The notes: generated by a model not told the origin, from the letters alone. DNA of 64,000 nt from Candidatus Bathyarchaeota archaeon (GCA_963715865.1 OY970280.1:2144001-2208000), one strand, 5' to 3'; positions 1 through 64,000 are shown, counted from the stretch's first letter. Made by a program: numbers and translations.

Positions 1-1
1 C

Positions 2-367
2 ATACTTCAGCAGTCACCAAGAAATGGCGCTGAAATAATGGATCAAATTGAAATAGCCACTCAAGGTTGGTGGAGACCGTCCCCAGGCTCTGTTTACCCA
101 TTGCTTGAAGAGTTGCAAAAAGAGGGAAACATCAAAAAACTCGAAGACGGCAGGTATGAAATCACAGAAAAAGGCAAGCAAGAATTCGAGTGGCCATGGG
201 GCATGCCAAAAAAGCAATCACACACCGTGGACGAAGTCATAGCGGAGATAAATGTTTACGTTTCGTATCTTGAAGACCTTGCCAAATCAGACAATTCCAA
301 ACTTGCTCCGTTCTCACAGAAGATCAAAGAATTACAGGCAAGACTCTCAAAAATCGGGACAGGTTGA
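2..367 (+). CDS. PadR-family transcriptional regulator (5'-truncated by window edge)
   Basis: Frame is open from base 2 (ILQQSPRNGAEIM...); PadR signature WRPSPGSVYPLLEELQKEG...YEITEKG; lies upstream of an ABC exporter pair. Confidence 0.9.
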   Translation: MLQQSPRNGAEIMDQIEIATQGWWRPSPGSVYPLLEELQKEGNIKKLEDGRYEITEKGKQEFEWPWGMPKKQSHTVDEVIAEINVYVSYLEDLAKSDNSKLAPFSQKIKELQARLSKIGTG

Positions 368-373
368 TCCAAC

Positions 374-1402
374 ATGACTGCAACGCAAGTAGGAACTCCG
401 TTGTCTTCGGCCATTGTGAAGGTCGAAAAACTCTCAAAAACCTTCGGCAATTTGAAAGCCGTTGACAACGTTAGCTTCGAGATCAAAGAAGGAGAAATTT
501 TCGGCTTACTCGGCCCCAATGGAGCTGGCAAGACCACCACTATAAACATGCTTACTACTCTGCTCAAGCCTACTTCTGGAGACGCGAAAGTTTGTGGCTT
601 CAACATACTCAAACAGGCAAACGAAGTGCGAAGAAACGTCGGAGTTGTGCCGCAAGAGTACACAGCTGATGAAGACATGACAGGAAAAAACAACATCCTT
701 CTCTGCGCCGATCTCTACGGCATACCCAGAAGTGATTCAAAACCACATGCAGAAGAGCTGCTAAAACTGGTGGAGCTTCAAGACGCTGCAAACAAAAAGG
801 TCAGCACATACTCGGGAGGAATGCGCAGGAGACTGGAGCTCGCATGCGGTTTGATCAATTATCCGAGACTGTTGTTCTTGGATGAACCAACGCTTGGCCT
901 TGACGTTCAAACACGCACCGCAGTCTGGAAATACATAAAAACGCTGAAAGAGGAATATCGCATGACTCTTTTAATGACAACTCACTACCTCGAAGAAGCT
1001 GACTCGCTTTGCGATAGAATAGCGATAATCGATCACGGCCACATCATAAAAATTGGTTCACCCGAAGAGCTAAAGGAAAGCGTCGGAGGGGACGTAATTA
1101 TTATAGTCATCAAGGAACTGGAGCCGGATATTTCATCCGATATTGCACAGATAAAGTTGGTAAAAGACGTTAAGAAAAACAATAACACTTACCGCATCAA
1201 GGCGGAGCTTGGAGAGGAAGCCTCGCCACAGATCACGGATCTAATTCGATCCAAGGGGCTTCACGTAACGAGAGTCTCGTTAACAAAGCCAACCTTGGAC
1301 GAGGCATACCTAGAATTTACAGGGCGCAGCCTAAGGGAAGAAGAAGTTGACAAGCTCCAGATGTTTCGTCAACGTGTGACTATAAGGAGAGCAAGATCGT
1401 AG
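374..1402 (+). CDS. ABC exporter ATP-binding subunit (DrrA-like)
   Basis: Walker A GPNGAGKTT, signature YSGGMRRRLELA, Walker B LFLDEPT, H-loop TTHYLEEA. Confidence 0.95.
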   Translation: MTATQVGTPLSSAIVKVEKLSKTFGNLKAVDNVSFEIKEGEIFGLLGPNGAGKTTTINMLTTLLKPTSGDAKVCGFNILKQANEVRRNVGVVPQEYTADEDMTGKNNILLCADLYGIPRSDSKPHAEELLKLVELQDAANKKVSTYSGGMRRRLELACGLINYPRLLFLDEPTLGLDVQTRTAVWKYIKTLKEEYRMTLLMTTHYLEEADSLCDRIAIIDHGHIIKIGSPEELKESVGGDVIIIVIKELEPDISSDIAQIKLVKDVKKNNNTYRIKAELGEEASPQITDLIRSKGLHVTRVSLTKPTLDEAYLEFTGRSLREEEVDKLQMFRQRVTIRRARS

Positions 1403-1414
1403 AAGTGAAAAGCC

Positions 1415-2350
1415 ATGGACAAGACTGAATCAAAAAAAGAAATGCCATTAGAAGGTCCCACTGTTCAAGAAAAACAAACCGAAGTTTCTGCAGGGAAAGA
1501 CAGAACATTAAGAACCCCTCCGAAGCTTAACAGGAGTCCCCTGCATGGTTTATGGGCGCTAACAAACAGAGACTTGAGAAAGTGGTACACTAACCCAGTC
1601 CAGCTCATTGTGTCGTTAATCCAACCGATAGTCTGGCTAGGGCTGTTCGGGAAAGCCTTGAACTTTGGGTCTTTCATTTCCGGCTCAGGAGCCTCACCAG
1701 CACAACAAAACGCGATTTTGCAGAGTTTTTTCGGCACAACCAGCTACTTTTCATTTTTGGCTTGTGGAATGCTTGCCTTCATAGTCCTCTTTACTTCTGC
1801 GTTCAGCGGAATGTCGGTCGTTTTTGACCGCAGGTTTGGTTTCCTAAACAAGGCATTAAGCACACCAGTGGCACGCGGATCGATCGTAATGGGCAAAATC
1901 CTGCAAAGCGTTGGCAGGTCACTGGTTCAAGCCGCCATAATCCTGGTCATCGCGGTGCTGCTAGGGATGGACACAACTCATTTCACCGTCCCCGGAATTG
2001 CGGGAACATTCGTCGTCATTTTCCTCATGGGCATGGGATTATCCGCGCTGTTCACCATGCTCGCATTAAGGTCAGCTGATTGGCAGACTCAAATGGCGAT
2101 AATCAACCTGATTAACCTCCCGTTGCTATTCGCAAGCAACGCACTGTTCCCGACAAAAATAATGCCAACATGGCTTCAAGACGTCGTAAAGGTCAACCCA
2201 GTCAGTTACGCTAATGACGCGACAAGGCAACTTTTGATAGGCGCGACGGGCATGAACAATCTTCTAGTAGACTTTGCGATCCTCATCGGGTTTGCGGCAA
2301 TACTGTCTGCAGTCGGAATCGTCCTCTCTTGGAAACTCCTCGCCAAATAA
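1415..2350 (+). CDS. ABC-2 type exporter permease
   Basis: About 6 hydrophobic segments, DRRFGFL and NPVSYA ABC-2 motifs, adjacent to the ATPase. Confidence 0.92.
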   Translation: MDKTESKKEMPLEGPTVQEKQTEVSAGKDRTLRTPPKLNRSPLHGLWALTNRDLRKWYTNPVQLIVSLIQPIVWLGLFGKALNFGSFISGSGASPAQQNAILQSFFGTTSYFSFLACGMLAFIVLFTSAFSGMSVVFDRRFGFLNKALSTPVARGSIVMGKILQSVGRSLVQAAIILVIAVLLGMDTTHFTVPGIAGTFVVIFLMGMGLSALFTMLALRSADWQTQMAIINLINLPLLFASNALFPTKIMPTWLQDVVKVNPVSYANDATRQLLIGATGMNNLLVDFAILIGFAAILSAVGIVLSWKLLAK

Positions 2351-2372
2351 ACCTATAAAAAAGGATGTTAAG

Positions 2373-2912
2373 TTGACAGAAAAATCAGTAAAGAACAATA
2401 ATCCAATTTGGATAGCCCGAGATCTCGCAAGATGCAGCGGGTGTCGAAAATGCGAAATCGCCTGCTCTCTAAGTCACGAAAACAGAATCTGGCCTGAAGC
2501 ATCTAGAGTCCATGTGTTCATGCTGGTTCCAGGCACAGAATTTCCCCACTTATGCACGCAATGTGAAGATTATCCTTGCGTTGAAGCTTGCCCATTCAAA
2601 GCTCTTGCCGTAAACAAGGGTACCAGCGCCGTCACCGTTAACGTGGAGAAGTGCACGGGTTGCGGTAAATGCATAGATGCCTGCCCTGGGAAAGTACCGC
2701 ATGTTCACCCGCAAACTAAGAAGATTTTGATCTGTGACCTGTGCGGTGGCGATCCGAAGTGCGCCAAAGTTTGCCAGGAAGGAGGCTGGAACTGCTTAAG
2801 AGTTGTTGAGCGAGAGGATCATGAGTTTAAGCTTTATGCACGTGCTCCTGAGGAGACTGCTAGAAACCTTGCGATTAAGCTGTACGGCGAGAAAGCGGAG
2901 GAGTTTCTCTAA
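2373..2912 (+). CDS. 4Fe-4S dicluster electron-transfer subunit of the AOR-family enzyme
   Basis: CSGCRKCEIAC, CTQCEDYPCVEACP, CTGCGKCIDACP and CDLCGGDPKCAKVC motifs; probable TTG start at 2373; stop overlaps the AOR start. Confidence 0.9.
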   Translation: MTEKSVKNNNPIWIARDLARCSGCRKCEIACSLSHENRIWPEASRVHVFMLVPGTEFPHLCTQCEDYPCVEACPFKALAVNKGTSAVTVNVEKCTGCGKCIDACPGKVPHVHPQTKKILICDLCGGDPKCAKVCQEGGWNCLRVVEREDHEFKLYARAPEETARNLAIKLYGEKAEEFL

Positions 2913-4789
2913 TGCTAGGTTACGCTGGAAAATTCTTGGAAGTTGACCTTTCAAATCTAAGCTTCAAAAACACTACGCTTCCTGAAGAGTGGCTTAAAGA
3001 CTATATCGGCGGCAGAGCGCTAGCTGCAAAAATCCTAAGTGAAAGACTCATTCACAAATGGGAAAACGTGGACCCACTTGGACCGGAAAATATCCTGCTG
3101 TTTCTGCCTGGACCTTTCACGGGATATTTCCCAGGCGGCAGAACCTGCGTTACAGGCAAATCACCTCAAAGCAACGGTGTGGTGGGCTCCACGGTTGGTG
3201 GCGAGTTCGGCGTAGAACTTCGATGTGCAGGTTACGACGGCATAATCGTGTTGGGCAAAGCTGAGAAGCCAGTTTACTTGTTCATTAAGGATTCCGATGT
3301 GGAGTTGAGGGATGCCAGCGGCGTCTGGGGCAAAGACGCTAAACAAACCGATGCTTTGTTGAACCGGGAATGCCGACGGTTGTTGGCTGAGCGTTATCCG
3401 CATGTGGGTGTTTGGAAGGAGCCTGCTAAACTGTACATTGGACCAGCGGGTGAACGGAAAGTTCGGACCTCGGTGGTTGTGGCTAAGTGGACTCATGCGG
3501 CGGGTTACGGTGGATACGGTGCGGTTATGGGGTCAAAAAACCTTAAAGCAGTCGCCGTTAAAGGCACGGGACCCTTGCCTGAAGTGGCGGATTTGGAGAA
3601 AATCAAGCTGATGATTGATGAAGTCTGCAGAGGCTCATACCGTAACGTGTTGTGGCGCAGGTGGGGAACCGGCGGGGGCGGCTACAGTTTCGGCGCAGAA
3701 ACCAGTTCTGAGCCTGTTCGCAATTGGCAAGAAGAGTGGCATGACCAGAAAAGCTACGGCGTGGACCAGTTTGAGAACAAGGTTTGGGTAAAACCTGCAT
3801 GGAGCGATTTCGGTTGCCCCACAAACTGCTTGAAAATTAGCTGCATCCGTGCAGGCAAGTACAAAGGCGCTATAACTGATAATCCTGATTACGAGCTGCA
3901 AGCTTTTCTAGGTCCCAATTTGGGTTTGTTTACGCCTGAAGAGAACGTATACTTGTCCTCGCTTGTTGAAGATTTAGGCATGTGCGGCATTCAAGCTGGC
4001 AGCGTCTTGGGTTTTGCGGCTGAACTGTTCCAACGCGGTATCCTAACCAAGGCTGACATGGATGGTTTAGAGTTGAAATGGGGCGACGCCGACGCTTTTG
4101 CTGCATTGGCAAAGAAAATTGCCCTAAGAGAAGGCATAGGCGACTTGCTTGCAGAAGGCACATACCGTGCAGCACTTAAGCTTGGAAAGTTGAAAGGCAA
4201 AAACCTTCTGCCTTACGCTGTAACTAGCAAAGGCATCAGTATAGGCGCGCACGGCATCCGAAGCGGAAGAGACTTCTCGCGGGAAATAGGCTTCGCCTGC
4301 AGCGTGCAGGGTGGCGACCACTCATCCATGACTGACTTGCCCATTGACGGGTGGGGCAGCGAGATTTGGCAAATATTCAATGATTCAGCAGTATTGTGCA
4401 TTTTCACTTCGTTCAGTTTAACTCCAAAATTCAGATACGAATTCTACAATGCAATCACAGGACAAAGCCTCAGTCGCAAGGGATGGCTGAACGGCGGCGG
4501 ATTGAAAACGCTGCAGATACAGCGGGCTCTTCTGCTTCTCGGCGGACCAGATTTGAAGTGGAACCCGAAAGTTGACGATGATAACCCAGCGAGGTTCTAT
4601 GAGCCGTTGCCAACGGGACCCTGCAAGGGACAAGCCGCTGACAGGACAAGCGTTAAACAGAAAGTGCGGCAGTACTACGAGCAAGCAGGCTGGGACCAAA
4701 ACGGCGTACCTGCATCGGCAATTCTGGCTAAACTGGAACTAGAATATGTTGATCAGAGTTTGAGCAGGCTACAATACAGAGTATCGTAG
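2912..4789 (+). CDS. Tungsten aldehyde:ferredoxin oxidoreductase family protein (AOR/FOR/WOR)
   Basis: YIGGRALAAKIL, GGEFGVELRCAGYDG, GYGAVMGSKNLKAVAV, EDLGMC and C-terminal YYEQAGWDQNGVP motifs. Confidence 0.93.
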   Translation: MLGYAGKFLEVDLSNLSFKNTTLPEEWLKDYIGGRALAAKILSERLIHKWENVDPLGPENILLFLPGPFTGYFPGGRTCVTGKSPQSNGVVGSTVGGEFGVELRCAGYDGIIVLGKAEKPVYLFIKDSDVELRDASGVWGKDAKQTDALLNRECRRLLAERYPHVGVWKEPAKLYIGPAGERKVRTSVVVAKWTHAAGYGGYGAVMGSKNLKAVAVKGTGPLPEVADLEKIKLMIDEVCRGSYRNVLWRRWGTGGGGYSFGAETSSEPVRNWQEEWHDQKSYGVDQFENKVWVKPAWSDFGCPTNCLKISCIRAGKYKGAITDNPDYELQAFLGPNLGLFTPEENVYLSSLVEDLGMCGIQAGSVLGFAAELFQRGILTKADMDGLELKWGDADAFAALAKKIALREGIGDLLAEGTYRAALKLGKLKGKNLLPYAVTSKGISIGAHGIRSGRDFSREIGFACSVQGGDHSSMTDLPIDGWGSEIWQIFNDSAVLCIFTSFSLTPKFRYEFYNAITGQSLSRKGWLNGGGLKTLQIQRALLLLGGPDLKWNPKVDDDNPARFYEPLPTGPCKGQAADRTSVKQKVRQYYEQAGWDQNGVPASAILAKLELEYVDQSLSRLQYRVS

Positions 4790-4891
4790 TAGTTTAGCCA
4801 AACATTATCAAAAAATCTTCAACGTTCTCCACAATTTTTTTGCCTGCGTTTTTTAAAAAAATTCTATATACTTTAAATCGAAGCGTACGCA

Positions 4892-7800
4892 ATGAATTTA
4901 GACAAAGTAATGGAGAGATTAAAATTAACCCACGAGAATGCTGGCAGTTTAAGGAGGTTTGGCGTAAGCCTCGTTGGTTCTGTTCCTTGGGGAACGCATC
5001 TTTGCCAGTTTTACGAGTCAAAACAAGACCTCATTGACATTTTGGTTCCCTATTTTACTGAGGGCTTGCGCAGTAACGAGTTTTGCATGTGGATAACTTC
5101 GCCGCCTCTTGAAGTAGAAGAAGCAAGAGAAGCGCTTCAAAAAGCTGTTCCCGATTTGGATGAATACTTCAAGAAAGGGCAAATTGAGATAACCTCTTAC
5201 AACAACTGGTACTTGTTGGAAGGCAAGTTTGATTCAAACAGAGTCCTGCAGGGCTGGGTAGAAAAAGAGAAATTAGCACTGAAACGCGGCTTCGAGGGAA
5301 TGCGGCTCACAGGAAACACCTTTTGGATTGAACGCGAACTCTGGAACAGTTTTGTCGATTATGAAGAAGCAATAAACTCAGTCGTTGGACAACACCGTAT
5401 GATTGCCTTGTGCACTTACTGCCTAAAGAAATGCAACGGCACAGACATTCTCGATGTGATACGCAACCATGCGGGCACCCTGATAAAGCAGGGCGACAAG
5501 TGGAGTTTGGTTGAAGATGTTTTGCACCACAAGAAGACCGAAGAGGCGCTCAAAGTAAGAGAGCAGGATTACCTCTCTTTGTTCTCAAATATTATGGATG
5601 GCTTTGCTTACTGCAAAATGTTATTTGACCAGCACGGCAAACCAGTTGACTTCATTTACCTACAAATCAATGACGCCTTTGAAAGAATAACTGGGCTGAA
5701 AAGAGAGCTTGTGGTTGGAAGAAAGGTTACTGAAGCGATACCAGGAACCGAAAAAATCCATCCTGAATTGTTAGAAATTTACGGTAGAGTTGCCAAAACT
5801 GGGAAAAACGAAAAATTTGAAGTCTTCTTTAAGCCTCTAAGCTTATGGCTATCCATTTCTGTATACAGCCCACAAAAAGGCTATTTTGCCGCTGTATTTG
5901 AAGACATTACAGAACGCAAGCACGCCGAGCAGGAGCTTTGGCAGGCAAAGAACGATTGGGAACGCACCTTCGACGCCGTTCCAGACTTGATAGCAGTACT
6001 AGATAACAAGCATAGAATCGTGCGAGCCAACCGAGCTATGGCAGAGCAACTAGGAGTTACGCCGCAACAAGCCATCGGACTAAGCTGCTACAAATGTGTA
6101 CACGGCTCGAGCCTTCCACCAGAGTTCTGTCCTCACGTCAAAACCCTACAGGACGGCAAAGAACACATTGCAGAGGTTCATGAACCCCGCCTCGGAGGCG
6201 ACTTCTTAGTAAGTACGACCCCTCTCAGAGATGAACAGGGACGGATGATTGGTTCGGTGCATGTTGCCAGAAACATCACTGAGCGCAAACAAAACGAAGA
6301 GAAGCTTCGCAAGCTTAACCGCACCCTCAGAGCCATCAGTAACAGCAACCAAGCCCTCATGCGCGCCACGGATGAAGCATCATTTCTGCAAGAAGCATGC
6401 AGGATAATTGCGGAAGATTGCGGCTATAAGATGGTGTGGGTAGGATTAGCTGAGGACGACGAAGCTAAATCGGTTCGACCCGTTGCTTACGCTGGTTTCG
6501 AAAAAGGTTACCTTGACGCATTGAAAATTACTTGGTCAGACACAGAACGGGGACGTGGCCCCACAGGAAGGGCGATTAGCACCGGCCAGCCGCAGTTCTG
6601 CCAGAACATGCAAGCTGACCCAACGTTTAAGCCGTGGCGGGAAGAAGCACTCAAACGAGGCTACGCCTCATCTATCGCTTTGCCTCTAAAATCGGGCAAC
6701 AAAGTCTTCGGCGCCTTAACCATGTATTCTACAGAACCTAGCGCTTGTTCAGCAGATGAAGTTAAGCTACTAACCGAATTGGCAAATGACTTTGCGCATG
6801 GAATAATGATGCTTCACCTGCGCGCGGAAAAGGAGCGCTCGGAAGCTGAAATACGAAAGCAAGCAGCTCTAATCAACTTAAGTCCAGACGGCATCATTGT
6901 TCGAGAGTTGGAAGGCACTATAACCTTCTGGAGCAAAGGCGCCGAAAAACTGTACGGTTGGACAAAAGAAGAGGCCACCGGACAAAGTGCACACAAACTT
7001 TTAAAAACGAAATTCCCTGAACCATACGAAAGCATAATTGCAAAGCTTAAACAGACCGGGAAGTGGTCTGGAGAACTAATTCACACAGCCAAAACAGGAA
7101 GACGACTGACAGTTCAAAGCTGGTGGCAACCAAAACTTGACCAACATGGCGAAATCGTGGAACTCATGGAATCAAACGTGGACATTACTGAACGCAATAA
7201 GGCAGAGAATGAGCTTCGAGAAACACGAGATTATCTTGAGAGCCTGCTAAATTATGCTAACGCGCCTGTAATAGTGTGGGACCCACAATTTAGAATAACA
7301 TTATTCAATCACGCATTCGAACGACTGACAGGTCTAAACGCTTATGATGTGATAGAAAAACCCTTGGAAATACTGTTCCCAGAAGATAAGAAAGGAGAGG
7401 CAATGGCACATATTAAGCGCACACTTGAGGGTGAATATTGGGAGACAGTGGAAATTCCAATCCTCGATGTTGATGGAAACGTGAAAACAGTGCTGTGGAA
7501 TTCAGCCAACATCTACGATCCAAACGGCAAAGCGATTGTAGCTACAATCGCTCAAGGACACGATATTACCGTGCGCAAACAGATGGAAAAGAAGCTTGAA
7601 GAATACTCAAAGCACCTGGAGCAATTGGTTGAAGAACGCACAAAGCAACTGAGGGATTCAGAGAGACTTGCAACTATTGGCGCAACTGCAGGTATGGTTG
7701 GGCATGATATTCGCAATCCACTGCAAGCTATTATTGGCGATATCTTTTTGGCAAAAACAGATTTGTCTTCCCTCACTGACAGCGAACAAAAAACCTCAGT

Positions 7801-8350
7801 TCAAGAGAGCTTATTTGAAATTGAAAAGAACGTTGAGTACATTAACAAGATCGTGGCTGACCTTCAAGACTTCGCCAAACCGCTCAATCCCACTGTTATG
7901 GAGATTGACTTAAAGCGTATAATTGATGAAGTGGTAAGTAACCGTAGGATTCCAGGAAACATCCAAGCTTTCATAAAGGTTGAAAAGAACGCTGAAAGAA
8001 TTGTTGCAGATTCAGCCTATGTTCAGCGTATTCTAAGTAACTTGGTGAACAACGCTGTTCAAGCCATGCCAAACGGCGGAAAACTAACTGTACACTCATA
8101 TTGCGAAGGAAAAGACAATGTTATAACCGTTGAAGACACTGGCGTAGGCATACCTGAAGAAGCCAAAAGCAAACTGTTCACACCATTATTCACAACAAAA
8201 CCGAAAGGCCAAGGCTTCGGCTTAGCCGTGGTCAAACGCATGACAGAAGCATTAGGCGGCACAGTAACCTTCGAAAGCCAAGCAGATAACGGAACAAAGT
8301 TCATCGTTCGCTTACCTAAAAGAACAAACGGTAAGCAAGCATCCAAATAG
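4892..8350 (+). CDS. Cytoplasmic multi-sensor histidine kinase (MEDS-PAS-PAS-GAF-PAS-PAS-HisKA-HATPase)
   Basis: N-terminal MEDS-like WGTHLCQFYES...GFEGMRLTGN; four PAS/PAC units ending DITERK/NITERK/DITERN/DITVRK; GAF (RGRGPTGRAI); H-box GHDIRNPL; N-box NLVNNAVQA; G-boxes DTGVGI and GQGFGL. Confidence 0.93.
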   Translation: MNLDKVMERLKLTHENAGSLRRFGVSLVGSVPWGTHLCQFYESKQDLIDILVPYFTEGLRSNEFCMWITSPPLEVEEAREALQKAVPDLDEYFKKGQIEITSYNNWYLLEGKFDSNRVLQGWVEKEKLALKRGFEGMRLTGNTFWIERELWNSFVDYEEAINSVVGQHRMIALCTYCLKKCNGTDILDVIRNHAGTLIKQGDKWSLVEDVLHHKKTEEALKVREQDYLSLFSNIMDGFAYCKMLFDQHGKPVDFIYLQINDAFERITGLKRELVVGRKVTEAIPGTEKIHPELLEIYGRVAKTGKNEKFEVFFKPLSLWLSISVYSPQKGYFAAVFEDITERKHAEQELWQAKNDWERTFDAVPDLIAVLDNKHRIVRANRAMAEQLGVTPQQAIGLSCYKCVHGSSLPPEFCPHVKTLQDGKEHIAEVHEPRLGGDFLVSTTPLRDEQGRMIGSVHVARNITERKQNEEKLRKLNRTLRAISNSNQALMRATDEASFLQEACRIIAEDCGYKMVWVGLAEDDEAKSVRPVAYAGFEKGYLDALKITWSDTERGRGPTGRAISTGQPQFCQNMQADPTFKPWREEALKRGYASSIALPLKSGNKVFGALTMYSTEPSACSADEVKLLTELANDFAHGIMMLHLRAEKERSEAEIRKQAALINLSPDGIIVRELEGTITFWSKGAEKLYGWTKEEATGQSAHKLLKTKFPEPYESIIAKLKQTGKWSGELIHTAKTGRRLTVQSWWQPKLDQHGEIVELMESNVDITERNKAENELRETRDYLESLLNYANAPVIVWDPQFRITLFNHAFERLTGLNAYDVIEKPLEILFPEDKKGEAMAHIKRTLEGEYWETVEIPILDVDGNVKTVLWNSANIYDPNGKAIVATIAQGHDITVRKQMEKKLEEYSKHLEQLVEERTKQLRDSERLATIGATAGMVGHDIRNPLQAIIGDIFLAKTDLSSLTDSEQKTSVQESLFEIEKNVEYINKIVADLQDFAKPLNPTVMEIDLKRIIDEVVSNRRIPGNIQAFIKVEKNAERIVADSAYVQRILSNLVNNAVQAMPNGGKLTVHSYCEGKDNVITVEDTGVGIPEEAKSKLFTPLFTTKPKGQGFGLAVVKRMTEALGGTVTFESQADNGTKFIVRLPKRTNGKQASK

Positions 8351-8360
8351 CTCAGCGCTT

Positions 8361-8648
8361 TTAACCCATAATGGTTGGGTGCGCATCTTCTTCATTAATG
8401 TGATGCATAACATGAATAGCTAACCCAGTGGCAGCACCTGCAGAAAGACCCAAAAGCAAATTATTAAGCCACGCATACTGCCCAACCAACCCCAAAACTA
8501 CAAGCACATCAAAAACCAATGCAACTGCCAGGTAGCCAACGCACCACATTTTTACGCTCATGCCTCTAGGCTTGTTTATGCCAATACCTCCTAGCATGCC
8601 AAGCATGACTAAAAAGCCTACTAGAGCGTAGATCCAATCGTAATTCAA
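8361..8648 (-). CDS. Small membrane protein of unknown function (about 3 TM)
   Basis: 95-aa ORF with three hydrophobic stretches and a His-rich tail; fills the gap between two real genes. Confidence 0.7.
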   Translation of the reverse strand: MNYDWIYALVGFLVMLGMLGGIGINKPRGMSVKMWCVGYLAVALVFDVLVVLGLVGQYAWLNNLLLGLSAGAATGLAIHVMHHINEEDAHPTIMG

Positions 8649-8797
8649 ACTTTTTCACCTGTTAGTCTGGCTATGTTCATTTTGAGCTTAATTAGTTTAT
8701 CTAATACACGCATTCGTTAAAGATGCATTATTGTTAAGCAGAGTACATACCGTTAACTTTTTTTACTTTCAATCTAGAATCATAACAACCCAAGGAG

Positions 8798-10891
8798 GTG
8801 AATGCATTAACAAAATTCGACGCGAGACACTGCCATAAATGGGCACAACTTTTACTCAAGCGGCAACAAAAACTCAATCAAGCCTTAACAGCCATAACAG
8901 AAGACGACTTTGATTTGGCAAAGCATTTGTTTTCTCAAATTTTTACCGGAGTAAACGGCGGCAAACAAGCTGACCCAGGCATGGCTGGTTCACTCTTGTA
9001 CCACATGGCTATGGTTACCAAAATGGAATCGGAAACGCGCATGCTAATTGATGAGTTGCATGTAGACTTACCTGACATATCCCTAAAATTAAGCAAAATT
9101 TACAGCGACTTTGAATCCGACGCGAAGGAACTAACCAAAGAAATCACGCCTTTTAACCTAGATTTTCAGGAATTAGCCGCAACCCCACGCTTGGGAACGG
9201 TTGAGAAAATTAATCTTTTCTCAAATTTAACTAAAGAAAACAAAACAGTAGAAAGCATGCTAAACAACAAGAGCTCCAAATCAGGCGAAGCATTAGAAAA
9301 ATTGTTCCGTGCTTGGGCAGAGCAGATTATGCGAATGCGCTTAATCCAAGAGTACGAAACAATCAAGGGTTTACTAGTTACAGCTGAACTGGTAAAAACT
9401 ATCGGCGTGCCAGCGCTTGAGAATGCAATGGAGAGGGTGCAGGACAGGTTCGGTCAAGAAACCGTTAACATATCTCTTGACGTGACGCTTAAAGTCGGCA
9501 TGCGGAGGGAAAAACTGCAATCAATCATGTTAAGCGACCACTTCATAAATTACACCATGGATGTAGAGAAGCTTGATGGGCACATGGAGTTTTTGAATTG
9601 TCCGATTTTTGGAAGCCACAAATACGCCGAGGAAAAATACGGTGTAAACCCTGAAGTGTCGGCTCTTTTTTGCACTCATTTCTGTTTTGCTCATGCCAAA
9701 GCGATGCTGGAGACGGTTCTTCCTTTTCCATTTACACTTTGGCAGCCTAAACGCATGGCAACACATGGCAACTGCGAGTTTTACTTAAAACTTTCATACT
9801 CGCCTGTGGCCAAGGCGTTTGAACGGTTTATTCCGCTTGTTATGTCTTGGAACATCACTCGTGAATGCAACATGAAATGCTCTCATTGCTACATTAACGC
9901 TACAGAGAAAAAACTTGACAACGAATTAACCACTCAAGAAGCCAAAAAGCTCATGGATCAAATCTTCCAAGTTAGCAGACCTCTGCTAATACTAAGTGGC
10001 GGTGAACCGCTCTTGCGTCCTGACGTTTTTGAACTAATCAGCTACGGCTCAAAGAAAGGTTTGAAGATGGGGCTGGGAAGCAATGGAAGCCTCATTGATG
10101 ATGATGTAGCGAGAAAACTCAAGGAAGCCGGTATAGCCACTGTTTCCATTAGTTTGGATTCCCATATTCCAGCGCAGCATGATGAATTTCGAGGAGTTGC
10201 TGGTGCATGGGAAAAAGCGGTCCAAGCCTGCAAGGCTTTGAGAAAAAACAATGTGCTTGTTCAAGTCAACACAACTTTAACTCAGCAAAATTACAATCAA
10301 ATCGATGATATAATGTCATTGGCTGAAAGCATAGGCGTTGAAAACTTCCACTTGTTTTTCCTTGTTCCAACAGGTCGCGGAACCAAATTAACCGATATTT
10401 CCCCAGAAAAGTACGAGGAAATGATTACAAAAACTTTCGCAAAAACAGCTAATCACAAACTAAACGTGAGACCCTCTTGTGCACCACAGTTTATGCGAAT
10501 CGCCAAAGAGATGGGCTTAGATATGAGGCAGTGGATTCGCGGTTGCATCGCAGGATTATACTATTGCCGCATTTACCCCAACGGAGACGTAACACCCTGC
10601 CCATACTTACCAATTAAACTGGGAAACATACGGGAAAAAAGCTTCCAAGAAATATGGTTCAACTCAAAAGTCTTCAACGCGCTGAGGGATCCAAATTCAT
10701 TGAAGGGCAAATGTGGCGCCTGCGAATACCGCTCTTTATGCGGTGGCTGCCGAGCCCGCGCTTACGGTCTCTCAAACGATTTCATAGATTACTGCGGAGA
10801 CCTCCACGAACCTGCAGAGTTAAAAAGCGACTATCTAACTGAAGACCCATGGTGTGTCTATCAACCAAAAAAGCCCCCGCAAAAGCCATAA
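8798..10891 (+). CDS. Radical SAM/SPASM protein (AhbC/AhbD/NirJ-like) with a ~345-aa N-terminal extension
   Basis: WNITRECNMKCSHCY (CxxxCxxC), LSGGEPLL, SPASM motifs GCIAG...PCPYLP and KCGACEYRSLCGGCRARAY; extra helical and Cys-containing N-terminal domains. Confidence 0.88.
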   Translation: MNALTKFDARHCHKWAQLLLKRQQKLNQALTAITEDDFDLAKHLFSQIFTGVNGGKQADPGMAGSLLYHMAMVTKMESETRMLIDELHVDLPDISLKLSKIYSDFESDAKELTKEITPFNLDFQELAATPRLGTVEKINLFSNLTKENKTVESMLNNKSSKSGEALEKLFRAWAEQIMRMRLIQEYETIKGLLVTAELVKTIGVPALENAMERVQDRFGQETVNISLDVTLKVGMRREKLQSIMLSDHFINYTMDVEKLDGHMEFLNCPIFGSHKYAEEKYGVNPEVSALFCTHFCFAHAKAMLETVLPFPFTLWQPKRMATHGNCEFYLKLSYSPVAKAFERFIPLVMSWNITRECNMKCSHCYINATEKKLDNELTTQEAKKLMDQIFQVSRPLLILSGGEPLLRPDVFELISYGSKKGLKMGLGSNGSLIDDDVARKLKEAGIATVSISLDSHIPAQHDEFRGVAGAWEKAVQACKALRKNNVLVQVNTTLTQQNYNQIDDIMSLAESIGVENFHLFFLVPTGRGTKLTDISPEKYEEMITKTFAKTANHKLNVRPSCAPQFMRIAKEMGLDMRQWIRGCIAGLYYCRIYPNGDVTPCPYLPIKLGNIREKSFQEIWFNSKVFNALRDPNSLKGKCGACEYRSLCGGCRARAYGLSNDFIDYCGDLHEPAELKSDYLTEDPWCVYQPKKPPQKP

Positions 10892-11124
10892 AAATCCTTA
10901 CCGAGTTCTGTTAAAGAAAACCGCTTTGCCAAAAATTGCTTGCGACAGAAACTATTTAAGACATCGTTGTCTTTCAAAAACTTTAACCGGCAGTTAAAAC
11001 GGCTTTGGCAGCCCGCGAAAACGTGTACTCGGTGACTGCGGACCATCAAACAAAAAATTTGATGGCGATGAAAACATGATAGGAGCCCACAAATCAACAA
11101 ATTCGAAAGGTGCATGTATAGCAA
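10861..11124 (-). CDS. Possible small or degenerate winged-helix protein
   Basis: C-terminal half RFNCRLKFLKDNDVL...FSLTELGKDF resembles a wHTH wing; the N-terminus is unconvincing and the ORF overlaps the rSAM 3' end by 31 bp. Confidence 0.25.
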   Translation of the reverse strand: MLYMHLSNLLICGLLSCFHRHQIFCLMVRSHRVHVFAGCQSRFNCRLKFLKDNDVLNSFCRKQFLAKRFSLTELGKDFYGFCGGFFG

Positions 11125-11240
11125 CAGCTTCGGTGAAGCTTACAAAAAGTCACTTTAATTCTAATCTAACCCCAACTATTTTTGAACGTTAGGAGGCAAT
11201 CAGAATCTCACATGCTGGCCTTTCTAAAAGTTTCTGGGGA

Positions 11241-12404
11241 ATGTTCAAGGAGACATCGTTAGCTTACTTATTTGACGTAGCTGGGCTACTTGCTGGTTTC
11301 CTAGTCGCTTACCAACTTGGTGTTTTCAGGCTCTCACCCTGGGCCTTGGCTCTTTATCCAACACTTATAAGTACAAGAGTAATTAGCGGTTTACTTAGTG
11401 GCCGCTTAAGCACTGCCTTGCATCTTGGCACTATTTACCCTCGATTTTCTGGAAACACAAAAAGCTTCTATAAATTAATCGATGCCATAATTGTGTTAAC
11501 TTTAGTAACAAGCCTAACGGTTAGCTTAATTTCCTTGTTTTTCGGTTACTTGCTTTGGGGCATAACCCTAGCTGATTTCTCAGCAATAGTATCAGTAATG
11601 GTTGCAACATTAGCAATAGGTCTGCTTTTTTCTTTAGTAACAATTAAAGTTGCCTTTGTTTCTTTCAAACGAGGATTAGACCCTGACATCGTAGTTTATC
11701 CAATAATATCTACAGCAGTCAGCATTTTCATAACACTCTGTTACATTGGAGTGTTAAATCTGTTTTTCTTTTTGCCCTATCTTGGCAGATTAACAATTCT
11801 CGCCATCGGCTTTACACATGTATTTCTCGTTCTATACTTGATATCACAGGACAAGCAGGAACCTGAATTCCTGAAAACTATAAGCGAATCTCTGATTATG
11901 CTGCTGTTTGTATCCATAATGGTAACCCTAACTGGAACCATTTTCAAAGGAATAAGTAACTTCGCAGAAAACCGAAAAGAAATTTACACAATTTATCCAG
12001 CCTTAATTAACATGGTAAGCAATGTAGGCTCAGTTGTAGGCTCCACCGCTAACACTAAACTTGCTTTAGGTTTACTTACGCCCTCTTTCTCCTCAATAAA
12101 AAATCATACTAAAAACATTACCAGCGCCTGGGTAGCCTCGTTTTTAATCTTCACCGTTTTAGCCCTCATATCTCTAGCAGTTAACCGTGTGTTTTCACTA
12201 TCCAGTGTGCTTAACTTTATGGTGATAATTTGGTTATCCAATGTAATAGCTGTCATCGGCATAGCGCTCTTATCTTACGGGGTCTCGATATTAACATTCA
12301 AAAGAGGCTTGGATCCTGATAATTTTGTCATCCCAGTTGAAACCTCGTTCGCAACTATAGTAACCTCAACAGCTTTACTGTTAGCTTTACTTCTAATCAG
12401 GTAG
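11241..12404 (+). CDS. MgtE-type divalent-cation transporter, membrane-only with two MgtE repeats
   Basis: About 10 TM segments; duplicated FKRGLDPD motif and GLLSGRLSTALHLG / GSTANTKLALG repeats; no CBS domains. Confidence 0.85.
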   Translation: MFKETSLAYLFDVAGLLAGFLVAYQLGVFRLSPWALALYPTLISTRVISGLLSGRLSTALHLGTIYPRFSGNTKSFYKLIDAIIVLTLVTSLTVSLISLFFGYLLWGITLADFSAIVSVMVATLAIGLLFSLVTIKVAFVSFKRGLDPDIVVYPIISTAVSIFITLCYIGVLNLFFFLPYLGRLTILAIGFTHVFLVLYLISQDKQEPEFLKTISESLIMLLFVSIMVTLTGTIFKGISNFAENRKEIYTIYPALINMVSNVGSVVGSTANTKLALGLLTPSFSSIKNHTKNITSAWVASFLIFTVLALISLAVNRVFSLSSVLNFMVIIWLSNVIAVIGIALLSYGVSILTFKRGLDPDNFVIPVETSFATIVTSTALLLALLLIR

Positions 12405-12466
12405 CTGAGGAGCATGATTAAAATAATTCAGAGCAATATGTTATTGTGGAGTGCGACCTCTAGGGT

Positions 12467-13663
12467 ATGCCTAAATTTGAAAAGATAGAATACAAACCTA
12501 TCCCAGTCCGCGAGCTTTTACTTGAAATGAAAAATCTATCTGAACTAATGATTGATTTAGCCTATTCCTCAGCGTTGTATAATGATAAAGACCTTGCTGA
12601 AGACGTTCTCGCGCTTGAAAGTCGGGTAGACACGTTAGCATACCTTTTAGACATGGTAATAATGGTTGCTGCAAGAGACCCAAAAGACGCAGAGGCAATG
12701 GTTGGCATTTCCAAAGTGGCTTCTTCCACAGAAAAAATTTCAGATGCCGCCGCCGACATAGCAGCCATAGTAACGCGCAATATTGGCATTCACCCCATAG
12801 TTGGCGAAATTTTTGAAAAAGTGGAAGAGCGCTTAATGAAAGCGACCGTGAAAGCCAATTCAGCGATTGTCAAAAAAAGGATAGGTGAACTTGATTTAGC
12901 AGCAAGAATGGGCGTTGATATTATTGCCATCCGCCGAAATAACGATTGGATACTCAACCCCGAGGATGCAGAAAGAGTCTTCCAAGGGGACGTCCTAATT
13001 ACGCGTGGAGCGCCATCAGGCATTGAAGAGTTTAAAGATTTAGCTGAGGGAGAACTTGCAAAATTAGACGTTGAAAAACGCGTGAAATTTGAAGAAATAG
13101 TTTCAAGATTCGTTGAACTCAAGGACACATCCGAGTTAATGTTAGATTTAGCTTATTCTTCCCTCATGTTAAACAGTAAGGAACTAGCTGAAGAAGTCCA
13201 GCGCCTTGAAGAACGCATGGACCAAATGCACACTGATTTCGAACTGCTTGCTTTAACCAGCGACTTCAAAAAAGAAGAAGCCGCAGGTTTCCTAGGTTTA
13301 ATTCGGTTAGGTGTAGCTACAGAAAAAATTGCTGATGCAGCTGCAGATATTTCTGAGGTTGTTCTAAGAGGTATTGAACCGCACCCAGTTTTGAAGCTGA
13401 CAATTAAAGAAGCAGAGGAAACGGTTGCTCAAGCTTGTGTTACTGCGGATTCTCCGCTTGTAAATAAGACTTTAAAAGAAGCGCGTGTGCATGAAGAAAC
13501 CGGCATGTGGGTTTTAGTAATTAAAAGAGCAGATAAATGTGTGCGTCCTCGAGCAGACTCAAAAATCCAAGCAGGCGACGTATTGATTGCTTCAGGATAC
13601 GCTGAAGGCGCTGATGACCTAAAGAAGCTTGCTTCTCCAGCCCAAGCGTGCAATGTCGAATAG
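12467..13663 (+). CDS. Tandem (PhoU-like + TrkA-C/RCK_C)x2 protein
   Basis: Internal repeat MKNLSELMIDLAYSS / LKDTSELMLDLAYSS, each copy followed by a TrkA-C-like segment (GVDIIAIRR, GMWVLVIKR...GDVLI). Confidence 0.88.
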   Translation: MPKFEKIEYKPIPVRELLLEMKNLSELMIDLAYSSALYNDKDLAEDVLALESRVDTLAYLLDMVIMVAARDPKDAEAMVGISKVASSTEKISDAAADIAAIVTRNIGIHPIVGEIFEKVEERLMKATVKANSAIVKKRIGELDLAARMGVDIIAIRRNNDWILNPEDAERVFQGDVLITRGAPSGIEEFKDLAEGELAKLDVEKRVKFEEIVSRFVELKDTSELMLDLAYSSLMLNSKELAEEVQRLEERMDQMHTDFELLALTSDFKKEEAAGFLGLIRLGVATEKIADAAADISEVVLRGIEPHPVLKLTIKEAEETVAQACVTADSPLVNKTLKEARVHEETGMWVLVIKRADKCVRPRADSKIQAGDVLIASGYAEGADDLKKLASPAQACNVE

Positions 13664-13768
13664 TCAGCATCTTTATTTCAGATTCATTAACACTATAAGC
13701 CAGTAACCCCCAATTTTAAAGGAGAGAGCCAGTTTATCGTTGGTTAAAGAGAAAACGAGGGAAAAAGA

Positions 13769-14104
13769 ACGTTTACCTGCCCGAACCCTTCATGTAGGAA
13801 AGATTTCACTAAGCCACTTAAAACCTTAAATTTACAGCAGGATTCAGCAGAGCCATATGCCGCCTGCCCGTACTGTTTAACAAAAATAACCGAAGCGCAA
13901 ATGGAGGCCGATGATGAACCAGAGAAAACACAAGTTGAAACAGTTCTTCCTAAAGAAAAGCCAACTAAAAATAAAGAAAAACCACCCGCCTGCCACTACC
14001 ACCTTGGCTACTTAAGTGAACGGGAACAGAAAGAGCAAATTCCTGACGAATGCATCGTTTGTAAGGATATTGTTGAATGCATGCTTAGAAAAATGAGGAC
14101 GTAA
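13769..14104 (+). CDS. Cys-rich zinc-finger protein (true 5' end lies upstream of the ORF-track call)
   Basis: Frame is open from 13748: TFTCPNPSCRKDF...ACPYCL precedes the ATG at 13901; C-terminal CHYHLGYL...ECIVCKDIVECM; no ATG/GTG/TTG between the stop at 13745 and 13901; ACG at 13769. Confidence 0.7.
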   Translation, partial: TFTCPNPSCRKDFTKPLKTLNLQQDSAEPYAACPYCLTKITEAQMEADDEPEKTQVETVLPKEKPTKNKEKPPACHYHLGYLSEREQKEQIPDECIVCKDIVECMLRKMRT

Positions 14105-14189
14105 TTTTTAATAAATTTAGAATATTTTTGCCAAGATAATTATAATTAAAAAAACTGAAGAAGTGAAAGATAGGAAAAATTGAAGAAAG

Positions 14190-14555
14190 TTATTTCTTTT
14201 TCTTTGTTGTTGCTTTTTCTTCGGTGGCAGGCGCTTCAGCCGGTTTGACTGGCTCTGGCGTTTCTACTTTTGGTTCTTCCTTTTTCTCTTCGATTTCAGT
14301 TGTAATTTCTTCGATTGGTTTTGGAGGCGGTGTTGTAGCCATTGTCCAACCGATCCATGCTCCTATGAACATTATAGCTACGAAGGCTACGAAGACCGGT
14401 ATTGCGATTACCCAGAATTGAACGTTAGCAGTACCGCTGAGTAGTCCGATAGTAACGAGCCATTGTGGATAGAATAGTGTTACAATATATAATACTGCAA
14501 CCAGAACGCAAACGAGTAGTATTGCTCCACCTATTGCTTGATCTTTGCTAACCAT
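14190..14555 (-). CDS. Conserved archaeal 2-TM protein with IGWTMATTPPPKP motif
   Basis: Two hydrophobic helices, WIGWTMATTPPPKPIEE motif, acidic/Lys-rich tail. Confidence 0.8.
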   Translation of the reverse strand: MVSKDQAIGGAILLVCVLVAVLYIVTLFYPQWLVTIGLLSGTANVQFWVIAIPVFVAFVAIMFIGAWIGWTMATTPPPKPIEEITTEIEEKKEEPKVETPEPVKPAEAPATEEKATTKKKK

Positions 14556-14629
14556 TTAAGTCACCACTTTATAGCCATGTATTATCTCAAGCAATTTAAA
14601 GTTTGTCATGCTTTTTAGTGTGCTCTTGT

Positions 14630-15886
14630 TCATGTTGTTCCCATTTCCCATGTTGATAGGTACTTTTTCTGTTCAGCTGTAAGCTTGTCGATTTTTACGC
14701 CTATCGTTTTCAGTTTTAGTTCAGCGACTTTTTCATCGATTTCTTTTGGAACTGTGAAGACTTTTGGCGTTAACTTTGCTGTTTTGGCTATGTATTCCGC
14801 GCACAATGCTTGGTTAGCGAATGACATGTCCATGACTTCGGATGGATGCCCTTCTGCAGCGGCTAAGTTTACTAGTCTGCCTTCGGCTAAAAGGTAAAGT
14901 TTTCTGCCGTCTTTTAGTGTGTACTCTTCTAGGTTGGGGCGCATGGTTCTTTTAGCGGTTGACATTGATTCTAAATCTTTTATGTTTATTTCCACGTTGA
15001 AGTGCCCACTGTTAGCCATTATAGCGCCGTCCTTCATTTTTTGCATGTGCTCCTGCCGTATTACATTAATGTCTCCTGTGGCTGTTACGAATATGTCACC
15101 TATGGGCGCTGCTTCGGCTATTGGCATGGCGCGTAAGCCGTTCATTACTGCTTCCAATGCACGGATGGGCTGGACTTCTGTTATTATAACGTTGGCGCCT
15201 AAGCCTTGAGCTCGCATGGCTATGCCTCTTGAGCACCATCCGTACCCGCAGACTACGAAGGTTTTGCCTGCTATCAATGTGTTTGTGGCTCTTAGGATGC
15301 CGTCGATTGTGCTTTGTCCTGTTCCGTAGCGGTTGTCGAAGAGGTATTTTGTGTAAGCGTCGTTAACGGCTACGATGGGATATTTCAGGCTACCGTCCCT
15401 TTCCATCGCCCTTAAGCGGATTACTCCTGTAGTGGTTTCTTCTGTTCCACCTTTGACATTTTTTAGTTCAGCTTGGCGTTTGCTGTGTAAGGTACCGACT
15501 AAGTCTGCACCGTCGTCAAGGGTTATGGATGGCTTGTAATCTAGCACGTTGTCTATACACTTGTAGTATTCTTGGGTGTTTTGCCCTCTCCAAGCAAAAA
15601 CGTGAACACCTTTATCCGCTAATGCTGCAGCCACGTCATCTTGGGTTGAGAGCGGGTTGGAACCGCATAACACGATTTTGGCGCCTCCAGCTGTTAATGC
15701 TTGAACCAGAACGGCTGTCTCTTTTGTTACGTGGAGGCATGCACCTAAAGTCAGGCCTTTTAGGGGTTTTTCTTTTTCGAACCGGGTTTTAATCAGGTTT
15801 AGTACGGGCATGTGGCGTGATGCCCATTCGATCTGTAGATGACCTTGCGGTGCTAAATTTTTATCTTTAACTTGGAATTCTTCCAT
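14630..15886 (-). CDS. ahcY: Adenosylhomocysteinase
   Basis: [33 protein letters not shown] and [18 protein letters not shown] motifs. Confidence 0.98.
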
Positions 15887-16052
15887 GAATATTCCTTCTT
15901 TTTTAGGAAGAGTGTGTCTTCTACCTATTTAGAATTTGCTTCACGTTAAGGGCAATTGCAATCAACGTTGGTACGTGGCCGACAACCACAGTTTATGGTT
16001 GGAAAAAGTTTAATTACAACTCGCTCAAAGCTAACTGTAAGAGGGTGCGTGA

Positions 16053-16658
16053 TTGAAGGAACCTTTTGCCAAATTTATTAAAGCCAATTTAGGACCCAAA
16101 ACGTTACTAATTACATGCGGATTGCCTGGAACTTGGAAAACAGAAACCTCAGAGGAAGTCTCAAAAATAAAAGGGTACCCCATTCTCCGAAGCGATTTAA
16201 TCCGTTTAGAAGTTTTAAAGAACGAGAATGTTTTTGATGCGAAAGTTGCAGGAAACATGAGTAAACGCATGTCCGTCTATGATGAAGTCTTTCGAAGGGC
16301 AGACGATTTGGCTGGAAAAAACGTTCCTGGCATTATTTTAGACGCAACCTTTGTCACTCAAGATTTAAGGCGGCGCGCAGCAGAAATTGCAGCGAAGCAT
16401 AACATGACGTTCATTATTTTGCAAACAAGCTGTCCTGAAGAAGTGTCTATCGCTAGGATTCAGAGGCGTACTAAAGAGAAGTATGAGTCAAACGCTTTAA
16501 CGGTAGAAGCGTACCTTGCTAACAAGAGCAAGTTTGAACCGGTGGACATTGAGGACCTAAAGAAAAATTATCCAACGCTCAAGACACTGCATTTAACAGT
16601 TGATACTTGCCGCGATAACACTGAGGACTGGTACGTTATAGGGATGGAAAAAAGGTAA
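16053..16658 (+). CDS. AAA_33-type P-loop kinase-like protein
   Basis: ITCGLPGTWKT (Walker A variant), ILRSDLIR, ILDATF, SIARIQRR. Confidence 0.85.
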   Translation: MKEPFAKFIKANLGPKTLLITCGLPGTWKTETSEEVSKIKGYPILRSDLIRLEVLKNENVFDAKVAGNMSKRMSVYDEVFRRADDLAGKNVPGIILDATFVTQDLRRRAAEIAAKHNMTFIILQTSCPEEVSIARIQRRTKEKYESNALTVEAYLANKSKFEPVDIEDLKKNYPTLKTLHLTVDTCRDNTEDWYVIGMEKR

Positions 16659-16675
16659 CGGGACACCGTTTCATA

Positions 16676-17542
16676 ATGATAATCGACTTACATATTCACT
16701 CCAAAGCTTCAGATGGAAAACTGACTGTTCAAGAAATTTTCAAAGAAGCAAAAAATCGAAACATCGGCTTTATGTCGATTACGGATCACGATTCTATTGG
16801 CTGCCAAACCCAAGCCTTAGCACTCGCTAAAATAGAGAATATTCGATATGTTTCTGGGGTCGAGTTAAACGTAACCTTCTCACACCCAAAGTACCACGAG
16901 AGCAAAGCGGTTTCGCTGGATTTCTTAGGCTACCAATTTGATGTCAATAATAAAGCGCTAGAAAGCAAGCTTGAGACAATGGCGAAATATCGAGAGGAAA
17001 GAGCAGCAAAAATCCTAGACAACCTTAACGCAGAATTCCAAAAAGAACACATAGCAACATTAACTAAGGATGATTTGAGGCAGATTGAAGAGTCAGTTGA
17101 CGGCGTGCTGGGCAGGCCTCACATTGCAGATTATTTGGTGAAGAAGAACATCGTTAAAACGCGACAGGAAGCCTTTGATAAATACCTTGTAAAGTGCGAC
17201 GTCCCCAAATACCCGCTTTACTTGGAAGAAGCATCAAAGCTTATCAGGGACGCTGGGGGAAAATTGGTTTTGGCTCATCCTAACGATCCTCATGGAACTT
17301 CGCTAGTAGCGTTAACTAAATCGTTACCGGAGCAAACGGAAATTATTCAAGAAAAAATGTTACCTTACATTGATGGCGTTGAATGTTGGCACTCAAGAAA
17401 CACGGCTGAAACAACAAACCACTATGTAAAGTTCGCAAAGGAACAGGGGTTAATGATGACGGGCGGAAGCGATTGCCACCAGAAACCAATCGTGATGGGT
17501 ACAGTTCAAGTTCCTGATTGGATAGTTAAGCAATTCGCATAA
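16676..17542 (+). CDS. PHP-domain phosphoesterase (YciV/Rnm-like)
   Basis: DLHIHSKASDG, ITDHD, GRPHIA, LAHP and GGSDCH metal-binding motifs. Confidence 0.92.
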   Translation: MIIDLHIHSKASDGKLTVQEIFKEAKNRNIGFMSITDHDSIGCQTQALALAKIENIRYVSGVELNVTFSHPKYHESKAVSLDFLGYQFDVNNKALESKLETMAKYREERAAKILDNLNAEFQKEHIATLTKDDLRQIEESVDGVLGRPHIADYLVKKNIVKTRQEAFDKYLVKCDVPKYPLYLEEASKLIRDAGGKLVLAHPNDPHGTSLVALTKSLPEQTEIIQEKMLPYIDGVECWHSRNTAETTNHYVKFAKEQGLMMTGGSDCHQKPIVMGTVQVPDWIVKQFA

Positions 17543-17552
17543 TGAGAGCTTG

Positions 17553-18560
17553 TTACAGGTTTTTCGCGTAGTCGGCGGCTAGGTTGAAGTAGGCTTGTGC
17601 TTCTTTGGTTGCGGCTTTCTTTTCCTCGCTGTTCACGTTGGGGTCATCTAGTTTAAAGCTGATTACTTTACCACGTACATACGCCCTGTAGCACTTATAG
17701 AATGGAAGAAGCTTTGTTAACTGTTGGTCGTCAGAGTATGCTACATACCTATCAATGAAGTAAGCTGATAGGTCAGGCCTTTGTTGAAAGTCTAGGTCCA
17801 TGGCTAAAAATGCCACGTCTGAGGCTACGTCGGAGTACCTGAAGCGGTCGTTGAATTCTATAGCGTCAAAAATGTAGATTTTGTCTGTGATAAAGATGTT
17901 TCCTGAATGAATATCCCCGTGGCAGTCTCTAATTTTGCTGTCTTTTATTCTGCTTTCAAAAAGCGGCTTACTCTTCTCCATGAAGTTGGTGACTTTAGTC
18001 TCAATTAATTGGAACTTTGCCTGTGAGATTGTTTGACTGATGAATTTGAGGGTTTGCGCGAAATTTTCATCCCAGTTAGTCTTAACTATTTTCAGGGAAC
18101 CATACTCGTTTATTTCACTGCTCGTTTGTGCTTTGGAATGGAATTGCGCAATTATTCTTGCTATCTCATCAATCGTTTTATCGTCCACTTTGTTCTCTTT
18201 AAGGAGCACAGTCATGATTTTTTCTTGCGGCATACGCTTCATTTTTAAGGCATATTCAACGGTTTCGCCACCGCCTTTTATCTTGATAATTTTTGATTTG
18301 TTGATTGGTGCAACTTCAAGGTACATGTCTGGGCAAAGTCGTCTATTGAGCTCTAACTCTTTTTCACAGAAGAAGCGTCTCTTTTCAAGTGTGGAAAAGT
18401 CGAGAAATCCAAAGTTTACCGCTTTCTTCACTTTGTAAACAAAATTTTTAGTTAAGAAGATAAATGAGATGTGGGTTTGGATTAGTTCAATTTTGCCTGG
18501 GTCTTCAGGGTAAGCTTCAGGTTTCAGTAGGGCTTCGACCACTTGTTTTTGGGCGTGCAT
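17553..18560 (-). CDS. Aminoglycoside-phosphotransferase-like kinase (COG2187 type, stand-alone)
   Basis: IQTHISFIFL, KVKKAVNFGFLDFSTLEKRR, RDCHGDIHSGNI, FDAIEFNDRFR and YKCYRAYVRGKV. Confidence 0.9.
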   Translation of the reverse strand: MHAQKQVVEALLKPEAYPEDPGKIELIQTHISFIFLTKNFVYKVKKAVNFGFLDFSTLEKRRFFCEKELELNRRLCPDMYLEVAPINKSKIIKIKGGGETVEYALKMKRMPQEKIMTVLLKENKVDDKTIDEIARIIAQFHSKAQTSSEINEYGSLKIVKTNWDENFAQTLKFISQTISQAKFQLIETKVTNFMEKSKPLFESRIKDSKIRDCHGDIHSGNIFITDKIYIFDAIEFNDRFRYSDVASDVAFLAMDLDFQQRPDLSAYFIDRYVAYSDDQQLTKLLPFYKCYRAYVRGKVISFKLDDPNVNSEEKKAATKEAQAYFNLAADYAKNL

Positions 18561-18711
18561 TGTTATGTTTCTTCCTTTAAAGCGGACACTCTTGTGAACA
18601 GGTATCCCAATAAATATAGGGATATCTATTTTGCGCGGTAACTTGATTGAGATATTACGATGATTTAATTAACTTTATATTCAGCCTGCTAAAGTAATTT
18701 AGGGATAGAAG

Positions 18712-18819
18712 TTGGAAACTGACACACCAAAGGACCTTAAAAAGTCACTCTTAAAGAGTGGCTATTCCAGTAACGCGACAAAAGAAATCGTCAAGTGGTA
18801 TTCTTCCCAGTATTCTTAG
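18712..18819 (+). CDS. Putative 35-aa small protein
   Basis: TTG...TAG ORF METDTPKDLKKSLLKSGYSSNATKEIVKWYSSQYS; TATA-like TTTATAT about 35 bp upstream and an AGGGA SD-like tract; ends at the convergent pyrE stop. Confidence 0.45.
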   Translation: METDTPKDLKKSLLKSGYSSNATKEIVKWYSSQYS

Positions 18820-19439
18820 TCACGTTGAAATTGTTTCACATAACCTAAAACTTTGTCAGCCTGCTCTTTCGGAATGTGCTCATTCTGATACAGCGAATTA
18901 ACGATTTCAGAAATTTTAGCTAAAGCATGTACTCTGAAGCCGAGTTTCTCAAGGTTCTCTTTGCCACCTTGCTCCCGGTTTACAACCACCAGCAAGTGCT
19001 TAACGTTAGCGCCTAGCTCTTGCAGAGGTTTTATTCCTTCAACTTTGGATAAGCCTTCACTTACGACGTCATCGAAGAAAAGGATGCTATCGCCTTTTGA
19101 TACGTCTGCGCCCGCGATTCTGCCTGTAACCCCGTAGGCTTTTTCCTCTTTCCTGACCACGACACAGGGCAAGTTTACTTTGCAGGCGATACTTGGCACT
19201 ATCAACGCGCCCTTAAGCTCAATAGAGGCCAATTTGTCTATTCTATCAGAAAGCATTATCTGCTTAACCTGTTCAGCGGCAACCTCAGCTATGGCGCACA
19301 GATGTTCTGGTGAAGAAAGTAAACGGGCAAGGTCAATATAGTATGGGCTGATTGCTCCAGACTTAATTTTGAAAACCCCAAACTTAACGCATCCAGACAA
19401 ATAAAGAGCGGCAGCCACTTTATCGGTAATGCTTGACAT
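18816..19439 (-). CDS. pyrE: Orotate phosphoribosyltransferase
   Basis: KFGVFKIKSGAISPYYIDL, VRKEEKAYG, PRPP-loop variant FDDVVSEGLS, VVVNREQGG. Confidence 0.85.
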   Translation of the reverse strand: MSSITDKVAAALYLSGCVKFGVFKIKSGAISPYYIDLARLLSSPEHLCAIAEVAAEQVKQIMLSDRIDKLASIELKGALIVPSIACKVNLPCVVVRKEEKAYGVTGRIAGADVSKGDSILFFDDVVSEGLSKVEGIKPLQELGANVKHLLVVVNREQGGKENLEKLGFRVHALAKISEIVNSLYQNEHIPKEQADKVLGYVKQFQRD

Positions 19440-19626
19440 GTGAATTATCCCTGATGTGAATGTAAACCAGGAAATTTAACCCTTTACCAGCACAAAAAGA
19501 GGTCAAGCAAAAGTTCAACCTCTCAATTTAACCTATAAATGAGGAAGGGAATGACCTTTCTGAGGACTAATACGCTTCAAGCCATAGTTTTTGTGTGAGC
19601 ACTATGGGTTCAAACTTGAAAGTAAG

Positions 19627-20598
19627 TTAAACGACTAAGTCTGCCATGTCTACACTGCGTTCATAAATCTGCCTAAGGAAAGACACCGCCGCCAAAAGTT
19701 GAGGCATCAAATCTAAAGAAGAGTCTTTTGCGACCCGTTCTATGCTTGAATAAGTTGCGTCGATTTTTCCCCGCAGGTTACGTACATTCTCTGCCAAAGA
19801 GATGTCTTTGGTTACAAAGGATTTCAACGCTTGCTCATGAGCTTCACAACAGATGGCTTGCAAATCAACCACCAACTTTTGCAGTTCCCCAGACAGCTTC
19901 ACTCCGTTGAGCGCTATTGCTTTAGCAGCCACCTGAACGCAGGCATCACCTATACCTTCAATTAAGCTTGCAGCCAAACGGTAATCCAAACATTCTATCG
20001 GAGTAATCCCAAGCTTCTCACTTAAACGTGGATTCTGAATTATTGTTCGCAAAATTCTAACCAACAAAAAATACAACCTATTACTCTCATCATCTCTGGC
20101 AACGACACTCTTAGCCAACTGCAAATCACCACAAATAAAAGAGGTAGCAACATCACGAGTCATCCCAGCAACAATGGCATAGTTACGTCGCAAAATTTTT
20201 TCAGGCAAAAACCCAGACGGCTCCAACAAGCACTGCAAAACTATCGCTGAAGAAGTCTCTTCGACAATCTCTAATCCAATTAGTGAACTTACAGTCAACT
20301 TGACAATGTTTCTGACATCATAAGCTATTCGGTCCTTTGCCTCAATGCGAATCACGTCATAACCAAGCAGATAACTACCAATAATTTCCCGACCCAAGTA
20401 AGGACCAACGCTTAAAGAAGCAATTCTAGGCTGCTGCTCAGCATCGTATTTTGAATCTACGACAAGCTTGCCGTTACTAGTTACTTCCAAATTCACTAAT
20501 TTGCCCTTTTTTAAACCGTTTTGTTGAGCCCAAGCTTTAGGCACACAAACAAAAAAAGTGCCCGTTGGCGTTTGTTGAACTTTGCGCAATTCACCCAT
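19627..20598 (-). CDS. phoU: Archaeal PhoU-family regulator with N-terminal AbrB/SpoVT domain
   Basis: RKVQQTPTGTFFVCVPKAWAQQNGLKKG AbrB domain; PhoU repeats RDDESNRLYFL and ERSVDMADL. Confidence 0.85.
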   Translation of the reverse strand: MGELRKVQQTPTGTFFVCVPKAWAQQNGLKKGKLVNLEVTSNGKLVVDSKYDAEQQPRIASLSVGPYLGREIIGSYLLGYDVIRIEAKDRIAYDVRNIVKLTVSSLIGLEIVEETSSAIVLQCLLEPSGFLPEKILRRNYAIVAGMTRDVATSFICGDLQLAKSVVARDDESNRLYFLLVRILRTIIQNPRLSEKLGITPIECLDYRLAASLIEGIGDACVQVAAKAIALNGVKLSGELQKLVVDLQAICCEAHEQALKSFVTKDISLAENVRNLRGKIDATYSSIERVAKDSSLDLMPQLLAAVSFLRQIYERSVDMADLVV

Positions 20599-20838
20599 AA
20601 TGGTACCCTAAGCGAGATATAACATATTTAAACTATACATCGCTTATATAAACTAAATTGATTTTGAATAATTAACGCTATAGCAACATTGCCCTACCTT
20701 CACTAAGTAAAATCATCAGAACCCTTAAACTTCAAAAAAGTTATCCTGTAAACAAAAAACAGTAAATAACTCAAAAGCATAAGAGCCTAAACATAAAAGT
20801 CAGGACTAAACCCGCTGGCTCGCAAGAACACGATCAAA

Positions 20839-22395
20839 ATGAGCGAAAAAGAAAAACTACAAAAAGCAATCGAAGCAACAATCGCAGCAGGATACCAACT
20901 AAATAGCGAAGCCTTTGAATTCTTAAGCCAAAACTCAGAGACGACCGATCCAGTCGGCATTATGAACTTAGCACTTCAAAGAATACAGGACTTACAGGAA
21001 AAACCAATCTTCATCGACAAAATTTTCTTAGAAACCTTACTACAACAGTTAACGGCGCCTATCCCAAAAACACAGTCCCAGCAACAGCAAAACGCCCTAG
21101 AACCACCAGAAAAACAGCAAACAAGTCTAGTTGAAAGCACTTTTTATCCGTACGCCAAGGATATAAAAGCAAGCATTAACGTTCTGGAAGATGCCACAGG
21201 CAAGCTTAGTTCCAACGGTACTCTCGAAGAATACTTGCAATATTTTCAAGACAGGTTTAAACGAATCGAACGCTTGTTAAGACAAAGAATCGACGTTAAA
21301 GCTGCAACACCGATACTAGAAGCGCTCAAGTCACCGGCTAAAACAAAACTCAAAATAATCTGTATGGTAACAGAAAAAAGAGAATCAAAAAATCAAATGA
21401 TACTATCAGTTGAAGATCTGCAAGGAAGCGCAACTGTCTTAGTGCCTCAAAAAGCACCAGAAGAAGTCCGCAAAAAAGCCCTACTTCTTTTGCTTGACCA
21501 AGTAATTTGCTTGGCAGTAATAAAAACAAGAAGCAACCTTTTCCTAGCTGAAGACATAATTTTTCCAGAAATAGGCAGAAAAACCCAACAAAGAGCCCAA
21601 GAACCAGTTTACGCTGTCTTAACGTCAGACCTTCACATTGGCAGCACTAAATTCCAAAAAGAAGCATTCAAACGATTCATACTCTGGCTTAATGGCAAAT
21701 ATGGAAACGAGCAAATGAAGGAAATAGCAAGCAGAGTAAAATATCTACTAATCGCAGGCGACATCGTTGACGGCGTTGGAATTTACCCCAACCAAGCAAA
21801 AGAGCTATCCATACGAGACGTGCACAAACAATACAACTTTGCTGCCAAGTACATGGAAAAAATCCCCGAGTACATCGAAATAATAATTTCTCCTGGCAAC
21901 CATGATGCCTCACGCAAAGCCTTACCCCAACCTGCCATACCACAAGATTATTTGAATGGACTTCAAGGTAAAAACATTCACTCAGTTGGAAGCCCATGCC
22001 TATTAAGCCTACATGGTGTGGAAGTTTTAATGTACCATGGCCGAAGCTTAGACGACATAATCGCTGTTATACCAGGAATGGACCATGAACACCCAGAAAA
22101 GGCAATGAAGCTACTCATGCAAAGCCGTCATTTAGCCCCACTTTACGGCGGCAAAACTATGTTATCACCCGAAAACCGAGATTACCTAGTAATAGACAGA
22201 GTGCCAGACATCTTCCACGCGGGGCACATTCACGTATTAGGTTACTGCAATTATCGTGGAGTACTGGTGGTAAATTCAGGCGGTTGGCAGGAACAGACAG
22301 AGTACATGGAAAAACTGGGGTTGGTCCCTACGCCAGGCAAAGTTCCAGTGGTGAACTTACAAACACTAGAAACAACCGTTCTCTCATTTAACTAA
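20839..22395 (+). CDS. polB: DNA polymerase D small (proofreading) subunit DP1
   Basis: SDLHIGS, AGDIVDGVGIYPNQ, PGNHD, YHGRS, RHLAPLYGG and FHAGHIH calcineurin-like motifs plus OB fold. Confidence 0.97.
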   Translation: MSEKEKLQKAIEATIAAGYQLNSEAFEFLSQNSETTDPVGIMNLALQRIQDLQEKPIFIDKIFLETLLQQLTAPIPKTQSQQQQNALEPPEKQQTSLVESTFYPYAKDIKASINVLEDATGKLSSNGTLEEYLQYFQDRFKRIERLLRQRIDVKAATPILEALKSPAKTKLKIICMVTEKRESKNQMILSVEDLQGSATVLVPQKAPEEVRKKALLLLLDQVICLAVIKTRSNLFLAEDIIFPEIGRKTQQRAQEPVYAVLTSDLHIGSTKFQKEAFKRFILWLNGKYGNEQMKEIASRVKYLLIAGDIVDGVGIYPNQAKELSIRDVHKQYNFAAKYMEKIPEYIEIIISPGNHDASRKALPQPAIPQDYLNGLQGKNIHSVGSPCLLSLHGVEVLMYHGRSLDDIIAVIPGMDHEHPEKAMKLLMQSRHLAPLYGGKTMLSPENRDYLVIDRVPDIFHAGHIHVLGYCNYRGVLVVNSGGWQEQTEYMEKLGLVPTPGKVPVVNLQTLETTVLSFN

Positions 22396-22410
22396 GTGTC
22401 CCAGCAGTTT

Positions 22411-23652
22411 TCAGCTATCACTAATCGAGCGCTTATGAGAAACTTGCGGAGAATAATCGATTAAACGGCCAAATCGGCTATCACCGCCAAATACATCCTT
22501 AATAAGGCTTCGGGAAATTTCAAGCCTGATTTTTTTCGTTCTACCATACCGACCCATACTTACAACTTTCGCATTTACAAGACCCATGGAATCAAGCTCG
22601 TTAATTAAAGTGCCTAAACGGCGTTGTGTCAGAAGCCCAGCACCCAATTCGCCACAAAGTTCGTTGTAAACATCGTATATTTCGCCTGTAGTAGCACTTG
22701 ACTTGTTCAAGTGGTAAACGCTGAGAAGTACTAATGTGGAATGTAGCGTTAAATTTTTGAGAGCTTCAACCACTCGGTTATGCTCAATATTCTTCTCCGC
22801 CTGGCGTACATGCTCTTCTGTAATTACCTTAGCGCCTTGGCGCTCAGCAACTTCTCCAGCAACACGCAACAAATCCAGAGCTCGTCTCGCATCCCCATGC
22901 TCAGCAGCAGCCAAAGCTGAACAAATACTTAACGCTGAATCAGACAAAACGCCCTCTTGAAAGGATAATTTTGATCGTTCAAAAAGAATGTTTCGAAGTT
23001 CACCCGCATCGTACGGCCTAAAAACCAGTTCTTCCTCGCTAAGAGAACTAAAAACTCTAGGATCCAAAAATTCCTTCAATCGAAGGTCGTTTGATATGCC
23101 GATTATCGAAACCTTGCTCTTATGTAGAGTTTCATTTATCCTTGTTAGCTCATACATAAAAGCGTCTCCTCGGTCTTTGATCAAGGCATCAATTTCATCG
23201 AGAACTATGATAAAAATTATTCTGGAAGAATCTAAACCTGCTCTAAACCTATCAAAAACTTCACCAACAGACAAGCCTGTAAAAGGTATAGCCACACCAA
23301 GGTTTTGGCTTAGATTTGCGAAAACGCGGTATTCCGAACCGGTCATTCGGCAATTTATGTAACAAAATTTTACTGACGCACCATATTCTTTCGCCTTAGA
23401 TTCTAGATGGCTCAACACGTATTTTGTTACTGCTGTTTTTCCGGTTCCGGTTTGTCCATAAATAAAAATGTTAGAACATCTTGCATTCTTTAGGACTGGC
23501 GCAACAGTTTGTCCTAATAATCTTATTTGTTCTTCTCTGTGGGGTAATTTTTCAGGAAGATAATCGTGCCTCAGAACTTCTCTATCCTTAAACAATCGAA
23601 CTCCATTAACGAAATTTTCGAATACGTCATCTAATACGCTTGGATTTCCCAT
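22411..23652 (-). CDS. cdc6: Orc1/Cdc6 replication initiator
   Basis: LPHREEQI, Walker A GQTGTGKT, VLDEID, GDARRALDLLR and C-terminal wHTH ...GRYGRTK. Confidence 0.97.
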   Translation of the reverse strand: MGNPSVLDDVFENFVNGVRLFKDREVLRHDYLPEKLPHREEQIRLLGQTVAPVLKNARCSNIFIYGQTGTGKTAVTKYVLSHLESKAKEYGASVKFCYINCRMTGSEYRVFANLSQNLGVAIPFTGLSVGEVFDRFRAGLDSSRIIFIIVLDEIDALIKDRGDAFMYELTRINETLHKSKVSIIGISNDLRLKEFLDPRVFSSLSEEELVFRPYDAGELRNILFERSKLSFQEGVLSDSALSICSALAAAEHGDARRALDLLRVAGEVAERQGAKVITEEHVRQAEKNIEHNRVVEALKNLTLHSTLVLLSVYHLNKSSATTGEIYDVYNELCGELGAGLLTQRRLGTLINELDSMGLVNAKVVSMGRYGRTKKIRLEISRSLIKDVFGGDSRFGRLIDYSPQVSHKRSISDS

Positions 23653-23801
23653 TTACCCAATCTCACATTTTTCAGAGGCATCACTGTTATTTCGTGTGGA
23701 ACAGATAAAGCATATAGTACAAAAAACTGGTCTTGGAACACAATAATCCTAAAAAACGATGGAAACACTCGATAACAACTAAACAAAATGAGAGCAAGAC
23801 G

Positions 23802-23824
23802 CACCCCAATGTTTCTACTGGAAA
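23802..23824 (-). promoter_or_regulatory. ORB box 1
   Basis: Minus strand reads TTTCCAGTAGAAACATTGGGGTG, matching the archaeal ORB consensus (TCCAGTGGAAAC..GGGG). Confidence 0.9.
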
Positions 23825-23985
23825 AAAATCTTGTTTAAGAAGAAAATGACTTTATTTATATTAATGTAAATATACTCTGATAGGTAAGAAGTAATTTGGT
23901 ATATTAATAATTCCTATCCAAGATTTTAGATAAACAGTTTGCAAATATTTTTTCAAGCTTTCCTAGCTTCTTTTTAGCCTGAACA

Positions 23986-24008
23986 CTTCGAGAGGAAACA
24001 TAGGGGTG
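23986..24008 (+). promoter_or_regulatory. ORB box 2
   Basis: CTTCGAGAGGAAACATAGGGGTG, 18/23 identical to ORB1. Confidence 0.82.
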
Positions 24009-24140
24009 CCCCTCCAAGTATTTTCCCAATGGTAAATTAAATTATTAAAAGCGGTAGTTAAGTTGTTTTAACCGTAACTAATTAAATTCTAAACAAAGTA
24101 TATTTTCAGAATTTTCGCGCTAAAGCCTTCCTATTTTTAG

Positions 24141-24441
24141 TTCACAAAACTGTGAATCCGTGTGAAATAGCATTAAAATTGTTCCTTTCTCAAGTCTCTT
24201 TTCATATAAATTACCCTTTTCCTGTCCTTTCCCTGTGAATAAGGCACCCCTTCACTTCTACTGGAAAAGTAAAACAAAGCCATAACTAAATTTTTTTAGC
24301 TGTTTCACTTTAGCGTGAAGCTGGTTATTGTAAAAAAACTGTATTTTTAATCGTTTTTTAATTTACAAGCTTGATATTGCCTTTTTTAATTCCTTTGTTT
24401 CACCATAACAGCTATAAGTTGTGAAGTGTAAAGCTTGTGAA
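24141..24441. repeat. TTCAC/GTGAA box array at the right edge of oriC
   Basis: Ten TCAC/GTGA hits (24142, 24152, 24162, 24235, 24252, 24305, 24315, 24400, 24421, 24437), all in TTCAC context; two form TTCAC-N6-GTGAA palindromes. Confidence 0.75.
24245..24267 (-). promoter_or_regulatory. ORB box 3
   Basis: Minus strand reads TTTCCAGTAGAAGTGAAGGGGTG; the first 12 nt and the GGGGTG tail are identical to ORB1. Confidence 0.88.
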
Positions 24442-24463
24442 CAACCCTTAAGGTGTGCACCTA

Positions 24464-24892
24464 ATGCCAGCTCGTAAAATACGCGTTGAGCTGTTCGATA
24501 GCGATGGTAATCGATATACTATTGCTTTTGAGGGTCAGGTAACCCGTGATAAAGCTCTACGCCTCTTGGATCTTGTAGAATTGCTAGGTGGTGTACCGGG
24601 TGAGGGTCCAACTTTAGGTACAGGGGCTTCTTTACCAAATCGCGTCCTTTCGCGCTTTGAAAAAGTTCAGTTAGTGATTCAGAAAAGTTTTCCGTTAATT
24701 TGGTTTTCTTCAAAGGATATTCAGTCGATTTATGAGCAGGAACTTAAAGAGCCAATTAGCCTTAGTACAGTTTCCACTTATCTTTCAAGGATGGCAGGCA
24801 AAGGTATGCTTTTAAGGACTGGTGGACAAAACAATTTGAAGTATAAAACTGCAAACATTTCTCAAGCGACTATAAAGCAACGCATAAAGTAA
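24464..24892 (+). CDS. oriC-flanking protein with small N-terminal domain and C-terminal winged helix
   Basis: N-terminal IRVELFDSDGNRYTIAFEG; C-terminal SSKDIQSIYEQELKEPISLSTVSTYLSRMAGKGMLLRTG wHTH pattern; ATG at 24464 follows an AGGTG SD. Confidence 0.8.
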   Translation: MPARKIRVELFDSDGNRYTIAFEGQVTRDKALRLLDLVELLGGVPGEGPTLGTGASLPNRVLSRFEKVQLVIQKSFPLIWFSSKDIQSIYEQELKEPISLSTVSTYLSRMAGKGMLLRTGGQNNLKYKTANISQATIKQRIK

Positions 24893-24977
24893 CTTGAGCA
24901 GCTAAGTGACGCAAAGCATAAAACTAAATTTAGTGTGACTAAGGATTGATTCCGTGAGCGCTTAGGGTAGAGTACAA

Positions 24978-25997
24978 TTGGATAAGAGTATTGAAGTAGA
25001 CTTCGGCGAAATGGAACATAAACTTAAATGTTATATTGATAAAGGCAGAATCGCTCTTGGAAGTCAAGTAAAAGAAGAACCGTTAGTAGCGGTAAAACCT
25101 GATGCTTCACTAATTAGGCCTCTAAAGAAAGTTACTACGTACATGGGCAGTTTCATTGCTGTTGACTGCTCCACTCGTACTTTAAAGCGAGCAAATAATT
25201 GGGGAGTATACTTAATGCGCGCCTCATGCGTTTCAGTTAGAGAGCGCGCAGTTGATTGGAGCTACTCAGAGAGAATTTGCACTGTTGTCGGGGACTCGCA
25301 TGTACGTAGGAGTTACCTGCAGGATTTTAGGATTGAATTAGAAAGTCAAGTTGCTCTGCGAATGCTTAAAGAACAACTAAGTAAGCCTTACCACGTACAT
25401 GGGGATGTACGTAGTATGTACCTTCTCCTAGATGGTGGTGGCTACTTTGGTGGTGAACGAAAGTTTAGAGTATCTCTTTATGAGGAATGCAAGAAAAATG
25501 GTGTTAGGCTTTTAGCCATCAGCAAGAATTCTCCTTCAATGCATGATGAGAAAGGCAGAGACTTAGTCGCTACTACGTACACCATGACCTCTCATCCAAT
25601 TTGGGTGTATTACCCCGTGCGGAAAGCAGACAAAGACAGAAGCTTGTATGGCGATATCGCTATCGTAAAGCTATGCGCTGAAAGCCAGCACGTTTTCCGT
25701 TGTGACATAATGGATTATCTTACCCAACAAGATATTGTTGAATTGCTTTCACCTTTAACCAGCGTCTGTGAGGATCCTCGATGTGTAGGTTATCCAATAA
25801 GCCTCTACTTGGCACACGAATTCTCGGCCCCTTCAAATTCTATGCTGTTTTCTTATCATGACCAGATTGAAGATAAACTAAATGAAGCAGGATTGCTTGA
25901 TGCTCTGAGAAGAGAAGAACGTTCATGCAGTTTTGCAGATGAGATTCATGGAGTAAAACACGCGTTTGAATGGGAGATGTGGGATGACCAATACTGA
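24978..25997 (+). CDS. nurA: NurA-family nuclease (divergent)
   Basis: FIAVDCS and LLLDGG catalytic Asp motifs, LAISKNS, GYPISLYLAHE. Confidence 0.82.
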   Translation: MDKSIEVDFGEMEHKLKCYIDKGRIALGSQVKEEPLVAVKPDASLIRPLKKVTTYMGSFIAVDCSTRTLKRANNWGVYLMRASCVSVRERAVDWSYSERICTVVGDSHVRRSYLQDFRIELESQVALRMLKEQLSKPYHVHGDVRSMYLLLDGGGYFGGERKFRVSLYEECKKNGVRLLAISKNSPSMHDEKGRDLVATTYTMTSHPIWVYYPVRKADKDRSLYGDIAIVKLCAESQHVFRCDIMDYLTQQDIVELLSPLTSVCEDPRCVGYPISLYLAHEFSAPSNSMLFSYHDQIEDKLNEAGLLDALRREERSCSFADEIHGVKHAFEWEMWDDQY

Positions 25998-27513
25998 TTC
26001 AATAGGATTTGTTTGCGGAACAAAGGGCGATTCAGTTTCATTTCTAGTCAGCAAAAACATCGGATTATCGTTTGGCCAAATAGTACGCATTGACTCTGGC
26101 GAAAGAAACTTTTATGCCCGGGTCGTTAATTCTGAAAGCAGTTCAACCCTTGAAACAATAGAACAGTTGCGTGAGGCAGAAGGCAAAGAGGCATTTGGAC
26201 CATATTCAGCTTACAGAAGTGTGGAAGCGATCCTGTTTTTGGAAAAGAGAGGCGATACTTTGCGTTCGCCAACATTTAACCCAAACTACCGTGACAGAGT
26301 ATACGCCTCAACCGACGAAGACTGCTCCATATTAAAGCTCTCAGGCGAACTTGAAATTGGGTGCTTGCGTTCAGAAGACCAAGTCCTAAGCTCAGTAGGC
26401 ATAAACATTGAAGCTATACCCAAAATGATGGGCATGTTCGGCATGACCGGCTCTGGAAAAACAAACACCGAATTAATCATAAATGCTCAACTAATCGATA
26501 ACAGTCCAAGAACTGTGGCTCTAATTTACGACTTTGCCGGGCAACTTCTAGAGGGAAAAGAAATTAAAACACAAAGAGGTCTAAAAGATCACCCCTTATT
26601 CCACAGCAAAGTCCAATTCTACTCAGCTCAGGATGGAAAAATGGCTGTGGGCTTAAGCACTATAATCCCTGGCAAACTCGAAACTCTGTTTCCTGATATT
26701 CAGCCTCCTCAAAAACGGCTGGCATGGGCCTTGTATAGGCATTTTGGAGCTGACTGGATTCAAAGTGCCAGAGAACTGTATCATAATGAGGGAAACGTTG
26801 GTGTCCGTGCGCAAAAAGTTGTTGCTGACGCACTGATGCAAAAGCTCTCCTCCCTATCAAGTGACCTCTTCCCAGCTTCTAATTACAGTTTTGTTGAAAG
26901 TGTCCTTCAGAATATATGCAAAGGCATAACCTGCTTAATCGACATTTCAGGGCTTCGTTCGGAAGATCAAAACCGAATCGTTTGTTTATCTGCATCAGCA
27001 GTAGCTGAACATTATAAGCGTATGTGGGAAGATAACTTCGAGGAATGGCGAAAGCTTCCTACGCTGCTAATAACCCTTGAGGAAGCACACGAGTTTCTTG
27101 ATCCAAATAAGCCTCGGACAATTTTTTCTGATATTGCCCTTACATATCGCAAGTACAGGGTTGGGCTTAACGCTGTGACTCCAAGGCCTTCAAGGATTAA
27201 CTTTGACGTGTTTGCTGAGTTGTGGACTAAAGTGATAATGAAAACAGAGTTGAAGAAGGATAGACTTTACTTGACTGAAAATACTCCGTACATGGAGTAC
27301 AGTGAAACAGAAATAAAAATGCTTGACGTCGGTGAAGCTTTGCTTATTTCAGAGCCAAAGATCAAATTTGCTGTTCCAATCAAGGTAACGCATTATCCAG
27401 AGTACCTAGATAAGCATCGCAGGGTTGATTATGGGCTTCCTGATTCACCGAAACTTACGCAGATGGATGAGCGTCTTAAACGGTTGAGTGGGCAAGAGAC
27501 GCCTTCTTTGTAG
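25984..27513 (+). CDS. herA: HerA-family ATPase (divergent)
   Basis: N-terminal HAS-barrel-like region, Walker A GMTGSGKT, Walker B ITLEEAHEF, YRKYRVGLNAVTPRPS; start overlaps the nurA stop. Confidence 0.85.
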   Translation: MTNTDSIGFVCGTKGDSVSFLVSKNIGLSFGQIVRIDSGERNFYARVVNSESSSTLETIEQLREAEGKEAFGPYSAYRSVEAILFLEKRGDTLRSPTFNPNYRDRVYASTDEDCSILKLSGELEIGCLRSEDQVLSSVGINIEAIPKMMGMFGMTGSGKTNTELIINAQLIDNSPRTVALIYDFAGQLLEGKEIKTQRGLKDHPLFHSKVQFYSAQDGKMAVGLSTIIPGKLETLFPDIQPPQKRLAWALYRHFGADWIQSARELYHNEGNVGVRAQKVVADALMQKLSSLSSDLFPASNYSFVESVLQNICKGITCLIDISGLRSEDQNRIVCLSASAVAEHYKRMWEDNFEEWRKLPTLLITLEEAHEFLDPNKPRTIFSDIALTYRKYRVGLNAVTPRPSRINFDVFAELWTKVIMKTELKKDRLYLTENTPYMEYSETEIKMLDVGEALLISEPKIKFAVPIKVTHYPEYLDKHRRVDYGLPDSPKLTQMDERLKRLSGQETPSL

Positions 27514-27515
27514 GT

Positions 27516-28232
27516 TTATGTTTGTTGGCTGTTTTCGGTTTTCTTTAGTAGCTTTTCCATCTCTTTTTTGATACTGTACCTAAAGGGTATTTTGCCTACT
27601 TCCCTTTCCAAATAGCCTTCTTCATAAAGTTTCTTCATCAGTCTTGCTGTGTGCTCCCTGCTAAGTTGTACTCTGTCTTTGACTTCCGGCGCTGTCTTGG
27701 GGCCTTCTGAAGATAACATTTCCAGCACTGCAATTTCTGTATCTGTTAATGCAGCCATTGCTTTATCACGCTTGATTGGTATAACAGGTTCACCTTTAAT
27801 TTCGGGAGCAACAGTAAACTTTTGGATTTGCTCTTCAAAACCAGTTATTTTCACCCTTAACGTTTCCTGGGAATCTTCAATATCTTTGATTTTCGATTCC
27901 AAACTGGTTAATCCTGATAAAATGTTAGTGTTGTTCTGTGAAATAGCGCTGACTTGATTCTCTAAAGGCGCCATCTTCTTTTCAACGTTGTCCATCTTTT
28001 TAAGGCTTGTATCAGCTTTAGCAGAGCTTCCCTCAACTTTGTATGCAATAAGTTCTAATCTGTCGGCTTCACGCTTGAGTTCTCTGTTAAAACTGAGCAC
28101 AATGTCTTCGACAATATCCTTAGCTTTCTCGTATTCTTTTTGTGCCTTGCGTATTTGCCTATAATACTCCACTGATGCTGCTACTGTCGCAGCCAGCAAA
28201 ACGCCTAAGATTACAAGTGCAAAGTCAACCGT
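27516..28232 (-). CDS. Membrane-anchored coiled-coil protein with C-terminal winged helix
   Basis: Frame extends 5' of the called TTG (28199) to complete a TM helix VDFALVILGVLLAATVAASV; about 130-aa heptad-rich stalk; wHTH LTDTEIAVLEMLSSEGPKTAPEVKDRVQLSREHTARLMKKLYEEGYLER; start placed at ACG 28232 (uncertain). Confidence 0.82.
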   Translation of the reverse strand, partial: TVDFALVILGVLLAATVAASVEYYRQIRKAQKEYEKAKDIVEDIVLSFNRELKREADRLELIAYKVEGSSAKADTSLKKMDNVEKKMAPLENQVSAISQNNTNILSGLTSLESKIKDIEDSQETLRVKITGFEEQIQKFTVAPEIKGEPVIPIKRDKAMAALTDTEIAVLEMLSSEGPKTAPEVKDRVQLSREHTARLMKKLYEEGYLEREVGKIPFRYSIKKEMEKLLKKTENSQQT

Positions 28233-28245
28233 GCTTTTCCACCCC

Positions 28246-28354
28246 TGTGATTTAAGCGTGATTTAATCAGTTGCATCACACATCACAGTTCCCCATGGAC
28301 TTTTTAAGGTTTGCGGTGACATTCCCGCATGTTCTTATGATATCACACATCACA
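28246..28354. repeat. RTCAC box array 1
   Basis: Seven TCAC/GTGA hits; GTGATTTAA twice (28247, 28258); exact 13-mer ATCACACATCACA twice (28275, 28342). Confidence 0.85.
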
Positions 28355-28499
28355 ATCTTTTCTTTTGACTACTCCCCTCCCTGAAAGCCTGCTAAAACTC
28401 TTTAATTTAAGCTTATTTTGGCATTTAGGGCTTAAACGTAGCACGTGCGCTTCAATCTTTTTAACTTTAATTTTCTAGCTAAAAATTGTTGCTTAGTCC

Positions 28500-28519
28500 T
28501 GTGATTTGTGACGTCACAA
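28500..28519. repeat. RTCAC box cluster 2
   Basis: TGTGATTTGTGAC is an 11/13 match to the reverse complement of the 13-mer; perfect 14-bp palindrome TTGTGACGTCACAA at 28506-28519. Confidence 0.75.
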
Positions 28520-29014
28520 GGGCTCTTCTGATGGGCTAGAAAGCCGTTTTAGGCTTGTTTCAAGCTCTTCCCGTATGATTTCTATGACTTTTAGATGGTC
28601 CTTTAGTTCCTCTTCCTTGTCAGGTGTGCCTTGATGTGCCTCGACATATTCGTGCAGTTTATTGGCTATTTCGAGATACGGGTCAAGAGTTGTGCTATCA
28701 AACACTCCTAAGTACCCTAAAAGTAGCACTGTATAAATCGATTTTATCACGTTTTCTTTGGACTGTTTTAACGTCCTGTTAAAGGCTCCGCGGCTTATTT
28801 TTGCCTTAGTTAGCCTTAAGTTGGCTTTTTCGTCGTATTTTAGCTGTTTGCCCGATATATTTTCGGCTAAAACGTCTATTAACAGTGTTTCAAGCTGTGT
28901 TTTGGTTAATTGGCTGTTTTTAGCGAGTATTTTGACAATGGGGTCGTTTAACGCTCCTGTTAACCATGCTTGAACGCTGTCTTTAAGCTTCAAACTGCTC
29001 ATCTCTTCCATCAT
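28514..29014 (-). CDS. Hypothetical protein with a Tfx/sigma70-region-4-like HTH
   Basis: LTKTQLETLL...YDEKANLR...ISRGAFNRTLKQSKENVIKSIYTVL resembles Tfx-type HTH spacing; the HTH call is pattern-based only. Confidence 0.7.
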   Translation of the reverse strand: MMEEMSSLKLKDSVQAWLTGALNDPIVKILAKNSQLTKTQLETLLIDVLAENISGKQLKYDEKANLRLTKAKISRGAFNRTLKQSKENVIKSIYTVLLLGYLGVFDSTTLDPYLEIANKLHEYVEAHQGTPDKEEELKDHLKVIEIIREELETSLKRLSSPSEEPL

Positions 29015-29367
29015 CTAAATGAATACACTTTTGTATACTGACTCGGGCTTTTTAAGGCTTATCCAATCAAAAATATGATCCTTACCTGCTATTAAAGCAG
29101 CCAAAAAACGGGTGAAATAGGAAAAGAAAGCAAAACAACTGCTCTTTGCAATTTAGAGGAATAAATGGCATATTTAACATATAAACGACTAAAATATTGA
29201 CTATTTAGCGGGCGCTTTCACGGATTTTAAACGATAATTACAGTTTTAAAACGTTTACTTGTCTTCTACTCTTTCTTATTTGGCAATTTTACTTTCTACT
29301 GCCAAATTATCGTTGCTCTTTATTTTGTAATCTTTTCAGGCCTTACTTTTTCCCTCATCAACTTCAG

Positions 29368-29483
29368 TGTGATTGGGTTAATAGGATTCGTGACGTCACC
29401 TGTCACGTTAAAATCACGCTGATTTAATCAAAAATCACTTGATATCACAAGATTGTGATACGTTTGTGATTTCTAATTATCAC
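29368..29483. repeat. RTCAC box array 3
   Basis: Ten TCAC/GTGA hits in about 115 bp; palindromes GTGACGTCAC (29390-29399) and TATCACAA-GA-TTGTGATA (29443-29460). Confidence 0.88.
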
Positions 29484-29512
29484 TATCTTCCAAGACTAGC
29501 TGCTATGTTTGT

Positions 29513-30355
29513 TTAGAGACTCTCTGAATATTCTTTTAATTTATCAAAAAGTTCAGGTCGCAAATCCCTTAAGGTAGGGATAAAGGTCTCTGCAGCTCTT
29601 AAGTCGCTGTAATCTACTTCACAGGTGATAAAGTCTTCTTCGTCATACTTTGCCTTTGCAAGAACGTCTCCAGTTGGGCTAACCAACCTGCTTCCTCCCC
29701 AAAATTGTAAGCCATCCTCAACGCCGGCAAGATTCACGTATGCAAGAAAAGCTGTGTTTTCTAAAGCTCTTGCAGCAGTTAATATTTCAAAGTAGCTCCT
29801 ACGTACAGCAGGCGACGCAGATATGCAAACTATCAGCTGTGCACCTTTCAATCGTGTAAGTCTAAGCACTTCTGGAAAGAAAACGTCATAGCATATGCAT
29901 AAACCTATATTTCCCAAATCAGTTTGGAAGGCAGCTGGTTGATAGCCAAGTCGGAAATATCTTTTCTCTTCGAATACGCTGTGAGTTGGCGGATACATTT
30001 TACGATATTTACCGATTAAACCTTGAGGTCCTACTAAGACTGCAGCGTTAAAGACCGTTGCTTGTGTTTTTTCGCTTAACTCCGGCATCCCAAAAATAAT
30101 ATGCATCCCTGTTTTCTTTGCTAATGCCTCTACTTTCTCAACTGTTGGTCCAGGTATTGTTTCAGCCAACTCATAGATTTGATCCCTGACTACGTAACCA
30201 GTCAACGAAAGCTCAGGGAAAATAACCAGATCCGCCGCTTGCTCCTTGGCTTTAAAGGTCAACTTTTCTATTTTCTGCAGATTCTCATTTTTGCTTTCAC
30301 GTTTGCTGCTTATCTGAGCAAGCGCAAGTTTAATTTTGTCCTTCATGTATTCCAC
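29513..30355 (-). CDS. Carbon-nitrogen hydrolase (nitrilase superfamily)
   Basis: E-K-C triad in FPEL, YRKMY and ICYD; FWGGS. Confidence 0.93.
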   Translation of the reverse strand: MEYMKDKIKLALAQISSKRESKNENLQKIEKLTFKAKEQAADLVIFPELSLTGYVVRDQIYELAETIPGPTVEKVEALAKKTGMHIIFGMPELSEKTQATVFNAAVLVGPQGLIGKYRKMYPPTHSVFEEKRYFRLGYQPAAFQTDLGNIGLCICYDVFFPEVLRLTRLKGAQLIVCISASPAVRRSYFEILTAARALENTAFLAYVNLAGVEDGLQFWGGSRLVSPTGDVLAKAKYDEEDFITCEVDYSDLRAAETFIPTLRDLRPELFDKLKEYSESL

Positions 30356-30358
30356 TTT

Positions 30359-31210
30359 TCAATAAGTATGTCTTGGAAGCCTAAAATCGTTTCCTACTGT
30401 TCTGTATCCAATTTTTGGAGCTATTGGCATTCTTCTTTTGTGTTCATTTGCTAACCATCTGGTCTTTACCTTTTCAACAATAGACTTCTGAATGCTTAGT
30501 TGATTTGCAATCTCTTCAGTAGTCATAAACCGCTCCAGCCCGTAAAGAATGAGGTCTAAGGTTTCATACTTGATGCCGAGTTCGTTTTCTGCAGTTTGGT
30601 TTGGCCAAAGTGCTGGTGTAGATGGTTTTAGCGCGAGTTCTTGTGGGATTCCTAAATGAATTGCGAGTTTGCGAACTTGCGTTTTATATAAATCCATTAT
30701 TGGCGTTATGTCTGCTGCCGCGTCTCCCCACTTTGTGAAGTAGCCCATCATTGTTTCTGATTTGTCAGAGCTTCCGCAAACTATTCTGTTAAGTTTGTTA
30801 GCGTAGTAGTAAAGGTAAATCATTCTAGTTCTTGCTTTAATGTTACCTTTACAAAGTCTATCTGATGGATCAAACACAGGAATAGCCTTGTAAAAGCATC
30901 CTAAAACAGCTGACATATCGCAGATTTGTGTTTCCAATTTGAATTTTTCTGCAACCACCCTAGCGTCATCAATGTCTTTTTGGTTAAACGTTTCCTTTTC
31001 CGGAAGCATAAGCCCTAAAACATGCTCTCCGCCTACTGAGAGACTTGAAAGCGCCGCTGTTGTTCCACTATCAATTCCTCCGGAAAGTCCAAGAACTACA
31101 CCCTTTGCTTGTGCGTTTTCGACGTACTCTTTAATGAAACGGCAAATTCTTTTTTCGGTCTCAGAAAAATCCAAGTCTAACACAGAAGAAGTTAACTTCA
31201 CTTGGCTCAC
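30359..31210 (-). CDS. nadE: NAD+ synthetase (synthetase domain only)
   Basis: LGLSGGIDS, GNIKARTRM, GYFTKWGD, DLYKTQVR and KPSTPALWPNQ. Confidence 0.96.
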   Translation of the reverse strand: MSQVKLTSSVLDLDFSETEKRICRFIKEYVENAQAKGVVLGLSGGIDSGTTAALSSLSVGGEHVLGLMLPEKETFNQKDIDDARVVAEKFKLETQICDMSAVLGCFYKAIPVFDPSDRLCKGNIKARTRMIYLYYYANKLNRIVCGSSDKSETMMGYFTKWGDAAADITPIMDLYKTQVRKLAIHLGIPQELALKPSTPALWPNQTAENELGIKYETLDLILYGLERFMTTEEIANQLSIQKSIVEKVKTRWLANEHKRRMPIAPKIGYRTVGNDFRLPRHTY

Positions 31211-31299
31211 GCAGCCTCATATTCTTGGTTCGTAGGCAAGTATTTAAGGACAAGCATAAATATAATTGAGCATTACCATCGATTTGGAAGGCTGTTATA

Positions 31300-31566
31300 T
31301 TGGGGCGAAGAAGGAAAAAAGTGGTTCACATTCCTAAGAAACGTTTGCCTAAATTCTTCTCTTGCCCTAAATGTGGAAAAGAAACAGTAAGGGTTGAAAT
31401 ATTCAGAGAAGACGGCCACGCTGTTGCACGTTGCAGTAGCTGCGGTCTTAAGGAAGAATTCCCAATTAAACCTGCCCAAGGCGAAGTTGACGTTTACTGC
31501 ACGCTCACCGACCGCGTTTATGGTTCCACAAAAAGAGCAACTGTAACAAACGTAAAAAAAGAGTAA
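31300..31566 (+). CDS. elf1: Transcription elongation factor Elf1
   Basis: MGRRRKK start, FSCPKCG...CSSCG zinc ribbon, VDVYCTLTD. Confidence 0.88.
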   Translation: MGRRRKKVVHIPKKRLPKFFSCPKCGKETVRVEIFREDGHAVARCSSCGLKEEFPIKPAQGEVDVYCTLTDRVYGSTKRATVTNVKKE

Positions 31567-31582
31567 TTGAAGGATTGCTGGT

Positions 31583-32335
31583 ATGGTAGGGCCTGTCGAG
31601 AAGTACTTGCTCGAAAAAATAAAGACCCAAGGTTCAATCCACATAACTCTTGTTGATCCAGAAAAAATATCAGCCTCAGATGCTTCGCGTATTGCTGAAA
31701 ACTCTGAAAATAGCGGAACCTCCGCCATTATGATTGGAGGCTCAACTTTTGTTTCTCAAGCTCACCTTGACGATGTGGTAAAAGCCATTAAGTCCACTGT
31801 AAATATTCCCGCAATACTTTTCCCAAACAATATAACTGGAATAAGCAGCCACGCAGACGCCATATGGTTCATGTCACTTTTAAATTCGGTTGATCCTTAC
31901 TTTCTTATTGGCGCCCAGATTCTTGGAGCTCCACTCGTTAAAAAGTATGGTTTAGAACCAATTTCTATGGGCTACATTATTGTAGGCGAAGGTGGCACTG
32001 CTGGCATAGTAGGCAAAGCGATTTCAGTACCGTATAATAAACCTGAATTAGCAGCCGCTCACGCTCTTGCTGGCCAATACCTTGGAATGCGCTTCATTTA
32101 TCTTGAAGGAGGTTCTGGAGCAGCAAATCCTGTGCCCCCAGAAATGATTCGTGTAGTCAAACATTTGCTTGAAATTCACCTCATAGTAGGTGGGGGAATA
32201 AGAACTAAAGAGCAAGCGATAGCTGCTGCCTCTGCAGGAGCAGACATAATCGTAACTGGAAACGTCACTGAGACCAATGATGCCAAGCAAAGGGTTTCTG
32301 AAATCATCGAAGCAATCAAGGGCCTTAAGGTTTAA
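31583..32335 (+). CDS. Geranylgeranylglyceryl phosphate synthase
   Basis: HITLVDPEK, IMIGGST, MGYIIVGEGG, YLEGGSGA and VGGGIR. Confidence 0.95.
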   Translation: MVGPVEKYLLEKIKTQGSIHITLVDPEKISASDASRIAENSENSGTSAIMIGGSTFVSQAHLDDVVKAIKSTVNIPAILFPNNITGISSHADAIWFMSLLNSVDPYFLIGAQILGAPLVKKYGLEPISMGYIIVGEGGTAGIVGKAISVPYNKPELAAAHALAGQYLGMRFIYLEGGSGAANPVPPEMIRVVKHLLEIHLIVGGGIRTKEQAIAAASAGADIIVTGNVTETNDAKQRVSEIIEAIKGLKV

Positions 32336-32420
32336 GGTTTGAAGTCTGCTTAGCTTTTCTATTTAGTTTTTAGAAAGCCAAAATAACCCATTACTCTATA
32401 TCTTGAGGTGGAGCTGCGCT

Positions 32421-35400
32421 TTGAATATCAGCAAGGGCTATCAGAACTACGTTGAGACGATGGAAAATCAGCTAAAGCAATTGTATGCCATAAGCGACAG
32501 CGCCAGATCAAAAGGCTTTGACCCATCATTAAAAACAGAGTCCATTATTGCACAAGACATCGCTGACTTAGTAGAAGGGCTGGTAGGACCCAAAGAAGTG
32601 GCACTCAGCATCAGAGAATTAAGCACTAAAATGCAAAGAGAAGAAATCGCATTTAAAGTTGCTGAAGAAATTGTTTACGGCAAATTTGGTCACATGGAAC
32701 CTGAAAAAGCAGCTGAGCAGGCAATTCGAACTGCCCTTGCAATTTTCACTGAAGGCTTAACTGCAGCGCCAATACAAGGCATAGCTCAAGTCAAAATAAA
32801 AACTAACGCTGATAGGACACGCTATTTGGCGATATACTTTGCAGGGCCAATCCGGTCTGCGGGCGGGACAGACCAGGCATTAACTCTTGTCGTAGGCGAT
32901 TTCGTGCGCCGCCAGTTAGGCTTGGATAGATATAAGCCTACAGATGAAGAAATCTCCCGTTTTATAGAAGAGTTAAGATTGTATGAACGGTCGGTAGGCC
33001 GTTTCCAATACCACATTCCCGATGATGAATTAAAGAAAGCGCTTAGTTTGCTTCCTGTTGAAGTCACAGGCACTGAATCAGACCCTGTAGAAGTCTCTTC
33101 ATACAGAAATCTTCCAAGAATCGAGACAAACCGCGTAAGAGGTGGTGCACTCAGGGTGGTTAACGACGGTATCGTAGGGCGCGCTCAAAAGGTTTTGGTA
33201 ATTATTGAAAAGCTCGGTTTCCAAGGTTGGGATTGGCTAAGAGAATTCCGAAAGAAATCCGAGAAGAAGTCAGGCGGCTTCATGGATGACGTGATTGCTG
33301 GGCGCCCAATTTTCTCTTTTCCTTCACGGCGTGGCGGCTTCAGGTTAAGGTATGGCAGATCGCGAAACACTGGCCTCTCAGCTGTAGGCATCCATCCTGC
33401 CACAATGCTTGTACTGGAGCGTTTTCTTGCTACAGGCACACAAATGCGCTTAGAACTTCCGGGGAAAGGTTGCGTTACAGTCCCAGTGGATAGCATTGAG
33501 CCTCCTATTGTTTTACTGAAGGATAATTCAGTCGTTCGAGTGTGGCTGGAAAATTTTGCCGAAGTTAAAGGCAAAATCCAAAAAATCCTATTTTTAGGGG
33601 ATATCCTGATTAGTTTTGGCGATTTTCTCTATACCAGTAAGGGGCTTTCGCCTTCAGGATACGTTGAGGAATGGTGGGTTAAAGACCTACAGAGTGTTCT
33701 TACGGAAAAATTCGGCTCAGATCACGAGAAAGCAGCGGAAGTTGCTCAGGTTTCTTTAGGAAGACTGAATATTTTTCTGGACGACCCGTTTAGCAACAAA
33801 CCTACAGCTAAAGAGGCGATACTTCTTAGCTTGCACTTGGGCGTGCCTTTGCATCCAAATTTTACGTTCTTCTGGACAAGCTTATCCTCGGTTCAAGAGG
33901 TTGAGTTTCTGAAAAAGTGGTTGGCTTCTTCTGAAATTACCTTGGAAGATGGCGTTGTTTGCAGAATTTTGGGAGAGACCAACGAAGGTATTGTAGGGTT
34001 ATTGCGGAAAATCCTTGTTCCGCATAAACTAGTAGGTGATAAGATTTTGCTGGAAGGTGAAGATGCGGTCGCTTTGGCCTTCTGTCTTGGTTACGGTACC
34101 ACAAAAATGGTTGAGGGCACGCAGACTGCTACAGCGTTGGAAGCAATTAGCCTGCTTTCTGGAGTGCAAGTTAAAGATAAAGCGCCTACCTTTGTGGGTG
34201 CACGCATGGGTCGACCTGAGAAGGCTAAAAGGCGAGAGATGAAGCCGCTTGTTCACGTTCTATTTCCAGTAAGCTTAGCTGGCGGTTCGCACAGGGATCT
34301 TTTGGAAGCGGCAAAGCAGGGTCCTGTGTTTGTTGAGATAACTAAGAGGAAATGCCCAAACTGTAAAACTTACACTTTAAGGGTAAAATGCTCCAGTTGT
34401 GGATGTGACACTATAGCAGAGAATAGTTGTCCTCGTTGTGGTAAAGCTTTAAAGGATAACAGTTGCCCCACCTGTAAAACGGATGCTGTTCAGTACCAGC
34501 GGCAGCCGATTAACTTCAAAGACTTAATCGATACTGCATGCAGGTCACTTGGTTATCCAGTTCCAAAACTCTTGAGGGGCGTTAAAGGATTAACTAATCA
34601 AGATAAGACTCCTGAAATTATCGAAAAGGGTGTTTTGCGGGCAAAATATGATTTGTCAGTGTACAAGGATGGAACAATCCGCTTTGACGCTACCAATGCT
34701 CCCTTAACACATTTTACGCCTGCCGAAATCGGAGTGCCCGTTGAAAAGATAAGGCAGCTAGGATACTGTTACGATATCCATGGCGCATGTTTGACTGATC
34801 CTAATCAGGTTTGTGAGCTTAGGGTTCAGGATGTTGTGATTCCTTGGCGAGCAGGAGAATACTTTATTCAAATTGCGGATTTTATTGATGACCTACTGAC
34901 AAGAGTCTACAAGCTTCCCTCTTACTATAACGTTAAGAAGCCTGAAGACCTTGTTGGGCATTTAATTTTAGGTTTAGCTCCCCATACATGCGCATGTATT
35001 TTAGGGCGCATAGTTGGTTTTACTGATCGTAATGTAATTTATGCTCATCCTATTTGGCACTCAGCCAAACGCCGAGACTGTGACGGTGATGAAGACGCTA
35101 TCATGCTGGCGCTGGATACACTTCTCAACTTCTCTCGCGTATACTTGCCTGCTCAGATAGGCGGAATCATGGATGCTCCCCTACTCTTAATTCCGTTTGT
35201 TAACACGAAGGAAGTGCAAAGACAAGCCCACGATTTTGATGTTGACGCAACTTATCCGCTTGAATTCTACCAAAAAACTCTTGAGAAAGCTGAAGCTAGG
35301 TCAGTGAGCTCTATTATGGACGTTATCAGTCATAGGCTTGGGACTGAAGCGCAGTTTGAAGGGTTCAACTACACCACTCCCGTGTCAAACATAAACCTTG

Positions 35401-35831
35401 GTAACGCTAACAGTTCCTATAAAGAATTCAAGTCCATGATTGATAAACTGAATATGCAGCTGGAGTTAGACGAAAAAATTGACGCTGTGGACGTCAGGCG
35501 TGTCGCCTTAAAAGTCTTAACAACTCATTTTATTAGAGACATAGCGGGTAATTTGCGTGCTTTCTCAACGCAAGCGTTTAGATGTAAATCATGCAACAAA
35601 AAGTTTCGTCGATTGCCTCTCAAAGGGAAATGCCCTTTTTGTGGGGGAAAGTTAACTCTCACTGTTTACCGTGGCGGTATAGAGAAGTATCTGGTGGTGG
35701 CACAGCAACTTGTTGATAAATACGGCTTACCAAAGTATTATACTCAGCGCATGGACCTGATAAAAGAAGAGATAGCTTCTATGTTCGATAACAAAAAGCC
35801 AAAGCAGGCCAGCCTTTCCGATTTTACCTAA
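32421..35831 (+). CDS. polC: DNA polymerase D large subunit DP2
   Basis: GPIRSAGGT, RLRYGRSRNTG, GARMGRPEK, catalytic RRDCDGDED and C-terminal Zn finger; probable TTG start at 32421 after a GAGGTG SD. Confidence 0.98.
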   Translation: MNISKGYQNYVETMENQLKQLYAISDSARSKGFDPSLKTESIIAQDIADLVEGLVGPKEVALSIRELSTKMQREEIAFKVAEEIVYGKFGHMEPEKAAEQAIRTALAIFTEGLTAAPIQGIAQVKIKTNADRTRYLAIYFAGPIRSAGGTDQALTLVVGDFVRRQLGLDRYKPTDEEISRFIEELRLYERSVGRFQYHIPDDELKKALSLLPVEVTGTESDPVEVSSYRNLPRIETNRVRGGALRVVNDGIVGRAQKVLVIIEKLGFQGWDWLREFRKKSEKKSGGFMDDVIAGRPIFSFPSRRGGFRLRYGRSRNTGLSAVGIHPATMLVLERFLATGTQMRLELPGKGCVTVPVDSIEPPIVLLKDNSVVRVWLENFAEVKGKIQKILFLGDILISFGDFLYTSKGLSPSGYVEEWWVKDLQSVLTEKFGSDHEKAAEVAQVSLGRLNIFLDDPFSNKPTAKEAILLSLHLGVPLHPNFTFFWTSLSSVQEVEFLKKWLASSEITLEDGVVCRILGETNEGIVGLLRKILVPHKLVGDKILLEGEDAVALAFCLGYGTTKMVEGTQTATALEAISLLSGVQVKDKAPTFVGARMGRPEKAKRREMKPLVHVLFPVSLAGGSHRDLLEAAKQGPVFVEITKRKCPNCKTYTLRVKCSSCGCDTIAENSCPRCGKALKDNSCPTCKTDAVQYQRQPINFKDLIDTACRSLGYPVPKLLRGVKGLTNQDKTPEIIEKGVLRAKYDLSVYKDGTIRFDATNAPLTHFTPAEIGVPVEKIRQLGYCYDIHGACLTDPNQVCELRVQDVVIPWRAGEYFIQIADFIDDLLTRVYKLPSYYNVKKPEDLVGHLILGLAPHTCACILGRIVGFTDRNVIYAHPIWHSAKRRDCDGDEDAIMLALDTLLNFSRVYLPAQIGGIMDAPLLLIPFVNTKEVQRQAHDFDVDATYPLEFYQKTLEKAEARSVSSIMDVISHRLGTEAQFEGFNYTTPVSNINLGNANSSYKEFKSMIDKLNMQLELDEKIDAVDVRRVALKVLTTHFIRDIAGNLRAFSTQAFRCKSCNKKFRRLPLKGKCPFCGGKLTLTVYRGGIEKYLVVAQQLVDKYGLPKYYTQRMDLIKEEIASMFDNKKPKQASLSDFT

Positions 35832-35887
35832 AGCTTTTCAATGTAAACCGCGTTTTTATCTAGCGGTGAAATGGTATAAAGGAATCT

Positions 35888-36139
35888 TTGCATCCGAACG
35901 CTTACTTAGAACATGTGAGAAACGTAAGTAGCGGTGTTAAAGCCAGAACTAAAATACTAGAAACTCTTGAGAGCAAACCCAGTGATGCAGTAAGTATAGC
36001 GAAGGTAACGTCTTTATCTTATAGCGTTGTTCTGCATCACTTGCGACTTCTTGAAAATGAAAGCATAGTTCACCGCAAAGGACGTAGACCTTATTATTGG
36101 GTGTCTACAGGTTTAGGGCAGAAACGCCTAGTTAGTTAG
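35888..36139 (+). CDS. ArsR-like winged-helix regulator
   Basis: ARTKILETL...IAKVTSLSYSVVLHHLRLLENESIV. Confidence 0.8.
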   Translation: MHPNAYLEHVRNVSSGVKARTKILETLESKPSDAVSIAKVTSLSYSVVLHHLRLLENESIVHRKGRRPYYWVSTGLGQKRLVS

Positions 36140-36426
36140 AACGTGCATTGGCATGGTGACTGTTGACATTTTGGGCATTTATAGTTGTATTTGTTGATGG
36201 CTGTTTTTTCAAGGTCTATTCCCATTATGTTAGCAAGAGATGCAAGCCATGCAATTACATCTGCAAATTCTTTCTCAGTAGCCTCTTTATCGGTTCCTTT
36301 TTTCAATTCTTCCCCTAATTCTGCAACCTCATCAACAAGCCAATTGTATGTTCCGTTTACTCCACGTTCGGAATCTCTTTTAAAATATAGGCGACGCATC
36401 ATTTCTTGAAATTCATGAATGTGCAT
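36136..36426 (-). CDS. MazG-like nucleotide pyrophosphohydrolase
   Basis: LVDEVAELGEE and KEFADVIAWL motifs; C-terminal CPKCQQSPC. Confidence 0.9.
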   Translation of the reverse strand: MHIHEFQEMMRRLYFKRDSERGVNGTYNWLVDEVAELGEELKKGTDKEATEKEFADVIAWLASLANIMGIDLEKTAINKYNYKCPKCQQSPCQCTF

Positions 36427-36568
36427 AGGCTCACCAAATTTTGTGTAAATTGTTAACGTTGTACAGTTTAAACTTTGTCAACCGAAAAAAATTCAGGTTT
36501 TAAAATTTTGGAATCTGCGCAACATTAATTAAATGCATACAATACATTGAAAAGGACAGGGATATTTG

Positions 36569-36742
36569 GTGAGTAGACGCAAAAAGAAAGAGACAGGTCC
36601 AATGCCCGCAGCAAGTGCAGGTTTGCTGAGGTTCTTTGAAGAAGAGACTGAAGGAATAAAAATTAGACCTGAACTGCTTGTGGTCTTTGCGGTTTCATTG
36701 ATAGTTATTTCTGTTTTAGCAAAAGTATTCTTTGCAGGTTAA
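36569..36742 (+). CDS. secG: Preprotein translocase subunit SecG (Sec61beta); below the ORF-track cutoff
   Basis: GTG-started MSRRKKKETGPMPAASAGLLRFFEEETEGIKIRPELLVVFAVSLIVISVLAKVFFAG with the AGLLRFFEE signature and one TM. Confidence 0.93.
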   Translation: MSRRKKKETGPMPAASAGLLRFFEEETEGIKIRPELLVVFAVSLIVISVLAKVFFAG

Positions 36743-36751
36743 ACAGCTTAT

Positions 36752-37042
36752 TTAACGCCTCGGCGGCGTAGCGTGTAAAACTTCTATTCTTTGAACCGAA
36801 TTCAGATGAAGAAATAACTCGCTTCTTTCTTCTCGACTTGCCACTTGCGGAATAGGCTGGGCAATTGTAGACCTTAAAACGATAGCTTCTGCGTCTGAAA
36901 GCCAGATTCCTGATGGTTCATACGTTACAGCGGCTAACGTGCCCTCGAAACCGTAAGCTGGATCTATAATAACTCTGATTTTCTTGCCCACGTTTCTCTC
37001 CAGCATGTGAAATATTGAAGGGGGCAAATCTTGATCTGGCAT
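36752..37042 (-). CDS. Divergent Sm/Lsm-fold protein
   Basis: Sm1-like GKKIRVIID...FEGTL...IWLSDAE; Sm2-like LFLHLNSVQRIE. Confidence 0.65.
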   Translation of the reverse strand: MPDQDLPPSIFHMLERNVGKKIRVIIDPAYGFEGTLAAVTYEPSGIWLSDAEAIVLRSTIAQPIPQVASREERSELFLHLNSVQRIEVLHATPPRR

Positions 37043-37300
37043 AGACTTCGCAAACTAATATGATTGTTATTCTAAAGATAAAACAATTCCCCTGTTAAAG
37101 CATGTTAACTCTGTGGCTATTATGGCAAGATGACGTTTTGTTTTCCTTGCTTTTTGCCTTTTTTGGTGCTAAAATGTCAAGGTCTCTACTGTGAGTTATT
37201 AAAAAATATGTATTTAGTGTCGAAAAAATAACTCCTTGAGTTAGCTAAATTTTAATAAGCCTGTCCAGTTCCATAAGAAACCCAATTTGAGGATGGAAAC

Positions 37301-39118
37301 ATGGCGACTGAGGATTCCCTTAATCATTCAATGAATAGTGCGCTGAAACACTATTCCTCCCTGTTCTCCCTTCCCTCATACAAAAAATCACTTCTAGCAA
37401 TTGCTGTAATCTGTATTGTTGTAGTTGGGCTTTCAACTTTTGCTCTTTTCCCATCAATCCAAGGGTTAACTAGCGGCTTGGTTCTTGGCATTTCCCTTTT
37501 CGCTTTAACGCTTATAGCCGATTCAGTAATGAGCAAGATAATTCTAAAGGTTGATCCAATTTACTTGTTGAGACGCACTTTAGCGCTGTCCCTCTTCTGT
37601 TGGCTTCTCTGGCTATTTTTCATCGCCATAGGCGTTGTTTTAGGCTTTGCTTTTGGTTGGTTATTATGGGTTAAACTTTGCCTTTTAGGATATGCCGCCG
37701 TTGTAACTCTAAGGGGCGTCGTGTTTATTGCAACGTCTTCCGCAGCTATGTGGCGGAAACTATTGTCTGTTTTGCTTAATCCCACCCTTTGCATAGTAGC
37801 TTTTCTTGCTTTTTGGGCTGGCATTTCAAGTGCTATTCTAATTCAAATTCTACCTTTCTTAGTCATTTCTCCAATAATTGGTTGCGTTGTAGTTTTCTTG
37901 TTCCTTTCATCCCTGGACCGTTTAGGTCAGAAAACCTATTCGATACCTTCTTTGCCACTGTTTAGGGCGTTTATGCTTAACTGGATAGTTGGTCTTAACG
38001 CGCCTCTTGAAGAGTTTTTTGAAAAGATGGGTGAAAACGCGGATGTGGAAGTTACTCTGCTAAAGTTTGACTCTTCCAAGCCTAAAGCTGCAGTCATTGT
38101 TCCTCTTGTGCATCCAGGCCCATTCAAGAATATAGGCAGTAGCCTTTTGCCCTCTCTTCTCAAGCATGAGTTCGAAAGAGAATTTGGATGCGACACCTGT
38201 GTTCCCCTTGGCATTCTTGGGCATGAGCTTGATTTAGCCTCGCAAGCGCAGAATCATAAAATAGTTTCACAGGTAATAGCTTCTGCAAAGTTTAAGGCAT
38301 CGTCTAATTTAGCTTCGCCTTTTGTTAAAGTCACTGAAGGTGCAGCTGCCGCTTCATGTCAATTTTTTGGGGACACTGCGCTTCTTTCTTTTACGCTTTC
38401 TCCAAAAACAACTGAAGATTTACCGCAAGAGTTAGGTCGCGTTGTCGGTGAGGAAGCAGAAAAGTATGGATTAAAATATGCTATGATTGTTAATGCCCAC
38501 AACAGCATCAACGACATAGTTGATACCGAAGAATATTTAGACGCGTTGCAAGTAGCGGCTTCTAAATGCCTTCAAAAAGCAATTACGCTGCCAACTAAAC
38601 AGTTCATGGTTGGAGCCGCCACTGTTTTCCCTAAAGAATTTGATTTAAAAGATGGCATGGGTACAGGCGGAATCACTGCAATAGTCGTTCAAGTAGAGAA
38701 ACAGAAAACTGCTTACGTGGTAATTGATGGAAACAACATGATTTCGGGTTTGCGTGAAAAGATTCTTGCCGCTTTAACTTCTGTCGGTTTTGATGAAAGC
38801 GAAGTTTTCACTACAGACACTCATGCCGTAACCGTAATTACGGGAAGGCGTGGTTACCACCCGGTCGGTGAAGTTATGAGCCACGAGATACTGATTCGTT
38901 GTATTTGTGAAGTGGCAAAAAAGGCAGAGGCAAACTTGGAAGCTTCAAAAGCTGGGTGTCTGCGTCTTGTTGTTCCCCAAGTAAGAGTAATTGGTGAAGC
39001 TCGGTTGCAATCAATGTCGATTCTTGTGGATAAGGCGATTCAGAAGGCGAAACAAACGTTGATTCCGGTCTTTGGGTTGGAGGGACTGTTTTTAATCTTG
39101 CTCTTAACGCTCTTCTAA
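37301..39118 (+). CDS. DUF2070-family membrane protein
   Basis: N-terminal TM bundle; VHPGPF, GHELDL, NAHN, VIDGNN and TTDTH motifs. Confidence 0.88.
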   Translation: MATEDSLNHSMNSALKHYSSLFSLPSYKKSLLAIAVICIVVVGLSTFALFPSIQGLTSGLVLGISLFALTLIADSVMSKIILKVDPIYLLRRTLALSLFCWLLWLFFIAIGVVLGFAFGWLLWVKLCLLGYAAVVTLRGVVFIATSSAAMWRKLLSVLLNPTLCIVAFLAFWAGISSAILIQILPFLVISPIIGCVVVFLFLSSLDRLGQKTYSIPSLPLFRAFMLNWIVGLNAPLEEFFEKMGENADVEVTLLKFDSSKPKAAVIVPLVHPGPFKNIGSSLLPSLLKHEFEREFGCDTCVPLGILGHELDLASQAQNHKIVSQVIASAKFKASSNLASPFVKVTEGAAAASCQFFGDTALLSFTLSPKTTEDLPQELGRVVGEEAEKYGLKYAMIVNAHNSINDIVDTEEYLDALQVAASKCLQKAITLPTKQFMVGAATVFPKEFDLKDGMGTGGITAIVVQVEKQKTAYVVIDGNNMISGLREKILAALTSVGFDESEVFTTDTHAVTVITGRRGYHPVGEVMSHEILIRCICEVAKKAEANLEASKAGCLRLVVPQVRVIGEARLQSMSILVDKAIQKAKQTLIPVFGLEGLFLILLLTLF

Positions 39119-39197
39119 GTTAAACTGCTGTATCTCTTGGTGCGTAAAGGTTAATATTGCCTCTTTACTAGTCGCTTTTGATTGGAGTTATTTCAAA

Positions 39198-40535
39198 ATG
39201 GTTGCTTACCCTAAAATTGTTGTTTCTCCACCTGGACCTAAAGCTAGAGAGCTTGTTCAGAAGGATGAACGGTTTGTTTCCCCCTCGTATATGCGGTATT
39301 ATCCGCTTGTTGTTGAGTCAGCAAACGATTGCATAGTTAAGGATGTTGATGGAAACGAGTACATTGACCTCAACTCTGGCATAGCCTGTATGAACGTTGG
39401 TCATAATCACCCCCGTGTGGTTGAGGCTATAAAAAGTCAGTGTGACCGCTTTCTGCATTATTCTAACACTGACTTCTACTACAAAGAAGTAATCAACTTA
39501 GCAGAAAAGTTAGCTAAAATAGCTCCTGGCGATTTTGAGAAAAAAACCTATTTTGGCAACAGCGGCACCGAAGCCGTTGAAGCGGCAGTAAAACTTGCCA
39601 GATGGCACACACGTAAACAATTATTCATAGGCTTCATAAGCGCTTTCCATGGTCGCACGATGGGTTCATTAGCTTTTACCGCCAGCAAACCAACGCAAAG
39701 GAGACATTTTTCTCCCTTTATGCCGGGTGTAGCTCATGTTCCTTATCCCTATTGTTACCGTTGCCCTTTCAAACTGGAACAGCCGGACTGTAACTATTGG
39801 TGCGTAGATTTTATTGAAGAGCAAGTATTGCAAAAGTATATGCCTCCTGAAGATGTGGCAGCGATTCTTTTTGAACCAATCCAAGGAGAAGGTGGTTATG
39901 TGGTTCCTCCTCCAGAGTTTTTCCAAAAGCTTAAGAAAATCGCTGATAAGTATGGTTTACTGCTTATCGACGATGAAGTGCAATCTGGCATAGGCAGAAC
40001 GGGCAAATGGTTCGCTATTGAACACTGGAACACTGAACCAGACATAATCTGCAGTGCAAAGGCTTTGGCTTCAGGTTTGCCCATCGGTGCAACAATTGCT
40101 AAAGCGAAAATTATGGACTGGACTGGCGGTTCGCACGCAAGCACTTTCGGCGGAAACCCCTTATCATGCGTTGCCGCAGCCGCAGTTCTGGACGCCATTA
40201 AGGAGCAGCAGTTGCTGGATAACGCCAACAGGCAAGGTGCTTACGCGATGAAAAGGTTGGAGGACTTGAAAGAAACCAGCAACATAGTTGGAGATGTACG
40301 TGGTAAAGGTCTAATGATTGGTGTTGAACTTGTTGAGGACAAGGAAACAAGAAAGCCTGCGCCGCAGAAAGCTTCTCAGGTTATTTTGCGCTCATGGAAG
40401 CGCGGAGTAGCAGTTGTTACTTGTGGTGCTTCAACGCTTAGGATAGTTCCGCCGCTTACTATACAAAGCGACCTGCTAGGCTCAGCGCTGGATATCGTTG
40501 AAGATACCATTAATGAAGTAGCAAAAGAAACCTAG
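39198..40535 (+). CDS. Class III PLP aminotransferase (ornithine/4-aminobutyrate family)
   Basis: NSGTEAVEAA, FHGRT, EPIQGEGG, DDEVQSGIGRTG and PLP lysine in SAKALASG. Confidence 0.93.
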   Translation: MVAYPKIVVSPPGPKARELVQKDERFVSPSYMRYYPLVVESANDCIVKDVDGNEYIDLNSGIACMNVGHNHPRVVEAIKSQCDRFLHYSNTDFYYKEVINLAEKLAKIAPGDFEKKTYFGNSGTEAVEAAVKLARWHTRKQLFIGFISAFHGRTMGSLAFTASKPTQRRHFSPFMPGVAHVPYPYCYRCPFKLEQPDCNYWCVDFIEEQVLQKYMPPEDVAAILFEPIQGEGGYVVPPPEFFQKLKKIADKYGLLLIDDEVQSGIGRTGKWFAIEHWNTEPDIICSAKALASGLPIGATIAKAKIMDWTGGSHASTFGGNPLSCVAAAAVLDAIKEQQLLDNANRQGAYAMKRLEDLKETSNIVGDVRGKGLMIGVELVEDKETRKPAPQKASQVILRSWKRGVAVVTCGASTLRIVPPLTIQSDLLGSALDIVEDTINEVAKET

Positions 40536-40537
40536 AA

Positions 40538-41092
40538 CTATCTTGCCTTCAAGCTTTTCGCTGTTCTACGAGGCTTCCTCTTAAGTTCTGTACCACAAAC
40601 TTGGCACTCCTTGGATGAGCAGTTGGCAGGGTATTCTCGGTGGCACGCTGGGCAGTATCTTATCCACTCTAAAAGGCGCTTGATACCGAAAGTAGCGAGT
40701 GCTAAAAATTCTATTCCTAACTGAGTGGCAACATTCTGGATTGAATAGTCATCAGTAACAATTTGAGGCGTGTAACCTGTTGCTTTCAATTCGAAGGCTA
40801 AAGCCAAAAGCTGCATGTCCGTTTCAGACAGTAAATATGAGTCGCCAATTTTACTTGCCGATGCTTTTGCTTTGTTCCAAAATGCTTCTGAAGGCACCTT
40901 AACCTTTAATCTTCCACTTTCAATTGCTGTTTCAAATCTAACCCGAGTCATAGAATTCTTTCTTATTTCTTCTTCAACTTTGGGCACGGTTACTTGTTCT
41001 TCGCTTAATGAGAAAGGGTCAAAACCTGCCAAAAAAGCGGAAGTGTCTAGGACAATTACTCTTTTACATTGATTATCTGCTTGGCTTTTCAT
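40538..41092 (-). CDS. nob1: Nob1 rRNA-processing endonuclease (PIN + Zn ribbon)
   Basis: VLDTSAF, LSETD, TDDYSIQNVA and CPAC...CQVCG. Confidence 0.93.
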   Translation of the reverse strand: MKSQADNQCKRVIVLDTSAFLAGFDPFSLSEEQVTVPKVEEEIRKNSMTRVRFETAIESGRLKVKVPSEAFWNKAKASASKIGDSYLLSETDMQLLALAFELKATGYTPQIVTDDYSIQNVATQLGIEFLALATFGIKRLLEWIRYCPACHREYPANCSSKECQVCGTELKRKPRRTAKSLKAR

Positions 41093-41928
41093 TCTGTTCC
41101 CTTAAAAAGCAACCGACTTCTTAACCGGTCATAAAAATCAGTTTCGAATCTTATAAAAGAAGTTACATTTTTGGATCTTGTGACCTTAAGCATTGGCTCT
41201 TTAACGCTTACAAGTTTGCGGTAGTTTCCATCAATTAAAACAAGCATGTCCTTTGGCCTAATTACGTTGAAGGTAATAGTGGAGTCCGCTGGAAAAACAA
41301 GCGAATGGAACACAGTTAACGAACAGATCGGCGTAATAACGAAAGCATCTACTTCTCGGTCTAAAACCGGTCCTCCTGCTGAAAGGGAATAACCGGTAGA
41401 ACCCGTTTGGGTGGCTACGATTAGGCCGTCTGCTTGGCATTTAAGAATTGGCTTCCCGTTCTTGCATATTTGAGTGTAAAGTATTTTTGATGGTTCGCCA
41501 GCAGAAATGACAACGTCATTTAAAGCGTCTGGCATTGATTCTTCGCCTGCTGACACAGCTAGCTTAGCGCATTTTTCTATTTTGTACTCGCCTTTCAAGA
41601 TTTTTTCTACTGCTTCACAAGCGTTTTTAGGTTCAACTTCTGTTAAGAACCCTCTGACTCCCATGTTAATTGCTAAAATTGGCGGTTCAGGCTTAGGCAC
41701 CGTGATGCATGTACGTAGTATTGTTCCGTCGCCACCGATTGTTATTATGAAGTCAGTTTTCATTTTTGATAGCGGAACCATCTCTTCCCGCGTGGCTATT
41801 TTTCCTGCTAGAGTATCTTCTATGTAAACCTTCAAACCTTTGCTTTTAAGATACTCCGCTAACTCCTCTGTAAGCTTTAACGCTGGTTTTTTATCGTAGC
41901 GGGCGACTAATCCCACGCTTTTGAACAA
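41089..41928 (-). CDS. nadK: NAD kinase
   Basis: GGDGT, GFLTE, ALND, DGLIVAT and TGYSLSAGGP. Confidence 0.95.
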   Translation of the reverse strand: MFKSVGLVARYDKKPALKLTEELAEYLKSKGLKVYIEDTLAGKIATREEMVPLSKMKTDFIITIGGDGTILRTCITVPKPEPPILAINMGVRGFLTEVEPKNACEAVEKILKGEYKIEKCAKLAVSAGEESMPDALNDVVISAGEPSKILYTQICKNGKPILKCQADGLIVATQTGSTGYSLSAGGPVLDREVDAFVITPICSLTVFHSLVFPADSTITFNVIRPKDMLVLIDGNYRKLVSVKEPMLKVTRSKNVTSFIRFETDFYDRLRSRLLFKGTE

Positions 41929-41957
41929 CTAATTCCACCGCTCAGTAAATAGCGTTA

Positions 41958-41987
41958 CCTCAATCTATATATGAGTGTTGTTCAGAA
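41958..41987 (+). repeat. Left direct repeat of the island (TATA-containing)
   Basis: CCTCAATCTATATATGAGTGTTGTTCAGAA, 28/30 identical to 44071-44100. Confidence 0.9.
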
Positions 41988-42294
41988 GCCTCGATTAGGA
42001 ATCTAAAGAGAAACTAAAATGTTTTATTATATAACAGCATCAGGGGGTTGTATTGCAATTAAAGGACCCCTACATATACTCATGTATGTTATTGGCGGAA
42101 AACATGTATATAAATAATAACACAGAAAAATATCAATTAAATTAACAGATTTATATTAATAAAAATAATTCTTGCGTTAAAAAATTACAATTTCCAATGG
42201 AAATTCTGGTCTGATATGTTTTTTCATTTATATAATACTCATATATATCTTCGCTACGTATGTCCTCTATAGACACTAAACCTTTACGGGAGAA

Positions 42295-42501
42295 ATGATA
42301 ATGGAGCAATGCCCAAATTGCAAAAATTGGACAGTTTTTTACAATCCTCAAAGTGAAGAAAAAATATGCTGCGTTTGCAATAACAAAATAGTGATAAAAT
42401 ATGCTGATTACATAAAAGCGGAAAATGTATCCGATTCATTACTTTACCCAAGTACACTCGTTGAAAGTATAGTTAAGCCATTAGCAACCTTGCAGAAATA
42501 A
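42295..42501 (+). CDS. Small zinc-ribbon protein
   Basis: CPNC...CCVC, TFIIB-like spacing; SD-like GGGAG just upstream. Confidence 0.6.
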   Translation: MIMEQCPNCKNWTVFYNPQSEEKICCVCNNKIVIKYADYIKAENVSDSLLYPSTLVESIVKPLATLQK

Positions 42502-42525
42502 CCCTTGCCTTATTTCGTATCACAA

Positions 42526-43785
42526 CTATTTTTTGTATAAACTTTCCTCGATATCCTTTTGCCAAGAACCAAATACTCTAAAGTATGCTTTGGCCTTTAT
42601 TCCCTCGAATTTACGAATTGATATGCCCGCTTCGGCCAAAATGTTTACCGAATCCTGATCTGGATAGGGCTCTACAAAGACAACGCTTCCAAGTTTACTA
42701 TAAACTATTTTTTGTGCGCAAGTAAAACATGGGAAAGTTGTAGTATAAAGAGTGCATCCTCCAATGTTTCGACTTCCAATATTCAATATGGCCTTTTCTT
42801 CTGCATGTACAGCTGTACAGCGATCCATTATCTTGTTTCCCATTTTTTTATCTAAGTCACATCCACAATTGTTACATTTAAAAGGAGGTTTCAAATCTTT
42901 TAGCAAAGTTCTACATTCAGGACACGTTTGCTTCATTTTTTCCAGATGTTTAAAATACTGGCTTTTATAATGGTCGCGGTAGCATCTTTTATATTTGATA
43001 ATACACGGTTCGATTGGATGAGGATTTTCATTATAGCCAACGGATAAAATGGAATTATATTTTTCATCAACTATCACAGCTCCAACCCGTCTTCTAACAC
43101 ACTTGGAGGAAAGGGATGCTGTGTATGCTATACCCATATTCATCTCTAAAGGATTAGGAGTCCTGCTAAGGTCTCCATTCATTAATCCGATATATGGCGC
43201 TATTTTATCTTTGAGGTTATCAATAGCAATATCCTCATCAGGGTAGTCTTTTTCATTATCAATAACTACATCGGCATCATCAACGCAGAAATCAACGGAT
43301 TGACCAAATTTGGATTTTTCGTCGAATTTATCCCTTTTTTCGTCAATTTCAAATTGGTTTTCATCTAATCCCTTTTCTAGATACTGATCTTCCTTAATCC
43401 TTTCCCATCTCTTCTTAGGTCCACAATCGACCGCAATCAAGAAAAAAGCATCGTATTTTTTTCTTAAAAAATTTACCTCACCTATGTTCCTTATGCTATC
43501 GAAAACCAGTGGTTCTTCTCCAGTTTTATCAGCTTCTAGAGATGCCAGATAAGCAAGATATTCTATGCCATGCTCTTGACGCATTTGATCGCCGATGTCT
43601 TGCAATTCTTTCTTTGTAGCTTCTTCCTTCGGCTTACCTGTTTTTTCATGATATTGATTCCTAACATATTCTGAAAGACGGAATTCCTTAAAACCAAGCT
43701 TTACTAACGATTTAGTAAGCGTTGAACAACCACTGCCAAAAGACCCTGTTAATCCTACAACTAACCGGTCTCTCTTTTCAGTCAT
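42526..43785 (-). CDS. P-loop kinase + cytidine deaminase fusion (AvcD / anti-phage dCTP deaminase-like)
   Basis: N-terminal VVGLTGSFGSGCST degenerate P-loop; C-terminal SKCVRRRVGAVI, VGYN, VHAEEKAI and FPCFTCAQKIV. Confidence 0.85.
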   Translation of the reverse strand: MTEKRDRLVVGLTGSFGSGCSTLTKSLVKLGFKEFRLSEYVRNQYHEKTGKPKEEATKKELQDIGDQMRQEHGIEYLAYLASLEADKTGEEPLVFDSIRNIGEVNFLRKKYDAFFLIAVDCGPKKRWERIKEDQYLEKGLDENQFEIDEKRDKFDEKSKFGQSVDFCVDDADVVIDNEKDYPDEDIAIDNLKDKIAPYIGLMNGDLSRTPNPLEMNMGIAYTASLSSKCVRRRVGAVIVDEKYNSILSVGYNENPHPIEPCIIKYKRCYRDHYKSQYFKHLEKMKQTCPECRTLLKDLKPPFKCNNCGCDLDKKMGNKIMDRCTAVHAEEKAILNIGSRNIGGCTLYTTTFPCFTCAQKIVYSKLGSVVFVEPYPDQDSVNILAEAGISIRKFEGIKAKAYFRVFGSWQKDIEESLYKK

Positions 43786-43923
43786 TTGTTCACTCTCTTA
43801 TTTAGCTACATTACAATAAGAACGGTTTTAAGCGTTTGCACTAGATAAATAGTTAAAGAAATAGTATATTTTCTAATTGAAATTCATTAAATATGCAATA
43901 AAATACGTACTGTTTCAAAATCA

Positions 43924-44008
43924 CGCTAACATTAGCTGATTATTAGTAATGGAGGTGGGGGGTGGAAATTAAACACCTGCTATAAACCTCATTTTCACCA
44001 TGTTAGCG
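43924..44008. ncRNA. Candidate structured ncRNA (nested hairpin) upstream of the deaminase
   Basis: CGCTAACAT (43924-32) pairs with ATGTTAGCG (44000-08), enclosing GAGGT/ACCTC and GGTG/CACC stems; expression not shown. Confidence 0.35.
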
Positions 44009-44070
44009 CATTTTACACCAATATTCCATTCGGTAACGCCAAAAAACGAAAATTAACGAAAAATTCAGTC

Positions 44071-44100
44071 CCTAAATCTATATATGGGTGTTGTTCAGAA
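44071..44100 (+). repeat. Right direct repeat of the island (probable eif5a promoter)
   Basis: CCTAAATCTATATATGGGTGTTGTTCAGAA; TATA about 50 bp upstream of the eif5a ATG. Confidence 0.9.
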
Positions 44101-44133
44101 TGCATTGAATAGAGCTAGACTGTTGGTGAGTGT

Positions 44134-44526
44134 ATGAGCAGACCAGTCGATGTCGGAGAATTACGCGTTGGCGGCTACATGATGATTGAAGGCGAACCCT
44201 GCAAAATAGTAGACATTGCAAAGTCAAAGCCTGGAAAACACGGATCCGCCAAATTCAGAATAGTTGCCATCGGCGTATTTGACGGTCAAAAAAGACAATT
44301 CGTTAAACCCGTTGATTTAGGCGCTGAAATTCCACTAATTGATAAAAGACCCGGACAAGTTTTCGCCATTAACCCCACGGGAGTTCAAATAATGGATCTG
44401 GAAACCTACGAGTACTTAGATGCTCCATTTCCTGAAGAGGAAGACCTCAAAGCCAAGCTTGCCCCCGGCGCAGAAATTGAATACTGGAAAATACTTGGAA
44501 GAGTAAAAATCGTCAGAGTAAAATAA
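44134..44526 (+). CDS. eif5a: Translation factor aIF5A
   Basis: Hypusine loop SKPGKHGSAK. Confidence 0.97.
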   Translation: MSRPVDVGELRVGGYMMIEGEPCKIVDIAKSKPGKHGSAKFRIVAIGVFDGQKRQFVKPVDLGAEIPLIDKRPGQVFAINPTGVQIMDLETYEYLDAPFPEEEDLKAKLAPGAEIEYWKILGRVKIVRVK

Positions 44527-44586
44527 ATAGTTAGCAAGTTGCCAATCTTCTCTTCTTACTTACCTGAGGGTTTGTTTGTCTTTTTT

Positions 44587-44796
44587 TTAGCTCCACCAAT
44601 TCCAACCGAGCTTTTTGAAGGCAAGATACATTGCCAACAGAATTACACCCCAACTTAACATGATACCTGCGAATACAAGTATGAAATTATGTTGCAGGTA
44701 AATGTAGCTTATCCATGCGCTTAGAACTGTTAAGCCTACCAGCAACAGAATGAATATGGATGCGTGAATTACGCGTTCTGCAGTCAGCTTATCCAC
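44587..44796 (-). CDS. Small 2-TM membrane protein
   Basis: GTG start, two hydrophobic helices, ends KKLGWNWWS. Confidence 0.6.
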   Translation of the reverse strand: MDKLTAERVIHASIFILLLVGLTVLSAWISYIYLQHNFILVFAGIMLSWGVILLAMYLAFKKLGWNWWS

Positions 44797-44879
44797 CAGT
44801 TTGTAATGTTGATTGTTCCTGTGTTGTTAAAAGATTTTCGATTAAAGTTTATGTTCTAGCTTGGAGCATTTTTGATGAT

Positions 44880-44944
44880 GGAGCCAATGATGCATGAAGA
44901 GCCGTCTGAATTGTGAAGAATGCTTAATGGGGAACTGAGGCTTC
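44880..44944 (+). ncRNA. Box C/D methylation guide sRNA
   Basis: Terminal stem GGAGCC/GGCTTC; C box ATGATGC (44887), 12-nt guide, D' CTGA (44906), C' GTGAAGA (44913), 15-nt guide, D CTGA (44935). Confidence 0.85.
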
Positions 44945-45041
44945 AAAAACGTTTTAAAAAAGAAATTAACCTGTATTGTTAGACTTTTATGCTGTAATCT
45001 TTATTTAAAAGAATCATAATGTTTAAGGGCTGGAGACTCTG

Positions 45042-46382
45042 ATGGCATTAGACAAGTTAGGTTCTTCTCTTTACGACGCCTTGAAAAAGGTTTTCAAGGC
45101 TTCCATAGTGGACGAAGCCACAGTGAAGGAACTCGTCCGCGACATACAAAGGGCGTTACTCCAAGCAGATGTTAATGTTCAACTTGTCCTCGAAATATCC
45201 AAGCGCATAGAGGAGCGAGCGTTAAAAGAGAAAGTTCCTCCGGGCATTTCAAGACGCGAGCACGTTATAAAAGTCGTTTACGAAGAGTTAACTCGCTTTG
45301 TAGGTGATAAGCCTGTTCCAATCAAGATGGAGCCTGAAAAAAGGAAAATTATAATGCTTGTTGGAATCCAAGGCTCCGGAAAAACCACTCAGGCAGCAAA
45401 ACTGGCGAGGTATTTCCAGAAAAGAGGTTTAAAGCCAGCGTTGATTTGCGCTGACACCTATCGTCCTGGCGCGTTCGCTCAGCTTCAGCAACTGGCAAAC
45501 AGGATAAGCATTCCTATTTATGGTGACTTGAAGGCTAAAGACCCAGTTAAAGTTGTCAGGGAAGGCTTAAAGCAGTTCAACGACAAGGACTTGATAATCG
45601 TTGATACGGCGGGCAGGCACAAGGAAGAGAAAAACTTAATCAAGGAAATGAAAGACCTTGAGAAGAACATCAAGCCTGACGAAGTCATAATGGTGATTGA
45701 CGGCACCATCGGTCAACAAGCACTCATTCAAGCGAAAACATTCCATGAAGCAACACCCATAGGCGCAATCATCGTAACAAAACTCGACGGTTCCTCACGT
45801 GGTGGAGGCGCACTGTCAGCAGTTGCAGCAACAGGTGCTCCAATAAAGTTCATTGGTACAGGCGAGAAAATCGAAGATATCGAGCCTTTTATTCCCTCGC
45901 GCTTTGTCGGTCGACTCTTAGGCATGGGCGATTTAGAAACGCTCTTGGAGAAGGTGCATGATGCCGAAATTAAGGTTCCGCAGAAGAAAGCCAAGGAAAT
46001 ACTCAGCGGCAAATTCACCCTAACCGACATGTATGAGCAGTTTGAGGCCGTCAAAGGCATGGGTCCCTTCAGGAAAGTGCTCAAGATGTTGCCTGGCATG
46101 TCCTATGATGTGCCCGAAGACATGTTGAATACGGCTGAAGACCGCTTGGATAAATGGCGAGTAATAATTCAATCCATGACACCTGAAGAAAGGGAGAACC
46201 CTAAGGTGTTGAACTCTTCTCGGGCAAGACGTGTCGCACGCGGTTCAGGAACAACTGAAAAAGACGTTAAAGAACTTCTAAAGCAATATGTAATGATGCG
46301 TAAAATGCTAAAGATGTTTAAGCGTAAAAAGAAACTGCCTTTCGGACTAGGCGGAAGGGGAATGCCAGCAAATTTCAAGTAG
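45042..46382 (+). CDS. srp54: Signal recognition particle protein SRP54
   Basis: GIQGSGKTT, DTAGR, TKLD and GRLLGMGD; Met-rich M domain. Confidence 0.98.
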   Translation: MALDKLGSSLYDALKKVFKASIVDEATVKELVRDIQRALLQADVNVQLVLEISKRIEERALKEKVPPGISRREHVIKVVYEELTRFVGDKPVPIKMEPEKRKIIMLVGIQGSGKTTQAAKLARYFQKRGLKPALICADTYRPGAFAQLQQLANRISIPIYGDLKAKDPVKVVREGLKQFNDKDLIIVDTAGRHKEEKNLIKEMKDLEKNIKPDEVIMVIDGTIGQQALIQAKTFHEATPIGAIIVTKLDGSSRGGGALSAVAATGAPIKFIGTGEKIEDIEPFIPSRFVGRLLGMGDLETLLEKVHDAEIKVPQKKAKEILSGKFTLTDMYEQFEAVKGMGPFRKVLKMLPGMSYDVPEDMLNTAEDRLDKWRVIIQSMTPEERENPKVLNSSRARRVARGSGTTEKDVKELLKQYVMMRKMLKMFKRKKKLPFGLGGRGMPANFK

Positions 46383-46391
46383 GTTTCCTGA

Positions 46392-47726
46392 ATGGATGTT
46401 TTAGAAAAAGCGTTTGAACTTCTTAGCAAATATCCCCTCTGCGATCACTGCCTTGGTAGACAATTTGCTTCGCTTGGTTACAGTATGGAAAATAACGTTC
46501 GAGGCTCAGCATTAAAAATCAGTTTAACCTTGCAAGCCAACGACCTTGCTAAAGAAAAAAGCCTCGACGGAATTAAACGGCTTAAAATTTTGGCAACTAA
46601 TGGTTTTTCGAGAGAAGCACAAGAGACCCTGAAACACCTCAAAAAACGCGTTCCCAAAGAAGCCTCGGAAACAAAGTGTTTCCTTTGCGAAGGCAAGTTT
46701 TCGCTTCTTGATAGCCTAACCGAGAAATCCTTAAGCGCCCTCGAAGGTTATGAGTTTACTACATTTCTGGTAGGAATTGAATTGCCAGTTAAGGTTGAGG
46801 AACGTGAAGATGAGTTTAAGGCTACTCTGAACCTCAGCTATGGCGAAAGTATTAAGCATGAATTTGGACGATTGTTTGGCAAAGCTCTTGCTGAACGCAC
46901 TGGTAAAGAGGTGGATTACTTAGTGCCTGATATGGTCATAGTAATCAACCCTTTCCAACAGAAAGTGCGACTTCAGGTTAACCCGCTTTTCGTCGGCGGC
47001 AGGTATCGCAAGCTTGTGCGAGATATTCCACAGTCGAAATGGTTCTGTTCAAACTGCCGTGGAAGAGGCTGTGAAAAGTGCGGCGGAACCGGTAAACTAT
47101 ATCCAGAATCAGTCGAGGAGCTATCCTCAAAGCCGCTGTTGGAAGCAACTGAGGGTGAAAAAACATCGTTTCACGCTTCTGGACGCGAAGACATTGATGC
47201 CCGAATGCTGGGGACAGGTCGACCTTTTGTTATTGAGGTTTCTAAGCCAAAAAAGCGGTTTGTTGATTTGAAGGAAATTGAAGCCAAAATCAACGCTGAA
47301 GCTATGGGTAAGGTCGAGGTTTCGCGGTTGCGTTTTACCACTAAGGATGTGGTCAGGCGGCTCAAGAAGGGTGAAGGTGCACAGAAAGAGTATCGGTTAC
47401 TAGCTGAATTTGAGAACGAGGTTTCCGAGGAGGGTTTGCGAATGTTGGAAGAGACGCTAAGTGGAGCTTCAATAAAACAGCAGACGCCACTTCGTGTTTT
47501 GCATAGGAGGGCGGATTTAATCCGAGAAAGGTACATATATAAGGTTAAAGTTAAGAAGGTGTCGCTTAAGAGGGCTCTTATGGAAATTCGTTGCCAAGGC
47601 GGCCTCTATGTTAAAGAATTGGTGTCTGGAGATGAAGGAAGAACAATACCGAACGTTTCAGATTTGCTTGCAAACAGAGCGAAGACGCTTAAGCTTGACG
47701 TTCTAAAAGTCATAATGGATGATTAA
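46392..47726 (+). CDS. pus10: tRNA pseudouridine(54/55) synthase Pus10
   Basis: CDHCLGRQF, GRYRKLVRDIPQ, HASGREDIDARMLG and GLYVKELVSGD. Confidence 0.96.
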   Translation: MDVLEKAFELLSKYPLCDHCLGRQFASLGYSMENNVRGSALKISLTLQANDLAKEKSLDGIKRLKILATNGFSREAQETLKHLKKRVPKEASETKCFLCEGKFSLLDSLTEKSLSALEGYEFTTFLVGIELPVKVEEREDEFKATLNLSYGESIKHEFGRLFGKALAERTGKEVDYLVPDMVIVINPFQQKVRLQVNPLFVGGRYRKLVRDIPQSKWFCSNCRGRGCEKCGGTGKLYPESVEELSSKPLLEATEGEKTSFHASGREDIDARMLGTGRPFVIEVSKPKKRFVDLKEIEAKINAEAMGKVEVSRLRFTTKDVVRRLKKGEGAQKEYRLLAEFENEVSEEGLRMLEETLSGASIKQQTPLRVLHRRADLIRERYIYKVKVKKVSLKRALMEIRCQGGLYVKELVSGDEGRTIPNVSDLLANRAKTLKLDVLKVIMDD

Positions 47727-47743
47727 AAAAAGGTGAAATTTGA

Positions 47744-48040
47744 ATGAGAGGTTCAAAAGGATATTATGCGGGGACTCGCAGTCTTCTGAAAAAGGCAACC
47801 AGAGATAAAGGTAAGCCAAAAATTAGCAAAATACTCCAAGAGTACAAGCCTGGTTCTCAAGTGATTATAAAGATGGATTCTAGCGTACAGAAGAGTATGC
47901 CACATAAACGCTTCCACGGTAAAATAGGCACTGTAGTGGCTAAGCGTGGTAGAGGATACGTAGTAAGCGTTCCGCAAGGCAACGCTATTAAAGAAATAAT
48001 TACTCGCTCAGAACATTTAGAGCCGTATACGGGCAGTTGA
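47744..48040 (+). CDS. rpl21e: 50S ribosomal protein L21e
   Basis: MPHKRFHGKIG and HLEP motifs. Confidence 0.96.
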   Translation: MRGSKGYYAGTRSLLKKATRDKGKPKISKILQEYKPGSQVIIKMDSSVQKSMPHKRFHGKIGTVVAKRGRGYVVSVPQGNAIKEIITRSEHLEPYTGS

Positions 48041-48045
48041 GGAAA

Positions 48046-48384
48046 ATGAGCAAGAGAGAAGTAAGCGAGAATCGCTTGACAATACCGCAGGTTAAGAAGG
48101 TGTTAGAGGCTATTGGCGAGGAAAATTTAGACCAGTTCCAACGCCGAACTTTAGATTATGTAAACAAGTTCTCCAAAGTTGACCCTGAAAAGGCGGAAGA
48201 GCTCTTGCAAACTCTCGTTAAAGAATACGAAATTGACGAGGCTGAAGCCGTTCAAATTATAAATTGTATGCCTGAAACTGTTGACGAGTTGAGGGTTTTC
48301 TTAGCTGGCGGTCGCAAGATTATAGAGACTGCAAAATTACGGGCTATTGTCGAGCTTCTGAATGAGAATAGAACTCTGAAGTAG
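48046..48384 (+). CDS. rpo4: RNA polymerase subunit Rpo4 (F)
   Basis: TLDYVNKFSKVDPEKA, QIINCMPETVDELR; conserved position after rpl21e. Confidence 0.92.
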   Translation: MSKREVSENRLTIPQVKKVLEAIGEENLDQFQRRTLDYVNKFSKVDPEKAEELLQTLVKEYEIDEAEAVQIINCMPETVDELRVFLAGGRKIIETAKLRAIVELLNENRTLK

Positions 48385-48442
48385 CAGAAAGCGGCTAAGT
48401 ATTTTTAAGCAGTAAGCGAGAATAGAATAGAGGACGGACTTA

Positions 48443-49018
48443 GTGACAGTTATGGAAAAACGGTATGAAGAGTACGCTTACGTGTTAGATTTCTTGCAGC
48501 ACGGCAAGCCAGGATTCCGCCCGACTGGGCGGGCAGGTTACCGAGCGGGAGCTTTAATTCAGTGTGTGGGTGAAGAGTTCTTTACTCTTTTGGAGGCTTT
48601 GGTGAAGGAGGGTTTAATACTTAAGCCTGGTGACCGCGTGTATGTGGGGAAAGATTCCCGTGAGGAAGTTACGTACATTATAGGACGTGTTGGCTATGAT
48701 GAGTTAACAGCTTCAGCGAAAGCGGAACTTCCAAGCGTAATAAACCGTATAGTGTTAAACCGGGAAAAGTGGTTTGTCAACTTCTTCAATACCGCACGAG
48801 CAATTACTCCTCGAATGCATGCCTTAGAGCTTATTCCAGGCATCGGAAAAAAGTACATGTGGCAAGTCATTAATGAACGTGGGCGGAAGCCGTTCGAAAG
48901 CTTTGATGATTTGCAGAAGCGTACTGAGTTGCCGAACCCTGTAAAATTGATCACAAAGCGGGTTATGGAAGAGCTTGAGGGCGACAGCAAGTACCGATTG
49001 TTCACGCGGTCACAGTAA
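48443..49018 (+). CDS. DUF655 putative RNA-binding protein
   Basis: EEYAYVLDF, GEEFFTLLE, RMHALELIPGIGKK; conserved synteny. Confidence 0.92.
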   Translation: MTVMEKRYEEYAYVLDFLQHGKPGFRPTGRAGYRAGALIQCVGEEFFTLLEALVKEGLILKPGDRVYVGKDSREEVTYIIGRVGYDELTASAKAELPSVINRIVLNREKWFVNFFNTARAITPRMHALELIPGIGKKYMWQVINERGRKPFESFDDLQKRTELPNPVKLITKRVMEELEGDSKYRLFTRSQ

Positions 49019-49029
49019 GGCATAAAGCG

Positions 49030-49848
49030 ATGAGTCTTGAGGAAACGAAGCAGCTGCTTCGAACGTATCGAATTGTCCCGAATAAGCTTTTGGGGCAGAA
49101 TTTCATGGTTGAGCCTTCGCTTTACGGCATGCTATGCGCTTATGCTTCACTTGGCCCTTCAGATGTGGTGTTGGATGCTGGTGCAGGCTTCGGTTTTCTA
49201 AGTCGTTTCTTGGCTGATAAGTGTAAGGCTGTATTTGCTGTTGAGAAGGACCCGCAAGTTGCAGAAGTGTTGCGTGAACAAGTCAAAGGCATTGGCAATG
49301 TGACTGTAATAGAAGGCGATGTATTGAAGGTAGCGTTGCCTGAGTTTAACAAGGTTATAGCAATTCCTCCTTACTATTTGTCTTCTCGTCTTATAATGTG
49401 GCTTTTTGAGCGCAGAATTGATTGTGCAGTACTGATTTTGCAGAAAGAATTTGCCAGTCGTCTTGTAGCGGCTGTAGGCAGTGAGAATTATGGTTGGTTA
49501 ACGGTTCTGACTTATCAGCATGTAGAGGTTGAGCTTTTGGACTCGGTTCCGAAAGTAATGTTTTATCCTCAATCGGAAGTAGATTCATTAATCGTTCGGC
49601 TAAAGCCTTGGAGTCAAAGATCGTTTGAGGTGAAGGATGAAATGTTTTTCAAGCAAATGGTCAAGTGGCTCTTTACTCAGCGTAACAAGAAGTTAGGCAA
49701 AGCGCTTGCGCCGTTCATTAGGAGCACTTTGAAGTTAAGCAAGCTTGACGCGGAAAAGATAGCTCTCGCCCTGCCATTTCATGAGAGGCGCGTAAGAGAG
49801 TTATCGCCTAAAGATTTTGGAGCATTAGCAAATGCCCTTCCCAGTTAA
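49030..49848 (+). CDS. ksgA: 16S rRNA dimethyladenosine transferase
   Basis: LGQNFM, motif I variant DAGAGFG, motif IV variant AIPPYYLSS, FTQRNKKL. Confidence 0.9.
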   Translation: MSLEETKQLLRTYRIVPNKLLGQNFMVEPSLYGMLCAYASLGPSDVVLDAGAGFGFLSRFLADKCKAVFAVEKDPQVAEVLREQVKGIGNVTVIEGDVLKVALPEFNKVIAIPPYYLSSRLIMWLFERRIDCAVLILQKEFASRLVAAVGSENYGWLTVLTYQHVEVELLDSVPKVMFYPQSEVDSLIVRLKPWSQRSFEVKDEMFFKQMVKWLFTQRNKKLGKALAPFIRSTLKLSKLDAEKIALALPFHERRVRELSPKDFGALANALPS

Positions 49849-50446
49849 GAGAGTACACTTTGGCAATTACGTTTTTAATATATGGGAGAATGTTTACGAG
49901 CCTGCAGAGGACTCGTTTCTTTTCGCTGAAAACCTTGATGTAGAAAAAGGCGCGCAGGTATTGGATGTGGGTACTGGTTGCGGTATACTTGGCATATTGG
50001 CAGCGGAAAAAGCTGGCAACGTGGTTGCGGTTGACTTAAATCCCTATGCTGTACGTTGCGCAAGGGAGAATTCGGCGCTTAATAATGTACGTAGTAAAAT
50101 GGCTTTCATGCAAGCTGAACTATTAACCGCTTTAAACGAAAAAGCAACGTTTGATTTAATTCTCTTTAATGCACCGTACCTTCCCGCAGCCGAGGATGAA
50201 GCGGAATTCTGGATTGGGCGCTCATGGGCAGGAGGCATTAATGGACGGCAAGTTATCGACCGCTTTATCTCCGAAGCCTCACCGCACTTGAAACCTAACA
50301 GTCGGATTCTCTTAATGCAGTCAACACTTACAAATGTTGAAGAAACGATTCGCAAATTTGAGGAGCGCAATCTTAAAGCAAGCTTTAAAGCTGAACGTAA
50401 ACTGCCTTTCTTTGAAACTTTAACACTTATAGAAGCCAAAACTTAA
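49832..50446 (+). CDS. HemK2/Mtq2-type methyltransferase
   Basis: VYEPAEDSFL, DVGTGCG, FNAPYLP and WAGGINGRQVIDRF. Confidence 0.92.
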   Translation: MPFPVKRVHFGNYVFNIWENVYEPAEDSFLFAENLDVEKGAQVLDVGTGCGILGILAAEKAGNVVAVDLNPYAVRCARENSALNNVRSKMAFMQAELLTALNEKATFDLILFNAPYLPAAEDEAEFWIGRSWAGGINGRQVIDRFISEASPHLKPNSRILLMQSTLTNVEETIRKFEERNLKASFKAERKLPFFETLTLIEAKT

Positions 50447-50524
50447 CCTGCTTAGAGAGCGCTATTTGGCTGTTCTGAAAAGCAAATAAAGGTATAGTGC
50501 ATTGGTTATTGTAGTGACTGCAAG

Positions 50525-50854
50525 ATGACAATTTGGTTTTACGTTAAAACAAACGATGACCCCAAGGCAGTTGGAGACATTGTTTGCAGCTTCAACTTTA
50601 CACAAGGCATGCATCCTGAGGATAAGTATTCTTGGATTATGGAGGTTGGGAAAGATGAGCCTGGCTATTGGGAAATCAAAGGTAAATATGCTGCCCTAAA
50701 AGATCTCACGTCCATAGGCATCGTTTACAGAATAGGGGACACGGTGGTTCTGTCAGAAATAGATGACGACTTAGCCCCAGACTTTCTCGATCCACTAATA
50801 ACAAAGTATGGATTTGACAATGTTAAGTGGATAGTTGTTCCAAGAGCACGATAA
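50525..50854 (+). CDS. Hypothetical protein
   Basis: 109-aa acidic ORF filling the gap; no family recognised. Confidence 0.7.
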   Translation: MTIWFYVKTNDDPKAVGDIVCSFNFTQGMHPEDKYSWIMEVGKDEPGYWEIKGKYAALKDLTSIGIVYRIGDTVVLSEIDDDLAPDFLDPLITKYGFDNVKWIVVPRAR

Positions 50855-50856
50855 TT

Positions 50857-51342
50857 TTATTGCTCGTCGTATTTTTCGACTTCATCATTCATTATGGTTA
50901 ATTCAATATCTGCCTGCTTGAACAACTCTATAGCATCTGCATCAGCATGATACCGCTTTTCGCAAACTACCCGTTTTATGCCAGCGTTAATTATCATCAT
51001 GGCGCAAGTTCGGCATGGCGTCATTTTACAGAAAAGTGTTGCTCCCTCAAGTGGTATACCAAACCTGGCCGCTTGAATGATAGCGTTTTGTTCCGCATGA
51101 AGAGTGCGCACGCAATGCTGGGTTACATTGCCGTTGCTGTCGAATACTTTGCGCATGTCATGTCCAACTTCGTCACAGTGTGGCAAACCAGCAGGAGCAC
51201 CAACATAGCCAGTAGTCATAATCCGTTTGTTCTTAACAATTACACAGCCGCTTCTTCCACGGTCACACGTAGCGCGCCTAGCTACAGCTTCGCATAGGTC
51301 TAAGAAGTATCTATTCCAATTAGGTCTTGAATTAGTCTCCAA
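50857..51342 (-). CDS. dCMP deaminase (ComEB-like, single domain)
   Basis: RPNWNRYF, RATCDRGRSG, TGYVGAPAG, HAEQNAI and PCRTC. Confidence 0.93.
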   Translation of the reverse strand: METNSRPNWNRYFLDLCEAVARRATCDRGRSGCVIVKNKRIMTTGYVGAPAGLPHCDEVGHDMRKVFDSNGNVTQHCVRTLHAEQNAIIQAARFGIPLEGATLFCKMTPCRTCAMMIINAGIKRVVCEKRYHADADAIELFKQADIELTIMNDEVEKYDEQ

Positions 51343-51418
51343 CAGTTTCCTGCCTCAACTTGTTTTAGAAACATAGTTCATTAAACAAATTAATAAATTA
51401 TATCTGAAAATGATCTGT

Positions 51419-52717
51419 TTATTTTTCGTAGATGTGAATTTCTCTGCCAATCTTGTGCCGTTCATCAACCTCAACCAACGAGGAAACACCGACCAACTCT
51501 TCCAGCCCTACCGCACCCTCAGAAAACATCTCTTTAGTGAGAGGCTGCACCCTCTTAAATCCACAATTCTCAATTTTCTCACCAATCGGCATTGTCACGG
51601 ATTTTCCAGAACGAGTTATAATGTAAGGCGTCACAAGTACCAATCGTCCATCGCTTTTCAGGACTCTATGTGCCTCTTCAACGAAACCAAAATACAACGG
51701 CTCAAGCTTCTGAATAATTTTTAGTGCATATGGTCCAGTAGCAACCTGCCGCAACGCTGGACCCAAATCAGGCTCCGTTACAATGCAATCTACCGTTTCT
51801 TGCCCAATTTTCTGTGCCAACCTACTCACGTCCCCTTGCAAAACCCTAAACTCCGTACCTTCAAGACTATACTCTCTTTTAAGCCACTCAAGATTTTCAT
51901 TTGCCGCTTTAACACACCAAGGATTAACATCTACACCGACAACCTTTGCCCTTGCCAGCAGTGCTTCCTGAAGAATTGTGCCAACACCACAGAATGGGTC
52001 AAGCAAAACCTTTCTAGGCGTACAATAAGATAAATTAACCATTATTCTGGCTATTCTCGGTGGCATGGCAAAAATTTTCCGTTGATTAGGCTTGTAAATG
52101 TCTCTTTTTTGAAATTCAAACGGATTATGAACAGCCACAGTGGTAGCAACCCAAGCTTCTTCCTTGCCAATGCATAGCAATACCTCTCCCTTGTTTTCAA
52201 CCAAATTCTTCTTTAAAACTTCAACATGGCTTAGCTGAGCGAACTTTCTATCTTTAGAAAACCCCATAAACTTCGATTTCTTGCCGTAACCTGCCAACTC
52301 ACCCTTTACAGCGCTACCGACAAACCGCTGAATAACCCACGATAATGGACGCAACGTTTTTTCAGTACAATACACGCTTACTCCAAAAAAAATCTTCTCA
52401 GCCGACTTCGCCATCTCATCAACTAAACCGCTTGATGCTAAAGACTCAGCTATTTGTGATTGGGCTTCCTTGTTTCTTTCAATAAACGCTTCTTTAACAA
52501 TTTGCGTCAGAAACTTTGCTTTTACTTCGCCAATCTTTATTGTTCCACCCAAATCGGCAATGGTTGAAGCATCGAAATTTTCCTCAAAAGTTAGTGCAAA
52601 AAATTCTTTAGAAAAAAATGATACCTTGAATTTGATTTCCCTTGATTTAAAGTAGGAAGTAAGCTCCGCTAATGAAAGCATCCAGTTTTTCCCTGAAATA
52701 AACAGTTCAGTTGGCAT
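51419..52717 (-). CDS. Trm11/TrmG10-like RNA methyltransferase (COG1041 type)
   Basis: MPPRIARIMVNL, LDPFCGVGT and TEPDLGP; probable ATG at 52717. Confidence 0.82.
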   Translation of the reverse strand: MPTELFISGKNWMLSLAELTSYFKSREIKFKVSFFSKEFFALTFEENFDASTIADLGGTIKIGEVKAKFLTQIVKEAFIERNKEAQSQIAESLASSGLVDEMAKSAEKIFFGVSVYCTEKTLRPLSWVIQRFVGSAVKGELAGYGKKSKFMGFSKDRKFAQLSHVEVLKKNLVENKGEVLLCIGKEEAWVATTVAVHNPFEFQKRDIYKPNQRKIFAMPPRIARIMVNLSYCTPRKVLLDPFCGVGTILQEALLARAKVVGVDVNPWCVKAANENLEWLKREYSLEGTEFRVLQGDVSRLAQKIGQETVDCIVTEPDLGPALRQVATGPYALKIIQKLEPLYFGFVEEAHRVLKSDGRLVLVTPYIITRSGKSVTMPIGEKIENCGFKRVQPLTKEMFSEGAVGLEELVGVSSLVEVDERHKIGREIHIYEK

Positions 52718-52883
52718 TCTGAAAATCAAAAAGTAAACTAAGTATATAAGCGAATGACAGCAATCACTCGAATAAAGCATTTTAAGTAAATAACTAGAAG
52801 TTGGAAAAAGCACGGAAGTATCACCACGTATTTACAAATCGTTTAAATACCGCTGAATGAGTAATGCTAAAAAGGGACGTTGC

Positions 52884-53426
52884 ATGCACGCAAGAAATTA
52901 CAGGCACGTGAAAAATCGAGCCTACACAAGAAAAGAATACGCTAGAGGTTTTCCACCACCAAAAATAGTGAAGTTCACTATGGGTGATACAAAGGGTACC
53001 TTTGAAATTGAAGGCAAACTTATTGCTTTAGAACGAGCTCAAATACGCCATAGCGCCTTAGAAGCAGCACGTGTGGCAACAAACCGCATCTTAATGGATA
53101 AACTCATAAATGATTATCTTATGGTTGTTCATCCATATCCTCATATTATCCTAAGAGAAAACAAAATGATCTTCGGCGCTCACGCTGACCGGCTTCAACA
53201 GGGAATGAGACGTTCCTTCGGAACAGCGATCGGCACTGCAGCAAAAGTAGAGGTAGGACAAACCATCATAACGGTCAAAGTAAAAGCATCAGCTGCTGAA
53301 ACAGCCAAAGAATCCCTCAAAAGAGGAAGCGCAAAACTTCCCATACCTTGCAAAATAGTTATCTCCAAGATTCAAGCTTCTCCAAACATAACCGAGAAGG
53401 CCGAAACGGAGACGGAGACAACTTGA
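52884..53426 (+). CDS. rpl10e: 50S ribosomal protein L10e (uL16)
   Basis: IRHSALEAARVA, YPHIILRENK, ADRLQQGMRRSFG. Confidence 0.96.
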   Translation: MHARNYRHVKNRAYTRKEYARGFPPPKIVKFTMGDTKGTFEIEGKLIALERAQIRHSALEAARVATNRILMDKLINDYLMVVHPYPHIILRENKMIFGAHADRLQQGMRRSFGTAIGTAAKVEVGQTIITVKVKASAAETAKESLKRGSAKLPIPCKIVISKIQASPNITEKAETETETT

Positions 53427-55861
53427 GCGTAAAAGAGAAAGAACTGGTTTTATGGTTTGATGATTTAAGAAAAGACGATATTCCTGTTGTTGGCGGCAAA
53501 AACGCCAGCCTCGGCGAAATGATTAATGTAGGATTGCCTGTTCCGCCTGGTTTTGCGGTAACAGCTTATTCTTATGAAAGATTTATTCAAGAAAAGCGAA
53601 TAGCCGAGCAAATTTACAAAATAATTAAAGAAACAATCACAGACCTAAACGACCCAAAACAGTATGATGTTGCATCCAAGAAGATACGTGGACTTATCGA
53701 AAAAACTCTAATGCCTAAAGAAATTGAAAACGCTATAAAAAAAGCATACAAAGACCTAAACAAACGCCTCGAGTTAAAGGATGTTTTTGTTGCTGTACGA
53801 TCAAGCGCTACAGCCGAAGACTTACCTGACGCATCATTTGCAGGTCAACAAGAAACCTTCCTTAACGTTAAAGGACCAGATGACCTTACCGATAAAGTTA
53901 TCAAATGCTGGTCAAGCTTGTTCACGCCACGTGCAATCTTTTATCGAAACGAAAAAGGCTTTGCGCACGAAAAAGTCTTCATAAGCGTTGGAGTACAAAA
54001 AATGGTGAACTCCAGAGCTGCTGGAGTCATGTTTACCATAAACCCTGTAACGGGAAATCAAGATGAAATTGTAATCGAAGGCAACTACGGCTTAGGAGAA
54101 ACTGTCGTATCAGGCGTTGTTAACCCTGACGATTTTGTCGTCGACAAAAACACGATGAAAATTAAGGAAAGAAGGATTGCACGAAAAACAATAGAGTACA
54201 TTCGTGACCTCAAGACAGGTAAGACAGTGCACTTGGATGTGCCGGAGGATAAGCAGAAAGTAACCTGCATAAGCGACCAAGAAATCATGGTGCTTGCAGA
54301 ACTTGCTACGCGAATTGAAAAGCATTATGGCAAACCCATGGATATTGAATGGGCAATTGACCAAGATTTATCTTATCCAGAAAACATGTTCATAGTTCAA
54401 GCTCGTCCAGAAACAGTTTGGAGTTCAAAAACAATGGAAACACCCATAAAAATTGAAGAACATAAGGCTGAAGAATCACTAAAAGTGGTTGTTAGAGGCC
54501 TTTCTGCTGGAAGAAGAGGTTATGGCGCAGGCATAGCAAAAGTTGTCCTAAACCCTGATGATGCAAACAGAGAAATGCGCAAAGGAGACATTCTCGTAAC
54601 AGCCATGACAAACCCCGATTTCGTGCCATTCATGAAAATCGCAAGCGCCATAGTCACCGACAAAGGTGGAGTCACATCCCACGCAGCAATTGTGAGCCGC
54701 GAACTCAGCATCCCCTGCGTGGTAGGTACAGAAACAGCCACTCAAGTAATGAAAACAGGGCAAGAATACACTGTGGACTCAAGAAACGGCATAATCTACG
54801 AAGGCATAATTGCCCAAGCCGTTCAACCAGCAGTAACATCAAACGGACCAGCCATAATTATGCAAGCAACAGCGGAAGACACTCCAGTAACAGCCACAAA
54901 AATCTACATGAACTTGGGCGTTCCAGAAAAAATTGAGGATTACAAAAACCTGCCGTTCGAAGGTATCGGATTAATGCGCACCGAATTCATCTTAGCCAGC
55001 GCCATAGGTCAGCATCCAATGATGTTTGTCGAAACAGGCGAAAGCCAAAAATTCGTAGACAAACTCGCCGAAGGCATAGCAACTGTGGCCCGAACAATTC
55101 AGCCCCGACCAGTTGTAGTGCGCTTAAGCGACTTCAAAACCAACGAATACCGAGACCTGAAAGGTGGAGAAAAATACGAAATAGTCGAAGAAAACCCCAT
55201 GCTCGGTTGGAGAGGCTGCAGCCGCTACATTAGCAAATGGTACATCCAAGCCTTCAGGCTTGAATGCCAAGCCATCAAGAAATGCCGCGCAGAATGGGGT
55301 CTCAAAAACGTCTACGTCATGCTTCCAATGGTTCGCACGCTTTGGGAAGCCAAGAAAGTTCTCGAAATTATGAAGGAAGAAGGTCTAGAGCGTTCTCGCG
55401 ACTTTAAGGTTTGGTTTATGGCTGAAACGCCATCCATAGCAATAATGGCTGATGAATTCTCCAAGCTTGTCGATGGCTTCTCAATCGGTTCAAACGATAT
55501 GACTCAAGGTGTACTAATGATTGATCGTGACTCTGAACGCTTAGGTCAAATGGGCTACTTCGACGAAAGAGATCCAGCAGTAAAAAGAATAATTGCCCAC
55601 CTCATCAAAGTGGCTCACGAAAACGGCTGCACAGTCTCCATCTGTGGTGAAGGGCCATCAAACCTTCCAGACTTCGCAGAATTCCTCGTTCGAGTCGGAA
55701 TCGACAGCATATCCGTAAACAACGACGCTGTAACAGCTACAAGAAAGCACGTTGCCAGCATAGAACAAAAAATAATTCTTGAACGACTTGCTGAACAAGC
55801 CGCGTTAGCTCGTGGGCAAGCTCTTAAAAAGCCAACTCAAGACTGGGAATGGCCGCGCTAG
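53423..55861 (+). CDS. ppsA: Phosphoenolpyruvate synthase
   Basis: GGKNASLGE, RSSATAED, phospho-His motif TSHAAIVSRE, ENPMLGWRG and SIGSND; TTG start at 53423 overlaps the rpl10e stop. Confidence 0.96.
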   Translation: MSVKEKELVLWFDDLRKDDIPVVGGKNASLGEMINVGLPVPPGFAVTAYSYERFIQEKRIAEQIYKIIKETITDLNDPKQYDVASKKIRGLIEKTLMPKEIENAIKKAYKDLNKRLELKDVFVAVRSSATAEDLPDASFAGQQETFLNVKGPDDLTDKVIKCWSSLFTPRAIFYRNEKGFAHEKVFISVGVQKMVNSRAAGVMFTINPVTGNQDEIVIEGNYGLGETVVSGVVNPDDFVVDKNTMKIKERRIARKTIEYIRDLKTGKTVHLDVPEDKQKVTCISDQEIMVLAELATRIEKHYGKPMDIEWAIDQDLSYPENMFIVQARPETVWSSKTMETPIKIEEHKAEESLKVVVRGLSAGRRGYGAGIAKVVLNPDDANREMRKGDILVTAMTNPDFVPFMKIASAIVTDKGGVTSHAAIVSRELSIPCVVGTETATQVMKTGQEYTVDSRNGIIYEGIIAQAVQPAVTSNGPAIIMQATAEDTPVTATKIYMNLGVPEKIEDYKNLPFEGIGLMRTEFILASAIGQHPMMFVETGESQKFVDKLAEGIATVARTIQPRPVVVRLSDFKTNEYRDLKGGEKYEIVEENPMLGWRGCSRYISKWYIQAFRLECQAIKKCRAEWGLKNVYVMLPMVRTLWEAKKVLEIMKEEGLERSRDFKVWFMAETPSIAIMADEFSKLVDGFSIGSNDMTQGVLMIDRDSERLGQMGYFDERDPAVKRIIAHLIKVAHENGCTVSICGEGPSNLPDFAEFLVRVGIDSISVNNDAVTATRKHVASIEQKIILERLAEQAALARGQALKKPTQDWEWPR

Positions 55862-55929
55862 CATAAAGAGCCGTTATGCAATCATGTATCCCTTTGTTTA
55901 TCTTTCCTTTAATTTTCTGTTAAGTATAA

Positions 55930-56946
55930 GTGTGGGAGTACAGTATGAAAGGGTTTGATTTTGAAGAAGAAAGAATAAAGCAAGAGATAACCAAACTTGG
56001 CGCCAAACGCGTTCTGCTGCAACTGCCAGAAGGATTAAAACCTGAAGGTCCACGCTTAGCCAAAATAGTGGAGAAAAACGGTGCGCTTCCAATAATTTCC
56101 GCTGACCCATGCTACGGCGCCTGTGATGTAGCGGTTAATGAAGCAGAAAGTTTAGGCGTAGATTTGATAGTGCATTTCGGGCACTCAAAACTCATAAAGC
56201 ATGAGCAGATTCCAACAATTTACATAGAAGCAAGAGCAACAGTAACAGTTGATGAGGCTGTCGAGCAATCTTTACCGTTCTTAAGCAAGTACGCTAAAAT
56301 TGGTTTAGCAACCTCAGTGCAGCATTTACACGCGCTAAATCAGGCAAGAGAAATTTTGATTCGAGCTGGAAAGACAGTAATAATCGGCGATACGGGGCAA
56401 ATGAGTTACCCTGGACAAGTCAGCGGCTGCAATTACAGCAACGTAAAATCAATCGCTGACGAAGTAGAAGCTTTCCTTTTTGTTGGCGGCGGAAGGTTCC
56501 ACGCTTTAGGCATAGCTTTAAGCACTTCTAAACCAACCTTCATAGCCGATCCGTACGATAATAGGGCTTTCTCGATTAATGATGAAGCCCAAAAAATCCT
56601 CAAGCAGCGTTGGGCCTGCATTGAAGAAGCGCAACGTGCTAAAACTTTCGGGGTTCTTGTTGGCTTGAAACCAGGGCAAAAACGGTTTGACGAAGCATTG
56701 AAGATTAAGGAGTTAGCAGAGAAAAATGGGAAAGCTGCTTATCTGTTGGCTGTTAGGGAAATCATTCCTGAAGCACTCTTGGAATTTCCATCCATTGATG
56801 CATACGTCAACACGGCATGTCCTCGGGTTTCTCTTGATGCTCCGAAAAAGTTTTTGAAGCCTGTGTTAACTATTAACGAGTTTATGGTGGTTTCTGGCGA
56901 ATCTTCATGGGAGAATATGCTCAAAAAAGGATTATTCGAAAATTAG
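55930..56946 (+). CDS. dph2: Diphthamide biosynthesis enzyme Dph2
   Basis: LQLPEGLK, PCYGACD, QVSGCN and NTACPR. Confidence 0.95.
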   Translation: MWEYSMKGFDFEEERIKQEITKLGAKRVLLQLPEGLKPEGPRLAKIVEKNGALPIISADPCYGACDVAVNEAESLGVDLIVHFGHSKLIKHEQIPTIYIEARATVTVDEAVEQSLPFLSKYAKIGLATSVQHLHALNQAREILIRAGKTVIIGDTGQMSYPGQVSGCNYSNVKSIADEVEAFLFVGGGRFHALGIALSTSKPTFIADPYDNRAFSINDEAQKILKQRWACIEEAQRAKTFGVLVGLKPGQKRFDEALKIKELAEKNGKAAYLLAVREIIPEALLEFPSIDAYVNTACPRVSLDAPKKFLKPVLTINEFMVVSGESSWENMLKKGLFEN

Positions 56947-57611
56947 ATTTAGAGCTGTTTCTCTCGAAAATTGCTCCTCAGCCTTCTCCTCAGGCGCATC
57001 TTGAACAGTACACTATTTCCGAGTCGATTGCATCAACCATGCTGTACATTGCTGCCTATGCAAATAACGATATTATTGGCAAAACCGTGCTGGATTTAGG
57101 GTGTGGAACAGGGAGGCTTGCTTTAGGCGCCTCTTATCTTGGCGCTAAGAGCGTTGTTGGAGTTGACGTTGATAAGTTAGCCATTAAAACTGCCGTTGAA
57201 AATTCATTCAAAACTAGTTTAGCTGAAAATGTTCAATGGATTATTGGCGACATCAGCGCTATCGTTGGCAGATTCGATACTGTTTTGCAAAATCCGCCTT
57301 TTGGGGTGCAAACACCTGAGGCTGACAGAGCGTTTTTAGCAAAGGCTTTAGAAGTGGGCAATTCAGTTTATTCTCTTCATAATCATCCGCAAACCGATAA
57401 GCAATTAATCAAGCAGCTTAAAGCAAGCAGCGGGTTTTTGCAGATTTCTCCTTCTCCCTTTTTAGAAAGGTTTGTCGCACAACATAATGGCGTTGTTAAA
57501 GCAGTTTATGCTATGCTTATGACTATTCCGCGTATGTTTGATTTTCACACAAAACTCAAGCATGATTTTGTTGTCGACTTATATGTTATCGAAAGGATGA
57601 GCAATAAATAA
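56907..57611 (+). CDS. METTL5-family methyltransferase
   Basis: LEQY, DLGCGTG, QNPPFG and ADRAFL. Confidence 0.9.
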   Translation: MGEYAQKRIIRKLDLELFLSKIAPQPSPQAHLEQYTISESIASTMLYIAAYANNDIIGKTVLDLGCGTGRLALGASYLGAKSVVGVDVDKLAIKTAVENSFKTSLAENVQWIIGDISAIVGRFDTVLQNPPFGVQTPEADRAFLAKALEVGNSVYSLHNHPQTDKQLIKQLKASSGFLQISPSPFLERFVAQHNGVVKAVYAMLMTIPRMFDFHTKLKHDFVVDLYVIERMSNK

Positions 57612-57743
57612 AATTTTTTAGCCGTTGCGATTAGGAATTAATTTTGTATATTAATCAAAAGGTTTATTGATAAGAATGGAAACTTAGCATATGCATTTAT
57701 CAAACGTGCCTGTTTAACTTATTTAAAGATAAAGGGAACTATC

Positions 57744-58325
57744 ATGAGTCTAAAACCACCTGAACAAAAAAGCGGCCATTTAGTGTTGCCTGGAGAACGC
57801 TTAGGTGTAATTGAAGAGTTCATTCCAGACTCTGGAACATACGTTAAAGATGGCGTCATCTACTCCAAGATTGTTGGTCGTGCATTACTAGATTTGCTTA
57901 ACAAGCGTGTTTCTGTTTACCCATTAATTAACGGTGCAGTCGTCCCGAAAGTTTCAACTACGGTTGTGGGGCAAGTTGGTAACGCGCAGTCTGATAATGT
58001 TTTGGTGAGAATCTTTAAGATAGGGAACAAAAAGCTCTCAGGCAACTTTGGCGGTATCTTGCATATTTCTGATGTTTCTGACAGGTACATTAATTCAATG
58101 AATGAAGTATGCAAGCCTGGCGACATCATCAGAGCTAAAGTAATTAGTGAAAAAAACCGCATTTACCACTTATCGACCAACGATAAGGGCTTAGGTGTTT
58201 TGTATGCTTCCTGCTCTAGATGCGGCAATTTGCTGGAACCACAGCGGTATGAATTGCAGTGTCCAAAGTGCGGTAATGTTGAACAACGTAAAATCGCTTC
58301 CGATTATGGAAAAGAAGAGATATAG
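57744..58325 (+). CDS. csl4: Exosome subunit Csl4
   Basis: VLPGERLG, S1 domain KPGDIIRAKV, LGVLYASCSRCG...CPKCG...RKIA. Confidence 0.94.
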   Translation: MSLKPPEQKSGHLVLPGERLGVIEEFIPDSGTYVKDGVIYSKIVGRALLDLLNKRVSVYPLINGAVVPKVSTTVVGQVGNAQSDNVLVRIFKIGNKKLSGNFGGILHISDVSDRYINSMNEVCKPGDIIRAKVISEKNRIYHLSTNDKGLGVLYASCSRCGNLLEPQRYELQCPKCGNVEQRKIASDYGKEEI

Positions 58326-58344
58326 CGAAAAAGAGGCGAAAGGT

Positions 58345-58626
58345 TTGAAAATTAAAGTGTTAAAAAAATCAGGGAACGAGCTTAAAATAGAAATTGAAGG
58401 CACCACTCATGGCCTTTGCAACTTGTTGCAGAAGAGGCTTTTAGAGGATAAAAATGTGGATTTTGCAGGCTACGATATACCGCATCCTTTGGCGTCAAAC
58501 CCCCTTATTTACGTTAGAATGAAAGGAAATGCAAAGCCTGAAGATGCATTGATTAAAGCTATCTCGAAAGTTCGAGAAGTGAATGAAGTTTTCAGCAAAG
58601 AGTTAGAGCGTGTTATGAAAGCTTAA
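58345..58626 (+). CDS. rpo11: RNA polymerase subunit Rpo11 (L)
   Basis: EGTTHGLCNLL and FAGYDIPHPL; probable TTG start at 58345. Confidence 0.93.
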   Translation: MKIKVLKKSGNELKIEIEGTTHGLCNLLQKRLLEDKNVDFAGYDIPHPLASNPLIYVRMKGNAKPEDALIKAISKVREVNEVFSKELERVMKA

Positions 58627-58742
58627 TTCTCTTTTCCGTTTATGTTTAGCTTTTTCAATTAATATCAAATTAGATTCAAGAAGTTGGCTTGAGGTTTAAT
58701 TTAAAAGCTGAAACATGCCTTATAACTTTTCAGGGAAAGATT

Positions 58743-59321
58743 TTGGAAGTTAAAGACTTTCGAGTGATAAAATCTGAAATCCGCGTGCTCGGCGTAGATG
58801 ACGGCAAATTTGTTCCGCATACGGAAGGTATTGTGATAGTTGTTGGCGTTGTTTTCAGAGGCGGCTGCTGGCTTGATGGAGTAATGCATACTAGCATTGC
58901 AATCGATGGTTTTGATGCTACTGAACGGATAGCTTCAATGATTAACGGTTCACCTCACTGCAAACAGTTGCGTTTGGTAATGTTAAACGGGGTAACGTTT
59001 GCTGGTTTTAACGTGGTTGACATCAAAAGGCTCAATTTGGCAACGAAACTTCCAGTTATTGCATTAACGCGTGATAAGCCTGATTTAGACGCGGTTCGCA
59101 GGGCGCTTAATAATTTGCCTAAAAGTGAGGAGCGTTGGAAAATGGTTCTTGAGGCTGGAAAAATCCACGAAGTACGCTGTAGGGGTAAGGCGATTTACAT
59201 GGAGTTAGCTGGAATTTCTGAGGCTGATGCTCGAGAAGTTGTTGAGTTGACTTCAACAAGGAGCAGTTTTCCTGAGCCTTTGCGGGTTGCTCATCTCATT
59301 GCTTCTGGAATCAGTCCATGA
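58743..59321 (+). CDS. DUF99 family (endonuclease V-like) protein
   Basis: RVLGVDDG, DGFDAT, MLNGVTFAGFNVVD and PEPLRVAHLIA; exact start uncertain (58743 or 58764). Confidence 0.9.
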   Translation: MEVKDFRVIKSEIRVLGVDDGKFVPHTEGIVIVVGVVFRGGCWLDGVMHTSIAIDGFDATERIASMINGSPHCKQLRLVMLNGVTFAGFNVVDIKRLNLATKLPVIALTRDKPDLDAVRRALNNLPKSEERWKMVLEAGKIHEVRCRGKAIYMELAGISEADAREVVELTSTRSSFPEPLRVAHLIASGISP

Positions 59322-59394
59322 TTTAGCCCAAGTTGGAAAAGGTTTAAAAGATACCATGCTAAGGGAATCAAAAACGGATAGTGAGTAACGGAAT

Positions 59395-59751
59395 ATGGAA
59401 TTCTGCCCTAGGTGTGGTTCGCGTCTTGAGCCAAAGAAATCTAAGAGTGGTAAAGAGGCTTCTTTAGTTCTTGCGTGCCCGAAATGTGGGTATAAAAAGC
59501 CGGAAGCTGACGAAAAAGTTGAGCCGAAAGTGGCGCCGAAAGTTATTCAGCATAGTCCTCAACAGTTTGTTGCCGTCATTGGGAAAGAGGAACAGAAATT
59601 GAGCACGTTACCAACTGTGCGGATTGAATGTCCTAGATGTGGAAACAACACGGCTTATGTATGGCAGGTGCAAACACGCGGAGCGGATGAATCTTCAACC
59701 CAGTTTCTCCGCTGCACTAAGTGCAATTACACGTTTAGAGAATACAGCTAA
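59395..59751 (+). CDS. tfs: Transcription factor S
   Basis: FCPRCG, CPRCGN and QTRGADES. Confidence 0.95.
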   Translation: MEFCPRCGSRLEPKKSKSGKEASLVLACPKCGYKKPEADEKVEPKVAPKVIQHSPQQFVAVIGKEEQKLSTLPTVRIECPRCGNNTAYVWQVQTRGADESSTQFLRCTKCNYTFREYS

Positions 59752-60000
59752 AATCCTGTTTTTTTATTGTAATTCTTTGTTTAACTCTCGTTTATTTTGG
59801 CAATAACCCATCCATTTTATTGTATTTAGTGAAGTGCGTGCCGTCCGATTCTAAAATTTATGCGCCCTTAATTTCAATATATCTATCCTACCAAGCGCAT
59901 GTTTTTTGGTTTGGCTAGAACAATTTATTTATTAGCTCAATGTGTAATCATAAGCTATATAACTTTACAGTAATATGCATTAGCGAGGAAGAAGAATAGC

Positions 60001-60756
60001 ATGTTTAAGCTTAAAGTGTCTGACGCTAAACTCTTAAGAGATATGGCTACAGCCATCTCAATCCTAGTAGACGAAGCAACCTTCAAAATTGACCCTGACG
60101 GCTTAAAACTACGCGCCATGGACCCCTCACGGGTTGCCATGATTGATTTCGAATGGCCAAAAACTATCTTTCAAGAATACGTGTCCACAGAGCCATCGAA
60201 AATGTGCATAAACATAAGCGAACTACTAAAACTCCTCAAACGCGTAGGAAGAGACGAGGCAGTCGAGTTATCTCTCGATGACAAAACTGGACGATTACTA
60301 GTAACAATAACTGGAAAATACAGCAGAAACTTCACAATGCCAACCCTTGAAGCCTCAGAAGAAGAAGTACCCACTCCAAAAATAACCTTCAACGTAAAAG
60401 CTAAAACCACAACTCAAGGCTTAAGCGAAGCAATCGAAGACGCTCAACTAGTAAGCGACCATGTGCGAATAGAAGCTGAACCAGAAAAACTAACCCTAAG
60501 CGCTTCAGGCGACTTAATGGGCGCCACCATAACTCTCCAGAAAGGTAGTGATGCGTTGCTTGATTTGGAAGTAAAGGAAAATGCAAAAGCAACATTTAGC
60601 CTAAGCTACCTATCTGAAATCATAAAAGCTGCGTCAGCCACATCAGACATCGCCACGCTTGAATTCTCCACCGACATGCCTGTGAGAATAGACTTCCAAC
60701 AAACAAAAGAGGGAAAACTAACCTTCTTCTTGGCACCAAGAATCGAAACAGAATAA
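60001..60756 (+). CDS. pcn: PCNA sliding clamp
   Basis: RAMDPSRVAMID, FSTDMP and FLAPRIE. Confidence 0.97.
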   Translation: MFKLKVSDAKLLRDMATAISILVDEATFKIDPDGLKLRAMDPSRVAMIDFEWPKTIFQEYVSTEPSKMCINISELLKLLKRVGRDEAVELSLDDKTGRLLVTITGKYSRNFTMPTLEASEEEVPTPKITFNVKAKTTTQGLSEAIEDAQLVSDHVRIEAEPEKLTLSASGDLMGATITLQKGSDALLDLEVKENAKATFSLSYLSEIIKAASATSDIATLEFSTDMPVRIDFQQTKEGKLTFFLAPRIETE

Positions 60757-60757
60757 C

Positions 60758-61804
60758 GTGACTAAATTGCAAATCGAATCGGCGGGATTCACAAAAAACG
60801 ATTTAGCAAAATATCCCTTTTTAAAAGAAACCGCCGAATACATCAAACCCTTAGACATACAAATAAATGATTTAACAAGCATGGGCATGGACCAGATTCT
60901 GAAACGTGCCGAAGAACGGGTTAACGAAGCAATAGTAAACAGAAGCGTCAGTAGAAACGTGAAAAAAATAGACCTTGAAATACTCTCCTTTCCCGTCGCG
61001 ATCCTACTTGTAATTGCTACTGAAAACTCTTTTATTAAAAAGAGATATGCGTTGGCAGAGGCAAAGCAAGCATCCAGCGATTTAGTTAATGAACCTAAAG
61101 AAAAAATCCTCAAAATAGCCCACGATTTTGATTGGAAAATAAAACTCACGCCCAAGGAAAACTGCGACTCGCCTTTAGAGTTTACCATTAACTTCACGGA
61201 TTACTTAAGAAACACAGCTCATTTACATGACAAAAAATGGAAACTAACAAACAGCATTCTGTCTAATGGCAATATTTACTTAAACAAAAAAGACGTAGCA
61301 AGATTACTGGAAGAAGAAATTCGCAGGCGCATAGAAAAAAGACTAGAAGCGAAGCTCCCAAAGTATCCGCCTGAATTAACTGTCATAGCTGAAAGAGTGA
61401 AAAAACTGGCAGCTGAAAGAATTGGGCAGACAGAGACAGAGGAGCTTCCAAAAGTCGTTGTTCAAGCCGCTTTTCCACCGTGCATAAACGCACTTTATGA
61501 AGCAGCATCTTCAAGCCATCATCTTTCGCATATTGAACGGTTTACTTTGACCTCTTTTCTTGTTAACATTGGAATGTCACCAGAAAGTGTGAATGAATTG
61601 TTCAAAACCTTCTCAGATTACAATGAAAGGTTAACTCGCTATCAAATCGAGCATATTGCAGGAGAAAGAGGTTCCGGAACACGCTATACTCCTCCTCAAT
61701 GCTCCGTCTTGCAAACGCATGGTGTATGCAAAAACAGAGATGATTTATGCCGCCGAATTTATCATCCTCTTGCCTATTATAAACGGAAACAAAAGCTTGG
61801 TTAA
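60758..61804 (+). CDS. priL: DNA primase large subunit
   Basis: KYPF, FPPCI, HIERF, YQIEHIAG and YTPPQC...C...C Fe-S motif. Confidence 0.94.
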   Translation: MTKLQIESAGFTKNDLAKYPFLKETAEYIKPLDIQINDLTSMGMDQILKRAEERVNEAIVNRSVSRNVKKIDLEILSFPVAILLVIATENSFIKKRYALAEAKQASSDLVNEPKEKILKIAHDFDWKIKLTPKENCDSPLEFTINFTDYLRNTAHLHDKKWKLTNSILSNGNIYLNKKDVARLLEEEIRRRIEKRLEAKLPKYPPELTVIAERVKKLAAERIGQTETEELPKVVVQAAFPPCINALYEAASSSHHLSHIERFTLTSFLVNIGMSPESVNELFKTFSDYNERLTRYQIEHIAGERGSGTRYTPPQCSVLQTHGVCKNRDDLCRRIYHPLAYYKRKQKLG

Positions 61805-61903
61805 AATCAGGCTGATTCATTAGCTAAGATTTATTAGTTTACTGCTATAGAATGAGTTAGAACGAGTTAGAGTCCTATGTATTATCAATTAATTGGCAAT
61901 AGC

Positions 61904-62620
61904 ATGGTCGGCTCCGAAATTGGGATAATTCTTCCCACCTATCGAGAAGCCGAAAACATCTCCAAATTAATTGATGACATTGAGAATCTAAAATTAAACA
62001 GTTCAATACTCGTTATCGATGATTCAAGCCCAGATAAAACCGCGAAAATCGTGCAAGAAAAACAGAACAAATACAGTAATATTCTTCTGTATGTTAGACC
62101 TAAAAAAAGCGGTTTAGGCTCAGCCATAACCGACGGCTTTAAATTTTTTTTATCCTCGAAACAAACACCAAAATACATTGTTACAATGGATGCTGACTAC
62201 TCGCATGACCCTAAAGCTATCCCACAACTCCTATCAAGCATGTATGAGGCTGATTGCGGAATAGTAATCGGTAGCAGATACTGTAGAGGAGGCAACATAG
62301 TGGGTTGGCCTTTCACTAGAAAAATAATCAGTCGAATTGCTAACTTTATAGCCAAGTTTTCCCTTGGCTTAAAACTTCACGACTGCACCAGTGGCTTTCG
62401 CTGCTACTCCACAAAGTTTCTAAGAGTAACCGTTGGCAACTTGCATAGTCAGACTTATGAAATCCAAATAGAAACCATAAGGCAAGCCGTTCTGAGGAAT
62501 TTCAACGTAAAAGAAACCCCTATTTTATTTGTTAACCGAAAACGCGGAAAATCCAAACTTACTTGGACTGAAATCCAAAGCTACATAACTTACACTTTAA
62601 AGGCAATCTCACGTCCATAA
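61904..62620 (+). CDS. GT2 polyprenol-phosphate mannose synthase-like glycosyltransferase
   Basis: PTYREAENI, IDDSSPD, MDADYSHDP, GSRY and DCTSGFR. Confidence 0.92.
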   Translation: MVGSEIGIILPTYREAENISKLIDDIENLKLNSSILVIDDSSPDKTAKIVQEKQNKYSNILLYVRPKKSGLGSAITDGFKFFLSSKQTPKYIVTMDADYSHDPKAIPQLLSSMYEADCGIVIGSRYCRGGNIVGWPFTRKIISRIANFIAKFSLGLKLHDCTSGFRCYSTKFLRVTVGNLHSQTYEIQIETIRQAVLRNFNVKETPILFVNRKRGKSKLTWTEIQSYITYTLKAISRP

Positions 62621-62691
62621 GGCTTGGTTAGCCAACACTTATTTTTAGTTATAACAGAATTAAATACTTCTTGGTTGCTATTTTCGATTAA

Positions 62692-64000
62692 ATGAAGGCG
62701 CACTTGGTGAAACGCCTTGGCACAGCTAAAACGCTTCTTTTTGCAACTATTCTACTTTTAGTGCTAAGCATAGTCCTCGCCGTCGTTAGCTTATTTCCAA
62801 TAAATACAGGCGGTAACCAATCATATGTTTTGATTAACGACACTTTCCAATTAAGTCCAAACGAAATATACAGGCAAGGTTTAGGATCCTTTCATGGCGG
62901 AGAAAACATTTCGCTTTTAGTTCAGTGCCCAACAGCTTTCCAAAAAAATTTTTCAATAATAACTTATAATGGCTTGCGCTATTCTAATTTTTCACAATTA
63001 GACATTGCCTACTCGTTTACTGCAGGCGCTGACTATTACGAAGCAGTTTTTTTCTCCGAATCACCTAACGCCGGTATGGTTCATTTTCAAGTATCTGTTC
63101 AAGAACCGAAAGCCGTCTTTCCATACTCGTGGCTTACAGAAATCTCAAAAATCATGTTCCTTCTCAGTTTAGGCCTAGTAATACTTGTAATGTTAAAAAT
63201 AGTATTCTCCAACTTCTCCAACTTTAAATCGAATACGTTTAGCCTGCCGTCTCTTAGCGAGAAAAACGGCCGATACCTCTTGGTCTTACTTTTGTTATCA
63301 CTTGTGTTTTGGCTTTTACTTCTTGCGGTAAACGCGAATCCACTTGCAACGTTCGAAAATTGGTACACCGACCATGCTAGAGACTCTTATGTTTCCAGCT
63401 TGTTTCTTAAAAATGGTTTTTCAGTTTTTGATGAACCCTTAGGCAAACTAGCAAGCCTTGACAATTCATACTACAAATTCGTAACATGGCCCGAAATGCC
63501 TCACCTGTACCCGTTAGGCAGCATTTTCTTGTTCTTACCTTTTGGTGTTCTTCTCCAAAACGGTTTTGACGCGATTTTGGTCTACAGAATTGAGATAGCC
63601 ATTTTTCTAGTCTTTGCTCATATCTGCCTATATTTTTTCCTCAAAAATTTCTTAAAAAAAGACTTGGTTTGGCTATTGAAAGCTTTGGGAGTTTATATTA
63701 TTTATGTTACTTTAGTGATTTACGCTGCTGACGGCATGTTTGATTCAGTTGCTTTCCTGTTTTCTTTGTTAGCTTTATCCATGTTTATGACGGAGCGTTA
63801 TGATTACTTCTTTTTGCTTGTTGCTGTTTCTGTATTTTTTAAGTATCAAGCAGGCATTTTCCTGTTGCCTCTAATTATTGTTGGTTTAATGAAGCTTTTT
63901 GAGAAAAACAAGTTAAGCAATTTACTAAGGAATAAGGCTGTAGTTGCCGGTGCCGCTTTAGGATTTGTTAGCGTGTTCACTGCCACGTTAAGCGCGCCTT
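62692..64000 (+). CDS. Polytopic membrane protein, GT-C (GT87/PMT-like) glycosyltransferase candidate; runs off the window and is absent from the ORF track
   Basis: Open frame from ATG 62692; N-terminal TM, extracellular domain, then multiple TMs with WYTDH, HLYPLG, DGMFD and FKYQ motifs. Confidence 0.75.
   Translation, partial: MKAHLVKRLGTAKTLLFATILLLVLSIVLAVVSLFPINTGGNQSYVLINDTFQLSPNEIYRQGLGSFHGGENISLLVQCPTAFQKNFSIITYNGLRYSNFSQLDIAYSFTAGADYYEAVFFSESPNAGMVHFQVSVQEPKAVFPYSWLTEISKIMFLLSLGLVILVMLKIVFSNFSNFKSNTFSLPSLSEKNGRYLLVLLLLSLVFWLLLLAVNANPLATFENWYTDHARDSYVSSLFLKNGFSVFDEPLGKLASLDNSYYKFVTWPEMPHLYPLGSIFLFLPFGVLLQNGFDAILVYRIEIAIFLVFAHICLYFFLKNFLKKDLVWLLKALGVYIIYVTLVIYAADGMFDSVAFLFSLLALSMFMTERYDYFFLLVAVSVFFKYQAGIFLLPLIIVGLMKLFEKNKLSNLLRNKAVVAGAALGFVSVFTATLSAP

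Follow-up and report, generated by a model that had tools for sequence, protein, structure and literature searches.

An origin-side gene island in a Candidatus Bathyarchaeota archaeon encodes three putative DNA-binding proteins, each paired with its own candidate cis-element

The window analysed here (the whole stretch of 64,000 nt from Candidatus Bathyarchaeota archaeon, GCA_963715865.1 OY970280.1:2144001-2208000) was numbered from its first nucleotide, and the whole genome (2.35 Mb) was used as the reference for genome-wide motif scans. The features of the locus are given below with their coordinates and strands.

22411..23652, minus strand, gene of an Orc1/Cdc6 initiator (Cdc6-A; Pfam Cdc6_lid, 1.2e-25, and Cdc6_C, 2e-24)
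23801..24263, predicted oriC core with three 20-bp ORBs and AT-rich DNA in between
23801-23820, minus strand, ORB1, 20-bp shared pattern
23990-24009, plus strand, ORB2, 20-bp shared pattern
24244-24263, minus strand, ORB3, 20-bp shared pattern
24141..24443, ten TGTGAA/TTCACA boxes on both sides of ORB3, in the intervals to ORB2 and to the wHTH145 start
24464..24892, plus strand, wHTH145 gene (ATG at 24464; 142 aa; AF2 model with a C-terminal wHTH)
24978..25997, plus strand, divergent gene, NurA-like by its language-model features, in a putative accessory insertion
25966..27513, plus strand, gene of a divergent HerA-like ATPase (DUF87, 5.3e-8; PDB 4d2i, 1.2e-15)
27516..28235, minus strand, TMCC gene (N-terminal TM helix, coiled coil, C-terminal MarR/TrmB/Lrs14-type wHTH)
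28247-28287, TGTGAT array A1, over the expected transcript start and leader of TMCC
28316-28354, TGTGAT array A2, bracketing with A1 a TATA-like element at 28301-28308
28500..28518, composite site A3, GTGA-N3-GTGA-N2-TCAC, overlapping the p166 stop codon
28514..29014, minus strand, p166 gene (sigma70-r4/LuxR/Tfx-type HTH at residues ~33-100 and a C-terminal helical hairpin)
29023..29058, p166 core promoter, with an ATACA-N4-TGTAT palindrome at 29023-29036 and a TATA-like element at ~29049-29058
29369..29484, array B, 116 bp with ten GTGAY/RTCAC boxes, directly beyond the stop codon of the CN-hydrolase gene

The wHTH, NurA-HerA, TMCC and Tfx-like genes were found where a preliminary description of the sequence had placed them, with support from Pfam, PDB, structural models or language-model features. 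The packing of the spacers with TCAC boxes, which it had also reported, was confirmed by counting: the two spacers flanking p166, 779 bp in total, contain 21 GTGA/TCAC boxes where about 4.3 are expected, and no 200-bp bin elsewhere in the genome is as dense as the one in 29251-29600, which has 10 boxes (mean, 1.1). The boxes were implied to be of a single type; their enrichment stands, but they fall into two classes (TGTGAA near oriC, TGTGAT around TMCC and p166), and the ATACA-N4-TGTAT palindrome of p166, with four copies in the genome, is a third motif unrelated to the GTGA boxes.

The Cdc6-A gene and the wHTH145 gene are divergently oriented with oriC in between, and a Cdc6-A paralogue (28% identical) is encoded at genome position 1484560-1485660. 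All three matches obtained by scanning the genome with the shared 20-bp ORB pattern fell at this oriC. Repeated ORBs in both orientations, as is typical of an archaeal ORB-type oriC, AT-rich DNA (GC 0.36-0.37 at 23-25 kb) and an adjoining initiator gene were all present, and the three-ORB layout recurs in most of the Bathyarchaeia loci checked. The GC skew and Z-curve of the whole genome were weak, with no extremum at the locus, and were uninformative for origin mapping. As judged from these sequence features, the predicted oriC is marked by three genome-unique ORBs beside cdc6. The position of oriC beside orc1/cdc6 and the PolD DP1 and DP2 genes is that of the Pyrococcus-type origin region; to our knowledge, descriptions of that region do not include three DNA-binding genes, with motif sets of their own, lying between cdc6 and DP2. 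No match was returned by an Rfam scan of 23600-29600 (E up to 1), and hence no known RNA accounts for the 498-bp spacer. Two short stretches of this spacer (~29262-29310) with an ORB-like look were dropped, as they are not conserved in the genus alignment.

In its AF2 model, wHTH145 is composed of a beta-hairpin-plus-helix N-domain, a disordered linker and a C-terminal winged helix (pLDDT 85-91 for the wHTH), the last being a generic MarR/RosR/MecI-like domain with a weak Pfam match to Penicillinase_R. The family comprises 475 clusters. In the class-wide consensus upstream of wHTH145 genes, GTGA is followed by A in 87%, and the TGTGAA cluster near oriC is one of three such clusters in the genome. 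Among 151 class genomes, a Cdc6-A orthologue is present in all of the 87 that carry wHTH145, and wHTH145 was found in none of the ~52 without Cdc6-A, although these and all other phyletic counts given here are not independent events. The divergent Cdc6 and wHTH145 pair was also seen on an Odinarchaeia contig. Distant wHTH145 homologues are not in every case next to cdc6, and two that have no adjacent cdc6 still adjoin 2-3 canonical ORBs. By its neighbourhoods, wHTH145 tracks the origin and not merely an adjacent cdc6. A prediction of the Cdc6 and wHTH145 complex from our own alignments scored 0.00, which counts neither for nor against binding. We infer that wHTH145 would bind the TGTGAA boxes interleaved with ORB2 and ORB3, and that it may have an accessory or regulatory role at the origin or in the cdc6 region.

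A comparable arrangement is known from Sulfolobus, where UBP, a small sequence-specific DNA binder, has its ucm site inside oriC near the ORBs, together with Orc1/Cdc6, and is at the same time an abundant nucleoid protein with >300 sites and a gene that is not at the origin (PMC12141716). The likeness lies in the boxes ascribed to wHTH145 between ORB2 and ORB3 and beside ORB3, and is one of site layout, no sequence relation having been seen; wHTH145, in contrast, is encoded at the origin and has three box clusters in the genome.

TMCC has an N-terminal hydrophobic helix, a coiled coil of 100-130 residues with coiled-coil-type matches, and a wHTH at residues 162-212 that exceeds the Pfam cut-offs of HTH_27 (27.3 bits, cut-off 22.2) and MarR (25.8 bits, cut-off 24.6) and also matches TrmB and Lrs14 weakly. 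A TM-like N-terminal segment was present in 55 of 61 TMCC homologues and absent from those of family f34 and two other lineages. Its start codon is probably a non-canonical ACG at 28235-28233, since upstream residues are conserved and one relative (G018) has ATG at the ACG position; the coordinates given earlier for the gene (27516-28232) were corrected for this start. The protein thus resembles the MarR, TrmB and Lrs14 regulators in its wHTH and differs from them by the added TM helix and coiled coil and by having no ligand-binding or extracellular domain. The half-sites of the TrmBL1 motif, TATCAC/GTGATA, resemble the boxes found here, whereas the palindrome spacing differs, being GTGA-N2-TCAC at this locus.

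Genome-wide, GTGAT reaches a density of at least 5 per 100 bp in only two clusters, both at this locus, and A1 together with A2 (28247..28354) forms one of them. The layout of A1 and A2 at the TMCC promoter is kept order-wide and in Nitrosopumilus. Three of the six genome sites of TCACAnnTCACA are at this locus, and in relatives the TMCC promoter carries 3 of 6 genome sites in G040 and 3 of 4 in G013. Site A3 is conserved in all of the order-level loci shown. Array B, which is ~350 bp away from any core promoter (the p166 promoter lies downstream of it at this distance), is strongly conserved in the genus and is also present in some other families.

No TMCC was found in families f14, f20, f23, f25, f26, f27 and f36. 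Loci lacking TMCC (from six of these families, all but f20, together with one f35 genome) were compared with loci having it; the former had no dense arrays beside p166, and the median number of boxes per 200 bp was 4.5 against 9. A TMCC alignment search for related loci returned close Bathyarchaeia only, among the matches listed (>597). As read from these genomes, the TGTGAT arrays occur together with TMCC and are absent where TMCC is. In archaea, repression is commonly brought about by a protein bound over the TATA box or downstream of it. TMCC would be a membrane-anchored, probably dimeric coiled-coil wHTH protein that binds the TGTGAT arrays which flank p166 and enclose the TATA box and transcript start of its own gene, and occupancy of the arrays would block the transcription machinery and give negative feedback. 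Because TMCC is predicted to be membrane-anchored, the same occupancy is proposed to keep the array DNA, which lies 4-5 kb from the ORBs, at the membrane, making TMCC a possible membrane tether.

For p166, no Pfam match was obtained, a PDB sequence search was also empty, and Foldseek of its model against PDB gave no match at E up to 0.001. The AF2 model (pLDDT 78.6) ends in an all-helical hairpin. The HTH was detected by a wide VIA search, with Z 6.4-7.2 to LuxR and sigma-4 domains and, for the Tfx protein EnfR (8hno), Z 6.6, rmsd 1.3 Å and 29% identity over 52 residues; TM-scores to Tfx clusters were low (0.37-0.44). EnfR (TON_1525, PDB 8hno) is a dimer on a pseudo-palindrome in a promoter (PMC10570040). 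A sigma70-region-4-type N-terminal HTH is shared by p166 and EnfR, and the difference between the two is that p166 is without the TFX_C alpha+beta domain and has the helical hairpin instead. The gene is single copy in 126 of 151 class genomes, and the ATACA-N4-TGTAT palindrome upstream of it is conserved in Nitrosopumilus and in almost every Bathyarchaeia family checked. Through this palindrome p166 would repress itself.

The order cdc6-oriC-wHTH145-TMCC-p166 is kept in 20 of 20 order-level loci and in most class-level loci, and p166 lies within 10 kb of Cdc6-A in 31 of the 32 class-level loci from genomes having Cdc6-A. In Nitrosopumilaceae, exactly 7 of the 82 ORFs of the window recur, in the same order and orientation. 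The conserved unit, as defined by this synteny, is a 7-gene island consisting of PolD-DP1, Cdc6, wHTH145, TMCC, p166, GGGPS and PolD-DP2, with oriC between the second and third. HypF, an aminotransferase and NurA-HerA are inserted between its members in some genomes and leave it unbroken.

Conserved linkage to oriC had been set beforehand as a test of the preliminary description, and the linkage held up, as did the co-conservation of the arrays with the locus in relatives. The segregation or origin-anchoring module that was proposed on this ground fared less well: the linkage and the arrays are retained, whereas NurA-HerA, the persistence of part of the locus without Cdc6 and the absence of a ParA-type motor speak against it. 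Purely local autoregulation was named there as what would tell against such a module, and each motif class was found on the core promoter of its own gene, which is the layout of autoregulation. Each of the three proteins is accordingly described here as paired with a conserved candidate cis-element at its own promoter. The reading that we prefer, with a probability of roughly 0.6, is that the locus is an ancient origin-side island of three sequence-specific DNA-binding proteins, autoregulated and with one cis-element each.

Purely self-regulating factors would have no output, so further targets or a structural role must exist. Strict-motif genome scans (TCACAnnTCACA, GTGA-N2-TCAC, ATACA-N4-TGTAT and hexamer clusters) gave few further strong sites and no second motif-rich target. 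Array B, by its distance from a core promoter, and A3, on a stop codon, are beyond simple operator logic, and the 9-17 boxes are many more than an ordinary operator needs.

These surplus boxes bear on an alternative in which the locus is a dedicated origin-to-membrane tether or segregation device, with TMCC on four TGTGAT clusters as a centromere-like complex by which sister origins are positioned or separated, autoregulation being secondary as in omega/parS and SegB. The build of TMCC (TM, stalk and wHTH alone) would suit such a device, as would arrays that are the densest in the genome, specific to this locus and kept, with TMCC, at 4-5 kb from the ORBs in two classes. The RHH ParB protein omega of pSM19035 binds WATCACW heptads in arrays of 7-10 contiguous copies that serve as parS and operator (PMC9499535). 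The arrays here resemble them by short TCAC-core boxes, direct and inverted, partly with a 7-bp period and overlapping the promoters of their own system, and by analogy could be operator and assembly site at once. However, the 7-bp tandem units occur in pairs or triplets with gaps, four or more contiguous 7-bp repeats (the feature of omega- and ParG-type sites, and of the pSM19035 parS) do not occur in the arrays, the likely binder is a wHTH protein (no RHH match was found among the locus proteins), the locus is chromosomal and archaeal, and no ParA (delta) partner is present. The palindromic sites of Sulfolobus SegB, proposed to be centromere analogues, are likewise just upstream of its own operon, segAB (PMC5120986), and TMCC is predicted to be such a site-specific archaeal DNA binder with sites by its own gene. 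SegB, unlike TMCC, always follows a ParA-type segA and is without a membrane anchor, and no sequence relation to SegB was found in Pfam or NCBIfam scans of the locus proteins. In agreement with the preliminary description, no ParA/SegA-type ATPase was found among the locus proteins or in the conserved island, the nearest PF13614 gene being ~98 kb away.

In bacteria, RacA-DivIVA and Noc are chromosome-membrane tethers that bring specific sites to the membrane, Noc by binding the membrane directly. These proteins have numerous sites scattered across wide parts of the chromosome and are folded differently from TMCC, Noc being ParB-like; TMCC differs by a predicted integral TM helix and a single site-rich locus. 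The distribution weighs against the device: TMCC, p166 and the arrays persist in families f24, f21, f18 and f33, all without this Cdc6 and wHTH145 and hence without this oriC, which argues that they are independent of this origin. Moreover, whole families with this origin are without TMCC, and the f34 homologues have no TM helix. A dedicated device of this kind is therefore held to be unlikely, although locus-specific centromere-like arrays do co-occur with a candidate adaptor.

Even less probable, in our estimate, is that wHTH145, TMCC and p166 are ordinary transcription factors of regulons unrelated to replication, their proximity to oriC being an inherited order in a stable island. Their folds are common regulator folds, the motifs are on their own promoters, the non-replication genes GGGPS and Elf1 are carried by the island as well, insertions have left the island intact, and distant wHTH145 homologues do not always adjoin cdc6. 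Against this, of the genes in the 64-kb window just these 7 have remained linked in two classes, wHTH145 never occurs without Cdc6-A in the 151 genomes and adjoins ORB DNA even where cdc6 is not adjacent, TGTGAA boxes are placed between the ORBs, and the genome holds no second motif-rich target among the scanned motifs.

The NurA-HerA pair had been taken as the DNA-pumping part of a segregation module with the HTH proteins. HerA belongs to the established FtsK-HerA superfamily, the pair sits between wHTH145 and TMCC in 7 of 20 order-level loci (only some families of the order), and it follows an 85-bp spacer in which there are 3 GTGA boxes. The NurA-like protein gave no Pfam, NCBIfam or PDB sequence match, but resembles NurA in its Atlas language-model feature score (0.95, with 100 of the 100 nearest clusters being NurA) and in a gene in nurA position that overlaps the herA start. 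The HerA-like protein matched DUF87/PF01935 (33.7 bits, cut-off 23.2) and, at residues 115-474, HerA 4d2i (E 1.2e-15); every NCBIfam equivalog score was far below cut-off, and PADLOC gave only weak HerA-type matches and no defence-system assignment. The pair was found in 0 of 24 other genomes (species) of the genus. It was likewise not found at any of the 40 loci compared at class level or the 20 at phylum level, nor at any locus beyond the order, and the HerA-like gene is a pseudogene in G032 and a C-terminal remnant alone in G018. By this distribution an integral role appears largely refuted already and is very improbable; NurA-HerA is best read as a lineage-specific accessory insertion outside the system and not part of the conserved unit. 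The least probable origin of the locus is a plasmid or virus that integrated and left behind a partition cassette of its own together with iteron-like arrays. Short repeat arrays beside small DNA-binding genes, as is typical of mobile replicons, would fit this origin, which was rejected because of vertical, single-copy, class-wide synteny at a fixed chromosomal site; neither an integrase or Rep gene nor a tRNA border was seen in this stretch, and its composition is not distinct except in the AT-rich spacers.

Beyond the preferred reading of an autoregulated origin-side island, we offer tentatively, and as doubtful when taken as a whole, that wHTH145 is an ORB-interleaved accessory factor (a functional analogue of UBP, for firing or cdc6 expression) and that TMCC also pins origin-proximal DNA to the membrane via the genome-unique TGTGAT arrays, both being ancestral to Bathyarchaeia and Nitrososphaeria and reaching into Asgard archaea. 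If this were true, no chromosome-membrane tether would have been described in archaea before TMCC. Besides Sulfolobus and haloarchaea, the control of origin firing and the positioning and separation of chromosomes are little understood in archaea, and no segregation or origin-accessory factor for Thaumarchaeota or Bathyarchaeia was found in the literature searched. The module, consisting of three named gene families with a defined DNA motif each, is a candidate for origin control or origin-to-membrane attachment. If the proteins are autoregulators only, the locus would still define a deeply conserved 7-gene origin island, with NurA-HerA outside it. The module also occurs in Nitrosopumilus, of which several species are in culture (e.g. 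N. koreensis AR1 and N. piranensis), and is thus directly testable.

The genome (Bathyarchaeia, 2.35 Mb, one contig) was mapped around its predicted replication origin as follows.

Genes around oriC (window coordinates, strand, product)
19627-20598, minus, PhoU/AbrB
20839-22395, plus, PolD DP1
22411-23652, minus, Cdc6
24464-24892, plus, wHTH145
24978-25997, plus, NurA-like
25966-27513, plus, HerA-like
27516-28232, minus, TMCC (TM helix, coiled coil and wHTH; apparent start codon at 28233-28235)
28514-29014, minus, p166 (Tfx-like HTH)
29513-30355, minus, CN-hydrolase
30359-31210, minus, NadE
31300-31566, plus, Elf1
31583-32335, plus, GGGPS
32403-35831, plus, PolD DP2

The 802-bp spacer between Cdc6 and wHTH145 contains three 20-bp ORBs, which are the sole matches in the genome to their common pattern and are separated by AT-rich DNA. 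On this basis the predicted oriC is well founded; a skew analysis of the genome gave no confirmation of firing at this site. A second Cdc6 paralogue (28% identity) is encoded outside the window at 1484560-1485660 of the genome.

Linkage to oriC was borne out by a synteny check. The whole block (DP1, Cdc6, oriC, wHTH145, TMCC, p166, GGGPS and DP2) was kept in 20 of 20 loci fetched from the order, and in the class-level set (40 loci from other families, 32 of them from genomes carrying Cdc6-A, the orthologue of the window Cdc6) p166 lay within 10 kb of Cdc6-A in 31 of those 32, a proximity that survives local rearrangement, as in family f34. p166 was also found in other classes of the phylum by profile search. 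In Nitrosopumilaceae the same elements recur in identical order and orientation, and only these seven genes of the window's 82 ORFs are shared; the DNA-binding proteins of the Nitrosopumilus island are annotated as 'hypothetical', and literature searches returned no description of the wHTH145, TMCC or p166 families. GGGPS, which catalyses the first committed step in making archaeal membrane lipids, has a fixed place between p166 and DP2 in both classes (Nitrosopumilaceae loci L075 and L089-L091). In Nitrosopumilus locus L089, a 53-aa AbrB/SpoVT-like gene (10977-11138) is located between TMCC and wHTH145, and the boxes by the wHTH145 gene are GTTAAC, not GTGAA.

The NurA-HerA pair, previously counted as part of the module, is on comparative grounds outside the conserved unit. 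The HerA orthologue was not found in any of the 24 congeneric species examined and, beyond its own family, occurs in just four other families of the order; no pair was present in the 40 class-level loci or the phylum-level loci, and unrelated genes (HypF, an aminotransferase) fill the equivalent gaps elsewhere. There are signs of repeated loss. A HerA C-terminal remnant was observed in a genus member devoid of the pair (G018, locus L014, 10270-10403), and a HerA pseudogene with internal stops in another family (G032:C43:12290-13757).

The enrichment of TCAC boxes in non-coding DNA, noticed at first reading, was confirmed: 21 GTGA/TCAC boxes were counted in 779 bp (the two spacers flanking p166) against about 4.3 expected, and the densest 200-bp bin of the genome is at 29251-29600. 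Only two clusters with at least 5 GTGAT per 100 bp exist genome-wide, both at the TMCC/p166 locus, where 3 of the 6 genome copies of the composite unit TCACAnnTCACA are also found; this unit is likewise concentrated at the TMCC promoters of two further complete genomes. The class-wide box upstream of TMCC genes is TGTGAT, arranged as GTGA-N2-TCAC palindromes and direct repeats (7 and 11 bp), and in the TMCC promoter the boxes flank the TATA-like element on both sides and overlie the expected transcript start and leader, a layout identical in Nitrosopumilus. Upstream of wHTH145 genes the class-wide box is TGTGAA (87% A after GTGA; arrangements including TTCAC-N6-GTGAA). The wHTH145 boxes are restricted to the intervals from ORB2 to ORB3 and from ORB3 to the wHTH145 start. 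For p166, ATACA-N4-TGTAT (just 4 copies in the genome) is positioned between the TATA-like element and the gene start in almost every lineage examined, Nitrosopumilus among them. Since all three motifs are promoter-centred, the layout fits that of autoregulated DNA-binding factors, as judged from sequence. EnfR, a solved Tfx protein, is a dimer binding a promoter (PMC10570040).

Other clusters of at least three TGTGAA/TTCACA per 80 bp were found only at 1890156-1890218 and 1532737-1532787 of the genome, outside the window; the former lies between genes and may represent an additional target of wHTH145. The 85-bp wHTH145/NurA spacer (24893-24977) contains 3 GTGA boxes versus 0.5 expected, and these belong clearly to neither box class. 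A promoter-like block at about 29219-29253, in the middle of a 498-bp spacer (a TTTAAAC-type A/T element and a conserved downstream stretch), is kept across the genus and was accounted for by neither an ORF nor an Rfam family.

p166, TMCC and wHTH145 were detected in 126, 107 and 87 of 151 class genomes, respectively. Cdc6-A was present in all 87 wHTH145-positive genomes, and wHTH145 in no genome lacking Cdc6-A. In families f24, f21, f18 and f33, which have neither Cdc6-A nor wHTH145, the interval from DP1 to DP2 still contains p166, TMCC and the arrays. In seven families no TMCC was found, and the TMCC-less loci sampled (six of these families and one f35 genome) have no dense arrays beside p166. 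By this co-presence and co-absence, the distribution of the TGTGAT arrays matches that of TMCC, and the distribution of wHTH145 matches that of the predicted origin. wHTH145 is strongly linked to the origin, TMCC and p166 only weakly. The wHTH145 family comprises 475 clusters, and an Odinarchaeia contig carries a divergent Cdc6/wHTH145 pair as in the window. Two distant homologues without neighbouring cdc6 adjoin 2-3 canonical ORBs (about 0.005 expected by chance), and three others had neither cdc6 nor ORBs nearby. The ORBs of the former two lie in 890-990-bp upstream spacers (L176, 3014-4000; L177, 3108-4000), with no cdc6 within 4 kb and HypF downstream; these are possible orphan origins. 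In f24, only a Cdc6 of the second-paralogue type was found in 32 of 33 genomes, and the joint loss of Cdc6-A and wHTH145 implies an origin change in this lineage.

Besides autoregulation, TMCC could possibly act as a membrane tether for array-bearing DNA, as it has no sensor domain, the multi-box arrays are unique in the genome, array B (29369-29484) is remote from every promoter and one box site (A3) sits on the p166 stop codon. This reading is weakened, however, by the persistence of the TMCC/p166/array module in lineages without the window-type origin and by the absence of TMCC, or of its TM helix, from some lineages. No ParA-type motor is linked to the island, which leaves a ParABS- or SegAB-like machine unsupported. 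Of the segregation or origin-anchoring system put forward in the preliminary description, the conserved linkage and arrays stand, but NurA-HerA falls outside the unit. The closest analogies are UBP/ucm (PMC12141716), omega/parS (PMC9499535) and SegAB (PMC5120986).

In AF2 models, wHTH145 consists of a small beta-hairpin and helix domain connected by a linker to a generic wHTH, and p166 combines a sigma70-r4/LuxR/Tfx-type HTH with a helical hairpin. Of 61 TMCC homologues, 55 begin with a TM-like segment, and the recognition region of TMCC carries the invariant pattern REHT..R..K..L. The TMCC start in the genus is apparently ACG or ATC (mostly ATC-ACG) inside an ATCAC box, and in G018 an ATG replaces it and thereby breaks the box; selection to keep the box may take precedence over the start codon. 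The f34 homologues (L062-L064 and L072), with cdc6 on the opposite side of p166, are devoid of the N-terminal TM helix, and this predicted natural soluble variant of TMCC would be of use for probing the tether idea.

Follow-up and report, generated by a model that had tools for sequence, protein, structure and literature searches.

Two putative private sets of protein-binding sites in a conserved gene block flanking a bathyarchaeial replication origin

The chromosomal origin of this bathyarchaeial genome is flanked by a conserved gene block—PolD small subunit, orc1, oriC, and the genes of wHTH145, TMwHTH, and p166—which probably carries two separate, private sets of protein-binding sites. Sites of the T-type (TTCAC/GTGAA) would be read by the winged-helix protein wHTH145 and sites of the R-type (ATCAC/GTCAC, hence RTCAC) by TMwHTH, a winged-helix protein with a coiled coil and a predicted membrane anchor. 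The window is the whole stretch of 64,000 nucleotides that was analyzed, and all coordinates are counted from its first letter. The block features the following elements:

20839-22395: PolD small subunit gene, upstream of the orc1/cdc6 entry (Pfam scan)
22411..23652, minus strand: orc1/cdc6 initiator gene, bordering oriC, with Pfam matches to Cdc6_lid, Cdc6_C, and AAA_22
23801..23826, plus strand: ORB1, a G-string with the core TTCTACTGGAA, a block conserved in 17 genus loci
23990..24009, minus strand: ORB2, inverted, a conserved block in the genus alignment
24244..24269, plus strand: ORB3, with a GTGAA box just upstream, here and in distant families
24464..24892, plus strand: wHTH145 gene (143 aa; N-terminal beta-beta-alpha, linker, winged helix)
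24978..27513, plus strand: divergent NurA-like/HerA-like pair with a DUF87/HerA match
27516..28232, minus strand: TMwHTH gene (N-terminal hydrophobic helix, coiled coil of ~110 aa, MarR/TrmB-type winged helix)
28514..28993, minus strand: p166 gene (helical protein, single-copy throughout the class, with a putative sigma-70 region 4/LuxR-like HTH)
29021..29038, minus strand: operator-like p166 palindrome ATACA-N4-TGTAT, just downstream of the p166 TATA-like element

The origin is called because of the adjacency to orc1 and the ORBs; the cumulative GC skew of the whole genome gives no clear origin signal and thus no independent confirmation. The part of the window from 14.8 to 37.2 kb has only two ORB cores—a TTCCA-N-TGGAA-like dyad with a G-string—namely those of ORB1 and ORB3. 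No core of this kind is present in the TTCAC boxes or the RTCAC arrays, and a second origin at the RTCAC island was rejected for lack of one. The nurA–herA pair lies physically inside the module and outside the motif system; it is absent from this position in all 17 same-genus loci examined and present in other families. An SMC or ParA neighbor was also considered, and the neighboring protein of 1142 aa is the PolD large subunit.

The initial annotation had split the TCAC motif into TTCAC at oriC and RTCAC around the distal genes, and this split is borne out by the matches. All 10 TCAC/GTGA matches within 24141-24441 carry the T flank (24142, 24152, 24162, 24235, 24252, 24305, 24315, 24400, 24421, and 24437). 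They include the following sites, the palindromic or composite ones being listed without a strand:

24141..24166: TTCAC-N6-GTGAA palindrome with a third GTGAA 5 bp on
24235..24239, minus strand: T-type box, 4 bp from the end of the ORB3 G-string
24304..24319: second TTCAC-N6-GTGAA, of which the right half alone (GTGAA and GCTGG) is conserved
24399..24441: wHTH145 promoter, with a TATA-like element at 24412-24418 flanked by one TTCAC and two GTGAA boxes

In the alignment of 17 genus loci, both half-sites of the first palindrome are invariant and its third box nearly so, the box beside ORB3 is conserved in 16 of the 17, and the promoter block is nearly invariant; the ATG of wHTH145 at 24464 is also conserved. 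The boxes of this promoter would cover the expected start site, both the TATA element and the start being putative assignments. The TTCAC at 24252 and the left half of the palindrome at 24304 are probably incidental matches since the former falls within the variable spacer of ORB3 and the latter is not conserved in relatives. Class-wide, T-type boxes form convergent pairs at N5/6 and N17/18, with TTCAC-N17/18-GTGAA being the commonest arrangement.

The flank is A or G in all 20 distal matches (28247-28350, 28501-28514, and 29369-29480), which make up three R-type features, again listed without a strand:

28247..28353: array B, which surrounds a TATA-like element (28300-28308, minus strand) within the TMwHTH promoter
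28501..28517: composite overlapping the p166 stop codon, the 10-bp palindrome GTGACGTCAC with a half-site 2 bp away
29369..29484: array C, 10 half-sites located 350–470 bp upstream of p166

Array B contains two double heptads (28275-28287 and 28342-28354), one GTCAC, and two AAATCAC repeats; the double heptads are kept in the 17 loci of the genus, with 2 to 5 copies of the 10/11-bp repeats. All 17 of these loci also keep the composite at the p166 stop codon, one of them with a single substitution, and GTGAYRTCAC occupies this position in other families too. Array C includes a further GTGACGTCAC, an ATCAC-N6-GTGAT, and phased direct repeats; it is conserved in the genus and variably kept elsewhere. 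At base level, the genus conserves the boxes on either side of both TATA-like elements as well as 20 bp that overlap the p166 stop codon and continue past it. The period-7 pairs described earlier (28276/83, 28343/50, 28501/08, and 29396/403), the spacings of 10, 11, and 21 bp, and the three TCAC-N6-GTGA palindromes (24142, 24305, and 29445) were all recovered. A 6-bp spacer common to both variants, also proposed earlier, holds for one RTCAC site in the genus and fails class-wide, where xTCAC-N6-GTGAx occurs among RTCAC sites 4 times only. There, R-type sites mainly take the form of the abutting palindrome GTGAYRTCAC (78 cases) and of direct repeats at 7, 10/11, 21, and 32 bp—a helical phasing that is compatible with cooperative polymerization.

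A count over the whole genome (2,354,843 bp), the check suggested together with the initial annotation, identifies these clusters as genome-wide extremes near oriC. The array at 29.3–29.5 kb is the single densest TCAC cluster of the genome, with 10 matches per 120 bp; the background is 1 per 182 bp and not the assumed 1 per 128. The array at 28.2–28.4 kb (7 matches) is tied second for TCAC overall and second for RTCAC, so that the two arrays are the two densest RTCAC clusters. The oriC cluster with its 10 TTCAC per 300 bp is the sole place in the genome with at least 7. Among the composite sites, the exact 16-mer pattern within 24141..24166 is unique, TTCAC-N6-GTGAA occurs 5 times with 2 copies at oriC, GTGAYRTCAC palindromes occur 3 times with 2 in the present locus, and the only two copies each of GTGACGTCAC and of the 13-mer double heptad both lie in it. 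Composite RTCAC sites are confined to 4–5 kb from oriC in this genome, and in relatives lacking nurA–herA the distance is ~1.3–2.5 kb; the remaining RTCAC-rich spots of the genome lie inside coding regions and carry no composite sites. That the clusters arise from chance, composition, or mobile-element remnants is practically negligible, its sole support being that the core motif is short. The count refutes it, and also against it are the syntenic conservation across one class and into a second one, a GC content that over the block (~0.32–0.44) fluctuates like the flanking DNA without a discrete compositional island, and Rfam and tRNA scans of the window, which together with the ORB search find no tRNA, Rfam family, or ORB in or near the arrays.

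Comparison of 61 loci from ~30 families of Bathyarchaeia associates each variant with one winged-helix gene: TTCAC boxes accompany the wHTH145 gene, RTCAC arrays accompany the TMwHTH gene, and where a gene is missing its boxes are missing as well, with one exception. The 330 bp upstream of wHTH145 contain on average 6.8 TTCAC and 0.66 RTCAC, and the region upstream of TMwHTH 0.5 and 8.5, against a background of 0.8 and 1.1. In the position matrix, the two codes separate at one base, the one following GTGA, which is A in 86% of cases upstream of wHTH145 and A in 6%, T in 63%, and C in 26% of cases in the arrays by TMwHTH. In the matrix, the GTGA core and a preference for T before it are also common to both codes, and one RTCAC site shows the N6 palindrome geometry of the TTCAC sites, as would be the case if a single protein read both variants as one TCAC regulon with the flank base being irrelevant. 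This is very improbable, however, given the flank difference (86% versus 6% A in the two regions over ~30 families), the independent loss of the two site sets, each with a different gene, and the different spacing rules of T- and R-type sites.

The T-type boxes might instead be additional Orc1/Cdc6 elements, i.e. extended ORBs. A box just upstream of ORB3 recurs in several families (f14, f26, and f34 among them), and neither the orc1 orthologue nor wHTH145 is present in four families (f24, f18, f21, and f33); these two points would agree with an initiator reading. However, three loci (L116, L117, and L138) possess the orc1 orthologue and clear ORBs, lack wHTH145, and carry 1–2 TTCAC boxes only; ORB1 and ORB2 have no adjacent box; and the densest boxes bracket the wHTH145 TATA element away from any ORB. 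We therefore regard Orc1 as a quite improbable reader and favor wHTH145.

For the R-type sites, p166 is the competing reader, with TMwHTH being merely a regulated target. In every array-bearing family, a GTGAYRTCAC palindrome lies across or after the p166 stop codon, and where other genes part p166 from TMwHTH, the arrays stay by the 3' end of p166 and not directly upstream of TMwHTH. Profile search finds 11 genomes (families f14, f23, f25, f26, f27, and f35) with p166 and no TMwHTH winged-helix domain; one of these (G079, 86% complete) keeps its RTCAC arrays, with TMwHTH replaced by an XRE-CBS gene, which again speaks for p166. The other 10, by contrast, retain p166 with its conserved putative HTH and ATACA-N4-TGTAT and have no RTCAC arrays: no 330-bp stretch near p166 holds more than 4 RTCAC, compared with 5–18 in TMwHTH-bearing genomes. 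TMwHTH changes state only ~5 times on the p166 tree (3–5 pairs in an independent-pairs test), so the co-loss test is without statistical power. The p166 promoter itself has no RTCAC box, and p166 needs no RTCAC sites since it has its own conserved palindrome; ATACA-N4-TGTAT is kept by eye in the great majority of the 61 loci, the TMwHTH-less ones included, and the strict pattern is found in 37 of 61. Taken together, p166 as the reader appears improbable, and TMwHTH is preferred.

The p166 protein probably starts at a TTG at ~28993, as judged by alignment. It has no Pfam match, a profile search against PDB sequences gives nothing specific, and its model returns nothing at E < 0.001 in a Foldseek search against the PDB; VIA-align superimposes the model on sigma-28 r4, EnfR (8hno, 29% identity), and DesR with Z 6.7–7.3, which lies in the noise range for helical models, and an rmsd of 1.4–1.5 Å over 52–53 residues. 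TMwHTH features a hydrophobic N-terminus without a canonical start codon. Its residues 151-210 exceed the curated Pfam thresholds for a MarR/TrmB-type winged-helix domain (HTH_27 27.5 bits, cut-off 22.2; MarR 25.9, cut-off 24.6; TrmB 25.7, cut-off 25.6), and a profile search against PDB sequences gives coiled-coil matches only. For wHTH145, Penicillinase_R (BlaI/MecI) stays below its cut-off (19.9 against 22.6 bits) and covers residues 87-142 only, while NCBIfam gives no match and the PDB no relative at E < 0.01; from its AF2 model, built on 17 sequences with a poor pLDDT of 60, the secondary structure alone was taken. The recognition helices, LSTVSTYLSRL in wHTH145 and REHTARLMKKL in TMwHTH, are almost unchanged across the class. 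The idea that the two proteins are related did not hold up: BLASTP between them gives a nonsignificant E of 0.04, and both their weak Pfam affinities and their recognition helices differ.

The constancy of these helices matches that of the motifs, which argues for private readers. A wHTH145 dimer would most likely bind TGTGAA half-sites arranged as TTCAC-N5/6-GTGAA, and TMwHTH would most likely bind TGTGAY half-sites in the form of abutting 10-bp palindromes, pairs of heptads, and direct repeats with helical phasing; the base directly 3' of GTGA would discriminate, being A for wHTH145 and T or C for TMwHTH. Half-sites that abut at a distance of 5 bp are an unusual geometry for a winged-helix dimer and count against such a reader. 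T-type sites bracket the TATA box of the wHTH145 gene, and R-type sites surround the TATA box and start site of the TMwHTH gene, which suggests autorepression in both cases. The placement of a box beside ORB3 and of the palindrome ~90 bp further into oriC would make wHTH145 an origin-accessory factor. The R-type sites flank p166 on both sides, and, speculatively, ~20 occupied half-sites within 1.3 kb could hold origin-proximal DNA at the membrane because TMwHTH would be fixed there by its N-terminus. Families in which the neighboring orc1 and wHTH145 have been lost still retain TMwHTH together with its arrays, which weakens a strictly origin-dependent role.

Among archaeal origin-accessory motif–protein pairs, the sole documented precedent found in the literature is the ucm motif of Sulfolobales origins, a short non-ORB element bound by the non-initiator protein UBP (Dhanaraju et al. 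2025, PMC12141716). UBP is an abundant protein of the nucleoid, saddle-shaped and with hundreds of sites across the genome. The T-type boxes resemble ucm as short non-ORB elements inside an archaeal origin, between or beside ORBs, with a dedicated non-initiator protein, predicted here to be wHTH145. In contrast to UBP, however, wHTH145 is a predicted winged helix encoded at the origin, with putative composite sites only at oriC and in the promoter of its own gene; the genome holds the 5 copies of TTCAC-N6-GTGAA rather than hundreds of sites and has no other TTCAC cluster.

Repressors of the MarR/TrmB and BlaI/MecI types are dimeric winged-helix proteins that bind inverted repeats overlapping their own promoters and are typically soluble, ligand-sensing, and served by one or two operators. 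Both candidate readers resemble them in being winged-helix proteins with candidate sites at their own promoters, in the case of TMwHTH with scores above the HTH_27, MarR, and TrmB cut-offs. TMwHTH differs from soluble, ligand-responsive dimers by its predicted membrane anchor, its ~20 half-sites, and the absence of a ligand-binding domain, and wHTH145 differs from BlaI/MecI by its sub-threshold Penicillinase_R score and an unrelated N-terminal domain. Origin–membrane anchors are known from bacteria, among them RacA with its ram sites in Bacillus subtilis. RicO of Staphylococcus aureus is another, with a C-terminal amphipathic helix and ricS sites spread over the origin region (bioRxiv 10.64898/2026.03.06.710092). 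TMwHTH would resemble RicO and RacA by joining a sequence-specific DNA-binding domain to a membrane element, with sites concentrated origin-proximally. Unlike RicO, it has a transmembrane-like helix at the N-terminus and a long coiled coil, and its ~20 half-sites are gathered in a single compact island; no sequence relationship was seen. Omega, the RHH ParB of plasmid pSM19035, uses WATCACW heptads as 7-bp repeats, direct or inverted, which overlap promoters and on the plasmid also serve as the centromere; it needs at least 4 contiguous heptads and has a ParA partner (PMC9499535). The core ATCAC is nearly identical, and 7-bp repeats overlap promoters here as well; however, the heptads occur in pairs, the commonest unit is the abutting 10-bp palindrome, and the candidate readers are HTH proteins, TMwHTH being a winged helix, so the resemblance is by analogy only. 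Composite RTCAC sites are specific sites near the origin as in ParB–parS systems, yet none of the 13 proteins scanned (19.6–35.8 kb) matches a ParB or ParA family.

A wider reading, conceivable and on the unlikely side, takes TMwHTH and its island as a centromere-like origin–membrane tether and lets wHTH145 act with Orc1 at ORB3, so that both, together with p166, would form an undescribed module for managing the chromosome origin, common to Bathyarchaeia and the Nitrosopumilus lineage. To our knowledge, chromosome positioning and segregation in most archaea, like the origin factors other than Orc1/Cdc6, are largely unexplored, and we know of no characterized segregation system in Bathyarchaeia or the ammonia-oxidizing Nitrosopumilus lineage. 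The literature searched on Bathyarchaeia origins, membrane-anchored archaeal winged-helix proteins, and the Nitrosopumilus origin does not describe these proteins. The locus places beside an origin three uncharacterized putative DNA-binding proteins, each with its own candidate code, conserved class-wide and in Nitrosopumilus—one code among ORBs, another with a reader predicted to be fixed in the membrane. The single-base discrimination of GTGA-A versus GTGA-Y lends itself to a simple in vitro test, and should the sites serve autoregulation only, they would still offer a clean natural case in which two orthogonal operator codes have evolved next to each other.

The gene module is also present in Nitrosopumilus, a member of a second class, and cultured ammonia oxidizers carrying it make ChIP-seq and localization experiments possible. 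There, wHTH145 has a different helix (LS-V/I-ISTYLSRF) and the boxes at the origin read TGTTAA(C), at 7–12 per 490 bp versus 2–5 per 6 kb; TMwHTH retains its helix, and the GTGAT boxes are retained as well. A changed helix goes with changed boxes and a kept helix with kept boxes—a co-variation of reader and code across the two classes.

The TCAC/GTGA sites lie within a replication gene island of a complete, 2.35-Mb genome; the homologues of the window proteins are found in Candidatus Bathyarchaeia/Bathyarchaeota MAGs, Bathycorpusculum among them. The island is laid out as follows.

Features of the replication gene island (window positions)
20839–22395: PolD small subunit (PolD-S)
22411–23652, minus strand: orc1/cdc6
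between orc1/cdc6 and wHTH145: AT-rich intergenic region of 800 bp with three Orc1/Cdc6 recognition (ORB) elements
24464–24892: wHTH145, 143-aa winged-helix gene
24978–27513: NurA-like/HerA-like divergent pair, between wHTH145 and TMwHTH
27516–28232, minus strand: TMwHTH, 227–238 aa
28514–28993/29014: p166, 159–166 aa
beyond p166, in order: CN hydrolase, NadE, GGGP synthase, PolD large subunit

T-type boxes (TTCAC/GTGAA) occur as ten matches in 24141–24441, and R-type boxes (A/GTCAC, RTCAC) as twenty matches in three groups in 28247–29480. The initial annotation had placed TTCAC alone at oriC and RTCAC alone distally; every match it listed was reproduced, and its period-7 pairs, 10/11/21-bp spacings, and three TCAC-N6-GTGA palindromes were all found. 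The whole-genome TCAC count that it had named as its refutation test gives a core frequency of once per 182 bp and no equally dense TTCAC cluster elsewhere: at least seven TTCAC per 300 bp are reached by the oriC cluster alone. The array at 29.3–29.5 kb upstream of p166 (array C, 10 matches per 120 bp) exceeds every other TCAC cluster in the genome in density, and that at 28.2–28.4 kb in the TMwHTH promoter (7 matches) is the RTCAC cluster second in density. GTGACGTCAC and the 13-mer double heptad have two genomic copies each, all in this locus; the other RTCAC-rich spots of the genome are few, all within coding regions, and carry no composite elements. The observation is confirmed, and its earlier interpretation is partly supported. 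Two private operator sets are the best-supported reading of the position, rarity, and conservation of the sites and of their co-occurrence with the genes.

The first 20 loci fetched comprise 17 of the same genus and three of other families, and the T versus R split is maintained in every one. A further 40 loci from about 25 families were fetched, and boxes were counted per 330-bp region in 61 loci in total. The mean counts of TTCAC and RTCAC are 6.8 and 0.66 upstream of wHTH145, 0.5 and 8.5 upstream of TMwHTH, and 0.8 and 1.1 in the background, respectively. The base 3′ of GTGA is A in 86% of the boxes upstream of wHTH145; in the p166–TMwHTH spacers it is T (63%), C (26%), or A (6%). Additional base preferences (R, T, C, A) are confined to the R type and follow from its palindrome and heptads.

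Spacing rules differ as well. T-type half-sites are convergent, with centre distances of 10–11 bp (N5/6) and 22–23 bp—the latter bracketing the TATA element—and never abut in the class-wide spacing count, which is the classical winged-helix dimer arrangement. The main R-type form is the abutting palindrome GTGAY/RTCAC (78 cases in 35 regions), beside direct repeats of 7 bp (51), 10/11 bp (77), 21 bp (28), and 32 bp (21); this geometry points to flexibly tethered DNA-binding domains that would stack on the same face along the helix. The 6-bp spacer had been proposed as common to both variants: all three N6 palindromes are present, but class-wide the R type has only four such cases.

In the alignment of the 17 same-genus loci, several T-type elements are invariant or nearly so: the palindrome with its third box (24141–24166), the box adjoining ORB3, the right half of the palindrome at 24304 (its left half is not conserved), and a block of one TTCAC and two GTGAA that brackets the TATA-like element just 5′ of the wHTH145 start. 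The TTCAC within the ORB3 spacer shows no conservation in this alignment. On the R-type side, two double-heptad copies flank the TATA-like element upstream of TMwHTH, one copy covering the expected start site, and in the genus are followed by two to five copies of AAATCAC(G) at 10/11-bp intervals that reach the TMwHTH start codon. A 20-bp element with a 10-bp palindrome, overlapping the p166 stop codon, is conserved in 17/17 genus loci, and array C is likewise conserved. The AT-rich 330 bp separating array C from the p166 promoter (29040–29368, GC about 0.33) hold two genus-conserved blocks and no ORF of at least 50 aa; they might serve as an upstream regulatory region or encode a small transcript. 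The richest RTCAC arrays, 13–18 per 330 bp, occur in family f34 (L141–L144); one of its loci, L142, has 21 TCAC/GTGA matches with any flank within about 390 bp.

The same-genus loci (n=17) keep the order PolD-S, orc1, oriC, wHTH145, TMwHTH, p166, CN hydrolase, NadE. The NurA-like/HerA-like pair is at this position in none of them; other families of the order have it, as does a second genus of the same family (L152), a distribution that implies loss on more than one occasion. One relative (L013, 3200–3250 of the oriented copy) retains a remnant of 17 residues from the HerA C-terminus.

Boxes and genes were also compared where a gene is missing. p166 is near-universal and single-copy in the class (126/151 genomes). 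Whole-genome profile searches did not find the TMwHTH winged-helix domain in 11 genomes of f14, f23, f25, f26, f27, and f35, and in ten of these no 330-bp stretch within 2.5 kb of p166 has more than four RTCAC; TMwHTH-bearing genomes have 5–18 per 330 bp near p166. The lone exception, G079 (f35, 86% complete), keeps arrays and the RTCAC palindrome and carries, in place of TMwHTH, a gene of 227 aa with an XRE-type HTH and a CBS domain (L145, 5991–6814), close to a short run of N. The TMwHTH state switches about five times on the p166 tree, in four cases together with the arrays—the right direction, with too few events for a test. By the same search, wHTH145 was not found in f24, f18, f21, f33, f30, two of the three f17 genomes, and G079. 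Three wHTH145-less loci have an orc1 orthologue and clear ORBs, and just one or two TTCAC boxes. In f24, f18, f21, and f33 the orc1 orthologue is missing (the remaining paralogue, of about 30% identity, lies elsewhere in the genome) and PolD-S, TMwHTH, p166, and NadE are still adjacent (L125–L129, L119, L122, L140; L155–L159, L161–L163); the orc1–oriC–wHTH145 segment was apparently lost in one piece.

Of 201 genomes sampled across the phylum, 134 have a homologue of wHTH145. The Nitrosopumilus-type family f37 retains the order orc1, oriC, wHTH145, TMwHTH, p166 in five genomes (L165–L167, L183, L184), one of them Nitrosopumilus zosterae by exact protein match, with PolD-S upstream in all four loci that extend far enough. 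Here the TMwHTH recognition helix is retained save for one A-to-S change, and three GTGAY boxes occupy the roughly 100-bp spacer in 4/5 loci. The wHTH145 helix is altered to LS-V/I-ISTYLSRF, two positions differing from that of Bathyarchaeia, and the origin boxes beside the ORBs, in front of the wHTH145 homologue, read TGTTAA(C)/TTAACA in place of TGTGAA (7–12 per about 490 bp versus 2–5 in the remaining 5–6 kb). Helix and box change together here, in a single instance.

The two proteins had been called related; wHTH145 and TMwHTH are without significant sequence similarity. Their recognition helices are near-invariant class-wide (LSTVSTYLSRL and REHTARLMKKL, respectively). A low-confidence model of wHTH145 features an N-terminal β-β-α unit, a disordered linker, and the winged helix. 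TMwHTH begins with a hydrophobic helix at its N-terminus, continues as a coiled coil of about 110 residues, and carries a winged helix of the MarR/TrmB type; in the f34 homologues (L141–L144), the N-terminus is charged or amphipathic instead. No canonical start codon lies upstream of the hydrophobic helix (28199–28235, minus strand), and TTG at 28199 would halve it. An ACG codon at 28230–28232 is conserved in 15/17 genus loci, the other two aligning a TTG preceded by GAGGTG, which suggests that TMwHTH may use a non-canonical start; the conservation may instead be due to the overlapping AAATCACG box. The p166 model is helical and of high confidence (pLDDT 90.5); residues 33–96 can be superposed on HTHs of the sigma-70 region 4/LuxR type and on EnfR, an archaeal regulator (PMC10570040), with Z scores within the noise of helical models. 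As an HTH protein beside the arrays, p166 might itself read the RTCAC sites. However, it keeps a different palindrome, ATACA-N4-TGTAT, in its own promoter (29021–29038, just after a TATA-like element and 350 bp from array C) in a large majority of the 61 loci, TMwHTH-less ones included; p166 is therefore an unlikely RTCAC reader, and this palindrome is probably a third private operator, for p166 itself.

That each winged-helix protein has its own variant stands as gene–motif co-occurrence; binding itself we infer, with wHTH145 on T-type and TMwHTH on R-type sites. Since boxes lie on either side of both TATA-like elements and extend over the expected start sites, both proteins would autorepress. 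wHTH145 would also act as an origin-accessory factor, given the position of its boxes next to ORB3 and within oriC and the lack of the gene in all cases where the orc1 orthologue is missing. More speculatively, TMwHTH, presumably fixed in the membrane and bearing its winged helix at the tip of a coiled coil roughly 16 nm long, may tether the origin-proximal island there; the persistence of TMwHTH arrays in families that lost the neighbouring orc1 runs counter to a strict origin link, as does the GC skew of the whole genome, which gave no confirmation of the origin. RacA/ram, a membrane–origin anchor, is among the closest precedents for TMwHTH in this role. The other is RicO/ricS (bioRxiv 10.64898/2026.03.06.710092), and for the T-type origin boxes it is UBP/ucm of Sulfolobales (PMC12141716). 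Looser analogies are the omega heptads of plasmid pSM19035 (PMC9499535), to the ATCAC heptads here, and ordinary autoregulated MarR-type repressors. Save for the generic MarR/TrmB domain of TMwHTH, the proteins of this locus belong to none of these families, and a literature search found no paper describing them: an undescribed, deeply conserved origin-flanking system whose function we infer. A perfect palindromic ORB-like core, TTCCAATGGAA, is located in an AT-rich stretch at window positions 42192–42202.
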